DNA of 52,497 bases from Candidatus Poseidoniales archaeon. Lineage in GTDB: Archaea > Thermoplasmatota > Poseidoniia > Poseidoniales > Poseidoniaceae. The position numbers and the translations under genes are program-made. Under the pieces are notes generated by a model. It was given only the letters and a program-made list of their open reading frames with translations. It ran no database searches and was not told where the DNA came from. The stretch spans positions 1 to 52,497 of the forward strand of contig JACETE010000002.1 of NCBI GenBank assembly GCA_013911465.1. The letters are read 5' to 3'. Shown in pieces: positions 1 through 52,497 of the stretch; within the stretch, counting starts at the first letter, position 1, and each line of letters begins with the position of its first letter.

Positions 1-3000
1 TCTTGAATGTCTTCATCGAGATATGCTCCGTTGATGATCAAGCGAATCGCTACGCCTTCCATTGCAGCTTGTTCAAGAGCAGAAACAACAGGATTCTCTC
101 CCCATCCCCACTTCCAGTTCAGGTCAAGATATTGCAGTGAGAGTAAAATTTCGTCATCTGCGGATTGAATCATTTCGGTTAGTCCATCCACACAGTCATC
201 AGGACACGTCAGTAATTTTCCTCCAAATGTTCCCGTGTAGGTCTGTGCTGTGTTCTGTACAATCAGTTGTGGTTCTGGGATTGCATAGGAATTTGTTGGA
301 GGGGTTGATGAGACGGCTTGAACGTACATCGAACCTTCATCAAAAGCCATGTTGGAGAGAACATTCGAAGCAAGTTGGGCACTGTCGACAAGGATTCCCC
401 AGTCTCGATTGCCTCGGTCACCATCGTAAGGCAATGAAGAAGGCTTCCAATTTCCTGAACCAATCCAGACTGAAGCATCATCACGAACTGCGACCTTGGA
501 ATGCAGATAGAGGTAGGGGTCATCTCCCGATCCACCGAACCAATGAACGCTCAAGCCTGCCTGCTTGAGTTCATGGGCATAGGCTTCTTGGGCTTGCTTA
601 TCGTTAGAATTCCACCAATCCTCTGGTTCGTTGAGAACAACGACAACCTCAACTCCTCGATCATGTGCATCGATAAGTGCTTGAGCGAGTTCGCTCGATT
701 GAAGTATGTACAGATGAACATGCAGACTCGTCTGAGCTCCATCTATCCAGTTGAGGAGGTCCATGAGACCGTATTCTGGCGCAATCAGTGGCGTAATGCT
801 GGTTGCATCATCAAACGTTACATCGTCACAGAAATCACTTGCTCCCAAACGTCCCCATCGTTGATGCCAATCAACGGATTGATTGGTATCGGTCATGATG
901 CCGCAACCATCACCACGATACAGGATCAAATTGTCGATCCCACTTACCGGTTCGGAAAGTGAAACTCCTTCCCAGCCTTCGCTGTTCACTGGACCATTCT
1001 TGTAAACGATCGTGTCAGCTACCAAGCCAGTAGGGTGAATGAGTTGGAGGGCCATGCCACTGTCCAAGAGGAAGATCGGATTCTCCATAGCCGAACCCAT
1101 GTCAAGTAAATCTCCATCTTCAAACAATTCGAGGGCTGCAACATCGTTGGAAAGTTTCACAGACGATGAAGCATTAATCTGCAAATTTGTAATTTCAGAT
1201 TCGAATGATGTTCCGTCGGAAGCGATTCTTCGAACGGTCCAACCGTTGAGTATTGCCGCTTCTGTGCCAATATTGGTTAACTCAAAGAATTCCATTTCAG
1301 TTGAAATTGAAGATACACCATCCCACATGATTGAACTAAATTTAATGTCTTCAATTGACGTCATCGTACTTTCATCTGGTTCAGGTGTACCAGGTGTAGG
1401 CCACATGAATTCGACCCACTCATCGTTTGTTGAGTTGTATCCATAGGTGGCACAGTTTGTAGTGAGCGAAGAGGCAGGTGGTGCAATTGTCAAGACAAGT
1501 TCCCCGTCTGGGTTCAGGAGGTTAAGTGAACTAACGTCCTCCAAGTTTGGTCCAAAGATGTCGTGTTGAAGTTCAACAACTACTCGGTTCATTGGTGCGA
1601 GAACAGTATTGGATTGTGTTGATTGCCAAAGCATACTTGAATCGATAAATTGGCGTCCCATAAGTGGGTTCGAGGTGTAATCTGCACTCACAATCCATCG
1701 ACTGAGGTTGACGTCGGATGTGCCATCGTTGTACAATTCAATCCAATCCGCTTCTGGTTGGAAGGATGGGAGGTCGCAAGACGTTGCAATTTCTGTGACA
1801 ATTAGGCTCTCACTTTCTGCGTATGCTGGCCAAATCGGATTCGTTTCTCCTGGTGTTGCCCAAGCACTGTTGAGCCAGTCGTTTGCATTCCAAGTTGTTG
1901 TTGAGGATGGCGCATTGGTTCCGGAAGGCCCAGCGCCAGCATGTGTTTCTGTGTTGTTGATCAAGGAAACACCCTCAAGAGTATGTGTCCACTGAGCAGA
2001 ATGAACTGCAACACCATTGCCATCGTACAGGAATATTTGGTCGGGCGTTGTATGCTTCATGTAAAACTGAGATGTTCCATTGAGTGCAATGAGCACAGTT
2101 TCACCCGCTTGGAGAACGGCATCTGACTTCATAGGCATGTTGTACTGATGGAGAATAAGTGTGCGTCCTGCCGCAGTGAACCTCCATCCTGCTACATCGA
2201 CTTCGTCATTGCCCATGTTTTGAATTTCAATCCACTCTCCATTTGGATAGGATGCTGAGTCACTTCCAACTGCATCTGGAAGAACTTCAGTGATGTGAAC
2301 ATCTCCTGTGGTTGGGGTTGGGGTTGGATTGGGTTGTCCCGGTGACGGTGTGACGGAAGGAGTCCATGGATCGTGATAGTTCAAACCTCGAATGAGTGAA
2401 ACGTTGGCTCCGTAGTTTGTGCTGTAGTATGCCATATCAACAATCGATTCGCTTGCGTCGCGCAGTATGATGTGGTTGTGATTGTCCCAAAGTCGTGTAT
2501 CTCCAGTGAATTCGACAAGCCGTCGTTCTCCTGCATCGATCGTGGTACTTCCCTGCGAACTGTTGACAACGATTGAACCTGGGTCGAGATATGTGATGTT
2601 GCCCATTCCATCAATGAATGACCAACCGTTCAAATCAACGCTCGCCGTTCCATCGTTGTAGAGTTCAATCCACTCTCCATCAGGTGCAGAGGTTGCATCA
2701 GCAGTGCTGTACGGGAATATCTCCTCGATTTTTACATCACCCGCTGCAGTGATTTCTGCCAACGTGGGGGCGTTAGTGGCATTTGGAGTTGGGTATGTTG
2801 AATATTGCCACATTCCGCCGGTTGCAGATGCTTCGAGAGAAAAGCCGGGTTGGTTCGAATTCCATACAACCTCATCACCGATGCTCCCATTTGCGAGGTA
2901 GAGTCGCAAGGTTTCCTGTCCGTTGTTGAGGACACCACTGTTCGTTGAGGCGTTGACTGCAACAACACGTGTCTCTTGGGGATGGATGTGAAATGTATCG

Positions 3001-3773
3001 GGGTTGGCTGTAGCACCTATGAGGTGATTCTCGTCAAGCATAATCATGTTGCCAGCAAGGTCTTGCAGCCAATAGCCAGTGAGGTTCATTGTGGACGATC
3101 CGTTGTTGTAGATCTCAACCCATTCTCCACCTGGCCAACTGCTGTTGTCGTAACTTGGCCAGGCATCTGCCATGACCTCATTGATGATGACATCACTTTG
3201 GACATAGGTCGGTCCACCTGTTCCACCGCCACCGCCTGTGTTGGACGAACCTGGTGTGGGGTTCGACGTTGGAATCCAATCGTTGAACGCGTTGCTGGGA
3301 TCTTCTTCGAGACTCACGCCACTTGAACTCGAGTTCCAAGTTGCCTCATCAATCCATGAGTTGGATGCGTCATACAGTGTCATCCAGTCGTTTGAATTGG
3401 CAACATAGAAGTTGCTTGCACCGTTTCGGGCTACGATCATGTAATCTCCCGGAGCAATGGTGTATGTCGATGCGTTTGTCGCATCATAGCCGACGATTGA
3501 TGCAGAATCAAGGTAGAGTGTTTTCGCTGCCTTATTTGAGAAATACCAATTTCGAACATCCACAGAAGATGTGCCGGAATTGTAGAGCTCTAACCATTCG
3601 CCGTTTGGCCATACGGCATCATCGTACCCATTTGGATTGGGCATGACTTCATTGATGCATATCGAACCTCCACAAGGCTGACTGCGTGCATTTGTTGCTT
3701 CAACAGGTTCTACCAATGGTGTGAGAGGGACCAGAATCATAAGGGCGAGGAGAAAAATCGATTCAATTCTCAT
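1..3773 (-). CDS. Secreted multidomain protein, 3'-truncated by the window edge: signal peptide + six lamin-tail-domain (LTD)-like repeats + phospholipase D / Nuc-family (HKD) domain(s)
   Basis: Absent from the ORF track because no stop lies in the window. I translated the minus strand from the ATG at 3773..3771: MRIESIFLLALMILVPLTPLVEPVEATNA... Six repeats follow the pattern (I/V)xE(V/I)xP...GEW(I/V/L)E(L/I)YN.G...V(D/N)(L/V).GW, e.g. ICINEVMPNPNGYDDAVWPNGEWLELYNSG and PDGEWIELYNDGTASVDLNGWSF. The HKD motif LHSKVAVRDDASVWIGSGNW is encoded at 447..506 in the same frame as the ATG. No complete minus-strand ORF is listed here, which implies a single open frame running to the edge. Confidence 0.8.
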   Translation of the reverse strand, partial: MRIESIFLLALMILVPLTPLVEPVEATNARSQPCGGSICINEVMPNPNGYDDAVWPNGEWLELYNSGTSSVDVRNWYFSNKAAKTLYLDSASIVGYDATNASTYTIAPGDYMIVARNGASNFYVANSNDWMTLYDASNSWIDEATWNSSSSGVSLEEDPSNAFNDWIPTSNPTPGSSNTGGGGGTGGPTYVQSDVIINEVMADAWPSYDNSSWPGGEWVEIYNNGSSTMNLTGYWLQDLAGNMIMLDENHLIGATANPDTFHIHPQETRVVAVNASTNSGVLNNGQETLRLYLANGSIGDEVVWNSNQPGFSLEASATGGMWQYSTYPTPNATNAPTLAEITAAGDVKIEEIFPYSTADATSAPDGEWIELYNDGTASVDLNGWSFIDGMGNITYLDPGSIVVNSSQGSTTIDAGERRLVEFTGDTRLWDNHNHIILRDASESIVDMAYYSTNYGANVSLIRGLNYHDPWTPSVTPSPGQPNPTPTPTTGDVHITEVLPDAVGSDSASYPNGEWIEIQNMGNDEVDVAGWRFTAAGRTLILHQYNMPMKSDAVLQAGETVLIALNGTSQFYMKHTTPDQIFLYDGNGVAVHSAQWTHTLEGVSLINNTETHAGAGPSGTNAPSSTTTWNANDWLNSAWATPGETNPIWPAYAESESLIVTEIATSCDLPSFQPEADWIELYNDGTSDVNLSRWIVSADYTSNPLMGRQFIDSSMLWQSTQSNTVLAPMNRVVVELQHDIFGPNLEDVSSLNLLNPDGELVLTIAPPASSLTTNCATYGYNSTNDEWVEFMWPTPGTPEPDESTMTSIEDIKFSSIMWDGVSSISTEMEFFELTNIGTEAAILNGWTVRRIASDGTSFESEITNLQINASSSVKLSNDVAALELFEDGDLLDMGSAMENPIFLLDSGMALQLIHPTGLVADTIVYKNGPVNSEGWEGVSLSEPVSGIDNLILYRGDGCGIMTDTNQSVDWHQRWGRLGASDFCDDVTFDDATSITPLIAPEYGLMDLLNWIDGAQTSLHVHLYILQSSELAQALIDAHDRGVEVVVVLNEPEDWWNSNDKQAQEAYAHELKQAGLSVHWFGGSGDDPYLYLHSKVAVRDDASVWIGSGNWKPSSLPYDGDRGNRDWGILVDSAQLASNVLSNMAFDEGSMYVQAVSSTPPTNSYAIPEPQLIVQNTAQTYTGTFGGKLLTCPDDCVDGLTEMIQSADDEILLSLQYLDLNWKWGWGENPVVSALEQAAMEGVAIRLIINGAYLDEDIQ

Positions 3774-3840
3774 GAGGCATCGTCGACTCAAGCCAACGCC
3801 TTCCCCCTCATATCTTTTGGTACGAACAAACCTCTCAATT

Positions 3841-5343
3841 TCAAATGAAACCAAAGCTGTCCGCCATTTGTGCGAAGGTGTAAATCATGATTGGAACGAG
3901 GATGATTCCCATTCCGTGACTTCGTCGAATTCCAATTCGAGGTGGCATCATTCCGAGGATTGTTCCAACAATGAGTACACCAATGCCCACGAAACCTGTG
4001 GAGAGCCACACCAAGGCAGTTACGAAGACAATGACGCCCATAACCATCGATTGGAGAGGAATGGCTGCATGCAGGCGAAGCATTCCCTTTCCAACGATTT
4101 TCATGATAGGCATTGCCATTATTCCAGCAGCTAGTGTGACAGCAAGCAATCGAACGAAGTCTGCTGTTGGTTGCGAAGAGTTCCACGTTTCAATTGGATA
4201 CATCATTTTCAGAGCAAGAGTTGCTCCAGAACGAGATCGGCCAATGATGTAAAGGAAACCAAGAACCATCACAGTAACTGCGGTGTTTACTGCTGAAAGA
4301 ATCGCAATGACTTCCAAATCTTGCTTCGTTTGTGGTCCTTCATATCCTTCTTCGGCTTCAGCGACAGCAATCTCCAAGAGTTCTTCGTCGCTTAATTCAG
4401 TCAGGCGACGTGTTTCCCAGTCCATACCATAGCCTTCCTTTCCTTGGACCTTTGCAGCAACGTTGCGTCCTCCCATGACGAGAACAGTTGCCTGAGATGC
4501 AGTCATGCCAGGCAGAACGCCCATGCTAGCACCTGCTACTGCAGACCAAAAGCAAGGTGCAATGAGTGGCTTTACCGGAGGGAGATCCCAATTTTCTTTT
4601 TGCGGAGGAAGGTGGCTTGTCGTGGCATAGATGTCAAGCAAGTTCGCAATTCCAAACAAGCCAGCCAGACTTGGTAGGAGAAGAGACGGTGATGGCATGC
4701 CTACAGGACTGTCCACGGGCAGTTCGAATACAGCCCATCCGTAAAGGCCAGCTAAGAGAAAGAAGACAGTTGCAGCAATAAAACCCGCAAATCGACTGTC
4801 GTTTCCAAGGCGCTTTCCCGTCAATTTCTGTACCCATTTTGGCCAATCCAAACGCGTGGTTTCAGTTGCCAGCAACAAGAGTGAGATGACCAACAAGATG
4901 ACTGGTAGCCAATCACGAAGGCCGTCGTACCAGTTCAACTCTGGTCCAAAAGCGATTCGGGCTACCACAATGAGAGGGAGCGATAAAAACAGACCTAATT
5001 GAGAACCTCGGGCCGACCATGCAACACCTCGGGCAGCATTCCCTGCCAGCAACATGCGATGCCCTGGTAACAGAGATAACGCCGTATCTCCGTCAGGAGC
5101 TCCAATCAATGCCGATGGGATATAATTCAGGAAGGTGTGAACCGTTCCTGTTGATACAATGATTGCAGCCACGGCTGATAGCGGAATCCCTAATTCCAAC
5201 AATCCCGGTGAAACAGCCAACAGAATCAATGCTACATTGTTGACGTGGAAACCAGGAATCAATCCTGTTAGAGAACCCAAAAACACCCCAAAGAACAAGG
5301 CGCCAAGGAGCCACCAAAGTTCATGAAAGTAGGCTTCAATCAT
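3841..5343 (-). CDS. Polytopic membrane protein, TctA/DUF112-like permease family
   Basis: 500-aa ORF that is hydrophobic throughout. GSLTGLIPGFHVNNVALILL and YIPSALIGAPDGDTALSLLPGHRMLLAGNAARGV resemble the conserved PG-containing motifs of TctA-family large subunits. An acidic, probably cytoplasmic insert is present (ELSDEELLEIAVAEAEEGYEG). It starts 8 nt after the stop of the upstream gene. Confidence 0.6.
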   Translation of the reverse strand: MIEAYFHELWWLLGALFFGVFLGSLTGLIPGFHVNNVALILLAVSPGLLELGIPLSAVAAIIVSTGTVHTFLNYIPSALIGAPDGDTALSLLPGHRMLLAGNAARGVAWSARGSQLGLFLSLPLIVVARIAFGPELNWYDGLRDWLPVILLVISLLLLATETTRLDWPKWVQKLTGKRLGNDSRFAGFIAATVFFLLAGLYGWAVFELPVDSPVGMPSPSLLLPSLAGLFGIANLLDIYATTSHLPPQKENWDLPPVKPLIAPCFWSAVAGASMGVLPGMTASQATVLVMGGRNVAAKVQGKEGYGMDWETRRLTELSDEELLEIAVAEAEEGYEGPQTKQDLEVIAILSAVNTAVTVMVLGFLYIIGRSRSGATLALKMMYPIETWNSSQPTADFVRLLAVTLAAGIMAMPIMKIVGKGMLRLHAAIPLQSMVMGVIVFVTALVWLSTGFVGIGVLIVGTILGMMPPRIGIRRSHGMGIILVPIMIYTFAQMADSFGFI

Positions 5344-5351
5344 ACTATCAC

Positions 5352-7094
5352 CTACGATTGTTCGATGTATTCTTGGCGATCGCTGATGCCATCGCCATCG
5401 CTGTCTTCATTGTTTGAACTTGTACCAAATGCTGATTCAAGAGCATTACTCAAGCCATCGTTGTCGTTGTCATCCACATCAGCATCATTGAGCGTGTAGA
5501 CCATTGTTAGAGAGTTTGAATCTTCGACTTGACGAAGTCGTCCTTCCCATGTCATAGCCGTGCCAACATGCAACTCATCGAGTCCTATGCAATTGTTCAC
5601 TGTTTGCAGGAGGATACGCTTGTCGCTTCCTGGTTCGGAGAGATACCAAGTTCCATTGTCTTCTGTTGCAAGCCCATTGATTCGTACAATCTTGTTTTTA
5701 TCATAGCCCCAATTTGTTGCACCATCGGACCAAAGCAAATTCATTGGGTTGGTTTTCTGCCCTTCGGAATATTCGTGAACGAGGAGTTCAGCTCTCATGT
5801 TCTCATCATCCCATGCAACGGATACGTTCGCAATGATTTCCTGTCCAGCCTCCAGCCAAGATGATCGAGGTCCTGGTATCGTTACAGCGATGCTGGTCCA
5901 ACCCGGTGTATATCCAGGAGAATCGGTGAAGTATGCACTCTCATCTTCCACGCTTGGCTCTAGTGCATACTTCATGTACGCTGAAACGACATAACGTTGG
6001 TTTGAATCTTGAAGTGCAGCACTCGGGTTGGCACTGAGCAGAAGCAACAAATCGTCGATACTCGATGTCGCAGTCAACTCTGAGTTGGTTGATCCACCCT
6101 TATCTAGACACCATGACGATATGGCCGTGTTCCAAACCAATCGACCTCGCATCTGAATTGCGAGCCCTTCCCATTGGTTTCCGTTATCGATGTCTTCGTC
6201 GCTTGGGATGATACAAAGCGGAGATCCAGCAGAACCACTGAGCCACCAATCGGTATCTTCGATGGAGAGAACCCCTGCAACGTCAACGGTGCTTCCGGCT
6301 TGGTACATCCACGTGGATTGTCCCGCCCAATCCAAAAGAGGGATCTCAACAGGATGATTTCTGTCGAGAAGAATTTCAGGTCCTTGGACGTGAATGCTCC
6401 ATCGGAGATCACGTTGTTGGTAAGAGAGGATGCCTTGGACGGTAACCTTGGAGCCAGACTCAATCCATTCACCAGTGGATGAATGCATGATCATGTGCAT
6501 CTGATGCTCGGAGTTGCCATAGGATGGATGGTCTCCAAGGTAGGCACTGTTGAATGAGACATCAGGTGCAATCGATTCCGACAAGAAACCGGTCAATTGA
6601 ATAACTTCTCCTGCATAGGATTCAGGGTCAAGTGCTACATCTGATATGGCCAGCAAAGGAGCATCTGGAATGTCTTCTTGTTCCCAATTCATTGCCCCTG
6701 CTCCGAGCGCTTGCAACCACATTCGGCCTTCGTATTCAATGACATCTCCAATGACAGTAACATTGGTGCCAATTGGTGGCAGTTCTGCTGGACGATACCA
6801 ACGGAGCTCGACAACTCCAGTTCCGTCGTCAATGATTGCGTCAAGACGGTCATCTCCTGAATTGTAAGGGTCTTCAACCCATGAAATGAGTTGGCCTTCG
6901 ACCTTGACGACTTCGTTGATGTAATCGGTAAGTTCGTCGACATCAACGACAGATGGTTCGCGAACCATTGCATACCAATTGAGCGTGGCGACCAAGAGCA
7001 ACGAAATCGCAAACATGACCCACAATCTTGGGCCGTTGGTTTCTGGATCATCGGTCGATAAACGAGCAAGGAAGCCCTTCAGACCATCTGCCAT
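5352..7094 (-). CDS. Type-II membrane-anchored extracellular protein with about five tandem beta-barrel (OB-fold-like) modules and a C-terminal TSP3-type Ca-binding Asp-rich tail
   Basis: 580-aa ORF with an N-terminal TM (LWVMFAISLLLVATLNWYAMV). Repeated modules look like VKVEGQLISW...DDGTGVVELRW...GTNVTVIGDVIEYEGRMWLQA. The C-terminus is DVDDNDNDGLSNALE...DSDGDGISDRQEY. The function is unknown. Confidence 0.75.
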   Translation of the reverse strand: MADGLKGFLARLSTDDPETNGPRLWVMFAISLLLVATLNWYAMVREPSVVDVDELTDYINEVVKVEGQLISWVEDPYNSGDDRLDAIIDDGTGVVELRWYRPAELPPIGTNVTVIGDVIEYEGRMWLQALGAGAMNWEQEDIPDAPLLAISDVALDPESYAGEVIQLTGFLSESIAPDVSFNSAYLGDHPSYGNSEHQMHMIMHSSTGEWIESGSKVTVQGILSYQQRDLRWSIHVQGPEILLDRNHPVEIPLLDWAGQSTWMYQAGSTVDVAGVLSIEDTDWWLSGSAGSPLCIIPSDEDIDNGNQWEGLAIQMRGRLVWNTAISSWCLDKGGSTNSELTATSSIDDLLLLLSANPSAALQDSNQRYVVSAYMKYALEPSVEDESAYFTDSPGYTPGWTSIAVTIPGPRSSWLEAGQEIIANVSVAWDDENMRAELLVHEYSEGQKTNPMNLLWSDGATNWGYDKNKIVRINGLATEDNGTWYLSEPGSDKRILLQTVNNCIGLDELHVGTAMTWEGRLRQVEDSNSLTMVYTLNDADVDDNDNDGLSNALESAFGTSSNNEDSDGDGISDRQEYIEQS

Positions 7095-7186
7095 GTTTGA
7101 GCCTCAAGGCTTGAGATGCATATCTCTTCCCATCCATCAATTTGGAAAGAGATGCTTTGAAATGGAAGGCAGTAACAGGATTTACT

Positions 7187-8494
7187 ATGCGAGACCGGGT
7201 GATTCGTGATGAAATCCATCGCGATGTATTGGTTCCAGCCCACCATGCTCGTATTATTGACACGCATGAATTTCAACGGTTGCGAAACATTCAGCAACTT
7301 TCCACATGCGAATTCGTGTTCCCCTCTGCAACACACACTCGATTTGCGCATTCTCTAGGCGCATACTTCCTCGCTGGAGAACTTACATCCTCATTGCAAG
7401 AAGTTCAGCCAGGAATACTCTCAGATTCTGATGCGGAGTTGGTGCAAATTGGTGCACTGCTTCATGATATTGGGCATCCTCCGTACTCTCATTTGCTTGA
7501 AACACCAGAAGTATTCGCTACATTTCATTCACATGAACACTGGGGCCGAATCCTTCTCGAGAGCGAAGATTCTGAAATCGGCATGGTGTTGAAGGACGTA
7601 CTTGGAGAAGAACGCAAGCAACGGTTGTTCGCGCTTCTTGACGGACAAGATGAATGCAATGGTGTTGCTATTGCACCGTTTCTCAAGGAAATCATCAGCA
7701 GTCAACTCGACGTGGATCGAATGGATTACATGATTCGCGATCAAGCAAATACCGGTGCACAAATTGGAGGATTTGACAGCGCACGTGTCATTCGTGCTCT
7801 CCGAGTCAATGATATCGGTCGCTTGTATGTAAAAACGTGGGGTTTACCTGCAATTGAAGCATACCTTGTCACACGCTATCACATGTACAATCAAGTGTAT
7901 TTTCACAAGGTGAACATGCTTACCCAATCGTACCTTGTTCGAATGCTTGCTCGTGCGAGGGAACTTGCAAAAGACGGCAAGATCGAGTTAGGAGAAGAAA
8001 TTGAACACATGCTTCTGAATGAATCATTGAGTCCAGACCAATATGCTGCTTTACATGATTCTCACATCAAAGTAGCAATGGGCCGATTTGCTGCTCATGA
8101 TGATACGATTCTTTCTGGATACGCATCGAGACTTTTGGCACGAAGAGATTACCACAAATCCTTGCGGATTCCATCGTTGACAAGTGAAATGTTTGAGATG
8201 GTTCAAGATGATCTCCGCTTTTACCTTAAAGAACAAGGGTACGATGACATTCACGATCTCATTACGGCTTCAATTCGTAAGAGAGGATACATGCCATACG
8301 AGCAAGGTATCATTCTCGAAGATGGGAGAGACGCAGCCGAGCACTCCCCTCTTATCCGTTCGCTCACTCAATCTGAAGAACGAATTCTTGTGTTCGTGCC
8401 AGAAAAAATACGAGATGTTTGCGAATCAATTGTACGGTCGAAGACAAAACCATCCCAGTCATCTCTAGCAATGTTTGATTCGGCAAACTCATGA
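7187..8494 (+). CDS. HD-domain metal-dependent phosphohydrolase (SAMHD1/dGTPase-like, COG1078 type)
   Basis: Motifs FQRLRNIQQLS, RFAHSLGAYFLA, LLHDIGHPPYSH and QLDVDRMDYMIRD. The track ORF begins at a TTG (7142). The ATG at 7187 (MRDRVIRDEIHRDVLV) matches the usual family N-terminus better. Confidence 0.85.
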   Translation: MRDRVIRDEIHRDVLVPAHHARIIDTHEFQRLRNIQQLSTCEFVFPSATHTRFAHSLGAYFLAGELTSSLQEVQPGILSDSDAELVQIGALLHDIGHPPYSHLLETPEVFATFHSHEHWGRILLESEDSEIGMVLKDVLGEERKQRLFALLDGQDECNGVAIAPFLKEIISSQLDVDRMDYMIRDQANTGAQIGGFDSARVIRALRVNDIGRLYVKTWGLPAIEAYLVTRYHMYNQVYFHKVNMLTQSYLVRMLARARELAKDGKIELGEEIEHMLLNESLSPDQYAALHDSHIKVAMGRFAAHDDTILSGYASRLLARRDYHKSLRIPSLTSEMFEMVQDDLRFYLKEQGYDDIHDLITASIRKRGYMPYEQGIILEDGRDAAEHSPLIRSLTQSEERILVFVPEKIRDVCESIVRSKTKPSQSSLAMFDSANS

Positions 8495-8518
8495 AGGACA
8501 TCTTCACAGCCTTGCTCA

Positions 8519-8592
8519 GGGCCTGTAGCTTAGTTGGTTAGAGCACCCGGCTCATAACCGGGCGGTCAAGGGTTCAAATCCCTTCAGGCCCA
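8519..8592 (+). tRNA. tRNA with anticodon CAT (elongator tRNA-Met type; an archaeal tRNA-Ile2 modified at C34 cannot be excluded)
   Basis: A hand-folded 74-nt cloverleaf. Acceptor GGGCCTG/CAGGCCC; D arm GCTT-AGTTGGTTA-GAGC; anticodon arm CCCGG-CTCATAA-CCGGG (CAT at 8553..8555); variable loop CGGTC; T arm AAGGG-TTCAAAT-CCCTT; discriminator A. The G1:C72 pair argues against an initiator tRNA. No CCA is encoded. Confidence 0.93.
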
Positions 8593-8662
8593 CTCTATTC
8601 ACTCCTCCAAGGGACACTTGGCGACACAATGGTTATGAGGGTCGATAGGGTGGCTTAAGATA

Positions 8663-9607
8663 GTGAGCACGATGTCAACCCGAAAGAGCACCTTTGCCGT
8701 TCTATTGATTTACGTCGCATCTTTGTTGCTTGTAGCAGTACCTGCACAAGCACAGACGCCGATTCCGACTGCAGCCGTATCCATAACCTGTCAACCTGCT
8801 GAAATCAAGGTCGATGTAAAACCTGGTTCGACGTTGGTTGGTTTCACAACCTGTACTGCTTCGAACCCGACATCTTACATTGAGAAGGTCGCCCTTTCAG
8901 TCACGTCAGATGGTTTGGCAGCAGCAGCGCCAGGTGACATTTACGTCGGCCCAGGTAGCGAAGAAGATTTCCAAGTTGTTGTCCGTGCTCAACCCTTCAT
9001 GACAATGCAAGCACGCACGCTCAAAGTCGAAGGCACGGTCCAAGAGATCAGTGGCCTGCCACCCGCCAACGTCGCTACCTCTGGCGCTTCGATGATTGTG
9101 TCAATCACACAGTTCGCCCTACTCCAAGTTGAAGCTGTCGAGCCCTTCGTTCAATTGATGCCAAAGACTGACAAAGACTTTGAGTTCAAGGTATACAATC
9201 TCGGAAACCAATACGACTTCATGAACGTTGGAATCTCAGAAAATTCTCGTGAATCTCTCGAAGATGCAGGTTTCAATATTAACATCCCAATCAGCAAGGT
9301 CAATGTCGAGCCAATGGTTGCTCCATCCAAGGTCCGAATACAGGTTCGTACACCAAAGACCCAAGGCTGGACAGATGCGTATCATACATTGGACTTTTAT
9401 GCTGAATCTGACTTCTCGTGCAAGAACGGTGGCTGTGATCGTGAATCCCAGATGATTACTATCTACGTCCGTGGTATCTACCTCCCAGGCTTCGAAATCA
9501 TCCCTGCCCTGTCGATGGTCGCTTTGGCCGCAGCAGTCGCAGGACGACGATTTGTCAATGCCGAAGATGAAGAGGAAGAGTGGCGTGAAGCCGCCCCCGG
9601 TCTGTAA
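8663..9607 (+). CDS. Secreted surface protein with a signal peptide and a PGF-CTERM-like C-terminal anchor followed by an acidic tail
   Basis: 314 aa. Signal peptide FAVLLIYVASLLLVAVPAQAQT. The C-terminus is LPGFEIIPALSMVALAAAVAGRRF followed by VNAEDEEEEWREAAPGL. Confidence 0.8.
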   Translation: MSTMSTRKSTFAVLLIYVASLLLVAVPAQAQTPIPTAAVSITCQPAEIKVDVKPGSTLVGFTTCTASNPTSYIEKVALSVTSDGLAAAAPGDIYVGPGSEEDFQVVVRAQPFMTMQARTLKVEGTVQEISGLPPANVATSGASMIVSITQFALLQVEAVEPFVQLMPKTDKDFEFKVYNLGNQYDFMNVGISENSRESLEDAGFNINIPISKVNVEPMVAPSKVRIQVRTPKTQGWTDAYHTLDFYAESDFSCKNGGCDRESQMITIYVRGIYLPGFEIIPALSMVALAAAVAGRRFVNAEDEEEEWREAAPGL

Positions 9608-9687
9608 CTCGCAAATTGATTGAAATCCCTTCCCTGGCGGGGTTGGGTTCATAACCTATCCATGCGAGGGTTCTATGAGTTGAGAAT

Positions 9688-10965
9688 ATGAGTGGACTCT
9701 TGAGTAAGGCTACTGCAGCAGAAGACGCAACACAACAAGAACCAGTTGAGCAGGAATCGAAGCCTGGAGCCGGTCTACTTGCTCAATCCAGTGATGGCCC
9801 GGATATCCCGGCTATTCTAACATCCATTGGTTGGGCAGTGATTGTCGTCGGCGGACTTCTTTCACTCCAAGGCGGATTTTGGGGCTTGATTGTTGTTCTC
9901 GTTGTCCTCGTCATTGGTCTAGGTGCGCTTTATGCTGGCCAACATATGTCAGAAGGAGGAGTTGAACCAATGCGGATGAGTGGTGCTGCTGCCCTTGCCG
10001 TTCTTCTTGCCCTTGGCCCTTACGGTGTTTCAATGCTTATGCCAGAGAGCTCATTTGGAATAGCAGATGTGGAACTCAAAGAGGATTCAAATGAACTCTC
10101 ATTCCGTGTGATTGGATCTGCATCGGAAGTTGATGCTATCGTTACAGCAAATGGAGACACCATGTGGAGCGAAACTAAGTCTCTCTCGCAGGATTCAGCT
10201 AGGTTTAATGTTCCCCTGGAGGATATATTCATCGGCAATGCATGGGCATGTGGCGTTTCCGCCTGTGACGTGAGCACAACACAAATCGAATATATGATCG
10301 AGGTAACCTCGGGAGATGTTACGCAAAGTACTGAAATTAATCCTGAATTCATGACCAGAGAAGTCAAGGATTCCGGTGTCCGAATAACCCCCATCATCAG
10401 TCAAGAGTCGACTGGGGACAATAACAATCCTGGCAATGATAAACAGGTTGAGGGAATTCTCGTCGAGATGAAAGCCGGGCTTTTGCCTAGTGCGCACGCT
10501 CATGAAGACTCTGGATGGCATTCGAGCACTGGTGGAATTTGGGTTGAATCTGATTATACACTTGAACTCCTCATAACGAAAGGTGGTTCTGTCGTTTATG
10601 ACAGCACGGATTGTTCGAATCCATCTAAAAAAGGGTTCCCAACTATCGATGTGAACGGAGTAGACGGCATCTCATGCAAAGGCGATTCAGGTGTTACCAT
10701 CAATGGCTGGTTTGCTATGCCTGGGGATGCAAATGATGATGCTCGTGGCGAGTATCTTAGCCTTGATGCAATGAATTACGATGAAGACGGTTGCTATACA
10801 TTTGAAGTTCGTATTCACAACACGTTCTACGCAGAAATGAACACCGAAGACACTACATCAGACGGGACGATTATCGATACCGATGTAGCATGGGAATTGG
10901 ATTTTGAAAATTACAACAATAACGAAGACTCGCAAAAGCCAGATCCTAGCATGGAAACATGTTGA
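9688..10965 (+). CDS. Hypothetical membrane protein (acidic N-terminus, about 3 TM helices, Cys-containing extracellular domain)
   Basis: 425-aa ORF. TM segments include ILTSIGWAVIVVGGLLSL, LIVVLVVLVIGLGALYAG and AAALAVLLALGPYGVSML. I recognised no family motif. Confidence 0.7.
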   Translation: MSGLLSKATAAEDATQQEPVEQESKPGAGLLAQSSDGPDIPAILTSIGWAVIVVGGLLSLQGGFWGLIVVLVVLVIGLGALYAGQHMSEGGVEPMRMSGAAALAVLLALGPYGVSMLMPESSFGIADVELKEDSNELSFRVIGSASEVDAIVTANGDTMWSETKSLSQDSARFNVPLEDIFIGNAWACGVSACDVSTTQIEYMIEVTSGDVTQSTEINPEFMTREVKDSGVRITPIISQESTGDNNNPGNDKQVEGILVEMKAGLLPSAHAHEDSGWHSSTGGIWVESDYTLELLITKGGSVVYDSTDCSNPSKKGFPTIDVNGVDGISCKGDSGVTINGWFAMPGDANDDARGEYLSLDAMNYDEDGCYTFEVRIHNTFYAEMNTEDTTSDGTIIDTDVAWELDFENYNNNEDSQKPDPSMETC

Positions 10966-10968
10966 AGA

Positions 10969-10974
10969 TTTTTT
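10969..10974 (+). terminator. T6 run in the 12-nt gap between convergent genes (possible archaeal oligo-T terminator for the plus-strand gene)
   Basis: TTTTTT lies 4 nt after the TGA at 10963..10965. Confidence 0.3.
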
Positions 10975-10977
10975 GAA

Positions 10978-12732
10978 TTAGTCACTTGCTACGATAGATT
11001 CCCCATCTGCGTCAAGCCATTCTTCTTTATCCTCTGATTCGTTTGCTGTTTCTGATTGATTTGAGTCATCAATTTCAGGATGGGTTTCCTCTGCAACGTA
11101 ATCCTTTGTGACCTCTTTACCCGCTCGTACTGCGATAACTGCAGCAAAGATGACCACCATTAGTATAATTGCACCATAAAGAACGATTGGCAATTCATCA
11201 ACTTCTTCAGCAGTTGTGAATGAAACTTCTCCTGATGTTGTTCCGGTCTCACTGGCGATGAGGTAGCTGACTGGATCGAGAATATCTGGATAGAGGAACT
11301 TGCAAGTCAATTGAACCGCTCCATCTTCTTGATGATACCATGTGACCGGTACATCTTTTGTTTCTCCGGGCTCGACCGCCCAGTTCGCTGTGGTGATGGA
11401 TGGGATTTGTGCTTCAACACCATCGACATAGCAACGGACGTTTGGATCTACTGCAACGGTGCCTGTGTTGGAGATGGTGACCATGACTCCATGCGATTTT
11501 CCTGTGTTTGCAGTTACTGCTTCTGGCTCAACCTTGTCGATGCTGAGTTGTGGATACACAACGTCAATGTTTGCACTTGCGGTTCGAGGTGCAACAGTGT
11601 CCACAACAAAGTCACCCCAGTTCGTTTCAACAGTGACCTTGATTGACCCAGATTCTTGTCCATATATTCCATCCCCATCAAGCCATTCAACAATGCGCTT
11701 ATGCTCATTGGTGCCTATGTTTACTGTCCAAGTACTCGAATCGTTAAGTTCTCCATAAATAACGGTGTTAATCGTAGCTCCACTGTATCCGATTCCAGTG
11801 CCCAAAACAGTGGCGACGGGTGCATTTACAATCAATTCGCGTTTCGAAAGCAGCCTGATCCAAGAATCTGTATATCCTCCTGTGCCGCTCGAGTTTGTAT
11901 ACTCGATAGATGCTTGATCATGTAGAATAATGTCTTCATCGGTTCGGGACCCGAGCATAGTTGATTCGACGAACTCTAGGCTTGAACCATCCGCAACATG
12001 GATTGGTCCACTCCCGTAAAGGTCTGAGTTTTCAATTGAACAAGGCCCTGTACATGCAATATCTGCTGCCATGATGGTGGAATGATTCATAATAAGTGTT
12101 CCATGATTCGCTATGCTAAATGTTGCTTGATTCCAAAAAACAAATCCTCCAGTCTGAGCAAGTTCAGCTGCTTTCAGCATCATGAATTCCGCATTTGAAT
12201 GGAACAGTTCGATGTGCGTTATGCCCAACTGGAATGGATAATAATGGTCGACAACGATGTTGACTTCTTGGGATAAATCAACTGTGAAGGTTGCACTTTC
12301 TCCAGTGATCTCATTGGTTGTTGTGCCGTCGATGGTGAGGTTGAGATGTGCCTCTTGTGGAACATCGATGTTGAAGAAGATCCTCATGGTAGCGGATGTG
12401 TCATCGATGTCTTCATCGATACCAATCTCTGTACCATCATATAGCACGAGCGTTGATGCGGCATTCTCAGTTTGAATGTTAGCCGAATCAAAATGGAGTG
12501 TACCACCTTCTTCGACAGTTATTTGAGCATCTTGCTCGATCATAATGTCTCCGCTCCAGTGCAAAGACCCTCCCTCTTTGACGATTATTTCTCCATCAAA
12601 TGTTCCGTCGTTCCATACCACCGTATCAGTTATGTTGACAGTATCTCCTTGAGTCGGTGGCGAGGCTAGAACTGGGCCACAGAGTGCAAGGGGTGTAATC
12701 ATGAGGATGGCTAGAAAGAAAGCAATGCGCAT
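10978..12732 (-). CDS. Secreted, C-terminally TM-anchored surface protein with a CARDB-like Ig domain and an acidic cytoplasmic tail
   Basis: 584 aa. Signal peptide MRIAFFLAILMITPLALCGPVLA. CARDB-like stretch GVMVTISNTGTVAVDPNVRCYVDG...EPGETKDVPVTW. TM segment LPIVLYGAIILMVVIFAAVIAV. Tail ...ESEDKEEWLDADGESIVASD. Confidence 0.8.
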   Translation of the reverse strand: MRIAFFLAILMITPLALCGPVLASPPTQGDTVNITDTVVWNDGTFDGEIIVKEGGSLHWSGDIMIEQDAQITVEEGGTLHFDSANIQTENAASTLVLYDGTEIGIDEDIDDTSATMRIFFNIDVPQEAHLNLTIDGTTTNEITGESATFTVDLSQEVNIVVDHYYPFQLGITHIELFHSNAEFMMLKAAELAQTGGFVFWNQATFSIANHGTLIMNHSTIMAADIACTGPCSIENSDLYGSGPIHVADGSSLEFVESTMLGSRTDEDIILHDQASIEYTNSSGTGGYTDSWIRLLSKRELIVNAPVATVLGTGIGYSGATINTVIYGELNDSSTWTVNIGTNEHKRIVEWLDGDGIYGQESGSIKVTVETNWGDFVVDTVAPRTASANIDVVYPQLSIDKVEPEAVTANTGKSHGVMVTISNTGTVAVDPNVRCYVDGVEAQIPSITTANWAVEPGETKDVPVTWYHQEDGAVQLTCKFLYPDILDPVSYLIASETGTTSGEVSFTTAEEVDELPIVLYGAIILMVVIFAAVIAVRAGKEVTKDYVAEETHPEIDDSNQSETANESEDKEEWLDADGESIVASD

Positions 12733-12772
12733 GACACTCCCAACGAGAGGTCAACCATGAATCCTTCTCCGA

Positions 12773-13435
12773 TTAGTACGGCACGTCTTTCCAACCAATC
12801 GCGTATCCAATTAAGTTGAATGAGCGGTGGAGAATTGGTGTAATAACGATGATAATGGCCATTGGAAGAAGCAATTCATTGGAAGCAAGAAGTGAAGATC
12901 CCAAGAAAAGTTGACCCCACAAAAAGACCATGATGGCGAAGGGTAGTGTGTCCAACAAAGGGGCTTTGGAAGAAACCTCACCTTCTCGCTTGAGTCCACG
13001 TCGTCGCTTGAAGAATGAGCCGGTCATATCTCCCAATAAACACGCAAATCCAAGAAACACTCCGAGAATGTAAGCGGAGAGATATGTGCCTCCAACGGAA
13101 AACCAAGCATCTTCTGAGCCGATCAAGGGAGAGACAAAAACAGTCGCTTCGTCAAACGTCGTGCCAACGATTGCAACTTGGAGCATACAAAGCAACCCTG
13201 CAGTTAGCGAACCTCCAATCAGACCGTTCCATGTCTTCCCATCTCCGAGCATCCGATTTCCATCTTTCATCACACGCCCTCCATCGATTGGCCACGGGCC
13301 ATACCCCGTTTTTGGTAGCCACTTGCCCCACATCATTGCGAAGGTGTTGGCAATAAATCCTGGAAGGTACAGCCACAATGTCATCAAAGCGAGGAAAATG
13401 AGGCCCATGTCAGTTGCAGCACTTACGTTGCTCAT
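12773..13435 (-). CDS. carS: CDP-archaeol synthase (CDP-2,3-bis-O-geranylgeranyl-sn-glycerol synthase, DUF46 family)
   Basis: Motifs WPIDGGRVMKDGNRMLGDGKTWNGLIGG and GDMTGSFFKRRRGLKREGEVSSKAPLLDTLPF match the CarS signature. The track start (13489) is a TTG. ATG 13435 (MSNVSAATDMG) or ATG 13408 (MGLIFLAL) is more plausible, so the exact start is uncertain. Confidence 0.8.
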   Translation of the reverse strand: MSNVSAATDMGLIFLALMTLWLYLPGFIANTFAMMWGKWLPKTGYGPWPIDGGRVMKDGNRMLGDGKTWNGLIGGSLTAGLLCMLQVAIVGTTFDEATVFVSPLIGSEDAWFSVGGTYLSAYILGVFLGFACLLGDMTGSFFKRRRGLKREGEVSSKAPLLDTLPFAIMVFLWGQLFLGSSLLASNELLLPMAIIIVITPILHRSFNLIGYAIGWKDVPY

Positions 13436-13526
13436 GAGAGAATCTGAGACTACCAAGCACATGAAGCCTATTGTCCTCTGAGGGGTCAATCGGTTGAATT
13501 ATCAGCCCGACGCTCTAGGGCAAACT

Positions 13527-14789
13527 ATGGGTCGTAGTGTCCTCGTTGTCGGAGGCGGAGGACGAGAGCATGCCTTGTGTCTTGCTCTCTCCCAATCAAA
13601 TTCAATCACTGAAATTCATACCACTCCAGGAAATGCTGGAACTGTTCGTTTCGGATTCAATCATAATGTGAGCGCTTCTGATATTGATGGGCTCGTCAGT
13701 TTGGCAAGAGACTTAGACATCGATTTTGTTGTTGTAGGTCCCGAAGCACCGTTGTGCGATGGGCTGTCTGACAAGTTAATATCAATTGGAATTCCTTGCT
13801 TTGGACCACAGCAGTTGCATGCAGAACTCGAAGGGTCCAAATTGTTTGCAAAAAAAGCGATGAATGCGGCAGGTGTGCCTACTGCAGAATTCGATCTTAT
13901 CGATTCTTCTTCGGACATCAACAAGATACTCGACTCCCGTTCTCATGAACCATGGGTCATCAAGCGAGATGTACTTGCAGGTGGAAAAGGCGTTGTTGTC
14001 ACATCCGATCGAGATGAGGCAAGAGAATTCATTCTTCAATCGATAGAGACGGATGGGCATGTCCTGTTGGAACGATTCTTACCTGGTGAAGAAGCAAGTA
14101 TGCTTGTCGTAATGGATCAATCAGGATACGTTTGTTTGCCTCCCAGTCAAGACCACAAACGAGCTTTTGATGGCGATAAGGGTCCAAACACCGGTGGTAT
14201 GGGAGCATATTGCCCAGCTCCAGTTGTGACCCAAGAAATCCATTCGAAAGTTACTGAACGCATTGTTGGGCCGATGTATGACTATCTTTCATCCATGACA
14301 ATTCCCTATCGAGGGGTGCTTTACGTTGGATTGATGATCGATGAGCAAGGGGATCCCTATGTCGTCGAATTCAATGTACGGTTTGGTGATCCAGAGTGCC
14401 AAGTAACATTGCCATTGATCAAAAGTGACGTAGGTGAACTCCTGTACAGTGCAGCGACTGATACGCTCAACCAAACGACTTGGACCTTCAGGAATCTTCA
14501 CTCGCTCACAGTTGTACTCGCTTCGGAGGGTTATCCTCAATCTGCAATCAAAGGACGCTCTATTCAAGGTGCTGAGCATGCACTTGATACGCCTGAGGCG
14601 TGGGTGTCTCATGCCGGAACGACTGTGGATGAATCAGGAATGCTTGTTTCATCAGGTGGTCGAGTGTTGTCCGTCACTTCAGTAGCACAATCCTTGCAAG
14701 AAGCACGGGAACTGTCATACCATCGAATTCAACAAATATCTCTCGAAGGCTCTCACCACAGAACTGATATTGGACATCGTGCGCTTTGA
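13527..14789 (+). CDS. purD: Phosphoribosylamine--glycine ligase (GAR synthetase)
   Basis: MGRSVLVVGGGGREHAL, VVVGPEAPL, KRDVLAGGKGVVV, GDKGPNTGGMGAY, EFNVRFGDPE and GGRVLSV are classic PurD / ATP-grasp motifs. The track ORF starts at TTG 13494; the ATG at 13527 fits the family N-terminus. Confidence 0.95.
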   Translation: MGRSVLVVGGGGREHALCLALSQSNSITEIHTTPGNAGTVRFGFNHNVSASDIDGLVSLARDLDIDFVVVGPEAPLCDGLSDKLISIGIPCFGPQQLHAELEGSKLFAKKAMNAAGVPTAEFDLIDSSSDINKILDSRSHEPWVIKRDVLAGGKGVVVTSDRDEAREFILQSIETDGHVLLERFLPGEEASMLVVMDQSGYVCLPPSQDHKRAFDGDKGPNTGGMGAYCPAPVVTQEIHSKVTERIVGPMYDYLSSMTIPYRGVLYVGLMIDEQGDPYVVEFNVRFGDPECQVTLPLIKSDVGELLYSAATDTLNQTTWTFRNLHSLTVVLASEGYPQSAIKGRSIQGAEHALDTPEAWVSHAGTTVDESGMLVSSGGRVLSVTSVAQSLQEARELSYHRIQQISLEGSHHRTDIGHRAL

Positions 14790-14913
14790 ACCATAAATTT
14801 AGATGACGTCACTCGATTTTCCCTCCTCCTTCATCGTCATTGTTAAAAGAGGGTCGAAAGTGGGCAAAACGCTCCAGCCTTGCTGCTGTCGAGCAATCCT
14901 CTGAGGGAAAAAA

Positions 14914-17900
14914 ATGGAAAAGGTATCAAAGACCTCGCAACGCCCTGTTTTTGGATGGCTTATTGCCCCATTAGCAGTACTGATTGCAATACTAGCAAAC
15001 TATGTCGACGGCCTCATGTCGATCGACGTTGAACTGAACAGTGATGCGGTGACACCATTCATCGTCACCGGTGTGGCCGGCCTACTCGCCGTTACACCAC
15101 GCATCCTCCGTGAACTAGGAACCCTTCCAGAGTCTGTATCGCAAACACAAATCTCCCTCGCCATGTTTGTCCTCGCTCTTGTTGGGTCAGGAGTTGCTGA
15201 ATCTCAAATCTCTGGGTTTGTTGGATTCACCTTCTTCGTGGTTCTCTTCGGCGCATATCTTCTCGATACTCGTGAGCGCTACGAATGGATGACAATGCTC
15301 GTATTTGCGGGAGTTGGTGTCCATTCAGCATTCGATATTACGGCTGCTGCCGCTGCAGATTCGTACTTGCCAAGCATGTACGAATTCTCTGAGGGACAAT
15401 CCTATGACGTCTCAACGTTCCAGGAAACAGCACTTGGATTTGTTTTCTTTACATGGTTCACAGTGTTCCCGATTCTCGGTTTGTTGATCGGTGTCGTTGG
15501 TCGTGGTGTTCTCAACCCCGCAGGTGACAAAGGCTGGTTCTCCTTCAACACAGTTGAAAGCGGATGGAACCGTCAAGCACTTCCATTGCAAATTGCCTTG
15601 TTTGTTTGGGCAGCTGCCCATCTTGCCACAATCTGGCATTTTGATCAAGGCTCCATTGCAGACCGTCTTCGATTAGGTGGCCTAGGTGGTGTGGAAGCCA
15701 ATGGATTTGTTGGCTACTACACAGCACTCCTGACGGGAATCCTCGCCATCATCGTATCTGGAATGGTCGCAGAACGCTGGTTTACACGTGCCATGACCTT
15801 GAGTTCGTTGTGGACACTTTACCTCATTGGTACTTGGTACGAAGAAGGATTCTGGACCAACGAGACCTTTGCAGAGTCTTGGGCTCCGTTAATTTGGTTG
15901 GCAATCACGTTCTTCGTCGGTGTCGCAATCTCGATGATTGGAAATCACGAAAAGTACGGTGGCTGGTCAAACAGAGAAGAACACCGTCCGAGTGGCGCTC
16001 GCCAATTCTGGAATGCTCACTGGGCAAGTCTTCTCACAATGGTTGCCTTCTTAGTTGGTTTTGTCATCCGAATTCAATGGTATGCAGTTCCTTCCATGCA
16101 CGCTCTCGGAACCGATGGTTTCGATATGACTGGTGGTTCTGACCCTTGGTACATGAAGCGTGTCGTTGACTACATCCTTGCTCAGAATGCTCACCTTGTC
16201 ATGGACGCAGATCGATTCTATCCAATCGGTGGAGCAAACCCACGTCCTCCTTTGTTTTCCTGGTCGTTGGCTATTGGTGCTATGATTCTTCAACCATTCC
16301 TCGGTGATGATGCTGTATGGTGGAGCATGCTTGCTCTTCCTGCAATTTATGGTGCACTCACCATCTTGCCAGTTGCCGCTATTGCCAAAGATCACTTCGG
16401 AAAGGCTGCAGGTGTCATCGCTGCTTGGTTGATTGCATTCATGCCTGCTCACGTAACCCATTCAACATGGGGACTTGCTGACCACGATTCGTTCGTCATG
16501 CTGTTCATTGCGATTGGATTCATGTTCTATCTGCGAGCCGTTCGCTATGCTGGTTCAGAACGTTTGGTTCGAACCACATCGATTCGCCCGCTCCACATGA
16601 TTCGTGCAATGAGTGCTGTTGCGCAAGAGCGCAAGTATGCTATGTCAAATGCTGTTTTGGCAGGTGTAGCATTTGCTGCTGCAAGCCTTGGATGGAAGGG
16701 ATTCGTAGTCGGACCAGCAATTCTGTTCCTCGCCTATGCTGCACAAGTTGCTATCAACATGTTCCGTCGTCGAGACTCAACAATTCTGAGTACGCTCTTC
16801 TTGACCATGCTGATGACCAACTTCCTCATCGCACTACCATTCTACGCTCATCCGCAGTTGAACCTCATGCTTGATGGAACAGGTTTGCAACCGTTCCTAT
16901 TCATCCTCTTGTTCACCATTGTCATCATGTACATCACCACTGGTTTCCGTGACAAGCCATGGTTGCTCGTCCTTGGTACACTCGCAGTAGGTGCTGCCGT
17001 ATTCCTTGCTTCGCTGTATGTCTTGAAACTCACCAACCTAAGCAACGCTTGGGACGTATTGTTCACCGGTGGTGGCTACTTCACCAAGACGAAGATTTTC
17101 GGTACTGTTGCTGAAGCAAATGCTCCCGATCGTGGATACATGTTTGCAAGTTTCGGACCAATCGTGTTCGTGTTTGCATTGGTCGTAGGATTGACCTCGT
17201 TGTGGAGAGCCTTTAGCCAACGAAGTCAAATTTCGCTTGTCTTTGCAGTGTGGATTTTTACTGCCACATACATGTCTTGGACCGCAGCTCGTTTCCTCTT
17301 CAACGCAACACCAGTTGTCGCCGTTATGGGTGCTGCTGGAATTGTAGGATTCTGGAAGTGGGCGAATTGGGAAGGTCTCGTTCGCAACTGGCGTCGGGCT
17401 GGAATTCGTACTCCTTCGGAGCGAATTGCAGGTGCACGTCGTGCAGTATGGCGAATGCCATCCTTCTCTGCAGTTGTTCTCGTTCTGATCATGCTATCTG
17501 GGCAACAACTCACCTATGGGTTGGACTCAGCCATTCCAAGCAACTCTCCTGCTGAAGGTGACTTGGATGAATCGATTTACTACACGATACCAGACATCAT
17601 GCGCTGGGACGGACTCGGATTCTCTGTTCTCGACAGTCGTGACTACGAAGCCTTTGGAGGCCGTGCATACATGGGCTCATTCGGTAGTGGTTTCAATGGA
17701 CAGTCATGGAACGATGCCCATCAATGGTTATCACAACAAGACGTCTATCACGAAGGTGTAACAGACAAAGCATCCTGTGATGGGGAAGATGGAATTTGGG
17801 ATTCAGGTGAGAGCCTCTGTGAAATGAAATTCGGAGATAAGCCTGCTTTCGTCTCATGGTGGGACTACGGTTTCCAAGCCCTCAACACCGGTCAGCACCC

Positions 17901-20900
17901 TTCCGTATCCGATAACTTCCAGACAGGTATCCCTGCTTCAGGTAACATGTTGTTGGCACGAAGTCAAACAGACCTTGTTGCTATGTTCACACAACATCTC
18001 GCAGTTGGAGATATCACATACAACGTAGGTAAGACAGGCGAGAAAGAATTCACGCCAGCATTCGAATCCGCATTGGATGACCATCTTAACGAACAACAAA
18101 TGGATGAAATTAAATTGATTCTGCTCCAAGATGGAAAGGATCTCGATGAAATGGCAGATGTTGTTGTCGACCATTCCTTTGTTGCATTCAAGAACAAAGG
18201 CGACGCTTACATGACTCGCGGCTACCCGCTTGACTCAAACGGAATTCCTGACGAGTCTCTCGGACTTCACTACCGTGTTTGGGCTGATGGGGAATTGATT
18301 CCTTGTGAGAACCCAAGCGAAGAATTCTGTTTCAACGGGGACTATGTTACTGAAGAATCTGCGAACAGCACATTCAGAAACAATGCAGACGTTAGTTCTC
18401 AAGAAGTAACTGACGTCACGCACTACACCTTCGGAGACTATTGGTACACCTCCGACTTGGTTGAGGAATACCCATCCGTTTCTACGCACATCCATCGTTC
18501 CAATGCACACATTGCTTTGGTCGTACAGTTGTTGACCAATGGTCTAAGTGACGACACGGTCGTTGATCTCTACCATGATGTCATTGAACTCGAAGACAAT
18601 TATGTTGTTCAAGATTACAACGGAGCACCTGGTGCAACGATTGAACGTGACCACGAAATTCGTTACTTTGCTATTGATGACAAGCTCTACCCACGTGCTG
18701 GTCGTTACAATTCAGAGGCTGGTTACAACGGAGGTCGTCCGTTGGGAATCTTCGGTGCACCTACCATCCTTTCTGGACAGGATTTCAACACCTTCACCAA
18801 TGAGGTATACGAAACCAAGCGTGGAGATGAACCTGTTCGTGAGATGGACCGTGAAGCAGTTGACGATGCAATGTTGAAGGACATCTTGGACCAACAATCC
18901 GGAGCAGAAATTCAACCACTGACGGTTCAAGACATACGAATTGATCATCTCCCTGAATTCTTTGATACGATGCTTGCCCGTTCCTATGTGGGATACGGAG
19001 CATCAACACTCGGTGCAGATGCTGGTTCGACGAATCCGCAACCAAGACAGCAACTGGATGAAAGTGCTCGAGGAACGTCCTTCCTCCAGCAAGCTTACCC
19101 TCTACCGGGTGCAATGATGAATCACTTTGTTATTGCAAACTGGTATGATCCAGACACACCAGCAATTCTTGCCAACGACAATGTCAAGGTGATGAAGTAC
19201 TATTCTGGTGCTGAAATCTCAGGAACTGTCATGACTGAAGACGATGGTATGGGACTTCCAAACGCTCGAATTCTTATCGAGCGTGATGCATTCTCTGGAG
19301 AGGATTCAGAAGACCTTGACGAAGACACATACTGGATTCCAATCGGTGTAACTGATGCAGACGAGAATGGTGACTGGAGTTTCCTTGCGCCTGCTGGACG
19401 AATCCGAGTCTCTGCCTTTGCTGGTGTCTTTGATGATACCTTCGCAATTCAGGAGATCCAAAGTGGTGATTACGTCAGTGGATTCAGTGATGTGTTGACA
19501 GATGTCAACGATGATCGTGAAGTCTATGCAATCACCGCAGTCCTTGGCGAAGTTGCAAACATGACCTGGCTCGGAGAAACCACACTCAATGTTACAGGCG
19601 CTCAAGCAGATCGCCATGAAGACGTCACTACTGCAATGGACATCGAAGTCCAGAGTACTGGTGTTTCTGGTACAGTTGCTTGGAGTGGATTTGGTGACTT
19701 CGATGGAGAACCTCTCGTTGAGACCGACTTCATCCTCCGAAACATCTGGGCCATGACCGAGAACTACACGCTCACAACCACAAACGGATCCTTCGACACT
19801 GACGAAACTCGTGTCCTGCAAGGAACTGGAGAGGTTACCTTCTCCGATGTGGGTACCTTCACAAGCGAAGGCGTGGCATTGGCTTACGATTTCACTGGTA
19901 ACTTTACTCGAGAAATCTCCGATGCACGTGTCTTCTCAGGAAACGGCACATGGATTGGTATGGGTACCATTGAAGCTACTTGGGTTCAACACGACAACGC
20001 ATCACTTGATTGTGGTGAGAACAACACCATGCCAGATAATGCAACTCTATGTTTAATCTCAGAAGGCACGGATTTCTCCACCTATCTCTTGGATGGAGAA
20101 GTTACAGCCAACGGACGATTAACGTCTGATGGTGTAAGTACTCTGACGAAGGAACTCGATGGTGAGACCTTTGAAGGAACAGGTATCTTCGAAGGTGTAG
20201 GAACTCTCAACGGTACAGGTCTCTTCATTGGTCCGGGTACGTTCAGCGGTGACATTGTCAACCCCGGTTCGTTCTATCGAACTGGACTTGTCCCCGGTGT
20301 CTACAATATGATTGCATTGATGCCGAATGGAAGAGAAATCCTCCTGCCTGACCCTGTGCAGGTTGGAATCGAACCAACTTATGACCTGTCGATGACCGTA
20401 CCTGCATCACTCTTCGAGGACACACTTACCACCATGGCAGGCGATACAATCCCGAATCAAGAGATTGAATTGATCGATGTCGAACTCGGTGAGGATGAAA
20501 TGATTATTCTCACTTCGGACGAAGAAGGAAATGTTAGTTACGGTCCTATGACGGCTGGAATTTACTATCTCCGAGTTGACCTTGACAACGATGGTTACTA
20601 CGAACTGAACCAAACAATGCAGGTCTACGATGAACCAATGAACTTCACCTTTGACATCGGCGTACCTGAGATGTACGACCTCACCATTACGCTCAATGGT
20701 CCTGAAGGGTTTGACGTTACTGGACGTGAAGTCAACTTCACCGACCCACTTGGCTTGATGCCAATCGATGTCGTATCTGACGAAAACGGCGTTGTTGTCG
20801 TCGAACTTCCGATTGGAGAATGGTCAATCAGTGATAACAGCGATGAGGATTACATCCTGATCGAGGAAGTCATGGTTGAGGATTCGGACTTGACTTTGGA

Positions 20901-23900
20901 CTTCACCTATGCAACCTCTGTGTGGGTCAACGGTTCAATCGATGCTCCAAACACAGCTGGATTTACCTACCAAGAATGGCTTGCTCTTCCTGCCGAAGAG
21001 AAGTTGTACGAGAACGCAAGTTCAGTTCCTGTCCGATTCCATGGTAATGGACTCGAGTTCACGGCAGTAACGGACCAGTTTGGTGAATTCAGTCAACGTT
21101 TGCCAGCTGGAATGACATTCAACATGAATGCTCAGAGTTCAGTGTCAGCATTTGCGGCTGGAACTGTCGTTACAGTCTCGGAAGGAATGAGTACTCTTGA
21201 TGTCCTCATCCTTGGTCCAACTGTCGATGTTGTTGGAGCAGTCAAACTCTTTGACAACAATACGAACTGGAACCAAGATATCCCGAACTACGAACCTGTG
21301 GAGATCCATGCAACCAGTGAAGATGGCGTGGTATGGACTACTGCGACCGATGATGCAGGACTGTTTAACATGCAATTGCTCAACGGAACATGGACCTTTA
21401 GCATCCCTGATGCAGACTACAATGCTGATTCAGTAACGGATTACATCGTCAATGTTGAGGACGGAATGAACCCTGAACCTGTGGAGTTGATCACCAACCC
21501 AGCGAACAGCACTGTGACATTCAACGTGTTCACAGATTTGGGTGATGGTGTCTTCGAGAACGGAACTGCAATTCGACCAGATATCCAATTGATTCCTGTG
21601 TCTGAAGTTGGACAACAAGTGAACATCACTTCGGCTGACTATTCAGCAGATGGTATTGTAGACGTGATTCTCAGTCCGGGAATCTATGCAATCACGACCA
21701 ACAGTTTGGATGCATCTGATGAAAATGCTACGGATGCAAGCCTTGAGATCAACGCCATTCTCGACATTGTCCCAATTGGTTTGACAGGACCTGAAGAAGC
21801 GGTTCTTGTGCCAATTGTTGATGCATGGAGAATGAACGGTACCATTTCATGGGCTAACGGCTCAGCGATGGTCGAGAACTTCCTTCTCTCAACACCTGAT
21901 GGTTCGAATTACGTGCCAATCAGTGTTGATGAAAACGGATCGTTTGCAACCTACGTTCAGAGTGGTGATTACATTGTTGTCGTCGCTCCGATTCTCAACG
22001 GTGATGGAATGATGGAATCACTCCGAATGCCGATCACAATCGATGCAGACTCGTCAGTTCGAACCGACCTTTCCCTTGCTCTTGTTGAAACCATCGAGGT
22101 TTCCCTAACACTGAAGGAGAGCGGAACAGATTCCGAACTTGTCGGTAAGAGGGTCGTTCTTGTCAGCCATGATGGTTACGGAAACGTCACAATGAACCCG
22201 TCTGATGCTGATGGAAACGCTACACAATTGCTCATGCCAGGTACCTGGAGTTTGTACATGAATGAATCCGCAGCACAGCGCTTCTGGACCATTGATACCT
22301 CCGATGCGCCTGTCCTAATGGACACCAATACCTCATTGGGTGTTGTTTATGCAGCACTTGAAGTCGAGATCGGCGGAAAGGCGTACTGGGATACCGATGA
22401 GGATGATATTGCTGATGCAAATGAAGGCGTCGAGGGTGCAAATGTTACGATCCAAGGAGGTAGCATTGATACTGTCGTTGCAACCGATTCCTCTGGTGTA
22501 TGGCGACTGTATGTTCCAATTCTTGAGAACTACACAGTCACTGTCTCGAAGGATGGATTTGGGGTTGTTTCCTATGACGATAACAACACAGGAACTTACG
22601 TTGTTCAGAACGAACCTCTCTCACAAGACATTGAAATGTCTGCTGCAGAAGTAACGGTTACTGGAACAGTAACTGACGTTCTCGATTCATCTCGACTCGA
22701 TGGTGCATCCATCACCTTGTACGGTACATCTGAAAACCAACAAGACTCGATTGATGTCATTGGTACACTCGCTGATGAAACCTTGTCGTTCACAGCAGTT
22801 GTGGAGCCGGGTCAATGGGTCGTAGTTGTTTACGAAGATGACGCACCATTCAACGGTGGTGGCGTAGCTGTTGGACTCCTCGATGCAGAAGTCCAAGACG
22901 GTGGTACCATTGAACTCGTCATGAGTAAGGGTGGATGGGTTGATCTCTCAACAGAGTTCACTTCGTTCAACCTACAAACCTTCAATGCAGGAACCGATGA
23001 AGTTGATTCACCAGTTACTGATGTTGTTGATGTTGAAGTCGATCTTGGAGACGGACGTGCTTGGACACTACCAATTGATTCCGATGGAACCTTGGAAGTT
23101 CTCCTCCCTGCGAACTCTGCAACCTTCAACTCTGAATTCTCCACTGTACAACGTGACCTTGTCATGAATTACACTGCTGGAATTTCGATTGATAATGGAG
23201 ACGAAGGACGTACAGCAGTCATGCTTTCGTTCAACCGTAAGACAAACAGTGATCTCACATTGACTGTCTCAGGTGTTGAGGGAGCTACTGTTCTCGGTGA
23301 TGAAAACCGTGACCTGCTTGCTGTGGTTAATTCATCGGACTCAGACAACTATACATCCATTGAATTTGATGTTGCAGCTCAGTACCAAGGTACAGAAATT
23401 GCAGATCCGTTTGATGTCAGTGGAACCGTCACAGTATCCCCTGACCAGGACCAATGGGCAGTAGAGTTCTACAACGGTACAGACTGGGTTGAGAGCACCA
23501 GCGTACAACTTGGAATCGGAGACGTTGCAGCAAACGCAACCCTCAACGAAAGTGTACGTGCTCGAATTGTCCTACCAACTGTTGAAGCCGCTTGGTGGCT
23601 CGAAAACGGTCATGACATCAATATCCGCTTCTCTGCGGACAGCGGAGACATGACTGAGGTTTCTCTCAATGTTGAGATTCCTCAATACTATGCGTTCAAC
23701 ACAACAGATGTAACGTCGACAATTGGTGTCGCACCCGGTGGTGCTACAACAGCATCTCTAACCATTAACAACAACGGTAACGGTGACGACTCGTTCACGT
23801 ACGAGGTTCTTGACAATCTCCCTGATGGATGGATCATTAGTCCTATGAACGGTGTTACAACCATCGCAAAGGATAACTTGCGTGACCTCGCATTTGCAGT

Positions 23901-24459
23901 CACATCCTCTTCAGACTTTGATGATGGCCAAGTGACAATAACAGTTCGAATTACAAGCGAAGATGGAATCACTCAAGAAGACGTTGAAATCGTCGTCGAA
24001 TCGGCTCGAATCTCATTGAATTGGAATCAAGGTCTTTCGCAGTCACGTAGTAACAACTTCGCTGATGTGGATCCAAACTCGGTCATTATTGTCATCGAGA
24101 ACAACGGATTGCGACCTGCTCAACAAGTTACAGTCTATCTTGACAGCAGTGGTATGAGTGAAATGAACATGACACTCGCCGTACCTGCATCCGGTAGTAC
24201 AGACTTCGAGTTCGTTCTACCTAAGGCAAGTCAAGGTATCACTCGATACGATGTTCGTGCAGTTGTTCTTGGTGACGATGCAAACTACACTACGGGTGAC
24301 GCTGTTGATGATGACTTCGGAATTGAATACCTTGTACAAGGTTCTGAAGAAACGTCAAACTCAATTGTCAATGTGGTCATTATCGCACTGATCTTTATCA
24401 TCCTCTACTTTGGAGTCAAGGCGTCTTCCCGAGCTCGTGGCTCAGGTAGCCGATTCTGA
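14914..24459 (+). CDS. aglB: Giant (3181 aa) AglB/STT3-type oligosaccharyltransferase fusion: extra polytopic N-domain + AglB core + roughly 2100-aa beta-sandwich-rich extracellular extension + C-terminal TM anchor
   Basis: WWDYG is encoded at 17857..17871 (aa 982-986). An EL1-like motif DPWYMKRVVDY...DADRFYPIGGANPRPPLFSW starts at 16141 (about aa 410), and GLADHDSF is also present. There are many hydrophobic helices before aa 980. Downstream are CarboxypepD_reg-like signatures (GTVMTEDDGMGLPNARILIE; SSGVWRLYVPILENYTVTVSKDGF) and CARDB-like stretches. A terminal TM (IVNVVIIALIFIILYFGV, 24361..24420) is followed by a basic tail. It is a single uninterrupted ORF in the track. Confidence 0.85.
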   Translation: MEKVSKTSQRPVFGWLIAPLAVLIAILANYVDGLMSIDVELNSDAVTPFIVTGVAGLLAVTPRILRELGTLPESVSQTQISLAMFVLALVGSGVAESQISGFVGFTFFVVLFGAYLLDTRERYEWMTMLVFAGVGVHSAFDITAAAAADSYLPSMYEFSEGQSYDVSTFQETALGFVFFTWFTVFPILGLLIGVVGRGVLNPAGDKGWFSFNTVESGWNRQALPLQIALFVWAAAHLATIWHFDQGSIADRLRLGGLGGVEANGFVGYYTALLTGILAIIVSGMVAERWFTRAMTLSSLWTLYLIGTWYEEGFWTNETFAESWAPLIWLAITFFVGVAISMIGNHEKYGGWSNREEHRPSGARQFWNAHWASLLTMVAFLVGFVIRIQWYAVPSMHALGTDGFDMTGGSDPWYMKRVVDYILAQNAHLVMDADRFYPIGGANPRPPLFSWSLAIGAMILQPFLGDDAVWWSMLALPAIYGALTILPVAAIAKDHFGKAAGVIAAWLIAFMPAHVTHSTWGLADHDSFVMLFIAIGFMFYLRAVRYAGSERLVRTTSIRPLHMIRAMSAVAQERKYAMSNAVLAGVAFAAASLGWKGFVVGPAILFLAYAAQVAINMFRRRDSTILSTLFLTMLMTNFLIALPFYAHPQLNLMLDGTGLQPFLFILLFTIVIMYITTGFRDKPWLLVLGTLAVGAAVFLASLYVLKLTNLSNAWDVLFTGGGYFTKTKIFGTVAEANAPDRGYMFASFGPIVFVFALVVGLTSLWRAFSQRSQISLVFAVWIFTATYMSWTAARFLFNATPVVAVMGAAGIVGFWKWANWEGLVRNWRRAGIRTPSERIAGARRAVWRMPSFSAVVLVLIMLSGQQLTYGLDSAIPSNSPAEGDLDESIYYTIPDIMRWDGLGFSVLDSRDYEAFGGRAYMGSFGSGFNGQSWNDAHQWLSQQDVYHEGVTDKASCDGEDGIWDSGESLCEMKFGDKPAFVSWWDYGFQALNTGQHPSVSDNFQTGIPASGNMLLARSQTDLVAMFTQHLAVGDITYNVGKTGEKEFTPAFESALDDHLNEQQMDEIKLILLQDGKDLDEMADVVVDHSFVAFKNKGDAYMTRGYPLDSNGIPDESLGLHYRVWADGELIPCENPSEEFCFNGDYVTEESANSTFRNNADVSSQEVTDVTHYTFGDYWYTSDLVEEYPSVSTHIHRSNAHIALVVQLLTNGLSDDTVVDLYHDVIELEDNYVVQDYNGAPGATIERDHEIRYFAIDDKLYPRAGRYNSEAGYNGGRPLGIFGAPTILSGQDFNTFTNEVYETKRGDEPVREMDREAVDDAMLKDILDQQSGAEIQPLTVQDIRIDHLPEFFDTMLARSYVGYGASTLGADAGSTNPQPRQQLDESARGTSFLQQAYPLPGAMMNHFVIANWYDPDTPAILANDNVKVMKYYSGAEISGTVMTEDDGMGLPNARILIERDAFSGEDSEDLDEDTYWIPIGVTDADENGDWSFLAPAGRIRVSAFAGVFDDTFAIQEIQSGDYVSGFSDVLTDVNDDREVYAITAVLGEVANMTWLGETTLNVTGAQADRHEDVTTAMDIEVQSTGVSGTVAWSGFGDFDGEPLVETDFILRNIWAMTENYTLTTTNGSFDTDETRVLQGTGEVTFSDVGTFTSEGVALAYDFTGNFTREISDARVFSGNGTWIGMGTIEATWVQHDNASLDCGENNTMPDNATLCLISEGTDFSTYLLDGEVTANGRLTSDGVSTLTKELDGETFEGTGIFEGVGTLNGTGLFIGPGTFSGDIVNPGSFYRTGLVPGVYNMIALMPNGREILLPDPVQVGIEPTYDLSMTVPASLFEDTLTTMAGDTIPNQEIELIDVELGEDEMIILTSDEEGNVSYGPMTAGIYYLRVDLDNDGYYELNQTMQVYDEPMNFTFDIGVPEMYDLTITLNGPEGFDVTGREVNFTDPLGLMPIDVVSDENGVVVVELPIGEWSISDNSDEDYILIEEVMVEDSDLTLDFTYATSVWVNGSIDAPNTAGFTYQEWLALPAEEKLYENASSVPVRFHGNGLEFTAVTDQFGEFSQRLPAGMTFNMNAQSSVSAFAAGTVVTVSEGMSTLDVLILGPTVDVVGAVKLFDNNTNWNQDIPNYEPVEIHATSEDGVVWTTATDDAGLFNMQLLNGTWTFSIPDADYNADSVTDYIVNVEDGMNPEPVELITNPANSTVTFNVFTDLGDGVFENGTAIRPDIQLIPVSEVGQQVNITSADYSADGIVDVILSPGIYAITTNSLDASDENATDASLEINAILDIVPIGLTGPEEAVLVPIVDAWRMNGTISWANGSAMVENFLLSTPDGSNYVPISVDENGSFATYVQSGDYIVVVAPILNGDGMMESLRMPITIDADSSVRTDLSLALVETIEVSLTLKESGTDSELVGKRVVLVSHDGYGNVTMNPSDADGNATQLLMPGTWSLYMNESAAQRFWTIDTSDAPVLMDTNTSLGVVYAALEVEIGGKAYWDTDEDDIADANEGVEGANVTIQGGSIDTVVATDSSGVWRLYVPILENYTVTVSKDGFGVVSYDDNNTGTYVVQNEPLSQDIEMSAAEVTVTGTVTDVLDSSRLDGASITLYGTSENQQDSIDVIGTLADETLSFTAVVEPGQWVVVVYEDDAPFNGGGVAVGLLDAEVQDGGTIELVMSKGGWVDLSTEFTSFNLQTFNAGTDEVDSPVTDVVDVEVDLGDGRAWTLPIDSDGTLEVLLPANSATFNSEFSTVQRDLVMNYTAGISIDNGDEGRTAVMLSFNRKTNSDLTLTVSGVEGATVLGDENRDLLAVVNSSDSDNYTSIEFDVAAQYQGTEIADPFDVSGTVTVSPDQDQWAVEFYNGTDWVESTSVQLGIGDVAANATLNESVRARIVLPTVEAAWWLENGHDINIRFSADSGDMTEVSLNVEIPQYYAFNTTDVTSTIGVAPGGATTASLTINNNGNGDDSFTYEVLDNLPDGWIISPMNGVTTIAKDNLRDLAFAVTSSSDFDDGQVTITVRITSEDGITQEDVEIVVESARISLNWNQGLSQSRSNNFADVDPNSVIIVIENNGLRPAQQVTVYLDSSGMSEMNMTLAVPASGSTDFEFVLPKASQGITRYDVRAVVLGDDANYTTGDAVDDDFGIEYLVQGSEETSNSIVNVVIIALIFIILYFGVKASSRARGSGSRF

Positions 24460-24514
24460 TTCGTCAGAAGACAAGACTTGATAGAAGAGAACCACCGATT
24501 GCGGTGGGAGAGGC

Positions 24515-25720
24515 ATGGAGGAACTGCGAGGAGTTGAATTGCTTCCCGAACCAGGGGAGCCAAAGATTCTCTCAGCAGTTGATGCATCAACCAGTGGTCA
24601 TGAAGGCCAGTGGAGGGCTGAAGTCATGGGTTGGGCGCCTGTAGTGCCTGATTCAATTGCATTCCGTCCAAGGCGCATCTTTTCTCTCGCATCTGGCATT
24701 GTCATTGCTCTTTTCATGGGTATCACCGTTCTTCTGTGGCAATCGGACTTGCTGCTCTTGCAATTGCCTCCTGCTACATCTGAATGGGCATTTGAAGATT
24801 CAGAAATTCGAGAACTTCAACAGGATGGCCTTTCGGGAGAAGGGGTTCGGGTATGCATGGTGGATACGGGATTGTCCCTCAGTCATTCCTCACTTGATGA
24901 CTCGAGTGTCGTATTCGAGGATTTTGTTGGGAATTCTGCAGAACCGAAGGATTACGGATCCATCGCCCACGGTACGCTGATGGCAGGAATTCTACTCTCG
25001 AATGATTTCCAGAAGGGAATTGCTCCCAATGTCACGCTGGGTATGGCAGCCGCATTAAGTGCAAATGGTGACAACAATACGGGTTCAGAATCGAGAGTAG
25101 CTGATGCTATTCGATGGTGTATCTTTGATTTTGAAGCCGATATAATCTCTTTATCACTTGGAGGAGAACAAGATCAATCTGCCTCAAGAGAAGGTCCTGC
25201 TGTTTCCGCAACGCGGCAAGCAATTGACGCTGGCATCTATGTTGTGGCTGCCGCAGGAAACGATGGTGGTCAAGGTGATGACGGTTATGTTAGTGCACCT
25301 GGCAACGTCAATCTTGCAATTACAGTCGGTGCCTCGGATCGTGACGGTTCAGTCTGGACACAATCCTCGATGGGTGAGGCCATGGATTCCGATGGAAATC
25401 TGCGCGTGTATCCGAATCAAAAACCAGAATTGACTGCACCAGGCGTCGATATTTTGTCCACTGGTCTCGATGATCAATGGTATACTTCGAGTGGAACGTC
25501 TGATGCGACCGTCTTTGTTGCTGGAGCGCTTTCATTGATTTTGGAAGCCCATCCAGAACTCAAACCAAATTCCACATCAACAACAGCGTGCATTCAACTT
25601 GTCAAGCAAGCTTTGGCGCGGTCTTTGAGTCCAGATTTGGTTCATGATTCAATGGAAGGTTATGGCCAACTCAAGGCCAAATCATGGCTTAATCAAGTGT
25701 CTGAGGACACAAATTGTTGA
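24515..25720 (+). CDS. Membrane-anchored subtilisin-like serine protease (peptidase S8)
   Basis: Catalytic D-H-S order: VRVCMVDTGLS, SIAHGTLMAGIL, SLSLGG (oxyanion region) and SSGTSDATVFVAGA. N-terminal TM segment IFSLASGIVIALFMGITVLLW. An SD-like GGGAGAGG lies just upstream of the ATG. Confidence 0.85.
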   Translation: MEELRGVELLPEPGEPKILSAVDASTSGHEGQWRAEVMGWAPVVPDSIAFRPRRIFSLASGIVIALFMGITVLLWQSDLLLLQLPPATSEWAFEDSEIRELQQDGLSGEGVRVCMVDTGLSLSHSSLDDSSVVFEDFVGNSAEPKDYGSIAHGTLMAGILLSNDFQKGIAPNVTLGMAAALSANGDNNTGSESRVADAIRWCIFDFEADIISLSLGGEQDQSASREGPAVSATRQAIDAGIYVVAAAGNDGGQGDDGYVSAPGNVNLAITVGASDRDGSVWTQSSMGEAMDSDGNLRVYPNQKPELTAPGVDILSTGLDDQWYTSSGTSDATVFVAGALSLILEAHPELKPNSTSTTACIQLVKQALARSLSPDLVHDSMEGYGQLKAKSWLNQVSEDTNC

Positions 25721-25734
25721 ATTTCGATTGCTAA

Positions 25735-25740
25735 TTTTTT
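25735..25740 (+). terminator. T6 run 15 nt after the S8 protease stop (possible oligo-T terminator)
   Basis: ctaaTTTTTTga follows the TGA at 25718..25720. Confidence 0.3.
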
Positions 25741-25810
25741 GATATTCTTTATTCAAAATGATATTCTTGAGGGCATTTTATTGATATTATTGAGTTGATT
25801 TGATACTTCT
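25740..25810 (+). promoter_or_regulatory. Four phased direct repeats, TGATATTCTT / TGATATTCTT / TGATATTATT / TGATACTTCT, in an AT-rich intergenic region; candidate operator array
   Basis: The copies start at 25740, 25759, 25782 and 25801 (spacing 19, 23 and 19 bp). The first two are identical 10-mers. An extra TGAT lies at 25796..25799. Confidence 0.5.
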
Positions 25811-25821
25811 AACAGTGTCGA

Positions 25822-28800
25822 ATGGGGCGCAGTATTATATTTGTTCAGCCACTCCATTGCAAAAGAGGAATGAACATGCGAATTGCAAATGTTGGAAAAA
25901 GTATAGGTCTTGTAGGACTCCTTCTTACATCCCTAATGATAGGATTGGTCACTGTACCTACTGCTAGCGCAGTTAATGAAACATCAAACGGAACCATTGT
26001 AACCACGGAAACATGGAGCGGTACGCATACTCTTACCGGCGATGTTACCGTTGCAGAAGGTGCAAAGCTTGTCATCAATGCAGGTACTACAATCAATATT
26101 CCACCTGGCGTCTACATCGACGTTGAAGGAGCAATTTGTGCAGGATCTGCCGCATGCGGTGCCTCTCAAGGAAGCGCATCATCCCAAATTCGATTTGAAT
26201 GGGCGACTCCTGCAGACTATTCCGTCGCTGGACGCTGTTATCAACAAGGAAATCAATTGCTAACCAATTCTGATGCTGCTTGCGGTTCAGGTGTTATTAT
26301 TCGCAGCACCATCAACCAAGCATCGACTGGATTCTCATATGTTTCATTCAACAATGCATACGGATTCCCAATTTACGTCCAAACACTGCAAGCTGTTCAG
26401 TACGGGACACTGATCTTTGAAGGTTCCTCAGCAACTGCGGACAATTTGGCATTCTCAAACATCAATACATCAAACATCATTGCTCTTGATTTTGCAGCAC
26501 CGACCATTCGTGACTCAACATTCACGATTGGTGATGACGGTCGAGGATACGATGCCGCAGCAGTTCGAGCATACGAGGCCGGTGCAGGGATTCTCTCTGC
26601 CTTAACCATCACAGGATCGACATTCACGGGTAACACACAAGCTCAATGCGGTAACCAAGGCGGTGGCCGTGTTCTGATTTACGCTGAATCCTCTTACGTC
26701 TCGATGGACAATTTGGACATCAAGGACAATGCTTACGGTGTATTTTTCAAAGGTTCATCGGGATCACTTGGGAACACCACTTTCGATGTTTTGTGCAATG
26801 CGATTGACACCAACTCCTACAAAACAACAGGTGACTTTGCTCACACCCTCTATCTCGACAACAACATTATCACCACAGGTGAGGGTGCTGGAATCACGGC
26901 CTATGACGGTGCGATTGTAACTGCAACAAGGAACACCATTTCTGGCGCATCAGGTGGTTCAGGATTTGGTATCCGTGATTCTACAGTTATCGCTCACGAA
27001 AACACAGTAGGGCCAATCACAGGATTCAACGGTTTTTGGGTCTATGGTCAATCAGAGGTTGAACTCGAAAACAACACCATTCAAGATACCGCTAAAGAGC
27101 CTGTTCAAATCGGAGAATACCACTACCGAGACCAAGGTAGTAATTATCCAGGTCCATCTCCAAATCGTGCGTACATCGCAAACAACATCATCTCGAACAA
27201 CTCAGGAACATGCAACTCCCTGTGGATGTATGGAGGAGATTTCCTTTGTCCAGCAATTCACGTCTTCACATCTTCAGCAACCATCGTCGATAACACCATT
27301 ACAAACAACGCAGGAGACGGCCTTCGAATCAAGGGCTCCATTGTGAACGTTCAAGGCAACCAGATTGAAGCAGGTCAATTCGCTGCTAACATTACACACT
27401 TTGACAATCAATATGGGCAGAAGTATGGTTCGATTGGATATTTCTCTGGGAACACATGGACAAATGCTACCCAAATCTACAACATTTCAGAATCCCGAGT
27501 AACCGTTCAATCGGAATACATTCCTGATGCTGGTGGAGATTACTCCTACCCTGTCATGCTTCAATGGCTTGGTGCAGAGTGTCCATTCGTTCAATCCGAG
27601 TGTCTCCTCTTGCCAGATACGGCTGTCGTTCCACCGCGTGACATGCCACTTGCGATCGAACTTGTCAACAATTCAACGGTATTCTCATTCGCCGACTTGC
27701 AGAATTTCGATGCATCGAAGATTCATGTTCAGAATCAGAATTCTGCTTGGGGTTCACAAGTACGTCAAGGTGAATTGGTCCGTTACCAAGTCAAGGCACA
27801 GAACAGCAATGTTGCTGGTGCAACCGTCATCATCAAGGATGCTACAGGTTTGCCAATTTACGAACTAACAACCGATAGTTTCGGATTCACACAACAAGTT
27901 TCTCTCCCATCTGACTTCTTACTCGACCGAAACTGGAATCATTTCGTAGGGGAGACTGGCGTTACTGTACCAGGCTCAGATCCAAGTAACCCAACCATCC
28001 TCGACGAAGACACATGTTCAGATGGTTACGACAATGACGGAGATACGTTCGTCGATGCAGATGACCCTGATTGCGCAAACGGCCGAGAACTGCCGTTTTA
28101 CATTGTTGAAGCTTACAAGTTTGGTAAGGGTAAGAAAGACTTCGATTTCGTTCTCAGTGGTTCTGTTGATGACGTTATCAGCCTCGACAACCTAAGGCCA
28201 AGTGTGACCGTCGAGCAATACGATGGAGATTCGTTTGCAATCAATGCGGTCATCACTGGTACAGCATGGGATGGACAGTCTGGTCCATATCCTCTGGATG
28301 TCATCGCATACGATCGACAATTCGGAATGATTGAGCGTGTCGAAATTCAACCACCTGGCAGCACCGATTGGTACTATGCAGTCGACACATCAGGTGCAAA
28401 CGGAGAACTCACGAAAGAAAATCATCCGTTCAAGACATGGACTTTCGATTGGGATCTTTCAGCTCACCCTGACGGTGAAAGCGACGTAACCTTCCGTATT
28501 CGTTCCTATGACGGATTGGATTACTCTCCAATTGAAGTACGTAAATTCAAACTGAATTTGGTACCTCCAACACTCTATCTTAACGAACCGTTGGATGGCT
28601 CAACCCACTCCAATGGAAAGATTCTCTTCACTGGAACAGCATCGGATCCGTATTCCGGTACGTGGGGATCCGACATTCAAGACATCTGGTTTGACGTTAG
28701 TGGGCCAAATGGCTATGCCTCTCACTTTGCCATTGATGGTGCAGTAGCTTGGGCATACGATTGGAACTTTGAAGAACTTGAAACAGGTGAATACACTTTC

Positions 28801-30222
28801 GAAGTTTGGGCGAGTGACAGTGATTTCTGTGATGATGAACAAGGAACGTGCGTAATTTCAACTCGTACTGTAACAGTTCTCAATGACAATATCATTCCAA
28901 TCGTTGACCTTTTGGAACCTGATGGCATCCAACCTGTGCGAGCAGAAACAAATACGCTCCTGACAGGATATGCAAGCGATGGTGCAGACGGTACAATCAC
29001 ACGTGTTGAGATCGAAATCCTAGACTTGGCGAGTGGCCTTCCAGTTCTTGATGGCCCAGACCCAGTGACTTCGTTCACGCAAGCAGGTCCAGGTTATTCA
29101 TGGTCAGCAGTTTGGGACACAAGCAAGTTGGTTCACGAACGGCAATACGAAATTCGGGTTAAGGCCTATGACGGTGAAGACTACTCTGTTGAGGATGTTG
29201 TTCGAATTACCATTTCAAAGCCGAGCGATGAAAACAACATCCCTCCGCAATTCAATTCTACGAATTGGCCAAACCAGTTGACAATCTTCTGTGTAATTGA
29301 TTCAAACTCAGAAAACCAGTGTGGTGGAGGAGCAGTTCTCGATTTGAAACAATACTTTAGCGACCCGGATTCCTCCTTCGATCAACTAAGCATTGACTTC
29401 TTGGATGACCAAACAGATCCATCGGACGATAACCACCAGTACTTCATTACAATTGATAGCGAAGGTTTCGCACGATACGACCCTCCTACAACACAAGTGA
29501 ACGAAGATATTTCTTCGTGGACAATTGAAAACGTTCGATTCGTGGTTCGCGACGTCTTTGATGAATCCGCAGTTTCTCGTGATGTCACATTCTTTGTCCA
29601 AGCAATCAAGTTCGACGTCACTCGAGAAAATACTGGTGAATCGGTGACTGCAACGAATCCAGCCGTGTTCAACGGAACTGGTCTTCCAGGTGCACGAATT
29701 GAAGCCCGTTCTCTTGCATCAGAAACACTGATCAAGACTGTTGTGGTTGGCGATACGGGTAGTTGGACAATGGAACTGTCTCTTCAAGACATGAACGATG
29801 CATCGAACGAACTCAAATTCTCAATGGACGGTCAAACCTTTGGAGGCAGTTCTGAACCAGCTTCGTTCAACGTCGTCGTTGGTGAAGCGGATGACGGTTC
29901 GAATCTCTTCCTCATAATCGGAATCATTGTAGGGGCTTTGTTGCTTCTCGGTGGGATTGGATATTTCTTCATTGAATTCGAAGACATTGAAGATGAAGGA
30001 TTTGCGACACAAGAAGTTGAAGAAGAAGTTGACCCATATGCATGGGGCAAGAAGGAGGTTGTTGCAATCCCACAGGAGGCTGCAACAGTTGCTCCACAAC
30101 CTGCTCCAGTTGCTCAACAGCCTGCTGCACCTCAAGCATCTGCTCAGCATCCTGGCTGGATGTGGGACCAAGAAACCAATCAATGGGTTCCTGATCCAAA
30201 CTACCAACCACCAGGACAATAA
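25822..30222 (+). CDS. Large surface protein: signal peptide, right-handed parallel beta-helix (PbH1) repeats, Ig-like modules, C-terminal TM and a long cytoplasmic tail. The true start is probably ATG 25870 or 25876.
   Basis: 1466-aa ORF. MNMRIANVGKSIGLVGLLLTSLMIGLVTVPTASA looks like a signal peptide. PbH1-like repeats include AYIANNIISNNSG and IVDNTITNNAGDGLRIKGS. A Cys/Asp-rich motif CSDGYDNDGDTFVDADDPDC is present. TM segment LFLIIGIIVGALLLLGGIGYFFI (from about 29905). Tail is acidic, then Pro/Gln-rich, then HPGWMWDQETNQWVPDPNYQPPGQ. Confidence 0.85.
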   Translation: MGRSIIFVQPLHCKRGMNMRIANVGKSIGLVGLLLTSLMIGLVTVPTASAVNETSNGTIVTTETWSGTHTLTGDVTVAEGAKLVINAGTTINIPPGVYIDVEGAICAGSAACGASQGSASSQIRFEWATPADYSVAGRCYQQGNQLLTNSDAACGSGVIIRSTINQASTGFSYVSFNNAYGFPIYVQTLQAVQYGTLIFEGSSATADNLAFSNINTSNIIALDFAAPTIRDSTFTIGDDGRGYDAAAVRAYEAGAGILSALTITGSTFTGNTQAQCGNQGGGRVLIYAESSYVSMDNLDIKDNAYGVFFKGSSGSLGNTTFDVLCNAIDTNSYKTTGDFAHTLYLDNNIITTGEGAGITAYDGAIVTATRNTISGASGGSGFGIRDSTVIAHENTVGPITGFNGFWVYGQSEVELENNTIQDTAKEPVQIGEYHYRDQGSNYPGPSPNRAYIANNIISNNSGTCNSLWMYGGDFLCPAIHVFTSSATIVDNTITNNAGDGLRIKGSIVNVQGNQIEAGQFAANITHFDNQYGQKYGSIGYFSGNTWTNATQIYNISESRVTVQSEYIPDAGGDYSYPVMLQWLGAECPFVQSECLLLPDTAVVPPRDMPLAIELVNNSTVFSFADLQNFDASKIHVQNQNSAWGSQVRQGELVRYQVKAQNSNVAGATVIIKDATGLPIYELTTDSFGFTQQVSLPSDFLLDRNWNHFVGETGVTVPGSDPSNPTILDEDTCSDGYDNDGDTFVDADDPDCANGRELPFYIVEAYKFGKGKKDFDFVLSGSVDDVISLDNLRPSVTVEQYDGDSFAINAVITGTAWDGQSGPYPLDVIAYDRQFGMIERVEIQPPGSTDWYYAVDTSGANGELTKENHPFKTWTFDWDLSAHPDGESDVTFRIRSYDGLDYSPIEVRKFKLNLVPPTLYLNEPLDGSTHSNGKILFTGTASDPYSGTWGSDIQDIWFDVSGPNGYASHFAIDGAVAWAYDWNFEELETGEYTFEVWASDSDFCDDEQGTCVISTRTVTVLNDNIIPIVDLLEPDGIQPVRAETNTLLTGYASDGADGTITRVEIEILDLASGLPVLDGPDPVTSFTQAGPGYSWSAVWDTSKLVHERQYEIRVKAYDGEDYSVEDVVRITISKPSDENNIPPQFNSTNWPNQLTIFCVIDSNSENQCGGGAVLDLKQYFSDPDSSFDQLSIDFLDDQTDPSDDNHQYFITIDSEGFARYDPPTTQVNEDISSWTIENVRFVVRDVFDESAVSRDVTFFVQAIKFDVTRENTGESVTATNPAVFNGTGLPGARIEARSLASETLIKTVVVGDTGSWTMELSLQDMNDASNELKFSMDGQTFGGSSEPASFNVVVGEADDGSNLFLIIGIIVGALLLLGGIGYFFIEFEDIEDEGFATQEVEEEVDPYAWGKKEVVAIPQEAATVAPQPAPVAQQPAAPQASAQHPGWMWDQETNQWVPDPNYQPPGQ
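25831..25843 (+). promoter_or_regulatory. TATA-box-like element (AGTATTATATTTG) about 30 bp upstream of ATG 25870/25876
   Basis: The AT-rich motif sits where an archaeal TATA box would be expected for a short-leader or leaderless transcript. If it is used, the track start at 25822 lies upstream of the promoter and is not the real start. Confidence 0.35.
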
Positions 30223-30235
30223 TCGGTGTGATTGA

Positions 30236-32749
30236 ATGATAGCCAAACCTGGCGTTCAGGAGAAGGTGCTGTTGCATCTTTTGGATTATGCCGATTTCAA
30301 GGAGAAGGTCGAGGTTCCGTTTGCACTATCGCAAATGGGCATTGCAAATGCTGTCGCAATTGCTCGCTCGAATGTACCTCGGGCCATTTCGGGACTTCGA
30401 GATCAAGGTCTCCTCGTTGAACGGCAAGCTCACGTTCAGGGAGTTAGCCGGAAGCGAAAGGCGTACTTCTTGACTGATTCAGGCATTATTGCTGCTGAAG
30501 AAACATGGAATCGTCTTCGAGAATTTCAATTTCGTTGCATCAACGTTGAAGGTGAAACCGTATCGACTTCACTTGGAGGTGCACATGAGGTTTTGCCATT
30601 CACAATGCGCCCTGTCGATATCATCCGATATTTGGATGACAATCTCATTCTTGATGCTCGTTCATTGTCTGAAGATTTGATTGAACGTGATTTGTCAAAA
30701 CAAGTTGAGAAGCAATTGGTTACTTCCTTGGGTGATCTTCCTCGTTTGCGCCATTTCTTTGGCAGAGAAAAAGAACTTGACAACATGGTCAACCTCCTCG
30801 ATGCAAGAGCAACGACATTGATGATTCCTGGTATTGCTGGAATTGGGAAGACAACCATAGCAGCAAAACTGATTGAACGATTCATGCACAGGAGAAATCT
30901 TCTGTACCATCGCTGTCAAGATTGGGAGGGCTCACGTGCATTGTTTGAGTCCTTAGCAGAGTGGTTGCTTAACATTGGAGATTCATCGTTTGCCGATTAT
31001 TTGGCAGCGACTCCCGTTCCAAAACCCGATGATGCTGCCCGAATTCTCATCGATTCGCTCGAAAACACACCCACTCTCATCGTCATCGATGATTTCCACA
31101 AAGTTTCGGATGCTATTCTCTTCCAAACGATTCAATCGATGACAATCGGTCTTCTTGGTAGTGAGGAATCAATTGGATTAGTGATTTTCTCTCGTTCGTT
31201 CAAGCCTGTTGTTCCAACCAAAGATGCAGAAGGTCGAATTACCAGTCTTGTTCTTCCACTCGATGGTCTAGATTCTGATGCTGCACGGAACATTCTCACA
31301 GGCTTTGAAGATCTTTCAACCGAACAATGGTTGCATATTCACGGTTTGTCACGTGGTCACCCTCTCGTCTTGGAACTGATCAATCGGGGTGCATCAGCTG
31401 GGGCTTTCCATGATACGCTGGAACATTATGTTACAAAGGAAATCTTTTCGAAACTGTCAGCAGAACAAAAACGTGTTCTTACAGTACTATCAGTCTTTAG
31501 AGAGTCTGTTTCGTTGGATGCTCTGCTTGCACATGAACTCGATATCGACGTTTTGGACAGTCTAGTTGAGCAAGGACTTGCTCGACAAGTCGATGTCGAT
31601 GTGTATGACGTTCACGATTTGATTCGTGAGTTCCTTGTACGCAGTATTGATGAACAGACCAAACAAACAGTACACAGCAATTGTGCAATGTACTACAGTA
31701 AACTCAGCAAATCATCGGAAACCACTCTTGAACAAATCTATCACGAGCTTGCTTCTGAACATGAACAAGAAGCGATTGAGAAGATTGTCGAGTTCGGTCG
31801 ACAACTCGTCTCACAGGGACATCTTGAATTGCTCAGCCTGATTGAGAGTGTTAATATTGAACGTTTAGAACCTGATTTGATGGCTCCAATGATGCAACTT
31901 CAAGGTGACATTCTGTTAATGCTCGGTCGATTTGAACAGGCATCGTCAATTTTTGAAACAGCAAGTGAAGCTGCCAAGGAAGCAAAACTTCCTGTAATCT
32001 ATTCAGAAATCCTTGGTTCACAAGCAGACATTGCAATGAAGCAAGGCCAAACCGATACCGCACTTCGTGCACACAAAGAGGCGCTTGAGGTACAAGTAGA
32101 ACTTGGTGACGCAAAGGGTGCTGCTCGAACCTACAACAACATGGGTTATTTGTACCGAAGGAAAAACGATCGCAACAAGGCCCTGGAAGCGTATTCTGAA
32201 GTCGAGGCAATCATCAGCAATGACGAATCCTTGTTGAGTGCTCAAATCATTCTTGGTCGTGCTCTTCTGGATTTAGGTGAGGTGGAGAGGGCTCGAAAAC
32301 ACGCGTTTGAAGCCTTTGAACGCACGGATAAAGCGGAAGATCTTCTAGCCCACGCTCGGGCTCAAGCATTGCTTGGTCGATATCACGCAAAGATGAATGA
32401 CGCTGAGACTTCGATGCACCACTACACTGAATCGCTAAACATCATGTCCGATGCAGGTGATCCAGTTTCAATGGTGGAATTGATGATTCTTCTTGGTGAA
32501 GTCCTTGAGGACAGTGGTCGAAGTGAAGAAGCGCTCGAGCGATACCGAGAAGCGTTGATCATCGCAGAAGCAAATGACTTGCGTATGCAAATCGGAGAGT
32601 TGCTCTCTAAACTGGGAGGAGTTGCACCAGACCGTCAACGTAGAATGGAGTACCTTCAGCGTGCACTCGCAGTATTCAGAGAATTGGGTGCACGTACACG
32701 CATGCGTGAAGTTCAATCACAAGTTCACTCAGCAATTATGGGACGCTAG
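30236..32749 (+). CDS. wHTH - STAND/AAA NTPase - TPR protein (signal-transducing ATPase, probable regulator)
   Basis: 837 aa. The N-terminal MarR/TrmB-like winged helix is LSQMGIANAVAIARSNVPRAISGLRDQGLLVERQ. Walker A GIAGIGKTT is at 30830..30856. Walker B LIVIDDFH is at 31076..31099. The C-terminal third carries TPR-like repeats (AARTYNNMGYLYRRKNDRNKALEAYSE; ALERYREALIIAE). The gene starts 13 nt after the stop of the preceding surface-protein gene. Confidence 0.85.
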   Translation: MIAKPGVQEKVLLHLLDYADFKEKVEVPFALSQMGIANAVAIARSNVPRAISGLRDQGLLVERQAHVQGVSRKRKAYFLTDSGIIAAEETWNRLREFQFRCINVEGETVSTSLGGAHEVLPFTMRPVDIIRYLDDNLILDARSLSEDLIERDLSKQVEKQLVTSLGDLPRLRHFFGREKELDNMVNLLDARATTLMIPGIAGIGKTTIAAKLIERFMHRRNLLYHRCQDWEGSRALFESLAEWLLNIGDSSFADYLAATPVPKPDDAARILIDSLENTPTLIVIDDFHKVSDAILFQTIQSMTIGLLGSEESIGLVIFSRSFKPVVPTKDAEGRITSLVLPLDGLDSDAARNILTGFEDLSTEQWLHIHGLSRGHPLVLELINRGASAGAFHDTLEHYVTKEIFSKLSAEQKRVLTVLSVFRESVSLDALLAHELDIDVLDSLVEQGLARQVDVDVYDVHDLIREFLVRSIDEQTKQTVHSNCAMYYSKLSKSSETTLEQIYHELASEHEQEAIEKIVEFGRQLVSQGHLELLSLIESVNIERLEPDLMAPMMQLQGDILLMLGRFEQASSIFETASEAAKEAKLPVIYSEILGSQADIAMKQGQTDTALRAHKEALEVQVELGDAKGAARTYNNMGYLYRRKNDRNKALEAYSEVEAIISNDESLLSAQIILGRALLDLGEVERARKHAFEAFERTDKAEDLLAHARAQALLGRYHAKMNDAETSMHHYTESLNIMSDAGDPVSMVELMILLGEVLEDSGRSEEALERYREALIIAEANDLRMQIGELLSKLGGVAPDRQRRMEYLQRALAVFRELGARTRMREVQSQVHSAIMGR

Positions 32750-33216
32750 AACATCGGACGGTCGAGTTCGATCGTGATGTTCCCATTGTGATAGACAACC
32801 CAAATGGATTCAACTCCAGCGAGTTCGATCACACCAGAATGTGGAACTGAAGCAGTACCTGAGAGCGATCGTTCGGTGTCCAAATCACCTTGAGCATCGT
32901 ACAGAATCAATTCAGTATCGGTCAATTCGAGCGTAAATTGGGATTCATCCGCCTCTGTAGCCCTCCAATACACACGTTCTGCATAGGATGAATCATCAAT
33001 TCGACTGGCAATATCGGTACGCTCAATCGCGGCAGATAAGTCATTCATGTTGGCTTCAATTGCTTCTTCATTCCAACGCTCTCTTGTTGCTGTTTCGATG
33101 TCGTAAATCCAAAGACTGAACATTGTCAACAACAAGACTCCCAATAGAAACGTGAAGACATAACCGAGTTCAGTCGCAGCACCTTCCCTGTTTCTTTGAA
33201 GCGTTGTTATGTTCAT
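32746..33216 (-). CDS. Small archaeal type IV pilin-like protein (class-III signal-peptide-like N-terminus)
   Basis: 156 aa. The N-terminus is MNITTLQRNREGAATELGYVFTFLLGVLLLTMFSLWIY, a charged head followed by about 20 hydrophobic residues. Its ATG overlaps the upstream stop (ATGA, plus-strand tcat at 33213..33216). Confidence 0.7.
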   Translation of the reverse strand: MNITTLQRNREGAATELGYVFTFLLGVLLLTMFSLWIYDIETATRERWNEEAIEANMNDLSAAIERTDIASRIDDSSYAERVYWRATEADESQFTLELTDTELILYDAQGDLDTERSLSGTASVPHSGVIELAGVESIWVVYHNGNITIELDRPMF

Positions 33217-35402
33217 GCAATCACCTCGGAAACATGTGCGTCAAGTGTAGATATTTGTAATGAAAATTGAATGGGTTGGCCTGCAGTATGCCAGACCGAT
33301 TCAACAGTTCCAAACCCTGGGTCTGGTACCCATCCAACATAGTCGTTGAGCAAATCCAATCGGCCTGGATAGATCGTCCAATCTTCACTTCCTTCCAATC
33401 CGTCAGTAGATGATTGAGCAATTGCCTTTCCATAGGGTTCTGCCCAGCCACGACGCACCTCATATGCTACATCACTTGCGAGAGAGGTTCGTTTGGTCAA
33501 GGTCACTTCCATTGACAGGACTCCTCCTCCCACGGCGGAATCACTCGTTGGATGAAGTGCAGGGATGGTCGCTGCAAATCGGGGGCCTGGGCCACCACGG
33601 TCAGCAGGCGGGGCTAGAACCGTCGGATTGAATTCAGGATGGTTCGTTACGACTGCTCCACCGCTCATAGCCACCTCCATTCCAGTAACTGAGGATTCAA
33701 ATCCGTAAACAAATCGTGAGATTTGCATCACCCAAGCACTCCCAATGGGTGTGTAGGGCTCTTCTACAATAAGGCCATAGAGTTCAACGTGCAAACTTGC
33801 AGGATATGTTCCTGAGCGCCAAGCTTCTTGCAAATCGATAATACTGCGACCTCCCATGCTCGACCATGGCATCGATACATCAACCCAGCCCGATGCTGTG
33901 ATATCAATTGAAACACAACGACGTGCGCCGTCATGAAGACTTTCTTGCAATCCTATGGTTCCAGATTCAACCAGTGCATAGATTCCATGTCCTTTGATCG
34001 TATCGACATCAAGCGCTTCTCCATTAACTGGGATGCGTAGTGATTCTCCTCGGTTGAGGACAGTCTCATTCTCTGCAAGTGTTGAAATGTTGAGTGTTGA
34101 TTGCTCTCCATTCGATCGAAGTTCCAGATTGTAGATGTTGGAGTGGTTCGAATTGAACATCAATCCAGATTCCATTCCAGTGTCCGCTGCTCCAAGTTCG
34201 AACACTCCAATGGGCGAAGAAGAACTTGTCCAAGTGACAGAAATAGGTAGGTCGCTCTGAAGATTGCTTGCTCCATCGAGTTCGAGCGGAGGCCAAGCAA
34301 CACTGTAACTGCTTTTCTCATCGATGGTAACGCCAGAACCTCTCCAAGTAACGGTGGCGGATTCATCGTTTGGATTGCTCAATAAGACATAACCATCCTG
34401 TGTTGGAGGAATAAACGATGTACCGTGAATTGAGCCTGTAAGACTCTTCCATGTGGCCGATCCTAGAGTGTCACCGATTGAGAGCATAAGTTGAGCATTG
34501 GTAGTTGTTGTAATATGAACAACTTGAGCAGTGTTGAGTTCAAGTGTCTTGTTCCATTTTGTCTTCACATTCAGGAGTTCAGACGGTAAGGCAACTTCTG
34601 TAAAATCTCCAAACAATCCGTTGCCGTGAACCATGAGAAGTTCTTCCGCTACGATGTTGATGTGGGAGGTTCCTGCTGGTAATGGCAACGCCCATGATCT
34701 GCCTAATCCATCTGCATTTGCATCGGTAGGTCGTGCCTCAGTGGTTCCTTCTCCTCCACGAAGCCAATGGACGACGAGTTCTTGGGAAGATTCCAAAGAC
34801 CAATCAGCATTATCAAACGACCATTGCTGAACATCATCAACAAATAATTCAGCAGTCTCTTGGACCTCCTCATTCCGTAAAACATCAACATCGATGGGTC
34901 CGAGAGGGAAACTCAAGCCCGGTTTTGTCGTGAAGATTACACTTTCAGCCCAAGTCGGAGCAGTGTAGTGGTACGGGCGATCAGGACCTAGACGTAGATC
35001 GGAGAAGCATGCTGTTGAGGTGGTCGATTCAGGGTGACGGATTTTGAGCATGTCATCAAAGTCCAGTGCATCTCGAATTCGGAAGGAATGATCTTCCTCC
35101 CACGTTGTCGAATACCACATGCCACTGCGCATAACGTCCCATGAAAGAGCACCGTCCACAGGAACGAACTCTTGAGTGACCACATCACCTGGCATTCCTT
35201 GCTCGGAGAGAGTCGCTGTTTGTTGGTTAAATTGTGTCATCTGGGCTGCCATATCGTGTCGTTCAACACTTCCTTCGAGTTCCTCGATCACAGGAATCAT
35301 AGTAACCATCATCAAACTGATGATGGAAATCACGCCACCAAACAGCAATACTGTGGCGATTGCTGCTGATACAGCTTCATCATCTCGGTGGAGTTCCATC
35401 AT
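33213..35402 (-). CDS. Large (729 aa) protein with an archaeal type IV pilin N-terminal domain (DUF1628-like)
   Basis: The N-terminus MMELHRDDEAVSAAIATVLLFGGVISIISLMMVTMIPVI fits the archaeal pilin pattern (charged)-AVS-x-hydrophobic. Its start overlaps the upstream stop in an ATGA (35399..35402). Confidence 0.75.
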   Translation of the reverse strand: MMELHRDDEAVSAAIATVLLFGGVISIISLMMVTMIPVIEELEGSVERHDMAAQMTQFNQQTATLSEQGMPGDVVTQEFVPVDGALSWDVMRSGMWYSTTWEEDHSFRIRDALDFDDMLKIRHPESTTSTACFSDLRLGPDRPYHYTAPTWAESVIFTTKPGLSFPLGPIDVDVLRNEEVQETAELFVDDVQQWSFDNADWSLESSQELVVHWLRGGEGTTEARPTDANADGLGRSWALPLPAGTSHINIVAEELLMVHGNGLFGDFTEVALPSELLNVKTKWNKTLELNTAQVVHITTTTNAQLMLSIGDTLGSATWKSLTGSIHGTSFIPPTQDGYVLLSNPNDESATVTWRGSGVTIDEKSSYSVAWPPLELDGASNLQSDLPISVTWTSSSSPIGVFELGAADTGMESGLMFNSNHSNIYNLELRSNGEQSTLNISTLAENETVLNRGESLRIPVNGEALDVDTIKGHGIYALVESGTIGLQESLHDGARRCVSIDITASGWVDVSMPWSSMGGRSIIDLQEAWRSGTYPASLHVELYGLIVEEPYTPIGSAWVMQISRFVYGFESSVTGMEVAMSGGAVVTNHPEFNPTVLAPPADRGGPGPRFAATIPALHPTSDSAVGGGVLSMEVTLTKRTSLASDVAYEVRRGWAEPYGKAIAQSSTDGLEGSEDWTIYPGRLDLLNDYVGWVPDPGFGTVESVWHTAGQPIQFSLQISTLDAHVSEVIA

Positions 35403-36439
35403 CCGTTCACCACCAATCGACGAACATCAATCTCGAGGAAGAGAGCATTTCCTTGGGTTTCCACGGTCAATCCATCGCTCCCACTTGCTCGTTGATAGGG
35501 TGTAATACCGATGTATTCACCGAGTGTTCCTGCTGCACGATTGATGGTATAATCGTTCAACCAGATGTCATGATATTGGGGGTCAATGACGGAATGAAGC
35601 GTGTTCTTGACTTTGATTTGCAAATTATATGATTCTCCAGTAAACAGCTGGATTGGCCCTTGTGATTCGACTTTGAACCCTACGTTCTGTCCATTACCAA
35701 GGGCACCGTTCAACTGTACGTCGGTAAGAACCAGTGAAAGCCTCGTTGAACCATCAACAAGTGTATCGAGGCGCATGCGAGGTGCTTCTTCGATGGTCCA
35801 AGATGAGCGAGGGTCTTTCGAAATGCGAGCATCATTGATGAGTGCGATTTCATTCATACCTCCATCAATGGCAGTGCTGATGCTCAATCCCGAGAGGACG
35901 AATCGTGACCACCGGTGAACATGTTCACCGCCTGCGTCGTAAAAGTCGATGATAAGGAACGTTTCACTGTCAAGATTATGATCGACGGTGGTCCAATCAA
36001 AACCCGAATTAACGGCAAATTCGGATGTAGTGGTTGGATTATGAACTGCAATATCAGTGACGGACTCGTTCAATGCAAGGAATTCGAATGAAGAGGCGTT
36101 TAATTCAACGACACTTACAACTTCATGGGGGGTTAAATCCGATGCTATCACCCACTCTTCAACAAGATTTGCCGCATTGATTGACGATGAACGAAGCGAA
36201 AGAGCCTGTCGTGTCCCTGTTCCTTCTGGCGAATCACCAACAACATCGATTCGATCTTCAACACGATCTGCTATGTTGCTTGCACTGTTCCAATTGGTAT
36301 TGTCATGGAAGGCATCGATGTATGGATTGAGAAAGACCCAGACCCCTCCCATAATGGTGATGACCATTGCAAGCATCATGATGACGCCGAGGATTTCACT
36401 GACGGCATCATCATCTTTTGCAGTAATCTGGCGACGCAT
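35399..36439 (-). CDS. 346-aa protein with an archaeal type IV pilin N-terminal domain (DUF1628-like)
   Basis: The N-terminus is MRRQITAKDDDAVSEILGVIMMLAMVITIMGGVWVFL. An SD-like GGGGG (36446..36450, minus strand) lies 6 nt upstream of the ATG. Confidence 0.75.
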   Translation of the reverse strand: MRRQITAKDDDAVSEILGVIMMLAMVITIMGGVWVFLNPYIDAFHDNTNWNSASNIADRVEDRIDVVGDSPEGTGTRQALSLRSSSINAANLVEEWVIASDLTPHEVVSVVELNASSFEFLALNESVTDIAVHNPTTTSEFAVNSGFDWTTVDHNLDSETFLIIDFYDAGGEHVHRWSRFVLSGLSISTAIDGGMNEIALINDARISKDPRSSWTIEEAPRMRLDTLVDGSTRLSLVLTDVQLNGALGNGQNVGFKVESQGPIQLFTGESYNLQIKVKNTLHSVIDPQYHDIWLNDYTINRAAGTLGEYIGITPYQRASGSDGLTVETQGNALFLEIDVRRLVVNG

Positions 36440-36504
36440 CTCAATCCCCCTTGTTCTTCGTAGGTCTTCCGTTGCATTTAGGCATTGACCTCAAGGTCGT
36501 TGTT

Positions 36505-37335
36505 TCACGGCAATTCTCGTTGAATCCTCTGAATTGCATTTGTAGCGAATCCATCTCCATCACGTCTGCCGATAAAGTGGGAAAATTGAGGTCCATCTTG
36601 CATGGAAATATTGATGTCGCCTTCAAACACTTCCTCAATTTCGAACAGCACCGTTGATTCTGCCAGGTGAGGTGCATTGTTCATCTCAGAAAGGTGTGTC
36701 AGTGTGATTGTACGTGTTGCATCCGTGCAAACCTGATTGAGGAATTCTCCTGTCTGTGCATTTGACAAGTGCCCTCCTCTTCCTGAGATTCGGTCTTTGA
36801 GCGATGAGGGATATGGGCCCGACATCAGGCGGTTACGATCATAATTCGCCTCAACAGCGATGTGTTGGCAACCACGTACATGATGGACAAGTTCATCGGT
36901 CCAACTCCCCAGGTCTGTGATGATTGCCGAGCGCTCACCGCCATGACTTGCTACAAACGCTACATTGTCTGCACCAGAATGTGGCACAGGGACGGGAAGG
37001 AGTGATATTCCTTGGTCGAATTGTAGAACATCAAGTGCTTCAAAGTGATGTGTTAATTCTGCACGAAGCCCGAGTTCAGCCGCTGTTCGATGATTTGCAA
37101 AGACTGGTATTCCCCACCGCTTTTGTGCTATCAAAGCGCCTCCACCATGGTCTCCATGGTGATGCGTAATGACAATCGCATCCAAATCGGAAGGAGAGAC
37201 ATCAAGCATGTTGAGTCGTTTTTCGAGTTGAACACCACTGAACCCTTGATCGACGAGGATATGAGCCGAACCTGAGCTGAGAAGTGTGGCGTTGCCACGA
37301 CTACCCGTCCCGAGGTGCGTAATTGACATACCCAT
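36505..37335 (-). CDS. Metallo-beta-lactamase-fold hydrolase (PhnP/YycJ-like, COG1235 type)
   Basis: 276 aa. The motif VITHHHGDHGGG (HxHxDH) is present, with downstream His/Asp ligands (PVPHSG, TDLG, LTHLS). There is no signal peptide. It lies 65 nt upstream of, and co-oriented with, the pilin-like genes. Confidence 0.85.
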   Translation of the reverse strand: MGMSITHLGTGSRGNATLLSSGSAHILVDQGFSGVQLEKRLNMLDVSPSDLDAIVITHHHGDHGGGALIAQKRWGIPVFANHRTAAELGLRAELTHHFEALDVLQFDQGISLLPVPVPHSGADNVAFVASHGGERSAIITDLGSWTDELVHHVRGCQHIAVEANYDRNRLMSGPYPSSLKDRISGRGGHLSNAQTGEFLNQVCTDATRTITLTHLSEMNNAPHLAESTVLFEIEEVFEGDINISMQDGPQFSHFIGRRDGDGFATNAIQRIQRELP

Positions 37336-37498
37336 GCGAATCGTTCATGGGCGAGTGCAGACGGATATTGAATACACCGCCTAGTGGGGATGGATTTGAC
37401 GTGTTTTCGGTCATAAATCAGAACACGGTGTATGAACAACGCTCCATCATTGCTATAAGCGTGGAGACAAGGAGTTTCGATAGGGCGTTCGGCCGTAG

Positions 37499-40400
37499 GT
37501 GAATTTGTTGCGTAGAAGCCAGACCACATTACTCACCACTTTGGCCGTTATCGCAGGTCTTCTCTTCATGTCTCAGTTTCCTGCGATCTCTCCGGTCAAC
37601 CACGTTCGTCCGGACGAGACAACGGGTGAAGGGCCAAAAACAACAGATTTCGACGGCGATGGCATTCCCGACGTTCATGAGAGCATCTTTGAAGACTGGG
37701 TCAACTTTTCTGCAGTCGATGGTCGATTGGTTCAGATGAAGGGCTTGGACAAAGACAACGCAGCAGATGCAAATTACGATACTGACCGTGACGGATTAAA
37801 CAATACAGAAGAGTATTGTTGGCCATATCCTGACAACTGTAACGATCCTGGTTTTGCTCGTGGATTAACGGGTATGCTTGATGAAAACGGAGAGCGAATG
37901 TACCTCGACCCACGGGTTTCTGATACGGATGGTGATGGTATGCCAGATGGTTTTGAAGTTTGGATGTGTGATCGTGCAGGTGGTTTTGATGAAGTTACTC
38001 AGCGATACGTTTGCCCGTATTTCGATCCTCTCAATGCAAGCGATGCAACAGACGATCCTGATGAAGATGGATTCGATGTCAATCGGGACGGCTTCCTTTC
38101 CGTTGCTGAACAATACACTTCTCCAGAGGAATACCGATACGGTATGCCGGCGAACTTTACGACGGAACTTGACGGATTGTGGTGCTATGCAACGTTGCCA
38201 CAGGGTTCAGTTCTAACACAGTGGCCATTCATCACCAACGGATTAAATGCTTCTTTCACCAATCTTTTGTCTGCTTGTACGACTAACGCTACTGGTGTTG
38301 TCGGAGAAGATCTGTGGTTGGGTACTGACCCACTACTCGATGATTCCGACAGGTACAGTTGGGATGGATTTGCAGTACGGCCGCTCTATCCTTCGTTTGG
38401 TGATGGAATGCCAGATGGGTGGGAAGTTCACTTTGGTTTGGATCCATTAAATCGTTCCAATGCATTGCTCGATGACGATCGTGATGGTTGGGATTTGAAT
38501 CGTGACGGGCTCGTTTCAGCAGATGTAAGCAGGACAGATTCAGCCTTGAATCTCGGCGAGGCGTTGTCGAATCTTGAAGAATATTACATCCACAATGACG
38601 AAGGAAATACAGTGCGTTCTGGCCTACGTGAAGTTCAACTCGGAGTCAACGATTCCTCTTTCCACGAGTATCCCCTGACCTTCAACGCAGTTCCTGGAAA
38701 CCCCTCGATTATGCACCACGATGTCCGAAGCATCTTGGTCGATGACTCTACGGCGCACTACCTTACTCGTTACGGACTTACAAGCATCGACTATGCAACT
38801 GACACCACCCAAGATTACTGGTTCCCTCAGGGGATCATCGGTCATGAGGCCGTATTTGTTGAGAGCGACACTGGCCCACATTCGATAGCCATTGCAACCT
38901 CGCATGGTGTTCATGTTGCTGCGATTCAGGTTGATGGATTCATCGAACCATTGGAATCATGGTCTTCATCTGAACCCGTAGAAGTATTTGCAATTCATCA
39001 ACTCGCCATTGAAGGTTCGAGTCAGCAACTCATCACGCTCGGTGCGAACGGGGACGGAATGGTTCTCGAGGTTAGTTCAGGTGGACAGATCACACAAACG
39101 TACGATATCGGTGCGAACTTCAAATCCGCATTGATGGACGACAGTGTCGTCGTGACTGAGTTGGAACACGGAACAGTTCCTGGTGGTGGTCTTGTCCTCT
39201 ACGTGGGCACTGAGCGTGGGATGATGACCCTTGAATCAGCAACAGGACGAGACGATGCATCGCCTTCATGGCGCTTCTTCTTCGATGCCAATCCTTCGGA
39301 CATTCCCAACCGAATCGATGATTTGAGATCGCTCAACTTGGGGGCAACTGGAAATCCTGCTGAAGTGCAAACGCTACGACTCGATGGCCCGAATGAACAA
39401 AACCCCACCGTGCTCTGGATTGGGACTCCTTCTGGTTTGCATAGGTTAAATCTCGAACTCAATGACATGTCCTTTGGTGGTTTGCTCGAACACCCTGGAT
39501 CAAATGCCGATGAATTAGCGAAATCAAACAACATTCATGCTGTTTATCCAACCGGAAATGAACTCCTCGTGGGCTCCTCTGCCGGACTTTGGGTTCTCGC
39601 TGGAAACTATCTCGATGTTTATGGCTTGCAAACGAATTCTGAGATGCCCGGGGAAATAGCATCCATTTCAACGATTGAACGTGATGGTGAGGTGTACATA
39701 CTTGGTGCTGTCGCGCCGGGCCGATTTGCAAATCTCGAACTCATGGATCCCGGTGCCAACGACTCCGATAGCGATGGGATGCCGGACGGTTGGGAGCTTG
39801 TCTATGGCTTGGACCCTACCGATCCTTGGGATGCATTACTCGATGGTGACGTCGATGGCCTTCGACTCAATGAAGGTGGAGAGCTAGACCGTTGGTGGAC
39901 AAATCTGGAAGAGTACCGTTACGTAGCAAGAACTGATGAGGGATACAACTCAACCCTCCCCAATCAGAGTGACTCAGACATGGATGGATTAATGGATGGT
40001 TCAGAATACTTTGGTTACTTTTTGAGTGAGACGAATTTCGATTGCTATTATGACCCTCAACTCGTCTACATCTGTGACGAATCACTCGGTGAACAAGCAC
40101 GTACAACCTATCAGAACTCCAACTCTGTTGATGTTGGAACCGATCCAACGGTGATGGATACCGATGGCGATGGAATGCCCGATGGCTGGGAAATACAACA
40201 TCGTCGTTGGGTTGGAAATTCCTTCAACGGTGGAAACAACTGGTCATTGGACCCAACTCGGGCTGAGGATGCTGCATGGGATGCTGACCGAGATGGTCTT
40301 GCGAACCTTTGTGAATATCAGTGGTCACTTGTCCGAGAAGCAGGTCTCAACGGTGATCTGTTCGAAGAGTTCGGTGAAACCGCAGAATCGGTAGCAACGT

Positions 40401-43249
40401 GGTCAATACCCGATCCCAATCTGGTGGATTCCGATGGTGATACACTGCCCGATGGCTGGGAAGCAGATGGCCAATGCACATGGTCTCCTCTTCGTATTGG
40501 TGTGAATCCTCTAAACGGCTCAGACATGTTTGAGAATCCTGACGGAGATGGTTATGATGTTAACAAAGACGGTATTCTTACTCCAAATGAAATGTTTGTC
40601 AATTATCTTGAGTATCATCTCCGATTTGGTTTGTTCACAAACAATCAGTCCTCTGACGGAACTGAGCTACCAAATGGATTCGTGACAGATTTATTCAACA
40701 ACATCTCAGACTTTGGAACTCCAGAAGCCGACTTTGCTTCCCGAGCAAGTGGTGCTATACTCGCAGGTCAAATCGCGATTGAGAAAGGATCAACCGATCC
40801 ATTCAGTGCTGACTCCGATGATGATGGTATGCCAGATGGCTGGGAAATTTGGTTTGCTCGATGGAATGTAATCGATGACGAGTGGACGCTTAATCCACTG
40901 CAACCAAGTGACCGGTGGCTCGATGCTGATGATGACGGTATGACCAATTGGGAAGAATACAATCTCATTGACTCCGACCTTTCAGAAACCAACACGAACC
41001 GTTCTTCCCCCCAATGGTTTGTTACAACTCTCGGTTCAGCATATGCCTTCCAACAGTGGCCTTCAGCCTCGACAACCTTCTCCTTTGGAACCTACATGAC
41101 AAGCGATCAATACAATTTGACTGGGCCAACAGGCGACCCGAACAACGTTGACACCGATGGCGACGGAATCATTGATGGACTTGAATTGCTCTTTACGGCA
41201 TGGAATCTCTCAGCAGAAACATGGACTCTAAATCCAGTCGTTGCTGGCGATGGTACGTTTGACAGTGATAATGACGGATTGGTCGACCTCCAAGAATTCG
41301 CTTTGGCTACATCGAACCCAGAAAATGGAATCGATGCGCCTGCAGATGCTCCATTATTGCACGAAGATGGTGATGTCCAACAACCAACAAAGAAGGCGCA
41401 ACGTGTGTTCCAAATCCTCATCTCAAAAGATTCTCGAGGAAAGCGTCTACTCGACGATTTCAACGCTTGGCAATCCGGGGAACCTCCGAATGTGTTCATT
41501 TCATTGTTGCTTGGAATGACCGATCCAACCAATCCAGATACCGATGATGATGGAATGTACGATGGCTTCGAGTATTGGTTCACTTCATGGGATTTAAACG
41601 AAAACCGATGGGGTCTCAATCCATTAATTGAAACAGACGTGAACCTCGATTCTGATGGAGACAGTTACGATTGCAACCGTGACGGTACCATTGACTTGGA
41701 TGAACGATATTCCAACCTTCGTGAATGGGAAGCTCGAACATGGGGTAAGTATCTCAATCGAAGTTCTGTTCCCGCTTCAGTTGGAATCGTTGATTTCGGT
41801 GAAGATGCGATGAATGCTTACATGGAGGAAACAGGAGTAAGCGTATTGCAAGCACGTCAAGCCTTGATTGATGACTTCAAGGCAAAAGGACCAGATTCTG
41901 TGAATCGAATGGATACAATCAACTCATTCAACGAGAACAATTTCAACAGAACTCTCGTTGGAGTATCTGACCCAACACACCCTGACTCCGATTCCGATGG
42001 TATTCCCGATGGTTGGGAGTATTGTTACGCATTGTACGGAATGGATAACCCTTCAACAATCAATCATTGGGCTGCAAACCCACTCAACCCTTTCGACGTG
42101 AATTATGACGGTGATTCCGACGGTTGGTACGATCGAATTGCCTTTGATTTACCTGCTCCTCAAGGGGAATGGAATGATCGAGTGTTTACACCTTCGAGCC
42201 AGGTTATCCAACCCGGTATCGGTGACTTGCCGTTCACCAACTGGATGGAATACGACAACGATACACGTCCCGATTCGAACGACAGCGATGGAGACTCAGA
42301 ATCATACATCACAGAAACCTTGAACGGATTGGTAACTTCTCATTACCAAGATTTCAATCTCACCGATGGACGTGAGGTCTTCAAATACGGAACAAACCCG
42401 ATGGATAATGATACAGATGGTGACATGATACCAGATTGGTATGAGTATGCAAAGGCTTGGAATGAATCAAACGATAACTACTCTTCTTTCCTTGAAATAC
42501 GAGTCAATTGGATTGATCCTGCAACAGGAGGTCCATGCGATACATCCACAAATTCATGCTTACCTCTTTCCCTAAATGCAGGAACACTCGAACGTCCTGA
42601 TCTTTCCTTTACATGGTTTACAATGGATCCACGTAACGCTGTCGATGCCAACGATGATGCAGATCAAGACGGTAATTGGGATTGTTCAGGTGTTGGATGT
42701 ACCTACGAACCATACACAAATTTCCAGGAATATTTTGCCATCACCGCTGAGGCGCTCTCAAGCCCGAATGCAGTACGACTCTCTGGATTGACATATCAGG
42801 GTGAAGTTATCGAAGAAGGTTGGCAACTACGTGCTCTTTTGCTTGGAATTGGGCAATGGGATGAGGGCGTCAGAAATTATCTTAAAATGGACAAATCACA
42901 GAGCTCCGATTTCCGCTATGCCTACATTGTCAATGACAATGACAACGACTTCTTGGTTCAGGATGAATCAAATCACATCGTATTGTGCGGCGGTAACCTC
43001 ACTGACCCTTGGGAGATTTACTACACTGGTGCACCCAACACGGCTCCGGTTCGTGCTGTAGGAGAGCATGAATTTGGTTGGTATCTCTTGGATTTCAACA
43101 ACGATCACGTTGCTGAAGGCACCGACCCAACCAACTGGGACACGGATGGGGATTGGATGGTTGACTGGTTCGAAGTGAACGATGACGAACAAGACGGAAG
43201 CAGGGGCGAAACTTCCCCAATCCGGTATGATTCACGTCAAACCACCTAG
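37499..43249 (+). CDS. Giant (1916 aa) secreted protein with about a dozen thrombospondin-type-3-like Ca-binding repeats (DxDxDG-MPDGWE) and a central propeller-like region
   Basis: A GTG start is needed to retain the signal peptide (LLTTLAVIAGLLFMSQFPA), because an in-frame TAG lies immediately upstream. Repeats include DTDGDGMPDGFEVW, DSDSDGMPDGWELVYGLDP, DTDGDGMPDGWEIQH, DSDDDGMPDGWEIWF, DSDSDGIPDGWEYCY and DTDGDMIPDWYEY. Reg_prop-like strings are IGTPSGLHRLNL and VGSSAGLWVLAGN. No C-terminal TM is present. Confidence 0.85.
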   Translation: MNLLRRSQTTLLTTLAVIAGLLFMSQFPAISPVNHVRPDETTGEGPKTTDFDGDGIPDVHESIFEDWVNFSAVDGRLVQMKGLDKDNAADANYDTDRDGLNNTEEYCWPYPDNCNDPGFARGLTGMLDENGERMYLDPRVSDTDGDGMPDGFEVWMCDRAGGFDEVTQRYVCPYFDPLNASDATDDPDEDGFDVNRDGFLSVAEQYTSPEEYRYGMPANFTTELDGLWCYATLPQGSVLTQWPFITNGLNASFTNLLSACTTNATGVVGEDLWLGTDPLLDDSDRYSWDGFAVRPLYPSFGDGMPDGWEVHFGLDPLNRSNALLDDDRDGWDLNRDGLVSADVSRTDSALNLGEALSNLEEYYIHNDEGNTVRSGLREVQLGVNDSSFHEYPLTFNAVPGNPSIMHHDVRSILVDDSTAHYLTRYGLTSIDYATDTTQDYWFPQGIIGHEAVFVESDTGPHSIAIATSHGVHVAAIQVDGFIEPLESWSSSEPVEVFAIHQLAIEGSSQQLITLGANGDGMVLEVSSGGQITQTYDIGANFKSALMDDSVVVTELEHGTVPGGGLVLYVGTERGMMTLESATGRDDASPSWRFFFDANPSDIPNRIDDLRSLNLGATGNPAEVQTLRLDGPNEQNPTVLWIGTPSGLHRLNLELNDMSFGGLLEHPGSNADELAKSNNIHAVYPTGNELLVGSSAGLWVLAGNYLDVYGLQTNSEMPGEIASISTIERDGEVYILGAVAPGRFANLELMDPGANDSDSDGMPDGWELVYGLDPTDPWDALLDGDVDGLRLNEGGELDRWWTNLEEYRYVARTDEGYNSTLPNQSDSDMDGLMDGSEYFGYFLSETNFDCYYDPQLVYICDESLGEQARTTYQNSNSVDVGTDPTVMDTDGDGMPDGWEIQHRRWVGNSFNGGNNWSLDPTRAEDAAWDADRDGLANLCEYQWSLVREAGLNGDLFEEFGETAESVATWSIPDPNLVDSDGDTLPDGWEADGQCTWSPLRIGVNPLNGSDMFENPDGDGYDVNKDGILTPNEMFVNYLEYHLRFGLFTNNQSSDGTELPNGFVTDLFNNISDFGTPEADFASRASGAILAGQIAIEKGSTDPFSADSDDDGMPDGWEIWFARWNVIDDEWTLNPLQPSDRWLDADDDGMTNWEEYNLIDSDLSETNTNRSSPQWFVTTLGSAYAFQQWPSASTTFSFGTYMTSDQYNLTGPTGDPNNVDTDGDGIIDGLELLFTAWNLSAETWTLNPVVAGDGTFDSDNDGLVDLQEFALATSNPENGIDAPADAPLLHEDGDVQQPTKKAQRVFQILISKDSRGKRLLDDFNAWQSGEPPNVFISLLLGMTDPTNPDTDDDGMYDGFEYWFTSWDLNENRWGLNPLIETDVNLDSDGDSYDCNRDGTIDLDERYSNLREWEARTWGKYLNRSSVPASVGIVDFGEDAMNAYMEETGVSVLQARQALIDDFKAKGPDSVNRMDTINSFNENNFNRTLVGVSDPTHPDSDSDGIPDGWEYCYALYGMDNPSTINHWAANPLNPFDVNYDGDSDGWYDRIAFDLPAPQGEWNDRVFTPSSQVIQPGIGDLPFTNWMEYDNDTRPDSNDSDGDSESYITETLNGLVTSHYQDFNLTDGREVFKYGTNPMDNDTDGDMIPDWYEYAKAWNESNDNYSSFLEIRVNWIDPATGGPCDTSTNSCLPLSLNAGTLERPDLSFTWFTMDPRNAVDANDDADQDGNWDCSGVGCTYEPYTNFQEYFAITAEALSSPNAVRLSGLTYQGEVIEEGWQLRALLLGIGQWDEGVRNYLKMDKSQSSDFRYAYIVNDNDNDFLVQDESNHIVLCGGNLTDPWEIYYTGAPNTAPVRAVGEHEFGWYLLDFNNDHVAEGTDPTNWDTDGDWMVDWFEVNDDEQDGSRGETSPIRYDSRQTT

Positions 43250-43298
43250 TGACGGCTAAACAAACGCTTGATAATCCCTCCTGCACTGCATTGGTAAT

Positions 43299-46200
43299 AT
43301 GAGTGTAAACGCTGTATCCCAACGTTCCATTGCGGTAGTGCTTCTTGCACTGTTTGTGGGCATGAGTTTTTCTCCTCTCAGCGAATTGTGGATCGAAGAA
43401 GCAGAGGCTGCGGAAGTTGCACGACACACCTACGAATTCAGCGATGGTACCACTGAATACATCGCACTATACCAAGGCGGAAACGCTGATTCTGGCGCCA
43501 AGATCGCCCTGCCGAAAGGTGCACAAGTAACCGATGTTCAAATGACACTGTCAGGAGCATCTGCAACCGGTTGGTCTTCAATTCCAACGAACACTCGTGA
43601 GCACTGGGTCGCTGGAGAAGCAACAAACACCGATAACCAAAGTGCAGACCTCACCCTTGCCATGGCCAATTCAAGTCATGAGTTCAACGCACATGGACTG
43701 GATGAAGATGTTAACCCATCGAGCACTGCTTGGTTGGACAATGGGACCTATGCAGTTCGACAACCTCACACATCAAATTCAACGGATGCTTTATTCTCGC
43801 AACAACTTAAACTCAGTCCAAATTCACTCAATGCTCAAGGACAAGGAGCAATCCTTCGCCATCATGATTGGTTGTACCTTTCCACTTGGTCATCCACATC
43901 CTTCCACAACATTGTACACCGACTCCACCCAAACAACGGTACTCGTGAGAGTGTGATCACGCTCGATCAGAATGGATGTACTCTTCCCACAAAGCACTCC
44001 TCCTCCTATTACGGTCAGTGGGGTTTCAGAGATTGGGTAGTGACCGATGACGAGCGATTGTTTGCTATTCTTTCTGGCTACAAGTACTTCTACACTTCAA
44101 CAGCGAATACGATGTATCACCGAATCATCGAATTTGATATCTCAAACGAGAAAGAGTGGACATGTCTCAATTCATATCAACCTCAAGGCAATGGGGATTA
44201 CACAGGAATCACCTACGATCCAGTCGATGAAACCATCTGGGTATTGCATAATCAGAATCGTAGAATACAATCCTATACGATTAGTTCAACAGGCGATATG
44301 GAACGAGGTGGTGATTACTTTACCTTCCAAACTTCAACTTCCTCCATTTGGCAGTGTGGAGTGAGCAATCAACAAGCACGTGGTTTGGAAATGAACCAAA
44401 CCCACTTTTTCATGCGATGTCAAGATGGAAACTACTACAATGATCGTGACCAACTTGAATCCTGGGGTCGTTCTGGAAGCGCTACGGCGTTGATTCCAGA
44501 GAACACAGTACGAAGCATTTCCTCACTTGGGTACGGCCTCTTCTATGATGGACGACGCTTCATTACAGTTGACTCAGGATACTCAACTTGGTCGAGTTCT
44601 CCCTCGTACCACGAGTTTGGAACCAGTTGGCAGTACAAGACCACACCTGCACCTGGAACAACAACATGGTTAGGTCCAGTCATTGAAACAGCGGACGATG
44701 TTCTCTCAGTCAATATGGAAACGCTCTGGTCGGCAGCATCGATTGGTGATCGTGTAGATTATTGGGTTTCTGCTGACAACGGTACGCACTGGGTTTCAGT
44801 TGAATCGAATACTACGGTTCATTTCCAACATCCTGGTAAAGAATTGGTATGGAAGGCCACATTGATTGGTTCTACTGCTGTATCATGGTGGGTTGACCTC
44901 GAATATGCTACTGAGTATGAATCGAGTGGTACATGGATTTCTACTGCAAAGCCAACCGGGACAAAGGTAGGCAAAGTTCGTCCAGTTTGGACGGCAACAA
45001 CGCATCCTGCCACTTCGATTTCCGTCCAAGTCTCCAACGATGATGGCTCAACATGGCAACCCGCAGAGAATCTCTTGGAAACAAGTTTCTCAACAGATGG
45101 TGCGGGGAACGTTCTTCGTTATGCAGTCACCATGACTTCAACCGATCCGGTCAAGACACCAATGATGGACAGCCTCGAGTTGTTTTACGAGGAAGGATAT
45201 CCCGATCGTCCACGAATCGACGTAGGAGGAGACGGAAACTTCGATTGGGAAAGCATACTCTTCTTGAATGAATCAGCAATCGATGTCAGCGATGATTCGA
45301 TTGTTGGTGTTGAGGTCGATTATCAGCCAACGTTGGTTGATGCATTCAATGATTTCATACCGGATAACGGTGAAGGGATCGTTGAGGTTCCACTTGCAAT
45401 CAAGGCACAAACATCGGGACGTGTCAAGATAACAAACATCGATATCGCTTACAAAATGAATACGCATGCAATTAGTGCCGCATTTGAAGGTGGAATGGCT
45501 GCGCCTGATGGTATTGCTCGAAACCTCATCCTCAAGGTAGCCCATGGGGATGAAGTTAACTTCGTCACCGAAGTGACCGCTTCCATCAACAATTCCCGTG
45601 GTGACAATCCTACTTTCAAGTGGCAACAAGGCGATTCTTGCAGCACGCTCAATGATGCAGGTGGAATCGTATCCTTCGATACAGCCAATTGTTCATCATC
45701 ATTGGATCAAAATGATGTGCGTACAATTCGAGTTCCGTTAACAGTGGATTGGAGTTGGGATGACGAAGCGGCCACTGAGGCACTTCTCACAGTCAAGGAT
45801 TCATTGGGAACAGCTGTAAGTAATTGGGAAACAGAAGGCATGGAACTCCGAATCGAGAACGATATCCAACTCGATGGCCTGCAAGTCTTTGACGAAGATG
45901 GTAGGCAACTCTTCGTACAGGACTGGGTTCGTGGAGGTCAGAACCTTTCCTTCCTTGGAAAAATTCACTTCCAATCCTCTCAACTCTCTCCTCTTGCTGG
46001 CGAGTTCGATTTGCGTGTTCTTGGACAAAACGTCACCTACGATGGTGATCCAATCGGACAACCGGTGGTGTTGGCTGAAGAATCGAATCCAAATTTCGGA
46101 TCTTACAATCTTACGTTCACCTCTCCGATTGAATCGTCTCCAGGAGGCATGGTCTTCTCAGTTGAAGCAATCAATTTGCCGAATGGTTCTACATTTACCA

Positions 46201-48695
46201 ACCCCGGTTACAATACAATGCGACTTGTTCTCGATGGAAATTCCCCACTTGTTCTCGGTGTAACACCTTCTGACCGTCAAGAGCGCCATGTTGGGCCTCC
46301 TGCACCCGGTGGCCAATCCGTTACTGTGAACATTCAGGACAGTGTTGACCCTCCTTCCCAAATCAGCCTTCACTATTGGGTTGGTTGTAAATCAACAGTC
46401 GCCATTGGATGTCACGACTTCAACTTTGATGGCATGCCACAAGAAGATGAATACGCTGAGAAGATCCTGTCTTCACCTGATACCATTGCGGGTGGATTGA
46501 ACATCTTCAGTGGACTCATTGATGATTCGATGCTCGTTCATGGGCAGGTAGTTTCGATGTACATCAGTGGAAAAGATGGACAACAAAATCAAGTTGCTAT
46601 GGGAGGAGGTCCTGTCTGTCCTCCATCTCCACAAGTCTGTGGATATGCTCCTGGACAAGTTATGCCCAATTGGGATGCAGACGTTTCGACCTACCAAATC
46701 CGTCAAGAATTTGAGCCAGTTGTCGATCTCACCAACTCAAGCATCATTGGTCATGAGGATGAACAACCGCTTCATCCAGGCGTGATGTACACTGCTCAAG
46801 TTGTACTTTCTGACCGCAACGGTTGGGATGATATCCAATTTGTTCAGTTCGCACTTGGAGAGGATGTCAATGATGAGGAAACTTCAATCTTCATTCAACT
46901 TGAAGAGGACGAGAATGGTATGCCAAAGGCAAGACTTGAGTCTGGTGGCGAATACATTGCTGTCTCAAACCTCTATTCACAAGTCTCAACATTTGGTGAT
47001 GATGAGAATCAACTCCTCATCCGAGCACGATTCCAACTGACATGGTCCTTCCCAGAATCATACGATACGAACGGTGATGAGCACTTTATTCCAATCCTAA
47101 AGGTTACAGATAAACCGTGCAATGAAGGAGAAACTACTCCATGTTATTCGAAGATCAGTGGACTTGGATCCAACGCATGGAGTCTCGATAACGACTTCCG
47201 CTTCTATACCGAGCCAGGTCATATCAAGGCTGTTGAACTTCGTGATGGTACAAATCATTACAACGATGAATCTGAAGAGACTTTGATCGGTAGTGGACAA
47301 GCATTGCGTGTTACAGGCCGTGTTCTGTTCAGTGAAGATGAAACTCCCGCACCACCTGGTTCGTTTGATGTTGTCTTTGGTGACTTTGATCACGTGTGGA
47401 AAACTTCTCCTCGAGAGAACGGTGAGTTCAGTCTCGATTTGTTGGTTCCATCCGTCAATTCTGGTCACCTTGATTTGAGACTGCGACTTGATGATCTACC
47501 TGGTTTGGCACAAGATGAGACCGACCCTCTGCCTCGAGTTCGATTTGCAGTCGACAGTTCGAACCCAACCATTGAGACGGTCATGTTGAACGAAGTTCCA
47601 GCAGGTTCTCCTCTCTCCATTGGTGAGGCGAATTCACTCCAAGTTATGCTTGAGACTGTTGACGACAACGGTTTCGATTTGGATAACCCGGCAGTCTTGC
47701 ATTACAGGATTCGAGCAGGAGAGGCTGAAATTTCACGTGGAGCAACTGCTTTACCTGAAACTCTTCCTTTCGGAGATCAGTTCTTTTGGACAGGTGAAAT
47801 TGACCTGACCGATATGGGTGCCACCACATTGCTCCCATCCTACGTTGTCGACATATGGGTTTCCGGTTCCGATGCAACTGGTAATCCGTTTGAGACGCAG
47901 AACAACAACATCGACGAACCGTTTGCAACTTGGCCGCTTTCGTTGCTCGGTCCGAGTATTTCCTTCGACCATCCTGAGACGGATATCGGATGGAGTAATC
48001 CAAGTCCAACCCAAGGAGAAGCTTCCGAACTTGAAATCAGCGTCCTCAACGAAGGTGGTAAGGGAGATGTAGCATTTATCCTCCAACGATTGGTCAATGA
48101 TGGAAACTGGAATGAGGAAGCCAACACATCACTCCCTGTTTCTGCTGGAATAACTGCAGTAGCCACAATTTCCGTTGTTGCAGAAGTCGAACCAGGCGAA
48201 TCTCAAGCCTACAGACTTCTCGTCCTTGTGGATGGGGTTGAAATGGATCGTTACAATGTTGATCCACTCATCGTCAAGAAAGACACTGCTCGAGATGGAA
48301 GCGCACTTGCTCAGCAAGCGAGTGATGGCCAATTTGCAATATTCATGTACATTGTGGCCGTTGTATCGCTGTCTGCCTTCCTGTGGATGCTGGTCATGTA
48401 TCGTAAGATGAAGTACGGTGACGATGATGAATTCGAAGCCGATCAAACCGATGTAGTTGCAGAGGAAATGGAAATCAAGACAGTTCCAGAGCTCAAACTT
48501 GATCCAGTTCCAGCACCTATCCCAGTTCCTGCTCCTGTTGCTGCTCCAACGCCCAAGCCAGCTGCGCCTGCTGGTCAGTTGGATCCTCGCGGTATAGCAC
48601 CTCTTCCACCAACTGGTCTTCCAGAAGGTTGGACTCAGGAGCAATGGAACCACTTTGGATGGCAATACATTGAGGGATTCTCAGCAAAGAAGTAG
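43299..48695 (+). CDS. Giant (1798 aa) surface protein: signal peptide, propeller-like N-region, Ig/CARDB-like modules, C-terminal TM and a Pro-rich cytoplasmic tail
   Basis: Signal-like N-terminus IAVVLLALFVGMSFSPLSELWIEEAEA. A CARDB-like stretch is EASELEISVLNEGGKGDVAFILQ...EPGESQAYRLLV. TM segment FAIFMYIVAVVSLSAFLWMLVMY (from about 48333). Tail is DDDEFEADQ... PVPAPIPVPAPVAAPTPKPAAP ... GLPEGWTQEQWNHFGWQYIEGFSAKK. Confidence 0.85.
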   Translation: MSVNAVSQRSIAVVLLALFVGMSFSPLSELWIEEAEAAEVARHTYEFSDGTTEYIALYQGGNADSGAKIALPKGAQVTDVQMTLSGASATGWSSIPTNTREHWVAGEATNTDNQSADLTLAMANSSHEFNAHGLDEDVNPSSTAWLDNGTYAVRQPHTSNSTDALFSQQLKLSPNSLNAQGQGAILRHHDWLYLSTWSSTSFHNIVHRLHPNNGTRESVITLDQNGCTLPTKHSSSYYGQWGFRDWVVTDDERLFAILSGYKYFYTSTANTMYHRIIEFDISNEKEWTCLNSYQPQGNGDYTGITYDPVDETIWVLHNQNRRIQSYTISSTGDMERGGDYFTFQTSTSSIWQCGVSNQQARGLEMNQTHFFMRCQDGNYYNDRDQLESWGRSGSATALIPENTVRSISSLGYGLFYDGRRFITVDSGYSTWSSSPSYHEFGTSWQYKTTPAPGTTTWLGPVIETADDVLSVNMETLWSAASIGDRVDYWVSADNGTHWVSVESNTTVHFQHPGKELVWKATLIGSTAVSWWVDLEYATEYESSGTWISTAKPTGTKVGKVRPVWTATTHPATSISVQVSNDDGSTWQPAENLLETSFSTDGAGNVLRYAVTMTSTDPVKTPMMDSLELFYEEGYPDRPRIDVGGDGNFDWESILFLNESAIDVSDDSIVGVEVDYQPTLVDAFNDFIPDNGEGIVEVPLAIKAQTSGRVKITNIDIAYKMNTHAISAAFEGGMAAPDGIARNLILKVAHGDEVNFVTEVTASINNSRGDNPTFKWQQGDSCSTLNDAGGIVSFDTANCSSSLDQNDVRTIRVPLTVDWSWDDEAATEALLTVKDSLGTAVSNWETEGMELRIENDIQLDGLQVFDEDGRQLFVQDWVRGGQNLSFLGKIHFQSSQLSPLAGEFDLRVLGQNVTYDGDPIGQPVVLAEESNPNFGSYNLTFTSPIESSPGGMVFSVEAINLPNGSTFTNPGYNTMRLVLDGNSPLVLGVTPSDRQERHVGPPAPGGQSVTVNIQDSVDPPSQISLHYWVGCKSTVAIGCHDFNFDGMPQEDEYAEKILSSPDTIAGGLNIFSGLIDDSMLVHGQVVSMYISGKDGQQNQVAMGGGPVCPPSPQVCGYAPGQVMPNWDADVSTYQIRQEFEPVVDLTNSSIIGHEDEQPLHPGVMYTAQVVLSDRNGWDDIQFVQFALGEDVNDEETSIFIQLEEDENGMPKARLESGGEYIAVSNLYSQVSTFGDDENQLLIRARFQLTWSFPESYDTNGDEHFIPILKVTDKPCNEGETTPCYSKISGLGSNAWSLDNDFRFYTEPGHIKAVELRDGTNHYNDESEETLIGSGQALRVTGRVLFSEDETPAPPGSFDVVFGDFDHVWKTSPRENGEFSLDLLVPSVNSGHLDLRLRLDDLPGLAQDETDPLPRVRFAVDSSNPTIETVMLNEVPAGSPLSIGEANSLQVMLETVDDNGFDLDNPAVLHYRIRAGEAEISRGATALPETLPFGDQFFWTGEIDLTDMGATTLLPSYVVDIWVSGSDATGNPFETQNNNIDEPFATWPLSLLGPSISFDHPETDIGWSNPSPTQGEASELEISVLNEGGKGDVAFILQRLVNDGNWNEEANTSLPVSAGITAVATISVVAEVEPGESQAYRLLVLVDGVEMDRYNVDPLIVKKDTARDGSALAQQASDGQFAIFMYIVAVVSLSAFLWMLVMYRKMKYGDDDEFEADQTDVVAEEMEIKTVPELKLDPVPAPIPVPAPVAAPTPKPAAPAGQLDPRGIAPLPPTGLPEGWTQEQWNHFGWQYIEGFSAKK

Positions 48696-48705
48696 GGGCA
48701 GTCGA

Positions 48706-49146
48706 ATGTCGGCCACGGATTCCATGGTAACGCTTCAAGAGCGTATGGTTAACCTGATTGGTCAATTGACAATGCCTGTCGCAGAAGTAGCCCTTGTTCT
48801 TCAACACCACATACAAGGTTTGGTCAAATCCTTAACAGAGTACGCTTCAAAAACTGGGGTTTCGATTAACGATCGAGTTGCTCATCCCTGGCCAATTGAC
48901 ACATCAGAGGGAGAATCCTCGACTTCGCTTACATTTGATGTTGAAAAAGTTCTCAAGATTGTTGATCAAGATCGAATGGACATTCTTTCAACGTTAATTC
49001 GTGTCACTCTAGTTGAGACAGAAATGGACCTCGTTGAAGGTATTCTAGCACTTCGATCTTGGGAACAACTTGTCCGCCAACAACTTGCTGATGCAACAGG
49101 GCCAGGTCAGTTGTTCTCTCCTCTTGAATTGCCAGAGGAATGGTAA
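48706..49146 (+). CDS. Small acidic cytoplasmic hypothetical protein (146 aa) ending in ...LELPEEW
   Basis: The track ORF begins at 48655, inside the upstream gene. ATG 48706 lies 11 nt after the upstream stop and is preceded by a GGGG SD-like run. No TM segment and no recognisable motif. Confidence 0.55.
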   Translation: MSATDSMVTLQERMVNLIGQLTMPVAEVALVLQHHIQGLVKSLTEYASKTGVSINDRVAHPWPIDTSEGESSTSLTFDVEKVLKIVDQDRMDILSTLIRVTLVETEMDLVEGILALRSWEQLVRQQLADATGPGQLFSPLELPEEW

Positions 49147-49185
49147 CTTCGTGATATTTTAGAACAACCGGGGTGTGGGAAGAGT

Positions 49186-49974
49186 ATGAAGAGCAACAAG
49201 CTACTGGGGTTGTTTCTTTCTTGCTTGATGATTTCTATCCCTATGTCTGGATGTACTTCGGAATTGAAAGAAATACTCGGTGAATCGTGGGGAGTCCCCG
49301 GAGGACTTGCCCTCGCTTGCTTGCGTGATGATGCCTACAGGGAACTTGTCATTGAAATTGACCATGCTCCGGGCTACAATCCAGAATCATCGACGGTTAG
49401 CCTACTGAAAGAACGACTTGGGCAAGTATGTGACAAGCCAGATGGGATTCGAATCGAGTTGAATGAAGTCAACTTTGCAGAAACCTCTTCATGGACTGCA
49501 ACAAAAGTTCGTGAGATTGGTCACGAAACCATGGATGCACCTCCACAATCATCGGAACTTCGTTGGCATGTGATCATGCCCCAGGGCAAGTACTCAGATG
49601 ACAGTGTTCTCGGCGTTGCAGTCGATGCCTCTACAATCGCACTGTTCTCGGATTCCATCGATGATGCAACCTCCATCTTCAATCCGAGAATTTCCTCAGA
49701 GGATATCGAAAACAGCGTCATGGTTCACGAGTTTGGCCATCTCTTGGGATTGGTCAACCTCGTTTATACGTCACCTGCAGACCATGAAGATTCGGAACAC
49801 CCTGGACATTCAAACAACGAAGATTCTGTGATGTATTGGGCAGTGGAAACCGTATCCATCAGCGCATGGTTTGCAGGCGATTTGCCAACAGCCTTTGACC
49901 AAGACGACCTTAATGATATGGAAGGGATGAAGACTGGGGAAATTGCGACGAAGGATCAATTGTGGCGTCCCTAA
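49186..49974 (+). CDS. Putative lipoprotein zinc metallopeptidase (HExxH)
   Basis: 262 aa. The signal plus lipobox-like sequence is LLGLFLSCLMISIPMSGC. The zinc motif is VMVHEFGHLLGLVN, followed by a His/Asp/Glu-rich stretch ADHEDSEHPGHS and VMYW. Confidence 0.7.
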   Translation: MKSNKLLGLFLSCLMISIPMSGCTSELKEILGESWGVPGGLALACLRDDAYRELVIEIDHAPGYNPESSTVSLLKERLGQVCDKPDGIRIELNEVNFAETSSWTATKVREIGHETMDAPPQSSELRWHVIMPQGKYSDDSVLGVAVDASTIALFSDSIDDATSIFNPRISSEDIENSVMVHEFGHLLGLVNLVYTSPADHEDSEHPGHSNNEDSVMYWAVETVSISAWFAGDLPTAFDQDDLNDMEGMKTGEIATKDQLWRP

Positions 49975-50276
49975 GCAGAACGGGCAGTCGATACAATCAC
50001 TGTCGCATCTCGCCAAGCATCGTAGATGGACCATAGCCACAACGGGATGTACAAGACAATTGTCAATGCCAAAGGAATTTGCAACAATGTCCAATCGAAT
50101 GCCCGTTGGTGCTTTCGATTGAAATGTTGGCCTAGGAAGAGTCCAGGAATTGCTGCAAGGAGTGCGGCAAGTACTGGGCGAAAAGCTCCCCACATGCCGA
50201 CGCCGAGGAATATTTCTCTCCAAATTTCAGTAATGAGACGCCACGGTTTCATTTTGGATTGACCTGTTTCCCCCAT
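49971..50276 (-). CDS. Small hypothetical membrane protein (2 predicted TM)
   Basis: The track ORF 49971..50312 starts at a TTG. ATG 50276 is preceded by GGTGAGG (SD-like), and ATG 50252 is also possible. Hydrophobic segments are VLAALLAAIPGLFLG and LLQIPLALTIVLYIPLWLW. Its stop overlaps the convergent gene by 4 nt. Confidence 0.45.
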   Translation of the reverse strand: MGETGQSKMKPWRLITEIWREIFLGVGMWGAFRPVLAALLAAIPGLFLGQHFNRKHQRAFDWTLLQIPLALTIVLYIPLWLWSIYDAWRDATVIVSTARSA

Positions 50277-50364
50277 ACGCCTCACCGATAGGTTAGTGTT
50301 CGGGTTTGTCAATCTGTTGCCAATTTGTCAGCATAATCAAGAACATTGAACCATAGCATTACCC

Positions 50365-51348
50365 ATGCCAAGAGTCCTTCTCACTGGTTTTGGGCCATTT
50401 GGTAACCATGATGTGAATCCAACTGAAGGAATCGTGGAGTCATTTCCGTCCCTGATTCCGATAAAGAATCCATTTGGAAAAGGTTCCAGTGAAGTCTCCG
50501 TCGAAAAGCACATACTTACTGTCGATGAAATGGGATCTCAATGGGCTGCGAATGAATTGGATTCTCGTGAATGGGATGCTATTCTTCATCTCGGATTATG
50601 CGGAGAGTGCACACGCCCCAGAATCGAGGTTCGAGCCCAAGATAAACTCGACATGCGCATTCCAGATAATTCTGGTCGTCAAGTCAATGATGGGCGATTA
50701 AGTGATTCAGGAGATATACAGACACCCGTTCCCGTCAAGAAGTGGGGTATTGAGGATTGGGACATTGATGTCGAAATCTCGAATGATGCTGGATTGTTTA
50801 TCTGCAATGAGACATACTTTCGAACTCTTGAAGCGCTCAACACACATCAGTTCGCAATTCCATGTCTTTTCCTACACCTTCCCTCATCGGACCATTTATC
50901 CAAACAAGATGCATCAAAACTGGTTCGGCAAATGCTTGCTCATATGTTGTACAAGCCATCTATTCAGGTGGCTGCCGGTATGTTCACCTCAGAACATGGC
51001 TTCTTGGCCATGAAACGTGGAGAAAATGAACCCAAAGCAGGGAAATGGGAATTTCCAGGTGGGACCGTTGAATCCGATGAAACTCCAGAAGCTGCACTTT
51101 TGAGGGAACTCCACGAGGAATTGGGTCTTGATGCAACGGTAATCAAAAAGGCAGGTGTTTGGAGTCACAATTATCCCTTCATACATGTTCAAATCCATGG
51201 GTACATTGTAGAGTCATCAAATCTTGATGATCTCCAACTCAGAGTCCATAGTGAAATGAAGTGGATTTCAAGTCAAGATGATTTGAATTTGGACTGGTTG
51301 GAAGCGGACATCCCTATTGTCAAGGATCTTCTCAAAGATATTCACTGA
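50365..51348 (+). CDS. Fusion protein: pyroglutamyl-peptidase I (C15) domain + Nudix (MutT-like) hydrolase domain
   Basis: Pcp motifs are VLLTGFGPFGNHDVNPT, PRIEVRAQD (Glu), AGLFICNETYF (Cys) and LFLHLP (His). The Nudix box GTVESDETPEAALLRELHEELGL (Gx5Ex7REUxEExGU) is encoded at about 51061..51129. Confidence 0.8.
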   Translation: MPRVLLTGFGPFGNHDVNPTEGIVESFPSLIPIKNPFGKGSSEVSVEKHILTVDEMGSQWAANELDSREWDAILHLGLCGECTRPRIEVRAQDKLDMRIPDNSGRQVNDGRLSDSGDIQTPVPVKKWGIEDWDIDVEISNDAGLFICNETYFRTLEALNTHQFAIPCLFLHLPSSDHLSKQDASKLVRQMLAHMLYKPSIQVAAGMFTSEHGFLAMKRGENEPKAGKWEFPGGTVESDETPEAALLRELHEELGLDATVIKKAGVWSHNYPFIHVQIHGYIVESSNLDDLQLRVHSEMKWISSQDDLNLDWLEADIPIVKDLLKDIH

Positions 51349-51854
51349 TGCCAGGTTGAAACATCGCCACTGGGTTCCATCGATGACTCATCATGGAGTT
51401 GTCGCGGCACATTTTGTCGCCCCGAATGCCACGTACATGCTTCAATCCAATCTCCGAGACCCATTCCTGACAGTTCGATATCAAAACAACCTCCAAGAGG
51501 TATATCCTCGTGCGAGAATGAGACTTTTCCGGCAAAGGCAGCGAGGCGAGAAATCCGAAATGTGGTTGTTTGTCCATCGAGTCGAGTCCCCATTGCATCC
51601 ATAGCAGTATCAAGGATGGCTTGTTTGCGAATCTGTTCAAGAAACACCTCAAAAGAAAGGTGTTTACACTCAACGCTTCGGTATTGAGTAGTGGGGAACG
51701 TTTCGATCTCAAATTCGCCAATCTCTGCATCAGGAAACAGTGCTTGTATGGCTGATTTGATGTTGTTGACATCATCTCCTGGCCTTAGTTCTGTTCGCAA
51801 TGTAATCTCGATTCCTTCATCACGTCCGTTGTAGGTCAACGGCTTTAGGTCCAT
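51342..51854 (-). CDS. UPF0201/DUF54-like protein (COG1931, predicted RNA-binding)
   Basis: From ATG 51854 the protein reads MDLKPLTYNG...PGDDVNNIKSAIQALFPDAE...FLEQIRKQAILDTAMDAM...RISRLAAFAGKVSF...IPLGGCFDIEL...LGDWIEA. This resembles the family pattern (xEDxxKVxxAlxxlFP ... R.QRILD.AR ... NKQAAfvGkisF ... PLGpI). The longer track ORF (to 51995) would overlap the divergent GT2 gene. Confidence 0.55.
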   Translation of the reverse strand: MDLKPLTYNGRDEGIEITLRTELRPGDDVNNIKSAIQALFPDAEIGEFEIETFPTTQYRSVECKHLSFEVFLEQIRKQAILDTAMDAMGTRLDGQTTTFRISRLAAFAGKVSFSHEDIPLGGCFDIELSGMGLGDWIEACTWHSGRQNVPRQLHDESSMEPSGDVSTWHQ

Positions 51855-51933
51855 ACTCCGAGCAGGGAGAAACCGCTTTTCAACCTGCTTGTTGATGTGA
51901 AGTATCAAAACAGATTTGCAACAGAGCCAAACA

Positions 51934-52497
51934 ATGCGAACCTCAAAGCCATGGTTGGCAACAATCCTTCCAGTATTGAATGAGGGGGGACACATCGAGG
52001 CATGTTTGCAATCCCTTCTCTGTCAGTCAATTCCTTCAGATGAGCACATGATTGTAGTACTCGATGGCGGTTCAACAGATCAAACAAAAGAAATTGTTCA
52101 AACCATTCAAAACGGGCTCAACCACGATGAACAACCCTTGATACTATTGATTGACAATCCCAATCGATTCGTTCCGCATGCACGTAATCTTGCATTGCAA
52201 AACCTTCCTGATTCTGTGACTCATTTATTGGAATTCAATGGCCACATAGAAGCAGAACCTGATCATCTTTCCAAAATGAAAGATATTTGGCTTCGACTCG
52301 AAGAACATGATCCTTCGATTGCTGGACTTGGGTGCAAAGTTATTGGCTCACAAGGCGAACAAGGTACAGTGGAATCAATCATCGATTCGACACTCAGAAG
52401 TCCGTTTGGAGGCAGTACTGGACAATTTGCACTATTCGAAAACGAAGGCCCAACAAACGTTCCTGCATTTGCTCTCCATCGACGTTCGGCTCTGGAA
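51934..52497 (+). CDS. Family 2 (GT-A) glycosyltransferase, 3'-truncated by the window edge
   Basis: Absent from the track because no stop lies in the window. My translation from ATG 51934 is MRTSKPWLATILPVLNEGGHIEACLQSLLCQSIPSDEHMIVVLDGGSTDQTKEIV...LIDNPNRFVPHARNLAL... I checked the 188 codons by hand and found them open to position 52497. The strings ILPVLNE and DGGSTD are GT2 hallmarks. Confidence 0.75.
   Translation, partial: MRTSKPWLATILPVLNEGGHIEACLQSLLCQSIPSDEHMIVVLDGGSTDQTKEIVQTIQNGLNHDEQPLILLIDNPNRFVPHARNLALQNLPDSVTHLLEFNGHIEAEPDHLSKMKDIWLRLEEHDPSIAGLGCKVIGSQGEQGTVESIIDSTLRSPFGGSTGQFALFENEGPTNVPAFALHRRSALE

What the first reader, a model, noticed from the sequence alone, without database searches (positions are those of the whole stretch)
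14914..24459. 3181-aa oligosaccharyltransferase: the AglB core lies between an extra polytopic N-domain and a huge sequon-rich extension anchored at its C-terminus
Seen, as one uninterrupted ORF:
- About 400 aa of additional hydrophobic helices come before the AglB-type EL1 motif (DPWYMKRVV...DRFYPIGGANPRPPLFSW, from 16141).
- The catalytic WWDYG sits only at aa 982-986 (17857..17871).
- About 2100 further residues of beta-sandwich-like modules follow (CarboxypepD_reg-like and CARDB-like strings).
- A final TM plus basic tail is at 24361..24459.
- By eye I count about 42 N-x-S/T sequons (x not P) downstream of WWDYG. My rough expectation from composition is about 20; it should be recomputed.

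Established knowledge: characterised archaeal AglB proteins are several-fold smaller, with WWDYG roughly mid-protein and a soluble C-terminal domain.

Inference:
- The enzyme is covalently fused to a giant surface-layer- or adhesin-like domain that is itself a likely N-glycosylation substrate.
- That domain is tethered to the membrane at both ends, forming a giant extracellular loop.
- This could couple glycosylation to envelope architecture. It could also be a paralogue that has lost catalysis and been repurposed.
Basis: partly seen in the sequence, partly recalled or inferred. Interest (0 to 1): 0.8.

Follow-up and report, generated by a model that had tools for sequence, protein, structure and literature searches.

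The report
Giant membrane-tethered archaeal oligosaccharyltransferase (AglB)
This is a real, conserved 3181-residue version of the archaeal N-glycosylation enzyme AglB from marine group II archaea, with an extra 10-helix membrane domain in front and a 1700-residue, sequon-rich, membrane-anchored surface array behind; related giant AglBs occur across the phylum Thermoplasmatota, and I found no paper describing them.

Summary
There is one uninterrupted 3181-aa ORF. WWDYG sits at aa 982-986 and the EL1 motif starts at nt 16141. A C-terminal TM plus basic tail lies at 24361-24459. There are 42 sequons after WWDYG against 20.8 expected (z about 5-6).

It is not an assembly artefact. More than 100 independent assemblies of Poseidoniales (both MGII families) encode full-length 3027-3338-aa homologues down to about 45% identity, in the same gene neighbourhood.

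All testable catalytic motifs are invariant, and an AlphaFold model matches solved AglB, STT3 and PglB structures. The "dead paralogue" reading is therefore not supported.

The main new result is that the architecture is not unique to this window. AglBs of 2000-2800 aa are widespread in Thermoplasmatota, including Methanomassiliicoccales and DHVE2. They have a prealbumin-like (NOMO-like) domain array, a C-terminal anchor and sequon enrichment, and they often sit next to purD, as here. Only the 10-TM N-domain and a 210-aa insert are MGII-specific.

Fourteen sequons are invariant across the family, which argues that the extension really is glycosylated.

The function of the extension (envelope spacer or scaffold) is inferred, not shown. 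I class this as a new variant of a known kind.

The parts
14914..24459 (+). Complete ORF, 3181 aa: giant AglB/STT3 oligosaccharyltransferase
   Evidence: full-length homologues in more than 100 independent assemblies
14914..16017 (+). N-domain, aa 1-368: 10 predicted TM helices, N-terminus inside. Found only in Poseidoniales-type giants. No family or fold match.
   Evidence: Hydropathy and positive-inside analysis. AF2 helices at aa 13-343, pLDDT mostly 70-87. No Pfam hit at E<=1. Present only in the >=3100-aa group. No similarity to the STT3 TM domain.
16018..17523 (+). STT3 membrane domain, aa 369-870 (about 13 TM helices); the most conserved region (69% identity to the ~50% group)
   Evidence: Pfam STT3; alignment to AfAglB-L 3WAJ; Foldseek E 1e-13 to AglB/STT3/PglB; conservation profile
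16132..16152 (+). EL1 motif GGSDPWY (aa 407-413). D410 corresponds to AfAglB D47, a metal and acceptor carboxamide ligand.
   Evidence: alignment; invariant
16480..16488 (+). Second acidic motif D523-H524-D525, aligned with AfAglB D161-H162-H163
   Evidence: invariant in 59 diverse sequences
17104..17115 (+). EL5 TIXE-type motif T731-V-A-E734, aligned with AfAglB T357-I-A-E360
   Evidence: T and E invariant across the clade
17857..17871 (+). WWDYG catalytic motif, aa 982-986, followed by the conserved HPSVSDNFQ
   Evidence: invariant
18004..18633 (+). MGII-specific alpha/beta insert, aa 1031-1240, between the post-WWDYG helix and the conserved RYFAID block
   Evidence: Present only in the >=3100-aa group; confidently folded in both AF2 models
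18634..19209 (+). Rest of the AglB external domain, aa 1241-1432. Contains the clade-wide block IRYFAIDDKLYP...GIFGAPTIL, the probable counterpart of the DK/MI Ser/Thr-pocket segment.
   Evidence: Shared by 106 of 150 nearest relatives; invariant Y, D, P, AP, L across the clade; positional analogy with AfAglB-S1 3VU0
19210..24360 (+). Extracellular extension, aa 1433-3149: divergent array of prealbumin/Ig-like beta-sandwich modules carrying 41 sequons
   Evidence: CarboxypepD_reg, SpaA, CARDB and NPCBM_assoc hits; sequon statistics; relatives score CarboxypepD_reg x7 and NOMO domains
22417..22629 (+). Best-recognised CarboxypepD_reg (prealbumin-like) domain, aa 2502-2572
   Evidence: 52.2 bits; cut-off 32.3
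23644..23988 (+). Choice-of-anchor-T-like / NPCBM_assoc-like module, aa 2911-3025; the terminal modules are shared with the 2100-2800-aa relatives
24361..24459 (+). C-terminal TM anchor (aa 3150-3168) plus cytoplasmic basic tail ending in -RF, and the stop codon
   Evidence: The tail pattern (TM, then YGG/YFG-[VIF]-K, basic residues, final F) is conserved in MGII. No archaeosortase-signal model matches.
24515..25720 (+). Signal-anchored S8 subtilase 55 nt downstream; a conserved neighbour in MGIIa and MGIIb and a possible processing partner
13494..14789 (+). purD, a conserved neighbour of the giant aglB in MGII and in 38 of 80 other Thermoplasmatota loci (marks an orthologous locus)

Best explanation
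**What it is.** This gene is the Poseidoniales (marine group II; here Poseidoniaceae) orthologue of a clade of giant AglB oligosaccharyltransferases that spans the Thermoplasmatota.

**Shown**
- It is one conserved polypeptide made of these parts, in order:
  - a 10-TM N-domain;
  - a 13-TM-type STT3 core with all testable catalytic motifs intact;
  - the external WWDYG domain, interrupted by a 210-aa insert;
  - about 1700 aa of beta-sandwich modules;
  - a C-terminal TM anchor with a basic tail.

**Inferred mechanism**
- The STT3 core is an active OST. It transfers lipid-linked glycan to Asn in N-x-S/T sequons of exported proteins at the outer face of the membrane.
- The enzyme's own 2280-residue external stretch (aa 870-3149) is threaded out after the core has been inserted. 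It is then N-glycosylated at its conserved NxT sites, either by the same molecule or by neighbouring ones.
- The C-terminal helix acts as a stop-transfer anchor. The glycosylated array therefore forms a loop or arch fixed to the membrane at both ends.
- By analogy with NOMO (12 prealbumin-like domains plus a C-terminal TM, an ER-lumen spacer), and because some relatives carry archaeosortase-type C-terminal signals, I propose the array is a structural glycoprotein element of the cell envelope. It would act as a spacer, scaffold or glycocalyx in lineages that largely lack classical walls, and it would keep the OST embedded in that layer.
- The N-domain is an MGII-specific accessory membrane module of unknown role.
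For: **Continuity and conservation**
- More than 100 full-length homologues (3027-3338 aa) come from ENA, NCBI, JGI, Tara and Logan assemblies at 100% down to about 45% identity.
- Gene order is identical (CarS, purD, AglB, S8, beta-helix protein, STAND) in MGIIa and MGIIb.

**Catalysis**
- Alignment to AfAglB-L gives D410, D523-H-D525, T731..E734 and WWDYG.
- These are invariant or >=90% conserved in 59 diverse sequences and across the clade.
- The STT3 TM domain is the most conserved region.
- The AF2 model (pLDDT 76, pTM 0.77) matches 3WAK, 7E9S, human STT3A/B, yeast Stt3 and PglB at E 1e-13 to 1e-4.

**Clade**
- The exhaustive representative search lists 10 proteins of 3100-3300 aa and about 73 of 2000-2800 aa among the best 150 hits.
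- At least 594 loci are found in species-representative genomes. Their titles name Thermoplasmata, Methanomassiliicoccales/Methanomassiliicoccus, Methanomethylophilaceae, DHVE2 and others.
- Among 60 complete ORFs the median length is 2152 aa, 54 have a C-terminal TM plus basic tail, and the median sequon excess is 1.73x.
- purD linkage is shared.

**Extension as substrate**
- Sequon excess z is about 6 with local shuffles, and NxT outnumbers NxS 30 to 11.
- Fourteen sequons are invariant in 26 homologues, and 19 of 42 are kept in at least 14 of the 17 distant ones.
- The catalytic external domain itself is sequon-poor: 1 against 3.6 expected.

**Array nature**
- CarboxypepD_reg is present here.
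- A relative scores CarboxypepD_reg x7 plus NOMO_5th and NOMO1-like_9th.
- The clade profile hits NOMO2 (9c7v_B) at E 1e-27.
- C-termini of some relatives reach the Loki-CTERM and Heimdall-CTERM cut-offs and approach the PGF-CTERM cut-off.

**Expression hint**
- An oligosaccharyltransferase gene is among the genes enriched in active MGIIb metatranscriptomes (PMC9723583).
Against: - There is no experimental evidence of activity, glycosylation, abundance or localisation.
- The DK/MI Ser/Thr-pocket motif could not be identified with certainty.
- The MGII-only profile does not itself hit NOMO. Only one or two modules of this protein reach Pfam thresholds, so "array of prealbumin-like domains" is partly extrapolated from relatives.
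- NOMO similarity is explained by repeated CarboxypepD_reg domains and need not mean a shared function.
- The window's C-terminal tail matches no known sorting signal.
- I could not test whether a second, canonical aglB exists elsewhere in these genomes.
- An envelope-scaffold role would need high copy number, which is unknown.
Confidence: 0.72

Rival explanations
1. Polyprotein or precursor. The extension is cleaved from the enzyme after translocation and self-glycosylation. The protease could be the adjacent signal-anchored S8 subtilase in MGII, with archaeosortase trimming the C-terminus in relatives that carry PGF/Loki-type signals. The result would be a separate surface (S-layer-like) glycoprotein anchored by the C-terminal helix or by a lipid.
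For: - An S8 peptidase with an N-terminal signal anchor lies 55 nt downstream and is conserved there in MGIIa and MGIIb.
- Some relatives end in archaeosortase-type sorting domains typical of processed surface glycoproteins.
- An acidic low-complexity stretch (SGEDSEDLDED, about aa 1461-1471) sits at the start of the array.
Against: - No conserved cleavage motif was identified.
- The S8 neighbour is absent from the 80 non-MGII loci, although the fusion is present there.
- The fusion has been kept intact across a whole phylum, which suggests the covalent link itself matters.
Confidence: 0.12
2. The extension is mainly an adhesin or substrate-capture device, for example for attachment to particles or polymers by these heterotrophs. 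Its fusion to AglB is a convenient membrane anchor rather than an envelope scaffold.
For: - Ig-like, CARDB, SpaA and SdrD_B-type modules are typical of adhesins.
- The neighbourhood is rich in other giant secreted proteins: 1466, 1916 and 1798 aa.
Against: - The length is tightly constrained, with most homologues at 3146-3338 aa across MGII and about 2150 aa elsewhere. Sequons are conserved. Adhesins usually vary in repeat number and evolve fast.
- Both ends are membrane-tethered, which limits reach.
- The array occurs in lineages with very different lifestyles: gut and sediment methanogens, vent DHVE2 and halophilic relatives.
Confidence: 0.12
3. Catalytically dead paralogue of AglB, repurposed as a membrane anchor for a surface protein.
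For: - The NCBIfam archaeo_STT3 score is far below the subfamily cut-off: 164 against 450 bits.
- The DK/MI motif was not clearly recognised.
Against: - D410, DHD, TVAE and WWDYG are all invariant.
- The STT3 TM domain is the most conserved part of the protein.
- The fold matches active OSTs.
- The gene sits in a conserved locus shared with the other Thermoplasmatota AglBs.
Confidence: 0.03
4. Assembly or gene-calling artefact that joins an aglB gene to a downstream surface-protein gene.
For: One polished long-read contig splits the gene into 1213 + 1972 aa.
Against: - That split is a single inserted base next to an A-run. The same contig also breaks a neighbouring gene into three pieces.
- More than 100 other assemblies from different projects keep one ORF.
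- The same fusion exists in hundreds of species.
Confidence: 0.01

Closest known systems
Archaeal AglB, long type (e.g. Archaeoglobus fulgidus AglB-L, PDB 3WAJ/3WAK/7E9S; characterised AglBs of Haloferax, Methanococcus, Sulfolobus)
   Same: - Same STT3/GT-C fold.
- Same EL1 Asp, second acidic motif, TIXE and WWDYG motifs.
- External C-terminal catalytic domain.
   Different: - Characterised enzymes are 754-1054 aa with 13-15 TMs (PMC5131992). This one has 3181 aa and about 24 TMs.
- It adds a 10-TM N-domain, a 210-aa insert after WWDYG, about 1700 aa of beta-sandwich array and a C-terminal TM anchor.
- It scores below the TIGR04154 cut-off.
Uncharacterised 2000-2800-aa AglBs of other Thermoplasmatota (Methanomassiliicoccales, DHVE2, Thermoplasmata MAGs)
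   Same: - 30-37% identical core.
- Shared RYFAxDxRL...GIFYAP block.
- Beta-sandwich array, terminal module, C-terminal TM plus basic tail, sequon excess and purD linkage.
   Different: - They lack the N-domain and the 210-aa insert.
- Their arrays are readily recognised as CarboxypepD_reg/NOMO-type, whereas the MGII array has diverged.
- Some end in archaeosortase-type signals.
Eukaryotic NOMO (BOS complex subunit; PDB 9C7V)
   Same: Same architecture as the extension: a long luminal or extracytoplasmic string of prealbumin-like domains ending in one TM and a short tail. NOMO sits at the Sec translocon, where OST also sits, and sets ER-sheet spacing (PMC11186639). The clade profile hits NOMO2 at E 1e-27.
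   Different: - NOMO is not fused to STT3.
- The similarity is explained by repeated CarboxypepD_reg domains.
- The MGII profile itself gives no NOMO hit.
- No evidence of orthology.
Archaeal S-layer / surface glycoproteins with PGF-CTERM (e.g. the Haloferax volcanii S-layer glycoprotein)
   Same: Ig-like domain strings that are heavily N-glycosylated and C-terminally anchored. Relatives of this protein carry PGF/Loki/Heimdall-type C-terminal signals.
   Different: - Those proteins are separate substrates of AglB, not part of it.
- The window's tail has no such signal.
- Lattice formation and abundance are unknown.

Membership tests
STT3/AglB oligosaccharyltransferase (GT-C, PF02516) | Match to the STT3 profile above the curated cut-off | tested here: met
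   PF02516, aa 381-803, 44.3 bits against 24.5
STT3/AglB oligosaccharyltransferase (GT-C, PF02516) | Acidic residue in EL1 (AfAglB D47 / PglB D56) | tested here: met
   GGSDPWY aligns with Af GGNDPWY; D410 is invariant
STT3/AglB oligosaccharyltransferase (GT-C, PF02516) | Second metal-binding motif (DxD / DxH; AfAglB D161, H163) | tested here: met
   D523-H524-D525 aligns with Af D161-H-H163; invariant in 59 sequences
STT3/AglB oligosaccharyltransferase (GT-C, PF02516) | TIXE motif in EL5 | tested here: met
   T731-V-A-E734 aligns with Af TIAE; T and E invariant across the clade
STT3/AglB oligosaccharyltransferase (GT-C, PF02516) | WWDYG motif in the external domain | tested here: met
   aa 982-986; invariant
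STT3/AglB oligosaccharyltransferase (GT-C, PF02516) | DK or MI motif forming the Ser/Thr pocket | tested here: inconclusive
   - No strict DxxK or MxxIxxx(I/V/W) motif is conserved.
- The clade-wide block RYFAxDxRL(F/Y)P...GIFxAP (aa 1250-1287) occupies the corresponding position after the post-WWDYG helix, by comparison with 3VU0.
- No confident 3D model of this region was obtained.
STT3/AglB oligosaccharyltransferase (GT-C, PF02516) | STT3 fold of the membrane and WWDYG domains | tested here: met
   AF2 model (pLDDT 76) against PDB: 3WAK 1e-13, 7E9S 3e-13, STT3A/B 1e-11 to 1e-9, PglB 1e-6
STT3/AglB oligosaccharyltransferase (GT-C, PF02516) | Transfers lipid-linked oligosaccharide to Asn (enzyme activity) | not testable with these tools
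   Needs biochemistry or genetics
NCBIfam TIGR04154 archaeo_STT3 (archaeosortase-A-associated subfamily) | Score at or above the subfamily cut-off (450 bits) | tested here: not met
   164 bits over aa 376-1019
Archaeosortase substrates (PGF-CTERM, Loki-CTERM, Heimdall-CTERM) | C-terminal tripartite sorting signal recognised by the family models | tested here: not met
   The window tail gives no hit at E<=1. Relatives P0151 and P0224 reach the Loki or Heimdall cut-offs, and PGF-CTERM scores 21.6 against 24.5.
NOMO-type prealbumin-like domain array | Tandem CarboxypepD_reg/NOMO domains followed by one C-terminal TM | tested here: inconclusive
   - In the window, one CarboxypepD_reg domain is above cut-off, with a second weak one, and the C-terminal TM is present.
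- No NOMO-specific Pfam hit was found in the window protein, and the MGII profile gives no NOMO2 hit.
- Relatives clearly match.
Archaeal S-layer glycoprotein | Forms the 2-D surface lattice; among the most abundant cell proteins | not testable with these tools
   Only circumstantial evidence: sequon excess and a membrane anchor

The most novel reading that the evidence does not exclude
In Thermoplasmatota, including the ocean's abundant marine group II archaea, the N-glycosylating enzyme may itself be a major building block of the cell envelope. It would be a self-glycosylating, NOMO-like rod or arch tethered at both ends, setting the spacing or architecture of the surface layer and coupling glycosylation at the translocon directly to envelope assembly. 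A further, weaker extension of this reading is that such OST-linked prealbumin arrays are evolutionarily related to the translocon-associated NOMO of eukaryotes.
Probability: 0.18. Interest if true: 0.85.

Novelty: new variant of a known kind. Interest (0 to 1): 0.62.

Why it matters
- **What is new about the enzyme.** AglB is the one universal enzyme of archaeal N-glycosylation, and all studied examples have about 750-1050 residues. Here a whole phylum carries versions two to four times larger. That phylum includes some of the most abundant planktonic archaea in the ocean, as well as gut and sediment methanogens.
- **The unusual coupling.** The enzyme is covalently joined to a large, conserved surface array that is apparently glycosylated and anchored in the membrane. 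Putting an enzyme and a probable substrate or scaffold in one chain is unusual.
- **Link to an open question.** The cell envelope of marine group II archaea has not been characterised, because they are uncultivated.
- **It is testable.** The shorter (about 2150-aa) form occurs in metagenome-assembled genomes assigned to Methanomassiliicoccus, a genus with cultured members, so its role could be tested by proteomics, cryo-ET and truncation experiments.
- **Annotation.** These genes are currently labelled "STT3 domain-containing", "GT39 family", "carboxypeptidase regulatory-like" or "hypothetical". The annotation should be corrected.

Tried and rejected
- **First AF2 model (aa 370-1500, 49 close homologues).** Mean pLDDT was 49.9 and the membrane part was unusable. 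I replaced it with a model of aa 1-1200 built on a more diverse alignment. As a result the 1241-1500 region, which holds the putative DK/MI segment, has no confident model.
- **Origin of the N-domain.**
  - No Pfam or NCBIfam hit.
  - No similarity to the STT3 TM domain and no internal duplication by hhalign.
  - No significant PDB fold match beyond the STT3 core.
  - An HMM of the N-domain found nothing in the +/-8 kb flanks of 80 non-MGII aglB loci, so there is no evidence of fusion with a neighbouring gene.
- **Counting repeat modules** with an HMM of the 2495-2580 domain found only that copy; the array is too diverged.
- **NOMO relationship.** It is seen for the clade profile but not for the MGII-only profile, so I treat it as an architectural analogy only.
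- **Literature.** Nine searches found no paper that describes giant AglBs in MGII or Thermoplasmatota. Subscription-only papers such as AglB surveys were not searchable.
- **A second aglB in the same genome** could not be tested. The collection scans return only local loci, and the patterns that the tool derived for the single genome scan were specific to this clade.
Full report
**1.

- The + strand carries one ORF, 14914..24459, of 3181 codons without a stop.
  - D410 of GGSDPWYMKRVV is encoded at nt 16141.
  - WWDYG is aa 982-986, nt 17857-17871.
  - The only strong hydrophobic segment after aa 870 is aa 3150-3168. It is followed by KASSRARGSGSRF, nt 24361-24456.
- Domain hits:
  - Pfam finds STT3 at aa 381-803, above its cut-off.
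  - AglB_core-like matches around WWDYG, just below its cut-off.
  - CarboxypepD_reg matches aa 2502-2572.
  - NCBIfam finds archaeo_STT3 at aa 376-1019 (164 bits, below the 450-bit subfamily cut-off) and a choice-of-anchor-T-like module at aa 2911-3025.
  - Scanning the extension piecewise adds only weak SpaA, CarboxypepD_reg, NPCBM_assoc and CARDB hits.
- The sequon count is exactly as reported: 42 after WWDYG against 20.8 +/- 4.1 in shuffles.
  - All but one lie in aa 1500-3149 (41 against 17.7, z 6.2).
  - The enzyme's own external domain, aa 871-1500, has 1 against 3.6 expected.
  - The excess survives shuffling within 10-80-residue windows (z about 6).
  - It is direction-specific: 41 N-x-[ST] against 25 [ST]-x-N.
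  - NxT is preferred over NxS by 30 to 11.
  - The three other large surface proteins in the window are not comparably enriched.

**2. It is not an artefact**

- A search of 5.8 billion clustered proteins returned more than 100 full-length homologues of 3146-3230 aa. They come from ENA, NCBI, JGI, Tara and Logan assemblies, at 100% down to 49% identity.
- Several at 99% identity are named [quoted passage not shown].
- A profile search added more, of 3027-3338 aa, including UniRef entries from "uncultured marine group II/III euryarchaeote" records.
- One cluster contains a Thalassarchaeaceae (MGIIb) member.
- Loci at about 50% identity keep the same gene order in MGIIa and MGIIb: TctA ... CarS, purD, giant AglB, S8 peptidase, a beta-helix protein of about 1450 aa, and a STAND/TPR regulator.
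- One polished long-read contig splits the gene into 1213 + 1972 aa. The cause is a single extra base beside an A-run, and the same contig also breaks a neighbouring gene into three pieces. This is a sequencing error.

**3. Anatomy**

- **N-domain, aa 1-368.**
  - Hydropathy and the positive-inside rule give 10 TM helices.
  - The second AlphaFold model shows the same 10 helices with moderate confidence (aa 1-1200; 59-sequence alignment; pLDDT 76, pTM 0.77).
  - An even number of helices preserves the STT3 topology, with EL1 outside.
- **STT3 core.**
  - It aligns to A. fulgidus AglB-L: D47 to D410; D161-H-H163 to D523-H-D525; TIAE(E360) to T731-V-A-E734; WWDYG to WWDYG.
  - All are invariant or nearly so in 49 MGII sequences, in 59 more diverse ones, and across the wider clade.
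  - The STT3 membrane domain is the best conserved part: 69% identity to the ~50% group, against 36-48% for most of the extension and 41% for the N-domain.
  - Foldseek places the model with AfAglB (1e-13), human STT3A/B, yeast Stt3 and PglB. Nothing significant is attributable to the N-domain.
- **After WWDYG.**
  - A helix is followed by a 210-aa alpha/beta insert, aa 1031-1240. It is confidently folded and MGII-only.
  - Next comes a block shared by the whole clade, IRYFAIDDKLYP...GIFGAPTIL.
  - By position it corresponds to the strand and Ser/Thr-pocket (DK/MI) segment of short AglBs.
- **From about aa 1433.** A CarboxypepD_reg-like module opens about 1700 aa of beta-rich sequence, which ends in the TM anchor.
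- **Overall topology.** The predicted topology is therefore about 24 TMs with a 2280-residue external stretch fixed at both ends.

**4. The wider family**

- An exhaustive HMMER search of 1.84 billion representative proteins with aa 370-1100 gave 809 hits.
- The best 150 fall into three length modes:
  - 10 at 3100-3300 aa, where the STT3 match starts near residue 345-405;
  - about 73 at 2000-2800 aa, where the STT3 match starts near residue 5-145, so there is no N-domain;
  - 26 at 1000-1300 aa, many of them probably fragments.
- Source names for these are Thermoplasmata and Thermoplasmatota archaeon.
- Nearly all proteins of at least 1900 aa end in a TM plus basic tail. They carry 2-4 times the expected number of sequons.
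- A scan of one genome per species found at least 594 loci. The best 80 are from Thermoplasmata, Methanomassiliicoccales (including Methanomassiliicoccus sp.), Methanomethylophilaceae, DHVE2, Halarchaeoplasma, Natronoplasma and Saliniplasma MAGs.
- Among 60 complete ORFs in these loci:
  - the median length is 2152 aa;
  - 54 have the C-terminal anchor;
  - the median sequon excess is 1.73x.
- purD lies beside aglB in 38 of these 80 loci, as in MGII. This argues that the MGII giant is the orthologue of these genes and not an extra paralogue.
- BLAST of the window's parts against the 150 representatives shows:
  - the N-domain and the insert are confined to the >=3100-aa group;
  - the 1241-1500 block is shared by 106 of 150;
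  - the array is only patchily similar;
  - the last 280 aa resemble the terminal module of the shorter proteins.
- In the shorter proteins the array is plainly prealbumin-like: CarboxypepD_reg x7 at E 1e-52, plus NOMO_5th and NOMO1-like_9th.
- The clade profile hits human NOMO2 at 1e-27. The MGII-only profile does not.
- Some relatives end in signals that reach the Loki-CTERM or Heimdall-CTERM cut-offs and approach PGF-CTERM. The window's tail matches none.

**5. Are the sequons functional?**

- In an alignment of 26 homologues, 14 sequons of the extension are invariant.
- 19 of the window's 42 are retained in at least 14 of the 17 sequences at about 50% identity.
- Sequon Asn residues are better conserved than other Asn residues of the extension: 0.52 against 0.32, p = 0.02.
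- Together with the NxT bias and the forward/reverse asymmetry across the family (1142 against 493), this is good indirect evidence that these sites are used.

**6. Interpretation**

- *Shown:*
  - a single conserved polypeptide;
  - an STT3 core with intact catalytic motifs and the correct fold;
  - a predicted external array anchored at both ends;
  - sequons that are conserved;
  - a phylum-wide family.
- *Inferred:*
  - the core is an active OST;
  - the array is N-glycosylated, in cis or by neighbouring molecules, as it emerges from the translocon;
  - the array serves as a glycosylated structural element of the envelope. This rests on analogy with NOMO, a string of prealbumin-like domains with a C-terminal TM that sets ER-sheet spacing and sits at the translocon (PMC11186639). 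It also rests on the archaeosortase-type signals in relatives.
- *Rivals:*
  - proteolytic release of the array by the conserved, signal-anchored S8 subtilase next door;
  - an adhesin role;
  - a dead paralogue, which is disfavoured;
  - an artefact, which is refuted.
- The only expression hint is that an oligosaccharyltransferase gene is among those enriched in active MGIIb metatranscriptomes (PMC9723583).

**7. Novelty**

- Characterised AglBs have 754-1054 aa and 13-15 TMs (PMC5131992).
- Nine full-text searches found no description of giant AglBs.
- The sequences are public but carry only automatic names.
- I therefore class this as a new variant of a known kind: a genuine AglB with an undescribed, conserved architecture.
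The N-domain and the insert are MGII-specific. The giant anchored array is not.

**8. Limits**

- No experiment bears on activity, glycosylation, abundance or processing.
- The DK/MI segment and the fold of most of the array are unresolved for this protein.
- Whether a second aglB is present elsewhere in MGII genomes was not testable with the tools available.

Noticed in passing
window 24515-25720 (+): An S8 subtilase with an N-terminal signal anchor (RPRRIF, then a TM at about aa 55-73) lies 55 nt downstream of the giant aglB. The adjacency is conserved in MGIIa and MGIIb but absent from the 80 other Thermoplasmatota loci. It is a possible processing partner.
   Followed up: partly
window 13494-14789 (+); loci L003-L082: purD sits next to aglB in MGII and in 38 of 80 other Thermoplasmatota loci. 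There is no obvious functional reason for this old linkage, but it is useful as a marker of orthology.
   Followed up: partly
window 24361-24456; homologues P0001-P0134: MGII giant AglBs all end with the same tail pattern: acidic/Ser linker, TM, Y-G/F-G-[VIF]-K, basic residues, and a final Phe (-RF, -KF or -PF). It matches no known sorting-signal model. It could be a lineage-specific signal or a cytoplasmic docking motif.
   Followed up: partly
proteins P0151, P0155, P0156, P0160, P0207, P0208, P0224; locus L068: Some 2300-2700-aa relatives end in PGF/PEF-type tripartite signals that reach the Loki-CTERM or Heimdall-CTERM cut-offs. This implies that an oligosaccharyltransferase polypeptide may be processed by an archaeosortase.
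   Followed up: partly
window 19414-20403 (aa 1501-1830): This is the most conserved part of the extension (60% identity to the ~50% group). It is rich in G-T-G-x-F-x-G-like repeats (GTGEVTFS, GNGTWIGMGT, GTGIFEGVGTLNGTGLFIGPGTFSG), has an invariant Cys pair (C1700/C1713) and has dense invariant sequons. It has no family match and occurs only in the MGII-type giants.
   Followed up: no
window 25822-30222, 37499-43249, 43299-48695 (+): Three further very large predicted secreted proteins (1466, 1916 and 1798 aa) lie in the window; the first has Beta_helix and Big_7 domains. All are acidic and very poor in Lys (0.9-2.2%). Unlike the AglB extension they are not clearly sequon-enriched (13/13.8, 27/18.0 and 17/14.7 observed/expected).
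   Followed up: partly
window 32746-36439 (-): This is an operon of three proteins with N-terminal hydrophobic, pilin-like starts (156, 729 and 346 aa; weak Pilin_N, and DUF7289 in the homologous locus). It may encode a type IV pilus-like or archaellum-unrelated surface structure. It is adjacent to a STAND/TPR regulator at 30236-32749.
   Followed up: no
locus L085 13580-13710 (ENA ERZ28548088, 925-kb polished long-read contig): The giant gene is split 1213 + 1972 aa by a 1-nt insertion beside an A-run, and a neighbouring gene is split in three. Long-read MGII assemblies may therefore under-report such giant genes as fragments (compare P0332-P0337).
   Followed up: yes
window 8519-8592 (+): A single tRNA gene is the only Rfam match in the window. 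The region 962-3840 has no ORF of 150 aa or more.
   Followed up: no
window 17524-19413 (aa 871-1500): The enzyme's own external catalytic domain is depleted in sequons (1 against 3.6 expected), while the attached array is enriched about 2.3-fold. This suggests selection against self-modification near the active site.
   Followed up: partly

Follow-up and report, generated by a model that had tools for sequence, protein, structure and literature searches.

A conserved and translationally coupled trio of type IV pilin-like genes in Poseidoniales archaea

Three consecutive genes of a Candidatus Poseidoniaceae (MGIIa) archaeon, encoding pilin-like proteins of 346, 729 and 156 aa (p346, p729 and p156), form a tightly coupled and co-conserved operon whose products are of the archaeal class III signal peptide/type IV pilin-like kind. 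They are a conserved, otherwise ordinary stand-alone pilin set, made of lineage-specific families of a type already known. We consider it somewhat probable that this Poseidoniales-specific set acts as a minor-pilin/tip-adhesin module assembled in trans.

Arrangement and conservation of the genes

In the window, which is the whole stretch of DNA that was analysed (52,497 nucleotides), the trio lies between an MBL-fold hydrolase gene and a STAND regulator gene (Table 1). The ORF positions and the minus strand of the MBL gene and the trio were exactly those given in a preliminary description of this DNA, as were the 65 nt between the MBL stop and the p346 start, the HxHxDH motif (H58-x-H60-x-D62-H63) and the N-termini of the three pilin-like proteins; both ATGA overlaps were confirmed by direct reading of the sequence. 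The trio genes are real, and homologues were found in 286 GTDB species genomes as well as in many metagenome contigs. The STAND gene is convergent with p156, their ends sharing 4 nt, and its position was kept in all the loci compared; it is a candidate regulator only.

Table 1. Features of the trio region and its neighbours in the window
Feature	Coordinates	Strand	Size or description
HTH-AAA_16-TPR STAND regulator, neighbour of the trio	30236..32749	+	837 aa
p156, small pilin-like protein	32746..33216	-	156 aa, ORF
p729/p156 ATGA stop/start overlap	33213..33216	-	read from sequence
p729, large pilin-like protein	33213..35402	-	729 aa, ORF
p346/p729 ATGA stop/start overlap	35399..35402	-	read from sequence
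p346, pilin-like protein	35399..36439	-	346 aa, ORF
Shine-Dalgarno-like GGGGGA	36445..36450	-	6 nt upstream of the p346 ATG
Conserved intergenic element GGTCAATGCCTAAATG	36475..36490	-	candidate BRE/TATA promoter or regulator site for the trio
MBL-fold hydrolase, cytoplasmic, neighbour of the trio	36505..37335	-	276 aa, HxHxDH motif

The sequence at the p346/p729 junction is GGATGATGG, which allows p729 an alternative start at the next codon with the same coupling; many p729 relatives are annotated at 728 aa. Across the 53 loci that had both genes, stop and +1 codon were always 26-38 nt apart at this junction; at the p729/p156 junction, also conserved, the distance was 32-50 nt, and the trio gene junctions overlapped or abutted in every lineage. 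The proposal of a tightly coupled operon is thus borne out by the ATGA overlaps and the conserved junctions, which also provide the adjacency and co-translation of several different pilin-like genes expected of a minor-pilin complex. Upstream of p346, GGTSAAKNSCTAAATG had a single exact match in the window and one exact match per locus in 72 MGIIa loci, always between MBL and p346, and the Shine-Dalgarno-like site reads GGGGAGGT in relatives.

The trio was present, with its coupling conserved, in both Poseidoniales families, and it was found in MGIIb-type lineages as well; co-conservation among relatives, which the preliminary description had made a check on its proposal, takes the form of a fixed trio. 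It lies inside a block of surface-protein genes, at least 34 kb long and collinear among loci, that encodes a giant fusion with the oligosaccharyltransferase AglB, an S8 protease, TSP3/beta-helix giants and the STAND regulator. Trio and block remain collinear in all loci of the two families, even where p729 identity is as low as 28%.

Pilin-like features of the three proteins

The three proteins have in common a leader of 10-12 aa with the pattern R-D-x-x-[A/G], followed by V-S-E, V-S-A-A or A-A-T-E (cleavage sites are marked below by a slash). After this motif each has a hydrophobic stretch, with hydrophobic windows starting at residues 9-24, which is the sole hydrophobic segment of the protein; a helix of about 60 residues was modelled there for p346 and p729. 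The ectodomains are acidic in all three and beta-rich in the modelled p346 and p729, and the proteins have pI values of 4.2-4.5. As FlaFind demands, a short charged leader precedes some 20 uncharged, hydrophobic residues that make up the sole membrane segment, the -1 residue is small (A12 of p346, A10 of p729, G12 of p156, in a column conserved as A or G among about 119-148 sequences of each family), and the -2 residue is charged in the window's three proteins, although not family-wide for p156. The predicted class III signal peptides were corroborated by FlaFind-like scans of all window ORFs, in which only p346, p729 and p156 were credible, p156 being picked up by the relaxed scan only.

The p346 leader is MRRQITAKDDDA, with a predicted prepilin-peptidase cut A12/V13 and a predicted mature N-terminus VSEILGV; the cleavage motif is kept across loci. 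The p729 leader, MMELHRDDEA, would be cut at A10/V11 to give VSAAIATV, and its -2 residue is E, with E or D throughout the family. The leader of p156 is MNITTLQRNREG, followed by AATELGYvFTFLLGV, an N-terminal sequence that does not vary within the family; the -2 residue of p156 is E in the window but variable (S, N, G, T, R and others) in relatives. p156 is the weakest pilin candidate of the trio because its relatives do not keep a charge at this position.

The acidic -2 residue, regarded at first as an oddity, loses that standing: in archaea this residue is charged with either sign, the processing site of Haloferax volcanii PilA1 and PilA3 is DA/VS, and proven pilins of this species are cut at DA/VS or RA/VS (PMC4371748). 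In p346 itself the residue is D, and most of its relatives have Arg. The large size of the proteins, also presented as a surprise, is normal in archaea (PMC4858521, PMC4371748, PMC12448462).

Pfam and NCBIfam pilin models gave no match at gathering threshold with the window's trio proteins. p346 matched Pilin_N (PF07790, DUF1628) with 20.7 bits (E=8e-4; gathering threshold 25.2 bits), which is superfamily-level similarity and not Pfam membership; Pilin_N did not match p729 or p156. DUF7289 (PF23960; gathering threshold 27 bits) matched the N-terminal 60-80 residues only of p346 (18.6 bits, E=1.5e-3) and p729 (18.7 bits, E=1.3e-3). DUF7266 (PF23928) did not match the window's p156, and TIGR02537 (NCBIfam) gave a weak N-terminal match. 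Among relatives, Pilin_N was matched by 45 of the 49 p346 homologues (best E=1e-4) and DUF7289 by 46 of the same 49 (best 2.4e-6) and by 11 of 16 for p729 (best 5.8e-7), while DUF7266 was weakly matched by 7 of 37 for p156 (best 4.7e-3). The profile search proposed earlier thus gave consistent matches in relatives, with the window proteins below the thresholds. The three families could also be aligned to one another by hhalign in the same register (p729 N-terminus against the p346 family, E=2.9e-5; p156 against p729, E=1.4e-3, and against p346, E=0.036), and leader and cleavage-site register were common to all three over about 150 loci.

The AF2 models had the long N-terminal helix and beta-rich head of pilins. 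That of p346 (pLDDT 74, pTM 0.68) comprised a helix at residues 7-68 followed by Ig/FN3-like beta domains, and that of p729 (pLDDT 85, pTM 0.84) a helix at residues 8-68 and a multi-domain all-beta ectodomain; p156 would, judging from its sequence, consist of a helix and a small beta domain. Foldseek returned generic Ig-like matches only for p346 and only jelly-roll/lectin/CBM-like matches of low TM for p729, whose ectodomain has two invariant cysteines (132 and 496) and whose family is restricted (110 matches among 1.84 billion representatives). The helix was conserved far better than the ectodomain in the trio families, with mean pairwise column identities of 0.83/0.60/0.87 in the helix and 0.52/0.38/0.64 in the ectodomain; those of the leader were 0.32-0.44.

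Taken together, the family-wide sub-threshold matches to Pilin_N, DUF7289 and DUF7266 and the AF2 models support a type IV pilin-like identity of the trio, in keeping with the preliminary assignment, to which the shared leader register also points. If the trio instead consisted of ordinary type II signal-anchor membrane proteins, unrelated to pilins and with pilin-like N-termini by chance, pilin-model scores under the curated thresholds would be expected, as would the failure to find a significant sequence or fold match among solved pilins (the best was Natrinema PilA2, E=0.55). This is, however, very unlikely, since the register R-D-x-x-[A/G]/(V/A)(S/A) is common to three adjacent genes and is kept order-wide despite variable leaders, dozens of relatives give weak but consistent matches to three independent archaeal pilin-type models, and the leader/helix/head conservation profile is pilin-like.

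The trio was compared with haloarchaeal and euryarchaeal pilins, namely PilA1-6 of Haloferax volcanii, the 'clade 2' sets, which include the minor pilin arCOG02911 of 250-550 aa (PMC4858521), and Pfam Pilin_N/DUF1628, DUF7289 and DUF7266. It resembles them in the class III signal peptide, the (D/R)A/VS sites, the conserved hydrophobic N-terminal helix, the all-beta Ig-like ectodomains, and the occurrence of several different pilin genes in a row, often away from pilB/pilC. In contrast, the Poseidoniales families are lineage-specific and below Pfam thresholds, one member has 729 aa with a multi-domain ectodomain, the composition of 346/729/156 aa is the same throughout the order, and no trio relative is linked to an ATPase or TadC.

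The MBL-fold neighbour and the assembly machinery

The MBL protein matched Lactamase_B_2 (E=3.8e-15) and Lactamase_B (E=2.1e-13), and in NCBIfam and PDB it had generic core matches only, the PDB profile matches covering residues about 15-100. No hydrophobic or membrane segment was found in the protein, no ComEC/competence domain or OB fold was matched in it by Pfam, NCBIfam or PDB profiles, and there were no com-like genes near the trio. MBL is not translationally coupled to p346, and the spacer between them varies among loci from roughly 30 to 130 nt or more, with a promoter-like element in MGIIa and hairpins and AT-rich sequence in MGIIb. The same-strand adjacency of MBL to the trio, a synteny that the preliminary description had proposed to test, was kept in all loci, but every gene in the +/-10 kb flanks was as conserved in position, and the pairing is indistinguishable from the collinear order of the block as a whole. 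The MBL protein is a generic cytoplasmic hydrolase whose membership in the pilin module is unsupported.

These results do not sustain the functional link to MBL suggested earlier, and they bear on a DNA-uptake pseudopilus in which the MBL neighbour would act like the ComEC nuclease domain. The conserved adjacency is the only point in favour of such a system, which shares with ComEC and the type IV competence pseudopilus a pilin-like gene set adjoining an MBL-fold gene and nothing else. In ComEC the MBL domain is fused to a competence membrane domain and an OB fold, whereas here it is a small soluble protein lacking both, with generic cores, no coupling, a variable spacer carrying a separate promoter-like element or hairpins, and flanks equally conserved in position. 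Such a system is extremely improbable; nothing ties the trio to uptake via the MBL gene.

As the preliminary description had stated, a profile scan of the ORFs revealed no assembly ATPase, platform or prepilin peptidase gene in the window, with zero matches to T2SSE/FlaI, T2SSF/TadC or Peptidase_A24 in any ORF scanned. None of these genes occurred in any +/-10 kb flank of relatives, and in no locus of any lineage examined was the trio beside an ATPase or TadC. Archaeal pilin sets are commonly encoded apart from ATPase/TadC genes, and a missing nearby ATPase is normal for them (PMC4858521, PMC12448462). According to the literature, MGIIa genomes have flaB/H/I/J and extra flaI/tadC (PMC6461757; PMC6336850; PMC6864105). 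In the same phylum, the CdiP pilus of Cuniculiplasma divulgatum (Thermoplasmatales) has pilin genes about 500 kb from the ATPase/platform operon, a major pilin CdiPB and a putative minor pilin CdiPA, both glycosylated, and FlaFind-type cleavage after an 11-residue leader (PMC12448462). The trio is similar in its presumed separation from the machinery and in the type of its predicted cleavage sites; CdiPB, however, is a 135-aa major pilin, no homology between CdiP and the trio was detected, and a major pilin has not been identified for the Poseidoniales.

JGI automatic labels on some relatives ('flagellin-like', 'FlaG/FlaF family'), the weak TIGR02537 match and the size of p156 could suggest archaellum accessory proteins, such as ArlF/ArlG-like stator or anchor components. 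The labels, however, stem solely from the shared N-terminal signal, the trio was in or near an arl/fla operon in no locus, neither the window nor the flanks contained fla/arl genes, and Arch_flagellin/FlaG-type profiles had no Pfam match among the trio families. MGII fla operons, moreover, have been described as distinct syntenic regions that include a FlaG of their own (PMC6336850). We regard an archaellum function as highly improbable.

Possible roles in the cell envelope

Tip complexes of bacteria include GspI-J-K of type II secretion and FimU-PilVWX with PilY1 of type IVa pili, and bacterial 'modular' pilins carry grafted adhesin domains. The trio recalls them in its consecutive coupled genes for pilin-like proteins of unequal size, one of them large and with extra domains, and in the presumed priming or capping of a fibre and adhesion. 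The trio has no known sequence or fold relationship to these proteins, and the archaeal signal-peptide rules differ, with no G/F(M)TLxE.

A minor-pilin/tip or bindosome-like role, as originally proposed, remains the most reasonable reading once the MBL and uptake part is dropped. In the tip-module version that we favour, a PibD/FlaK-type prepilin peptidase encoded elsewhere would cut the leaders after A/G, and the N-terminal helices of the mature subunits would bring them together as a priming or tip module of the minor-pilin kind, with p729 as an exposed multi-domain (lectin/CBM-like) adhesin head and p346 and p156 as adaptors. Genes elsewhere would supply the type IV filament machine that inserts this module, which would contribute to particle or cell attachment, and MBL would be left outside as a neighbouring cytoplasmic hydrolase. 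Points against the tip module are the sub-threshold pilin scores of the window's proteins, the failure to find a significant match among solved pilins, the variable -2 residue of p156, the distance of the trio from any ATPase or TadC gene in all lineages, so that it has no assignable machine, and its occurrence in MGIIb-type lineages, where the fla operon is often reported missing. The best explanation of the gene arrangement, as part of this tip-module proposal, is a fixed stoichiometry of the three proteins from one translationally coupled transcript with its own promoter-like element.

A possible but clearly less probable alternative is a filament-independent envelope complex, in which the trio, cleaved or not, would be membrane-anchored by its N-terminal helices; it might then form a short pseudopilus-like or bindosome-like stalk organising or anchoring the giant glycoproteins of the same island. 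In every locus the AglB giant, the S8 protease, the beta-helix/TSP3 giants and STAND keep a collinear order with the trio, FlaFind-like scans of the ORFs detected no small major-pilin gene in the window, and p156 may be uncleavable, all of which would suit such a complex. The fla operon, besides, is reportedly absent from about half of MGIIb genera, and since the trio occurs in MGIIb-type lineages it may not need a filament machine. On the other hand, the N-terminal helices are strongly conserved, carry E at +3/+4 and look like those of assembly-competent pilins, and the order-wide collinearity may simply be general synteny.

If the envelope complex were correct, the trio would belong to the housekeeping envelope of the Poseidoniales and not to a pilus. 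It is rather unlikely, at our present estimate, that the trio is an order-wide housekeeping envelope part working without a type IV ATPase, also in MGIIb lineages that lack the archaellum; were that true, a membrane-rooted trio stalk would anchor or organise the giant N-glycosylated TSP3/beta-helix proteins of the same block, and these archaea would have a pilin-based envelope scaffold in place of a conventional S-layer anchor.

Gene arrangement and the surrounding surface-protein island

The CDP-archaeol synthase encoded in the window indicated an archaeal origin, and the nearest relatives of the genes for the metallo-beta-lactamase-fold hydrolase (MBL) and for the pilin-like trio (p346, p729 and p156, named by length in residues) carried the label Candidatus Poseidoniaceae, marine group IIa (MGIIa). 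The four minus-strand ORFs had exactly the coordinates given in the preliminary description, and both ATGA stop/start overlaps claimed there were found in the sequence, as well as the 65 nt between the MBL stop and the p346 start, with GGGGGA just ahead of that start. The p346/p729 and p729/p156 junctions were overlapping or abutting in every lineage. The trio genes are real and conserved.

Coordinates of the ORFs and of the spacer element in the window
Feature	Position	Strand	Content or location
MBL (276 aa)	36505-37335	minus	ORF
p346 (346 aa)	35399-36439	minus	ORF
p729 (729 aa)	33213-35402	minus	ORF
p156 (156 aa)	32746-33216	minus	ORF
3181-aa ORF	14914-24459	plus	STT3/AglB oligosaccharyltransferase domain, residues ~381-1019
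262-aa ORF	49186-49974	plus	Weak zinc-metalloprotease-type matches (Peptidase_M10/M6, HExxH region)
16-nt element GGTCAATGCCTAAATG (consensus GGTSAAKNSCTAAATG)	36475-36490	minus	Between MBL and p346

Relatives of p729 were present in 286 GTDB species genomes, and hundreds of metagenomic homologues were found for each of the three proteins. p729 belongs to a small, lineage-restricted family (110 matches among 1.84 billion representatives, including some 14 full-length clusters at 50% identity) that extends to the Thalassarchaeaceae (MGIIb). Wherever the contig reached far enough, gene order was identical in 80/80 genome loci and 77/77 metagenome loci, down to 28% p729 identity: a 1798-aa giant and a 1916-aa TSP3 giant, then MBL, p346, p729 and p156, followed by a STAND regulator, a 1466-aa beta-helix giant, an S8 subtilase and the 3181-aa giant. 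The last of these heads a plus-strand run that continues through the subtilase and the 1466-aa beta-helix/Big_7 protein to the HTH-AAA_16-TPR STAND regulator, the successive gaps being 56, 102 and 14 nt; in this giant the STT3/AglB domain is fused with a very long C-terminal part that contains a CarboxypepD_reg domain. The block spans at least 34 kb (window ~14.9-48.7 kb), comprises the AglB giant, the S8 subtilase, the beta-helix giant, the STAND regulator, the trio, MBL and two giant TSP3-type proteins, and was collinear in every Poseidoniales locus fetched (L002-L161), of MGIIa as well as MGIIb type. From this conserved order and the STT3/AglB domain of the 3181-aa neighbour, the trio is therefore placed in a deeply conserved cell-surface biogenesis island, within which p346 and p729 evolve faster, showing 42-50% identity where MBL and the STAND regulator show 60-73%.

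Three contigs bearing the locus came from MAGs labelled Salipiger bermudensis, Rhodobiaceae bacterium and Verrucomicrobiales bacterium (L008, L032 and L062); these are probably mis-binned Poseidoniaceae contigs. The 262-aa ORF lies downstream of the giant surface-protein genes.

Pilin-like features of the three proteins

When the N-termini from about 150 Poseidoniales loci were compared, a single register common to the three families was found, in which a variable, charged leader ending in R-[D/N]-x-x-[A/G] is followed by V-S-E-[I/V]-L-G-V in p346, V-S-A-A-[I/V]-A-T-V in p729 and A-A-T-E-[L/I]-G-Y in p156, and then by some 20 uncharged hydrophobic residues, the sole hydrophobic segment of each protein. 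All three proteins are acidic (pI 4.2-4.5), and FlaFind-style scans over every ORF of the window singled out the trio alone. The window's own proteins scored just below the Pfam thresholds (20.7 bits against 25.2 for Pilin_N and about 18.6 against 27 for DUF7289); these models, at this below-threshold level, were matched by 45/49 (Pilin_N) and 46/49 (DUF7289) of the p346 relatives. DUF7289 was also matched by 11/16 p729 relatives (best 5.8e-7), and DUF7266, weakly, by 7/37 p156 relatives. In profile-profile comparison the N-termini of p346 and p729 aligned in the same register (E=2.9e-5), with a weaker alignment for p156. AlphaFold2 modelled p346 as a helix (7-68) plus beta domains (pLDDT 74) and p729 as a helix (8-68) plus a large all-beta ectodomain (pLDDT 85, pTM 0.84). 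The conservation profile was pilin-like, with a variable leader, a highly conserved helix and a more variable head.

Because of the shared N-terminal register, the consistent weak matches, the models and the conservation pattern, the trio is type IV pilin-like by the class III signal-peptide definition, as had been proposed, although the proteins do not reach the Pfam thresholds and are not members of any Pfam family. The least certain member is p156, since its -2 residue is not conserved. Foldseek searches of the PDB retrieved no pilin with either model, giving generic Ig/FN3 matches alone for p346 (E>0.01) and low-TM jelly-roll/lectin-like matches alone for p729 (TM<=0.13), and profile searches of PDB sequences with all three families gave nothing significant. 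A tblastn search with p346 of the PLSDB plasmids, aimed at annotated haloarchaeal DUF7289 loci, returned chance matches only, and literature searches on DUF7289 and DUF7261-7266 yielded no papers.

The acidic -2 residue, previously regarded as an oddity, is normal in archaea, where a charged residue of either sign is required at this position; among the H. volcanii pilins studied by experiment, DA|VS occurs in PilA1 and PilA3 and RA|VS in PilA4-6 (PMC4371748). Most p346 relatives have Arg here, so the Asp is specific to the clade of the window.

Only two cysteines occur in p729 (residues 132 and 496), invariant in 16/16 aligned family members, which points to a conserved disulfide between domains of an extracellular protein. 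Near its C-terminus, TNHPE, RRGW and DY-GW motifs are almost invariant.

The MBL-p346 spacer and the MBL gene

The distance from the MBL stop to the p346 +1 codon was variable (101-239 nt). Each of 72 MGIIa loci contained a single exact copy of the consensus GGTSAAKNSCTAAATG, invariably between MBL and p346; MGIIb-type loci lacked it. The element resembles a BRE/TATA pair and is a candidate BRE/TATA promoter or regulator site. In the window's clade about 45 nt separate it from the SD-led ATG downstream, and in another clade an in-frame GTG follows it after about 26 nt. The variable spacer together with this conserved element argues for a separate promoter of the trio.

Many p346 relatives are annotated as 13-36 residues longer (359-382 aa), with the start placed at an ATG further upstream, within the conserved element. 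As this ATG is out of frame in the window (region 36437-36490), the SD-preceded downstream ATG, giving a 12-residue leader, is likely the true p346 start family-wide. The MGIIb-type spacers (L089-L102, L140, L158, L160) are longer (120-240 nt) and AT-rich; in them a GGGAGGT Shine-Dalgarno sequence is preceded by a conserved hairpin (ATCGCC-TAC-GGCGAT or GCCGCGGC-TAT-GCCGCGGC), which might act as a terminator or regulatory RNA structure.

The soluble MBL protein matched only the generic Lactamase_B/Lactamase_B_2 core in single-sequence and profile searches of Pfam, NCBIfam and the PDB, and neither these searches nor hydrophobicity revealed ComEC, OB-fold or membrane features. A ComEC/nuclease link was thus rejected on these generic cores, and the suggested role of the MBL as a ComEC-like DNA-uptake partner of the trio found no support, given also the candidate separate promoter. 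MBL and the trio were indeed collinear, yet so was every gene within +/-10 kb in all 150+ loci, so synteny does not discriminate, and the conserved adjacency is indistinguishable from whole-block collinearity. We also considered a defence system of MBL and the STAND regulator (Avs1-like), for which PADLOC gave weak N-terminal MBL and TPR matches only; it was rejected because the genes are core, fixed in position and on opposite strands.

Possible assembly and significance

Scanning the window ORFs against Pfam detected no type IV ATPase, platform protein or A24 peptidase, bearing out the reported absence of assembly machinery. Such an arrangement is common in archaea and not the oddity it had seemed: ATPase/TadC modules serve pilin sets encoded in trans, and a minor pilin family of 250-550 aa has been described (Makarova et al., PMC4858521), while the related Thermoplasmatales have their pilin genes about 500 kb away from the machinery (PMC12448462). 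For MGIIa genomes, flaB/H/I/J plus an additional flaI/tadC have been reported.

The three co-translated proteins have class-III-type leaders, conserved N-terminal helices (modelled for two) and acidic ectodomains, and occur order-wide in a surface-protein island. A prepilin peptidase would cleave their leaders, the mature subunits may associate via their helices, and machinery encoded elsewhere would incorporate them as a minor-pilin/tip-adhesin module, with p729 as its putative exposed head. The chief alternative is a membrane-rooted envelope complex independent of any filament; it would be favoured if the MGIIb genomes that carry the trio are truly devoid of type IV machinery.

The preliminary observation was correct and its interpretation holds in part, as the proteins are pilin-like but come without a ComEC analogue; the DNA-uptake reading is removed and no new kind of system is revealed. 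How marine group II attaches to particles and phytoplankton is a matter of debate, and to our knowledge only the "flagellar" operon, thrombospondin-like proteins and flotillin have been credited with it until now. Three previously unannotated, order-wide "hypothetical proteins" are now placed in the type IV pilin-like class, within a conserved surface island that encodes an oligosaccharyltransferase, a protease, giant adhesin-like proteins and a STAND regulator. For metatranscriptomic, proteomic and structural studies of MGII attachment they provide concrete candidates, among them a putative adhesin subunit of 729 aa, and they offer a lead of modest interest to surface construction and attachment in the uncultured archaea of marine group II.
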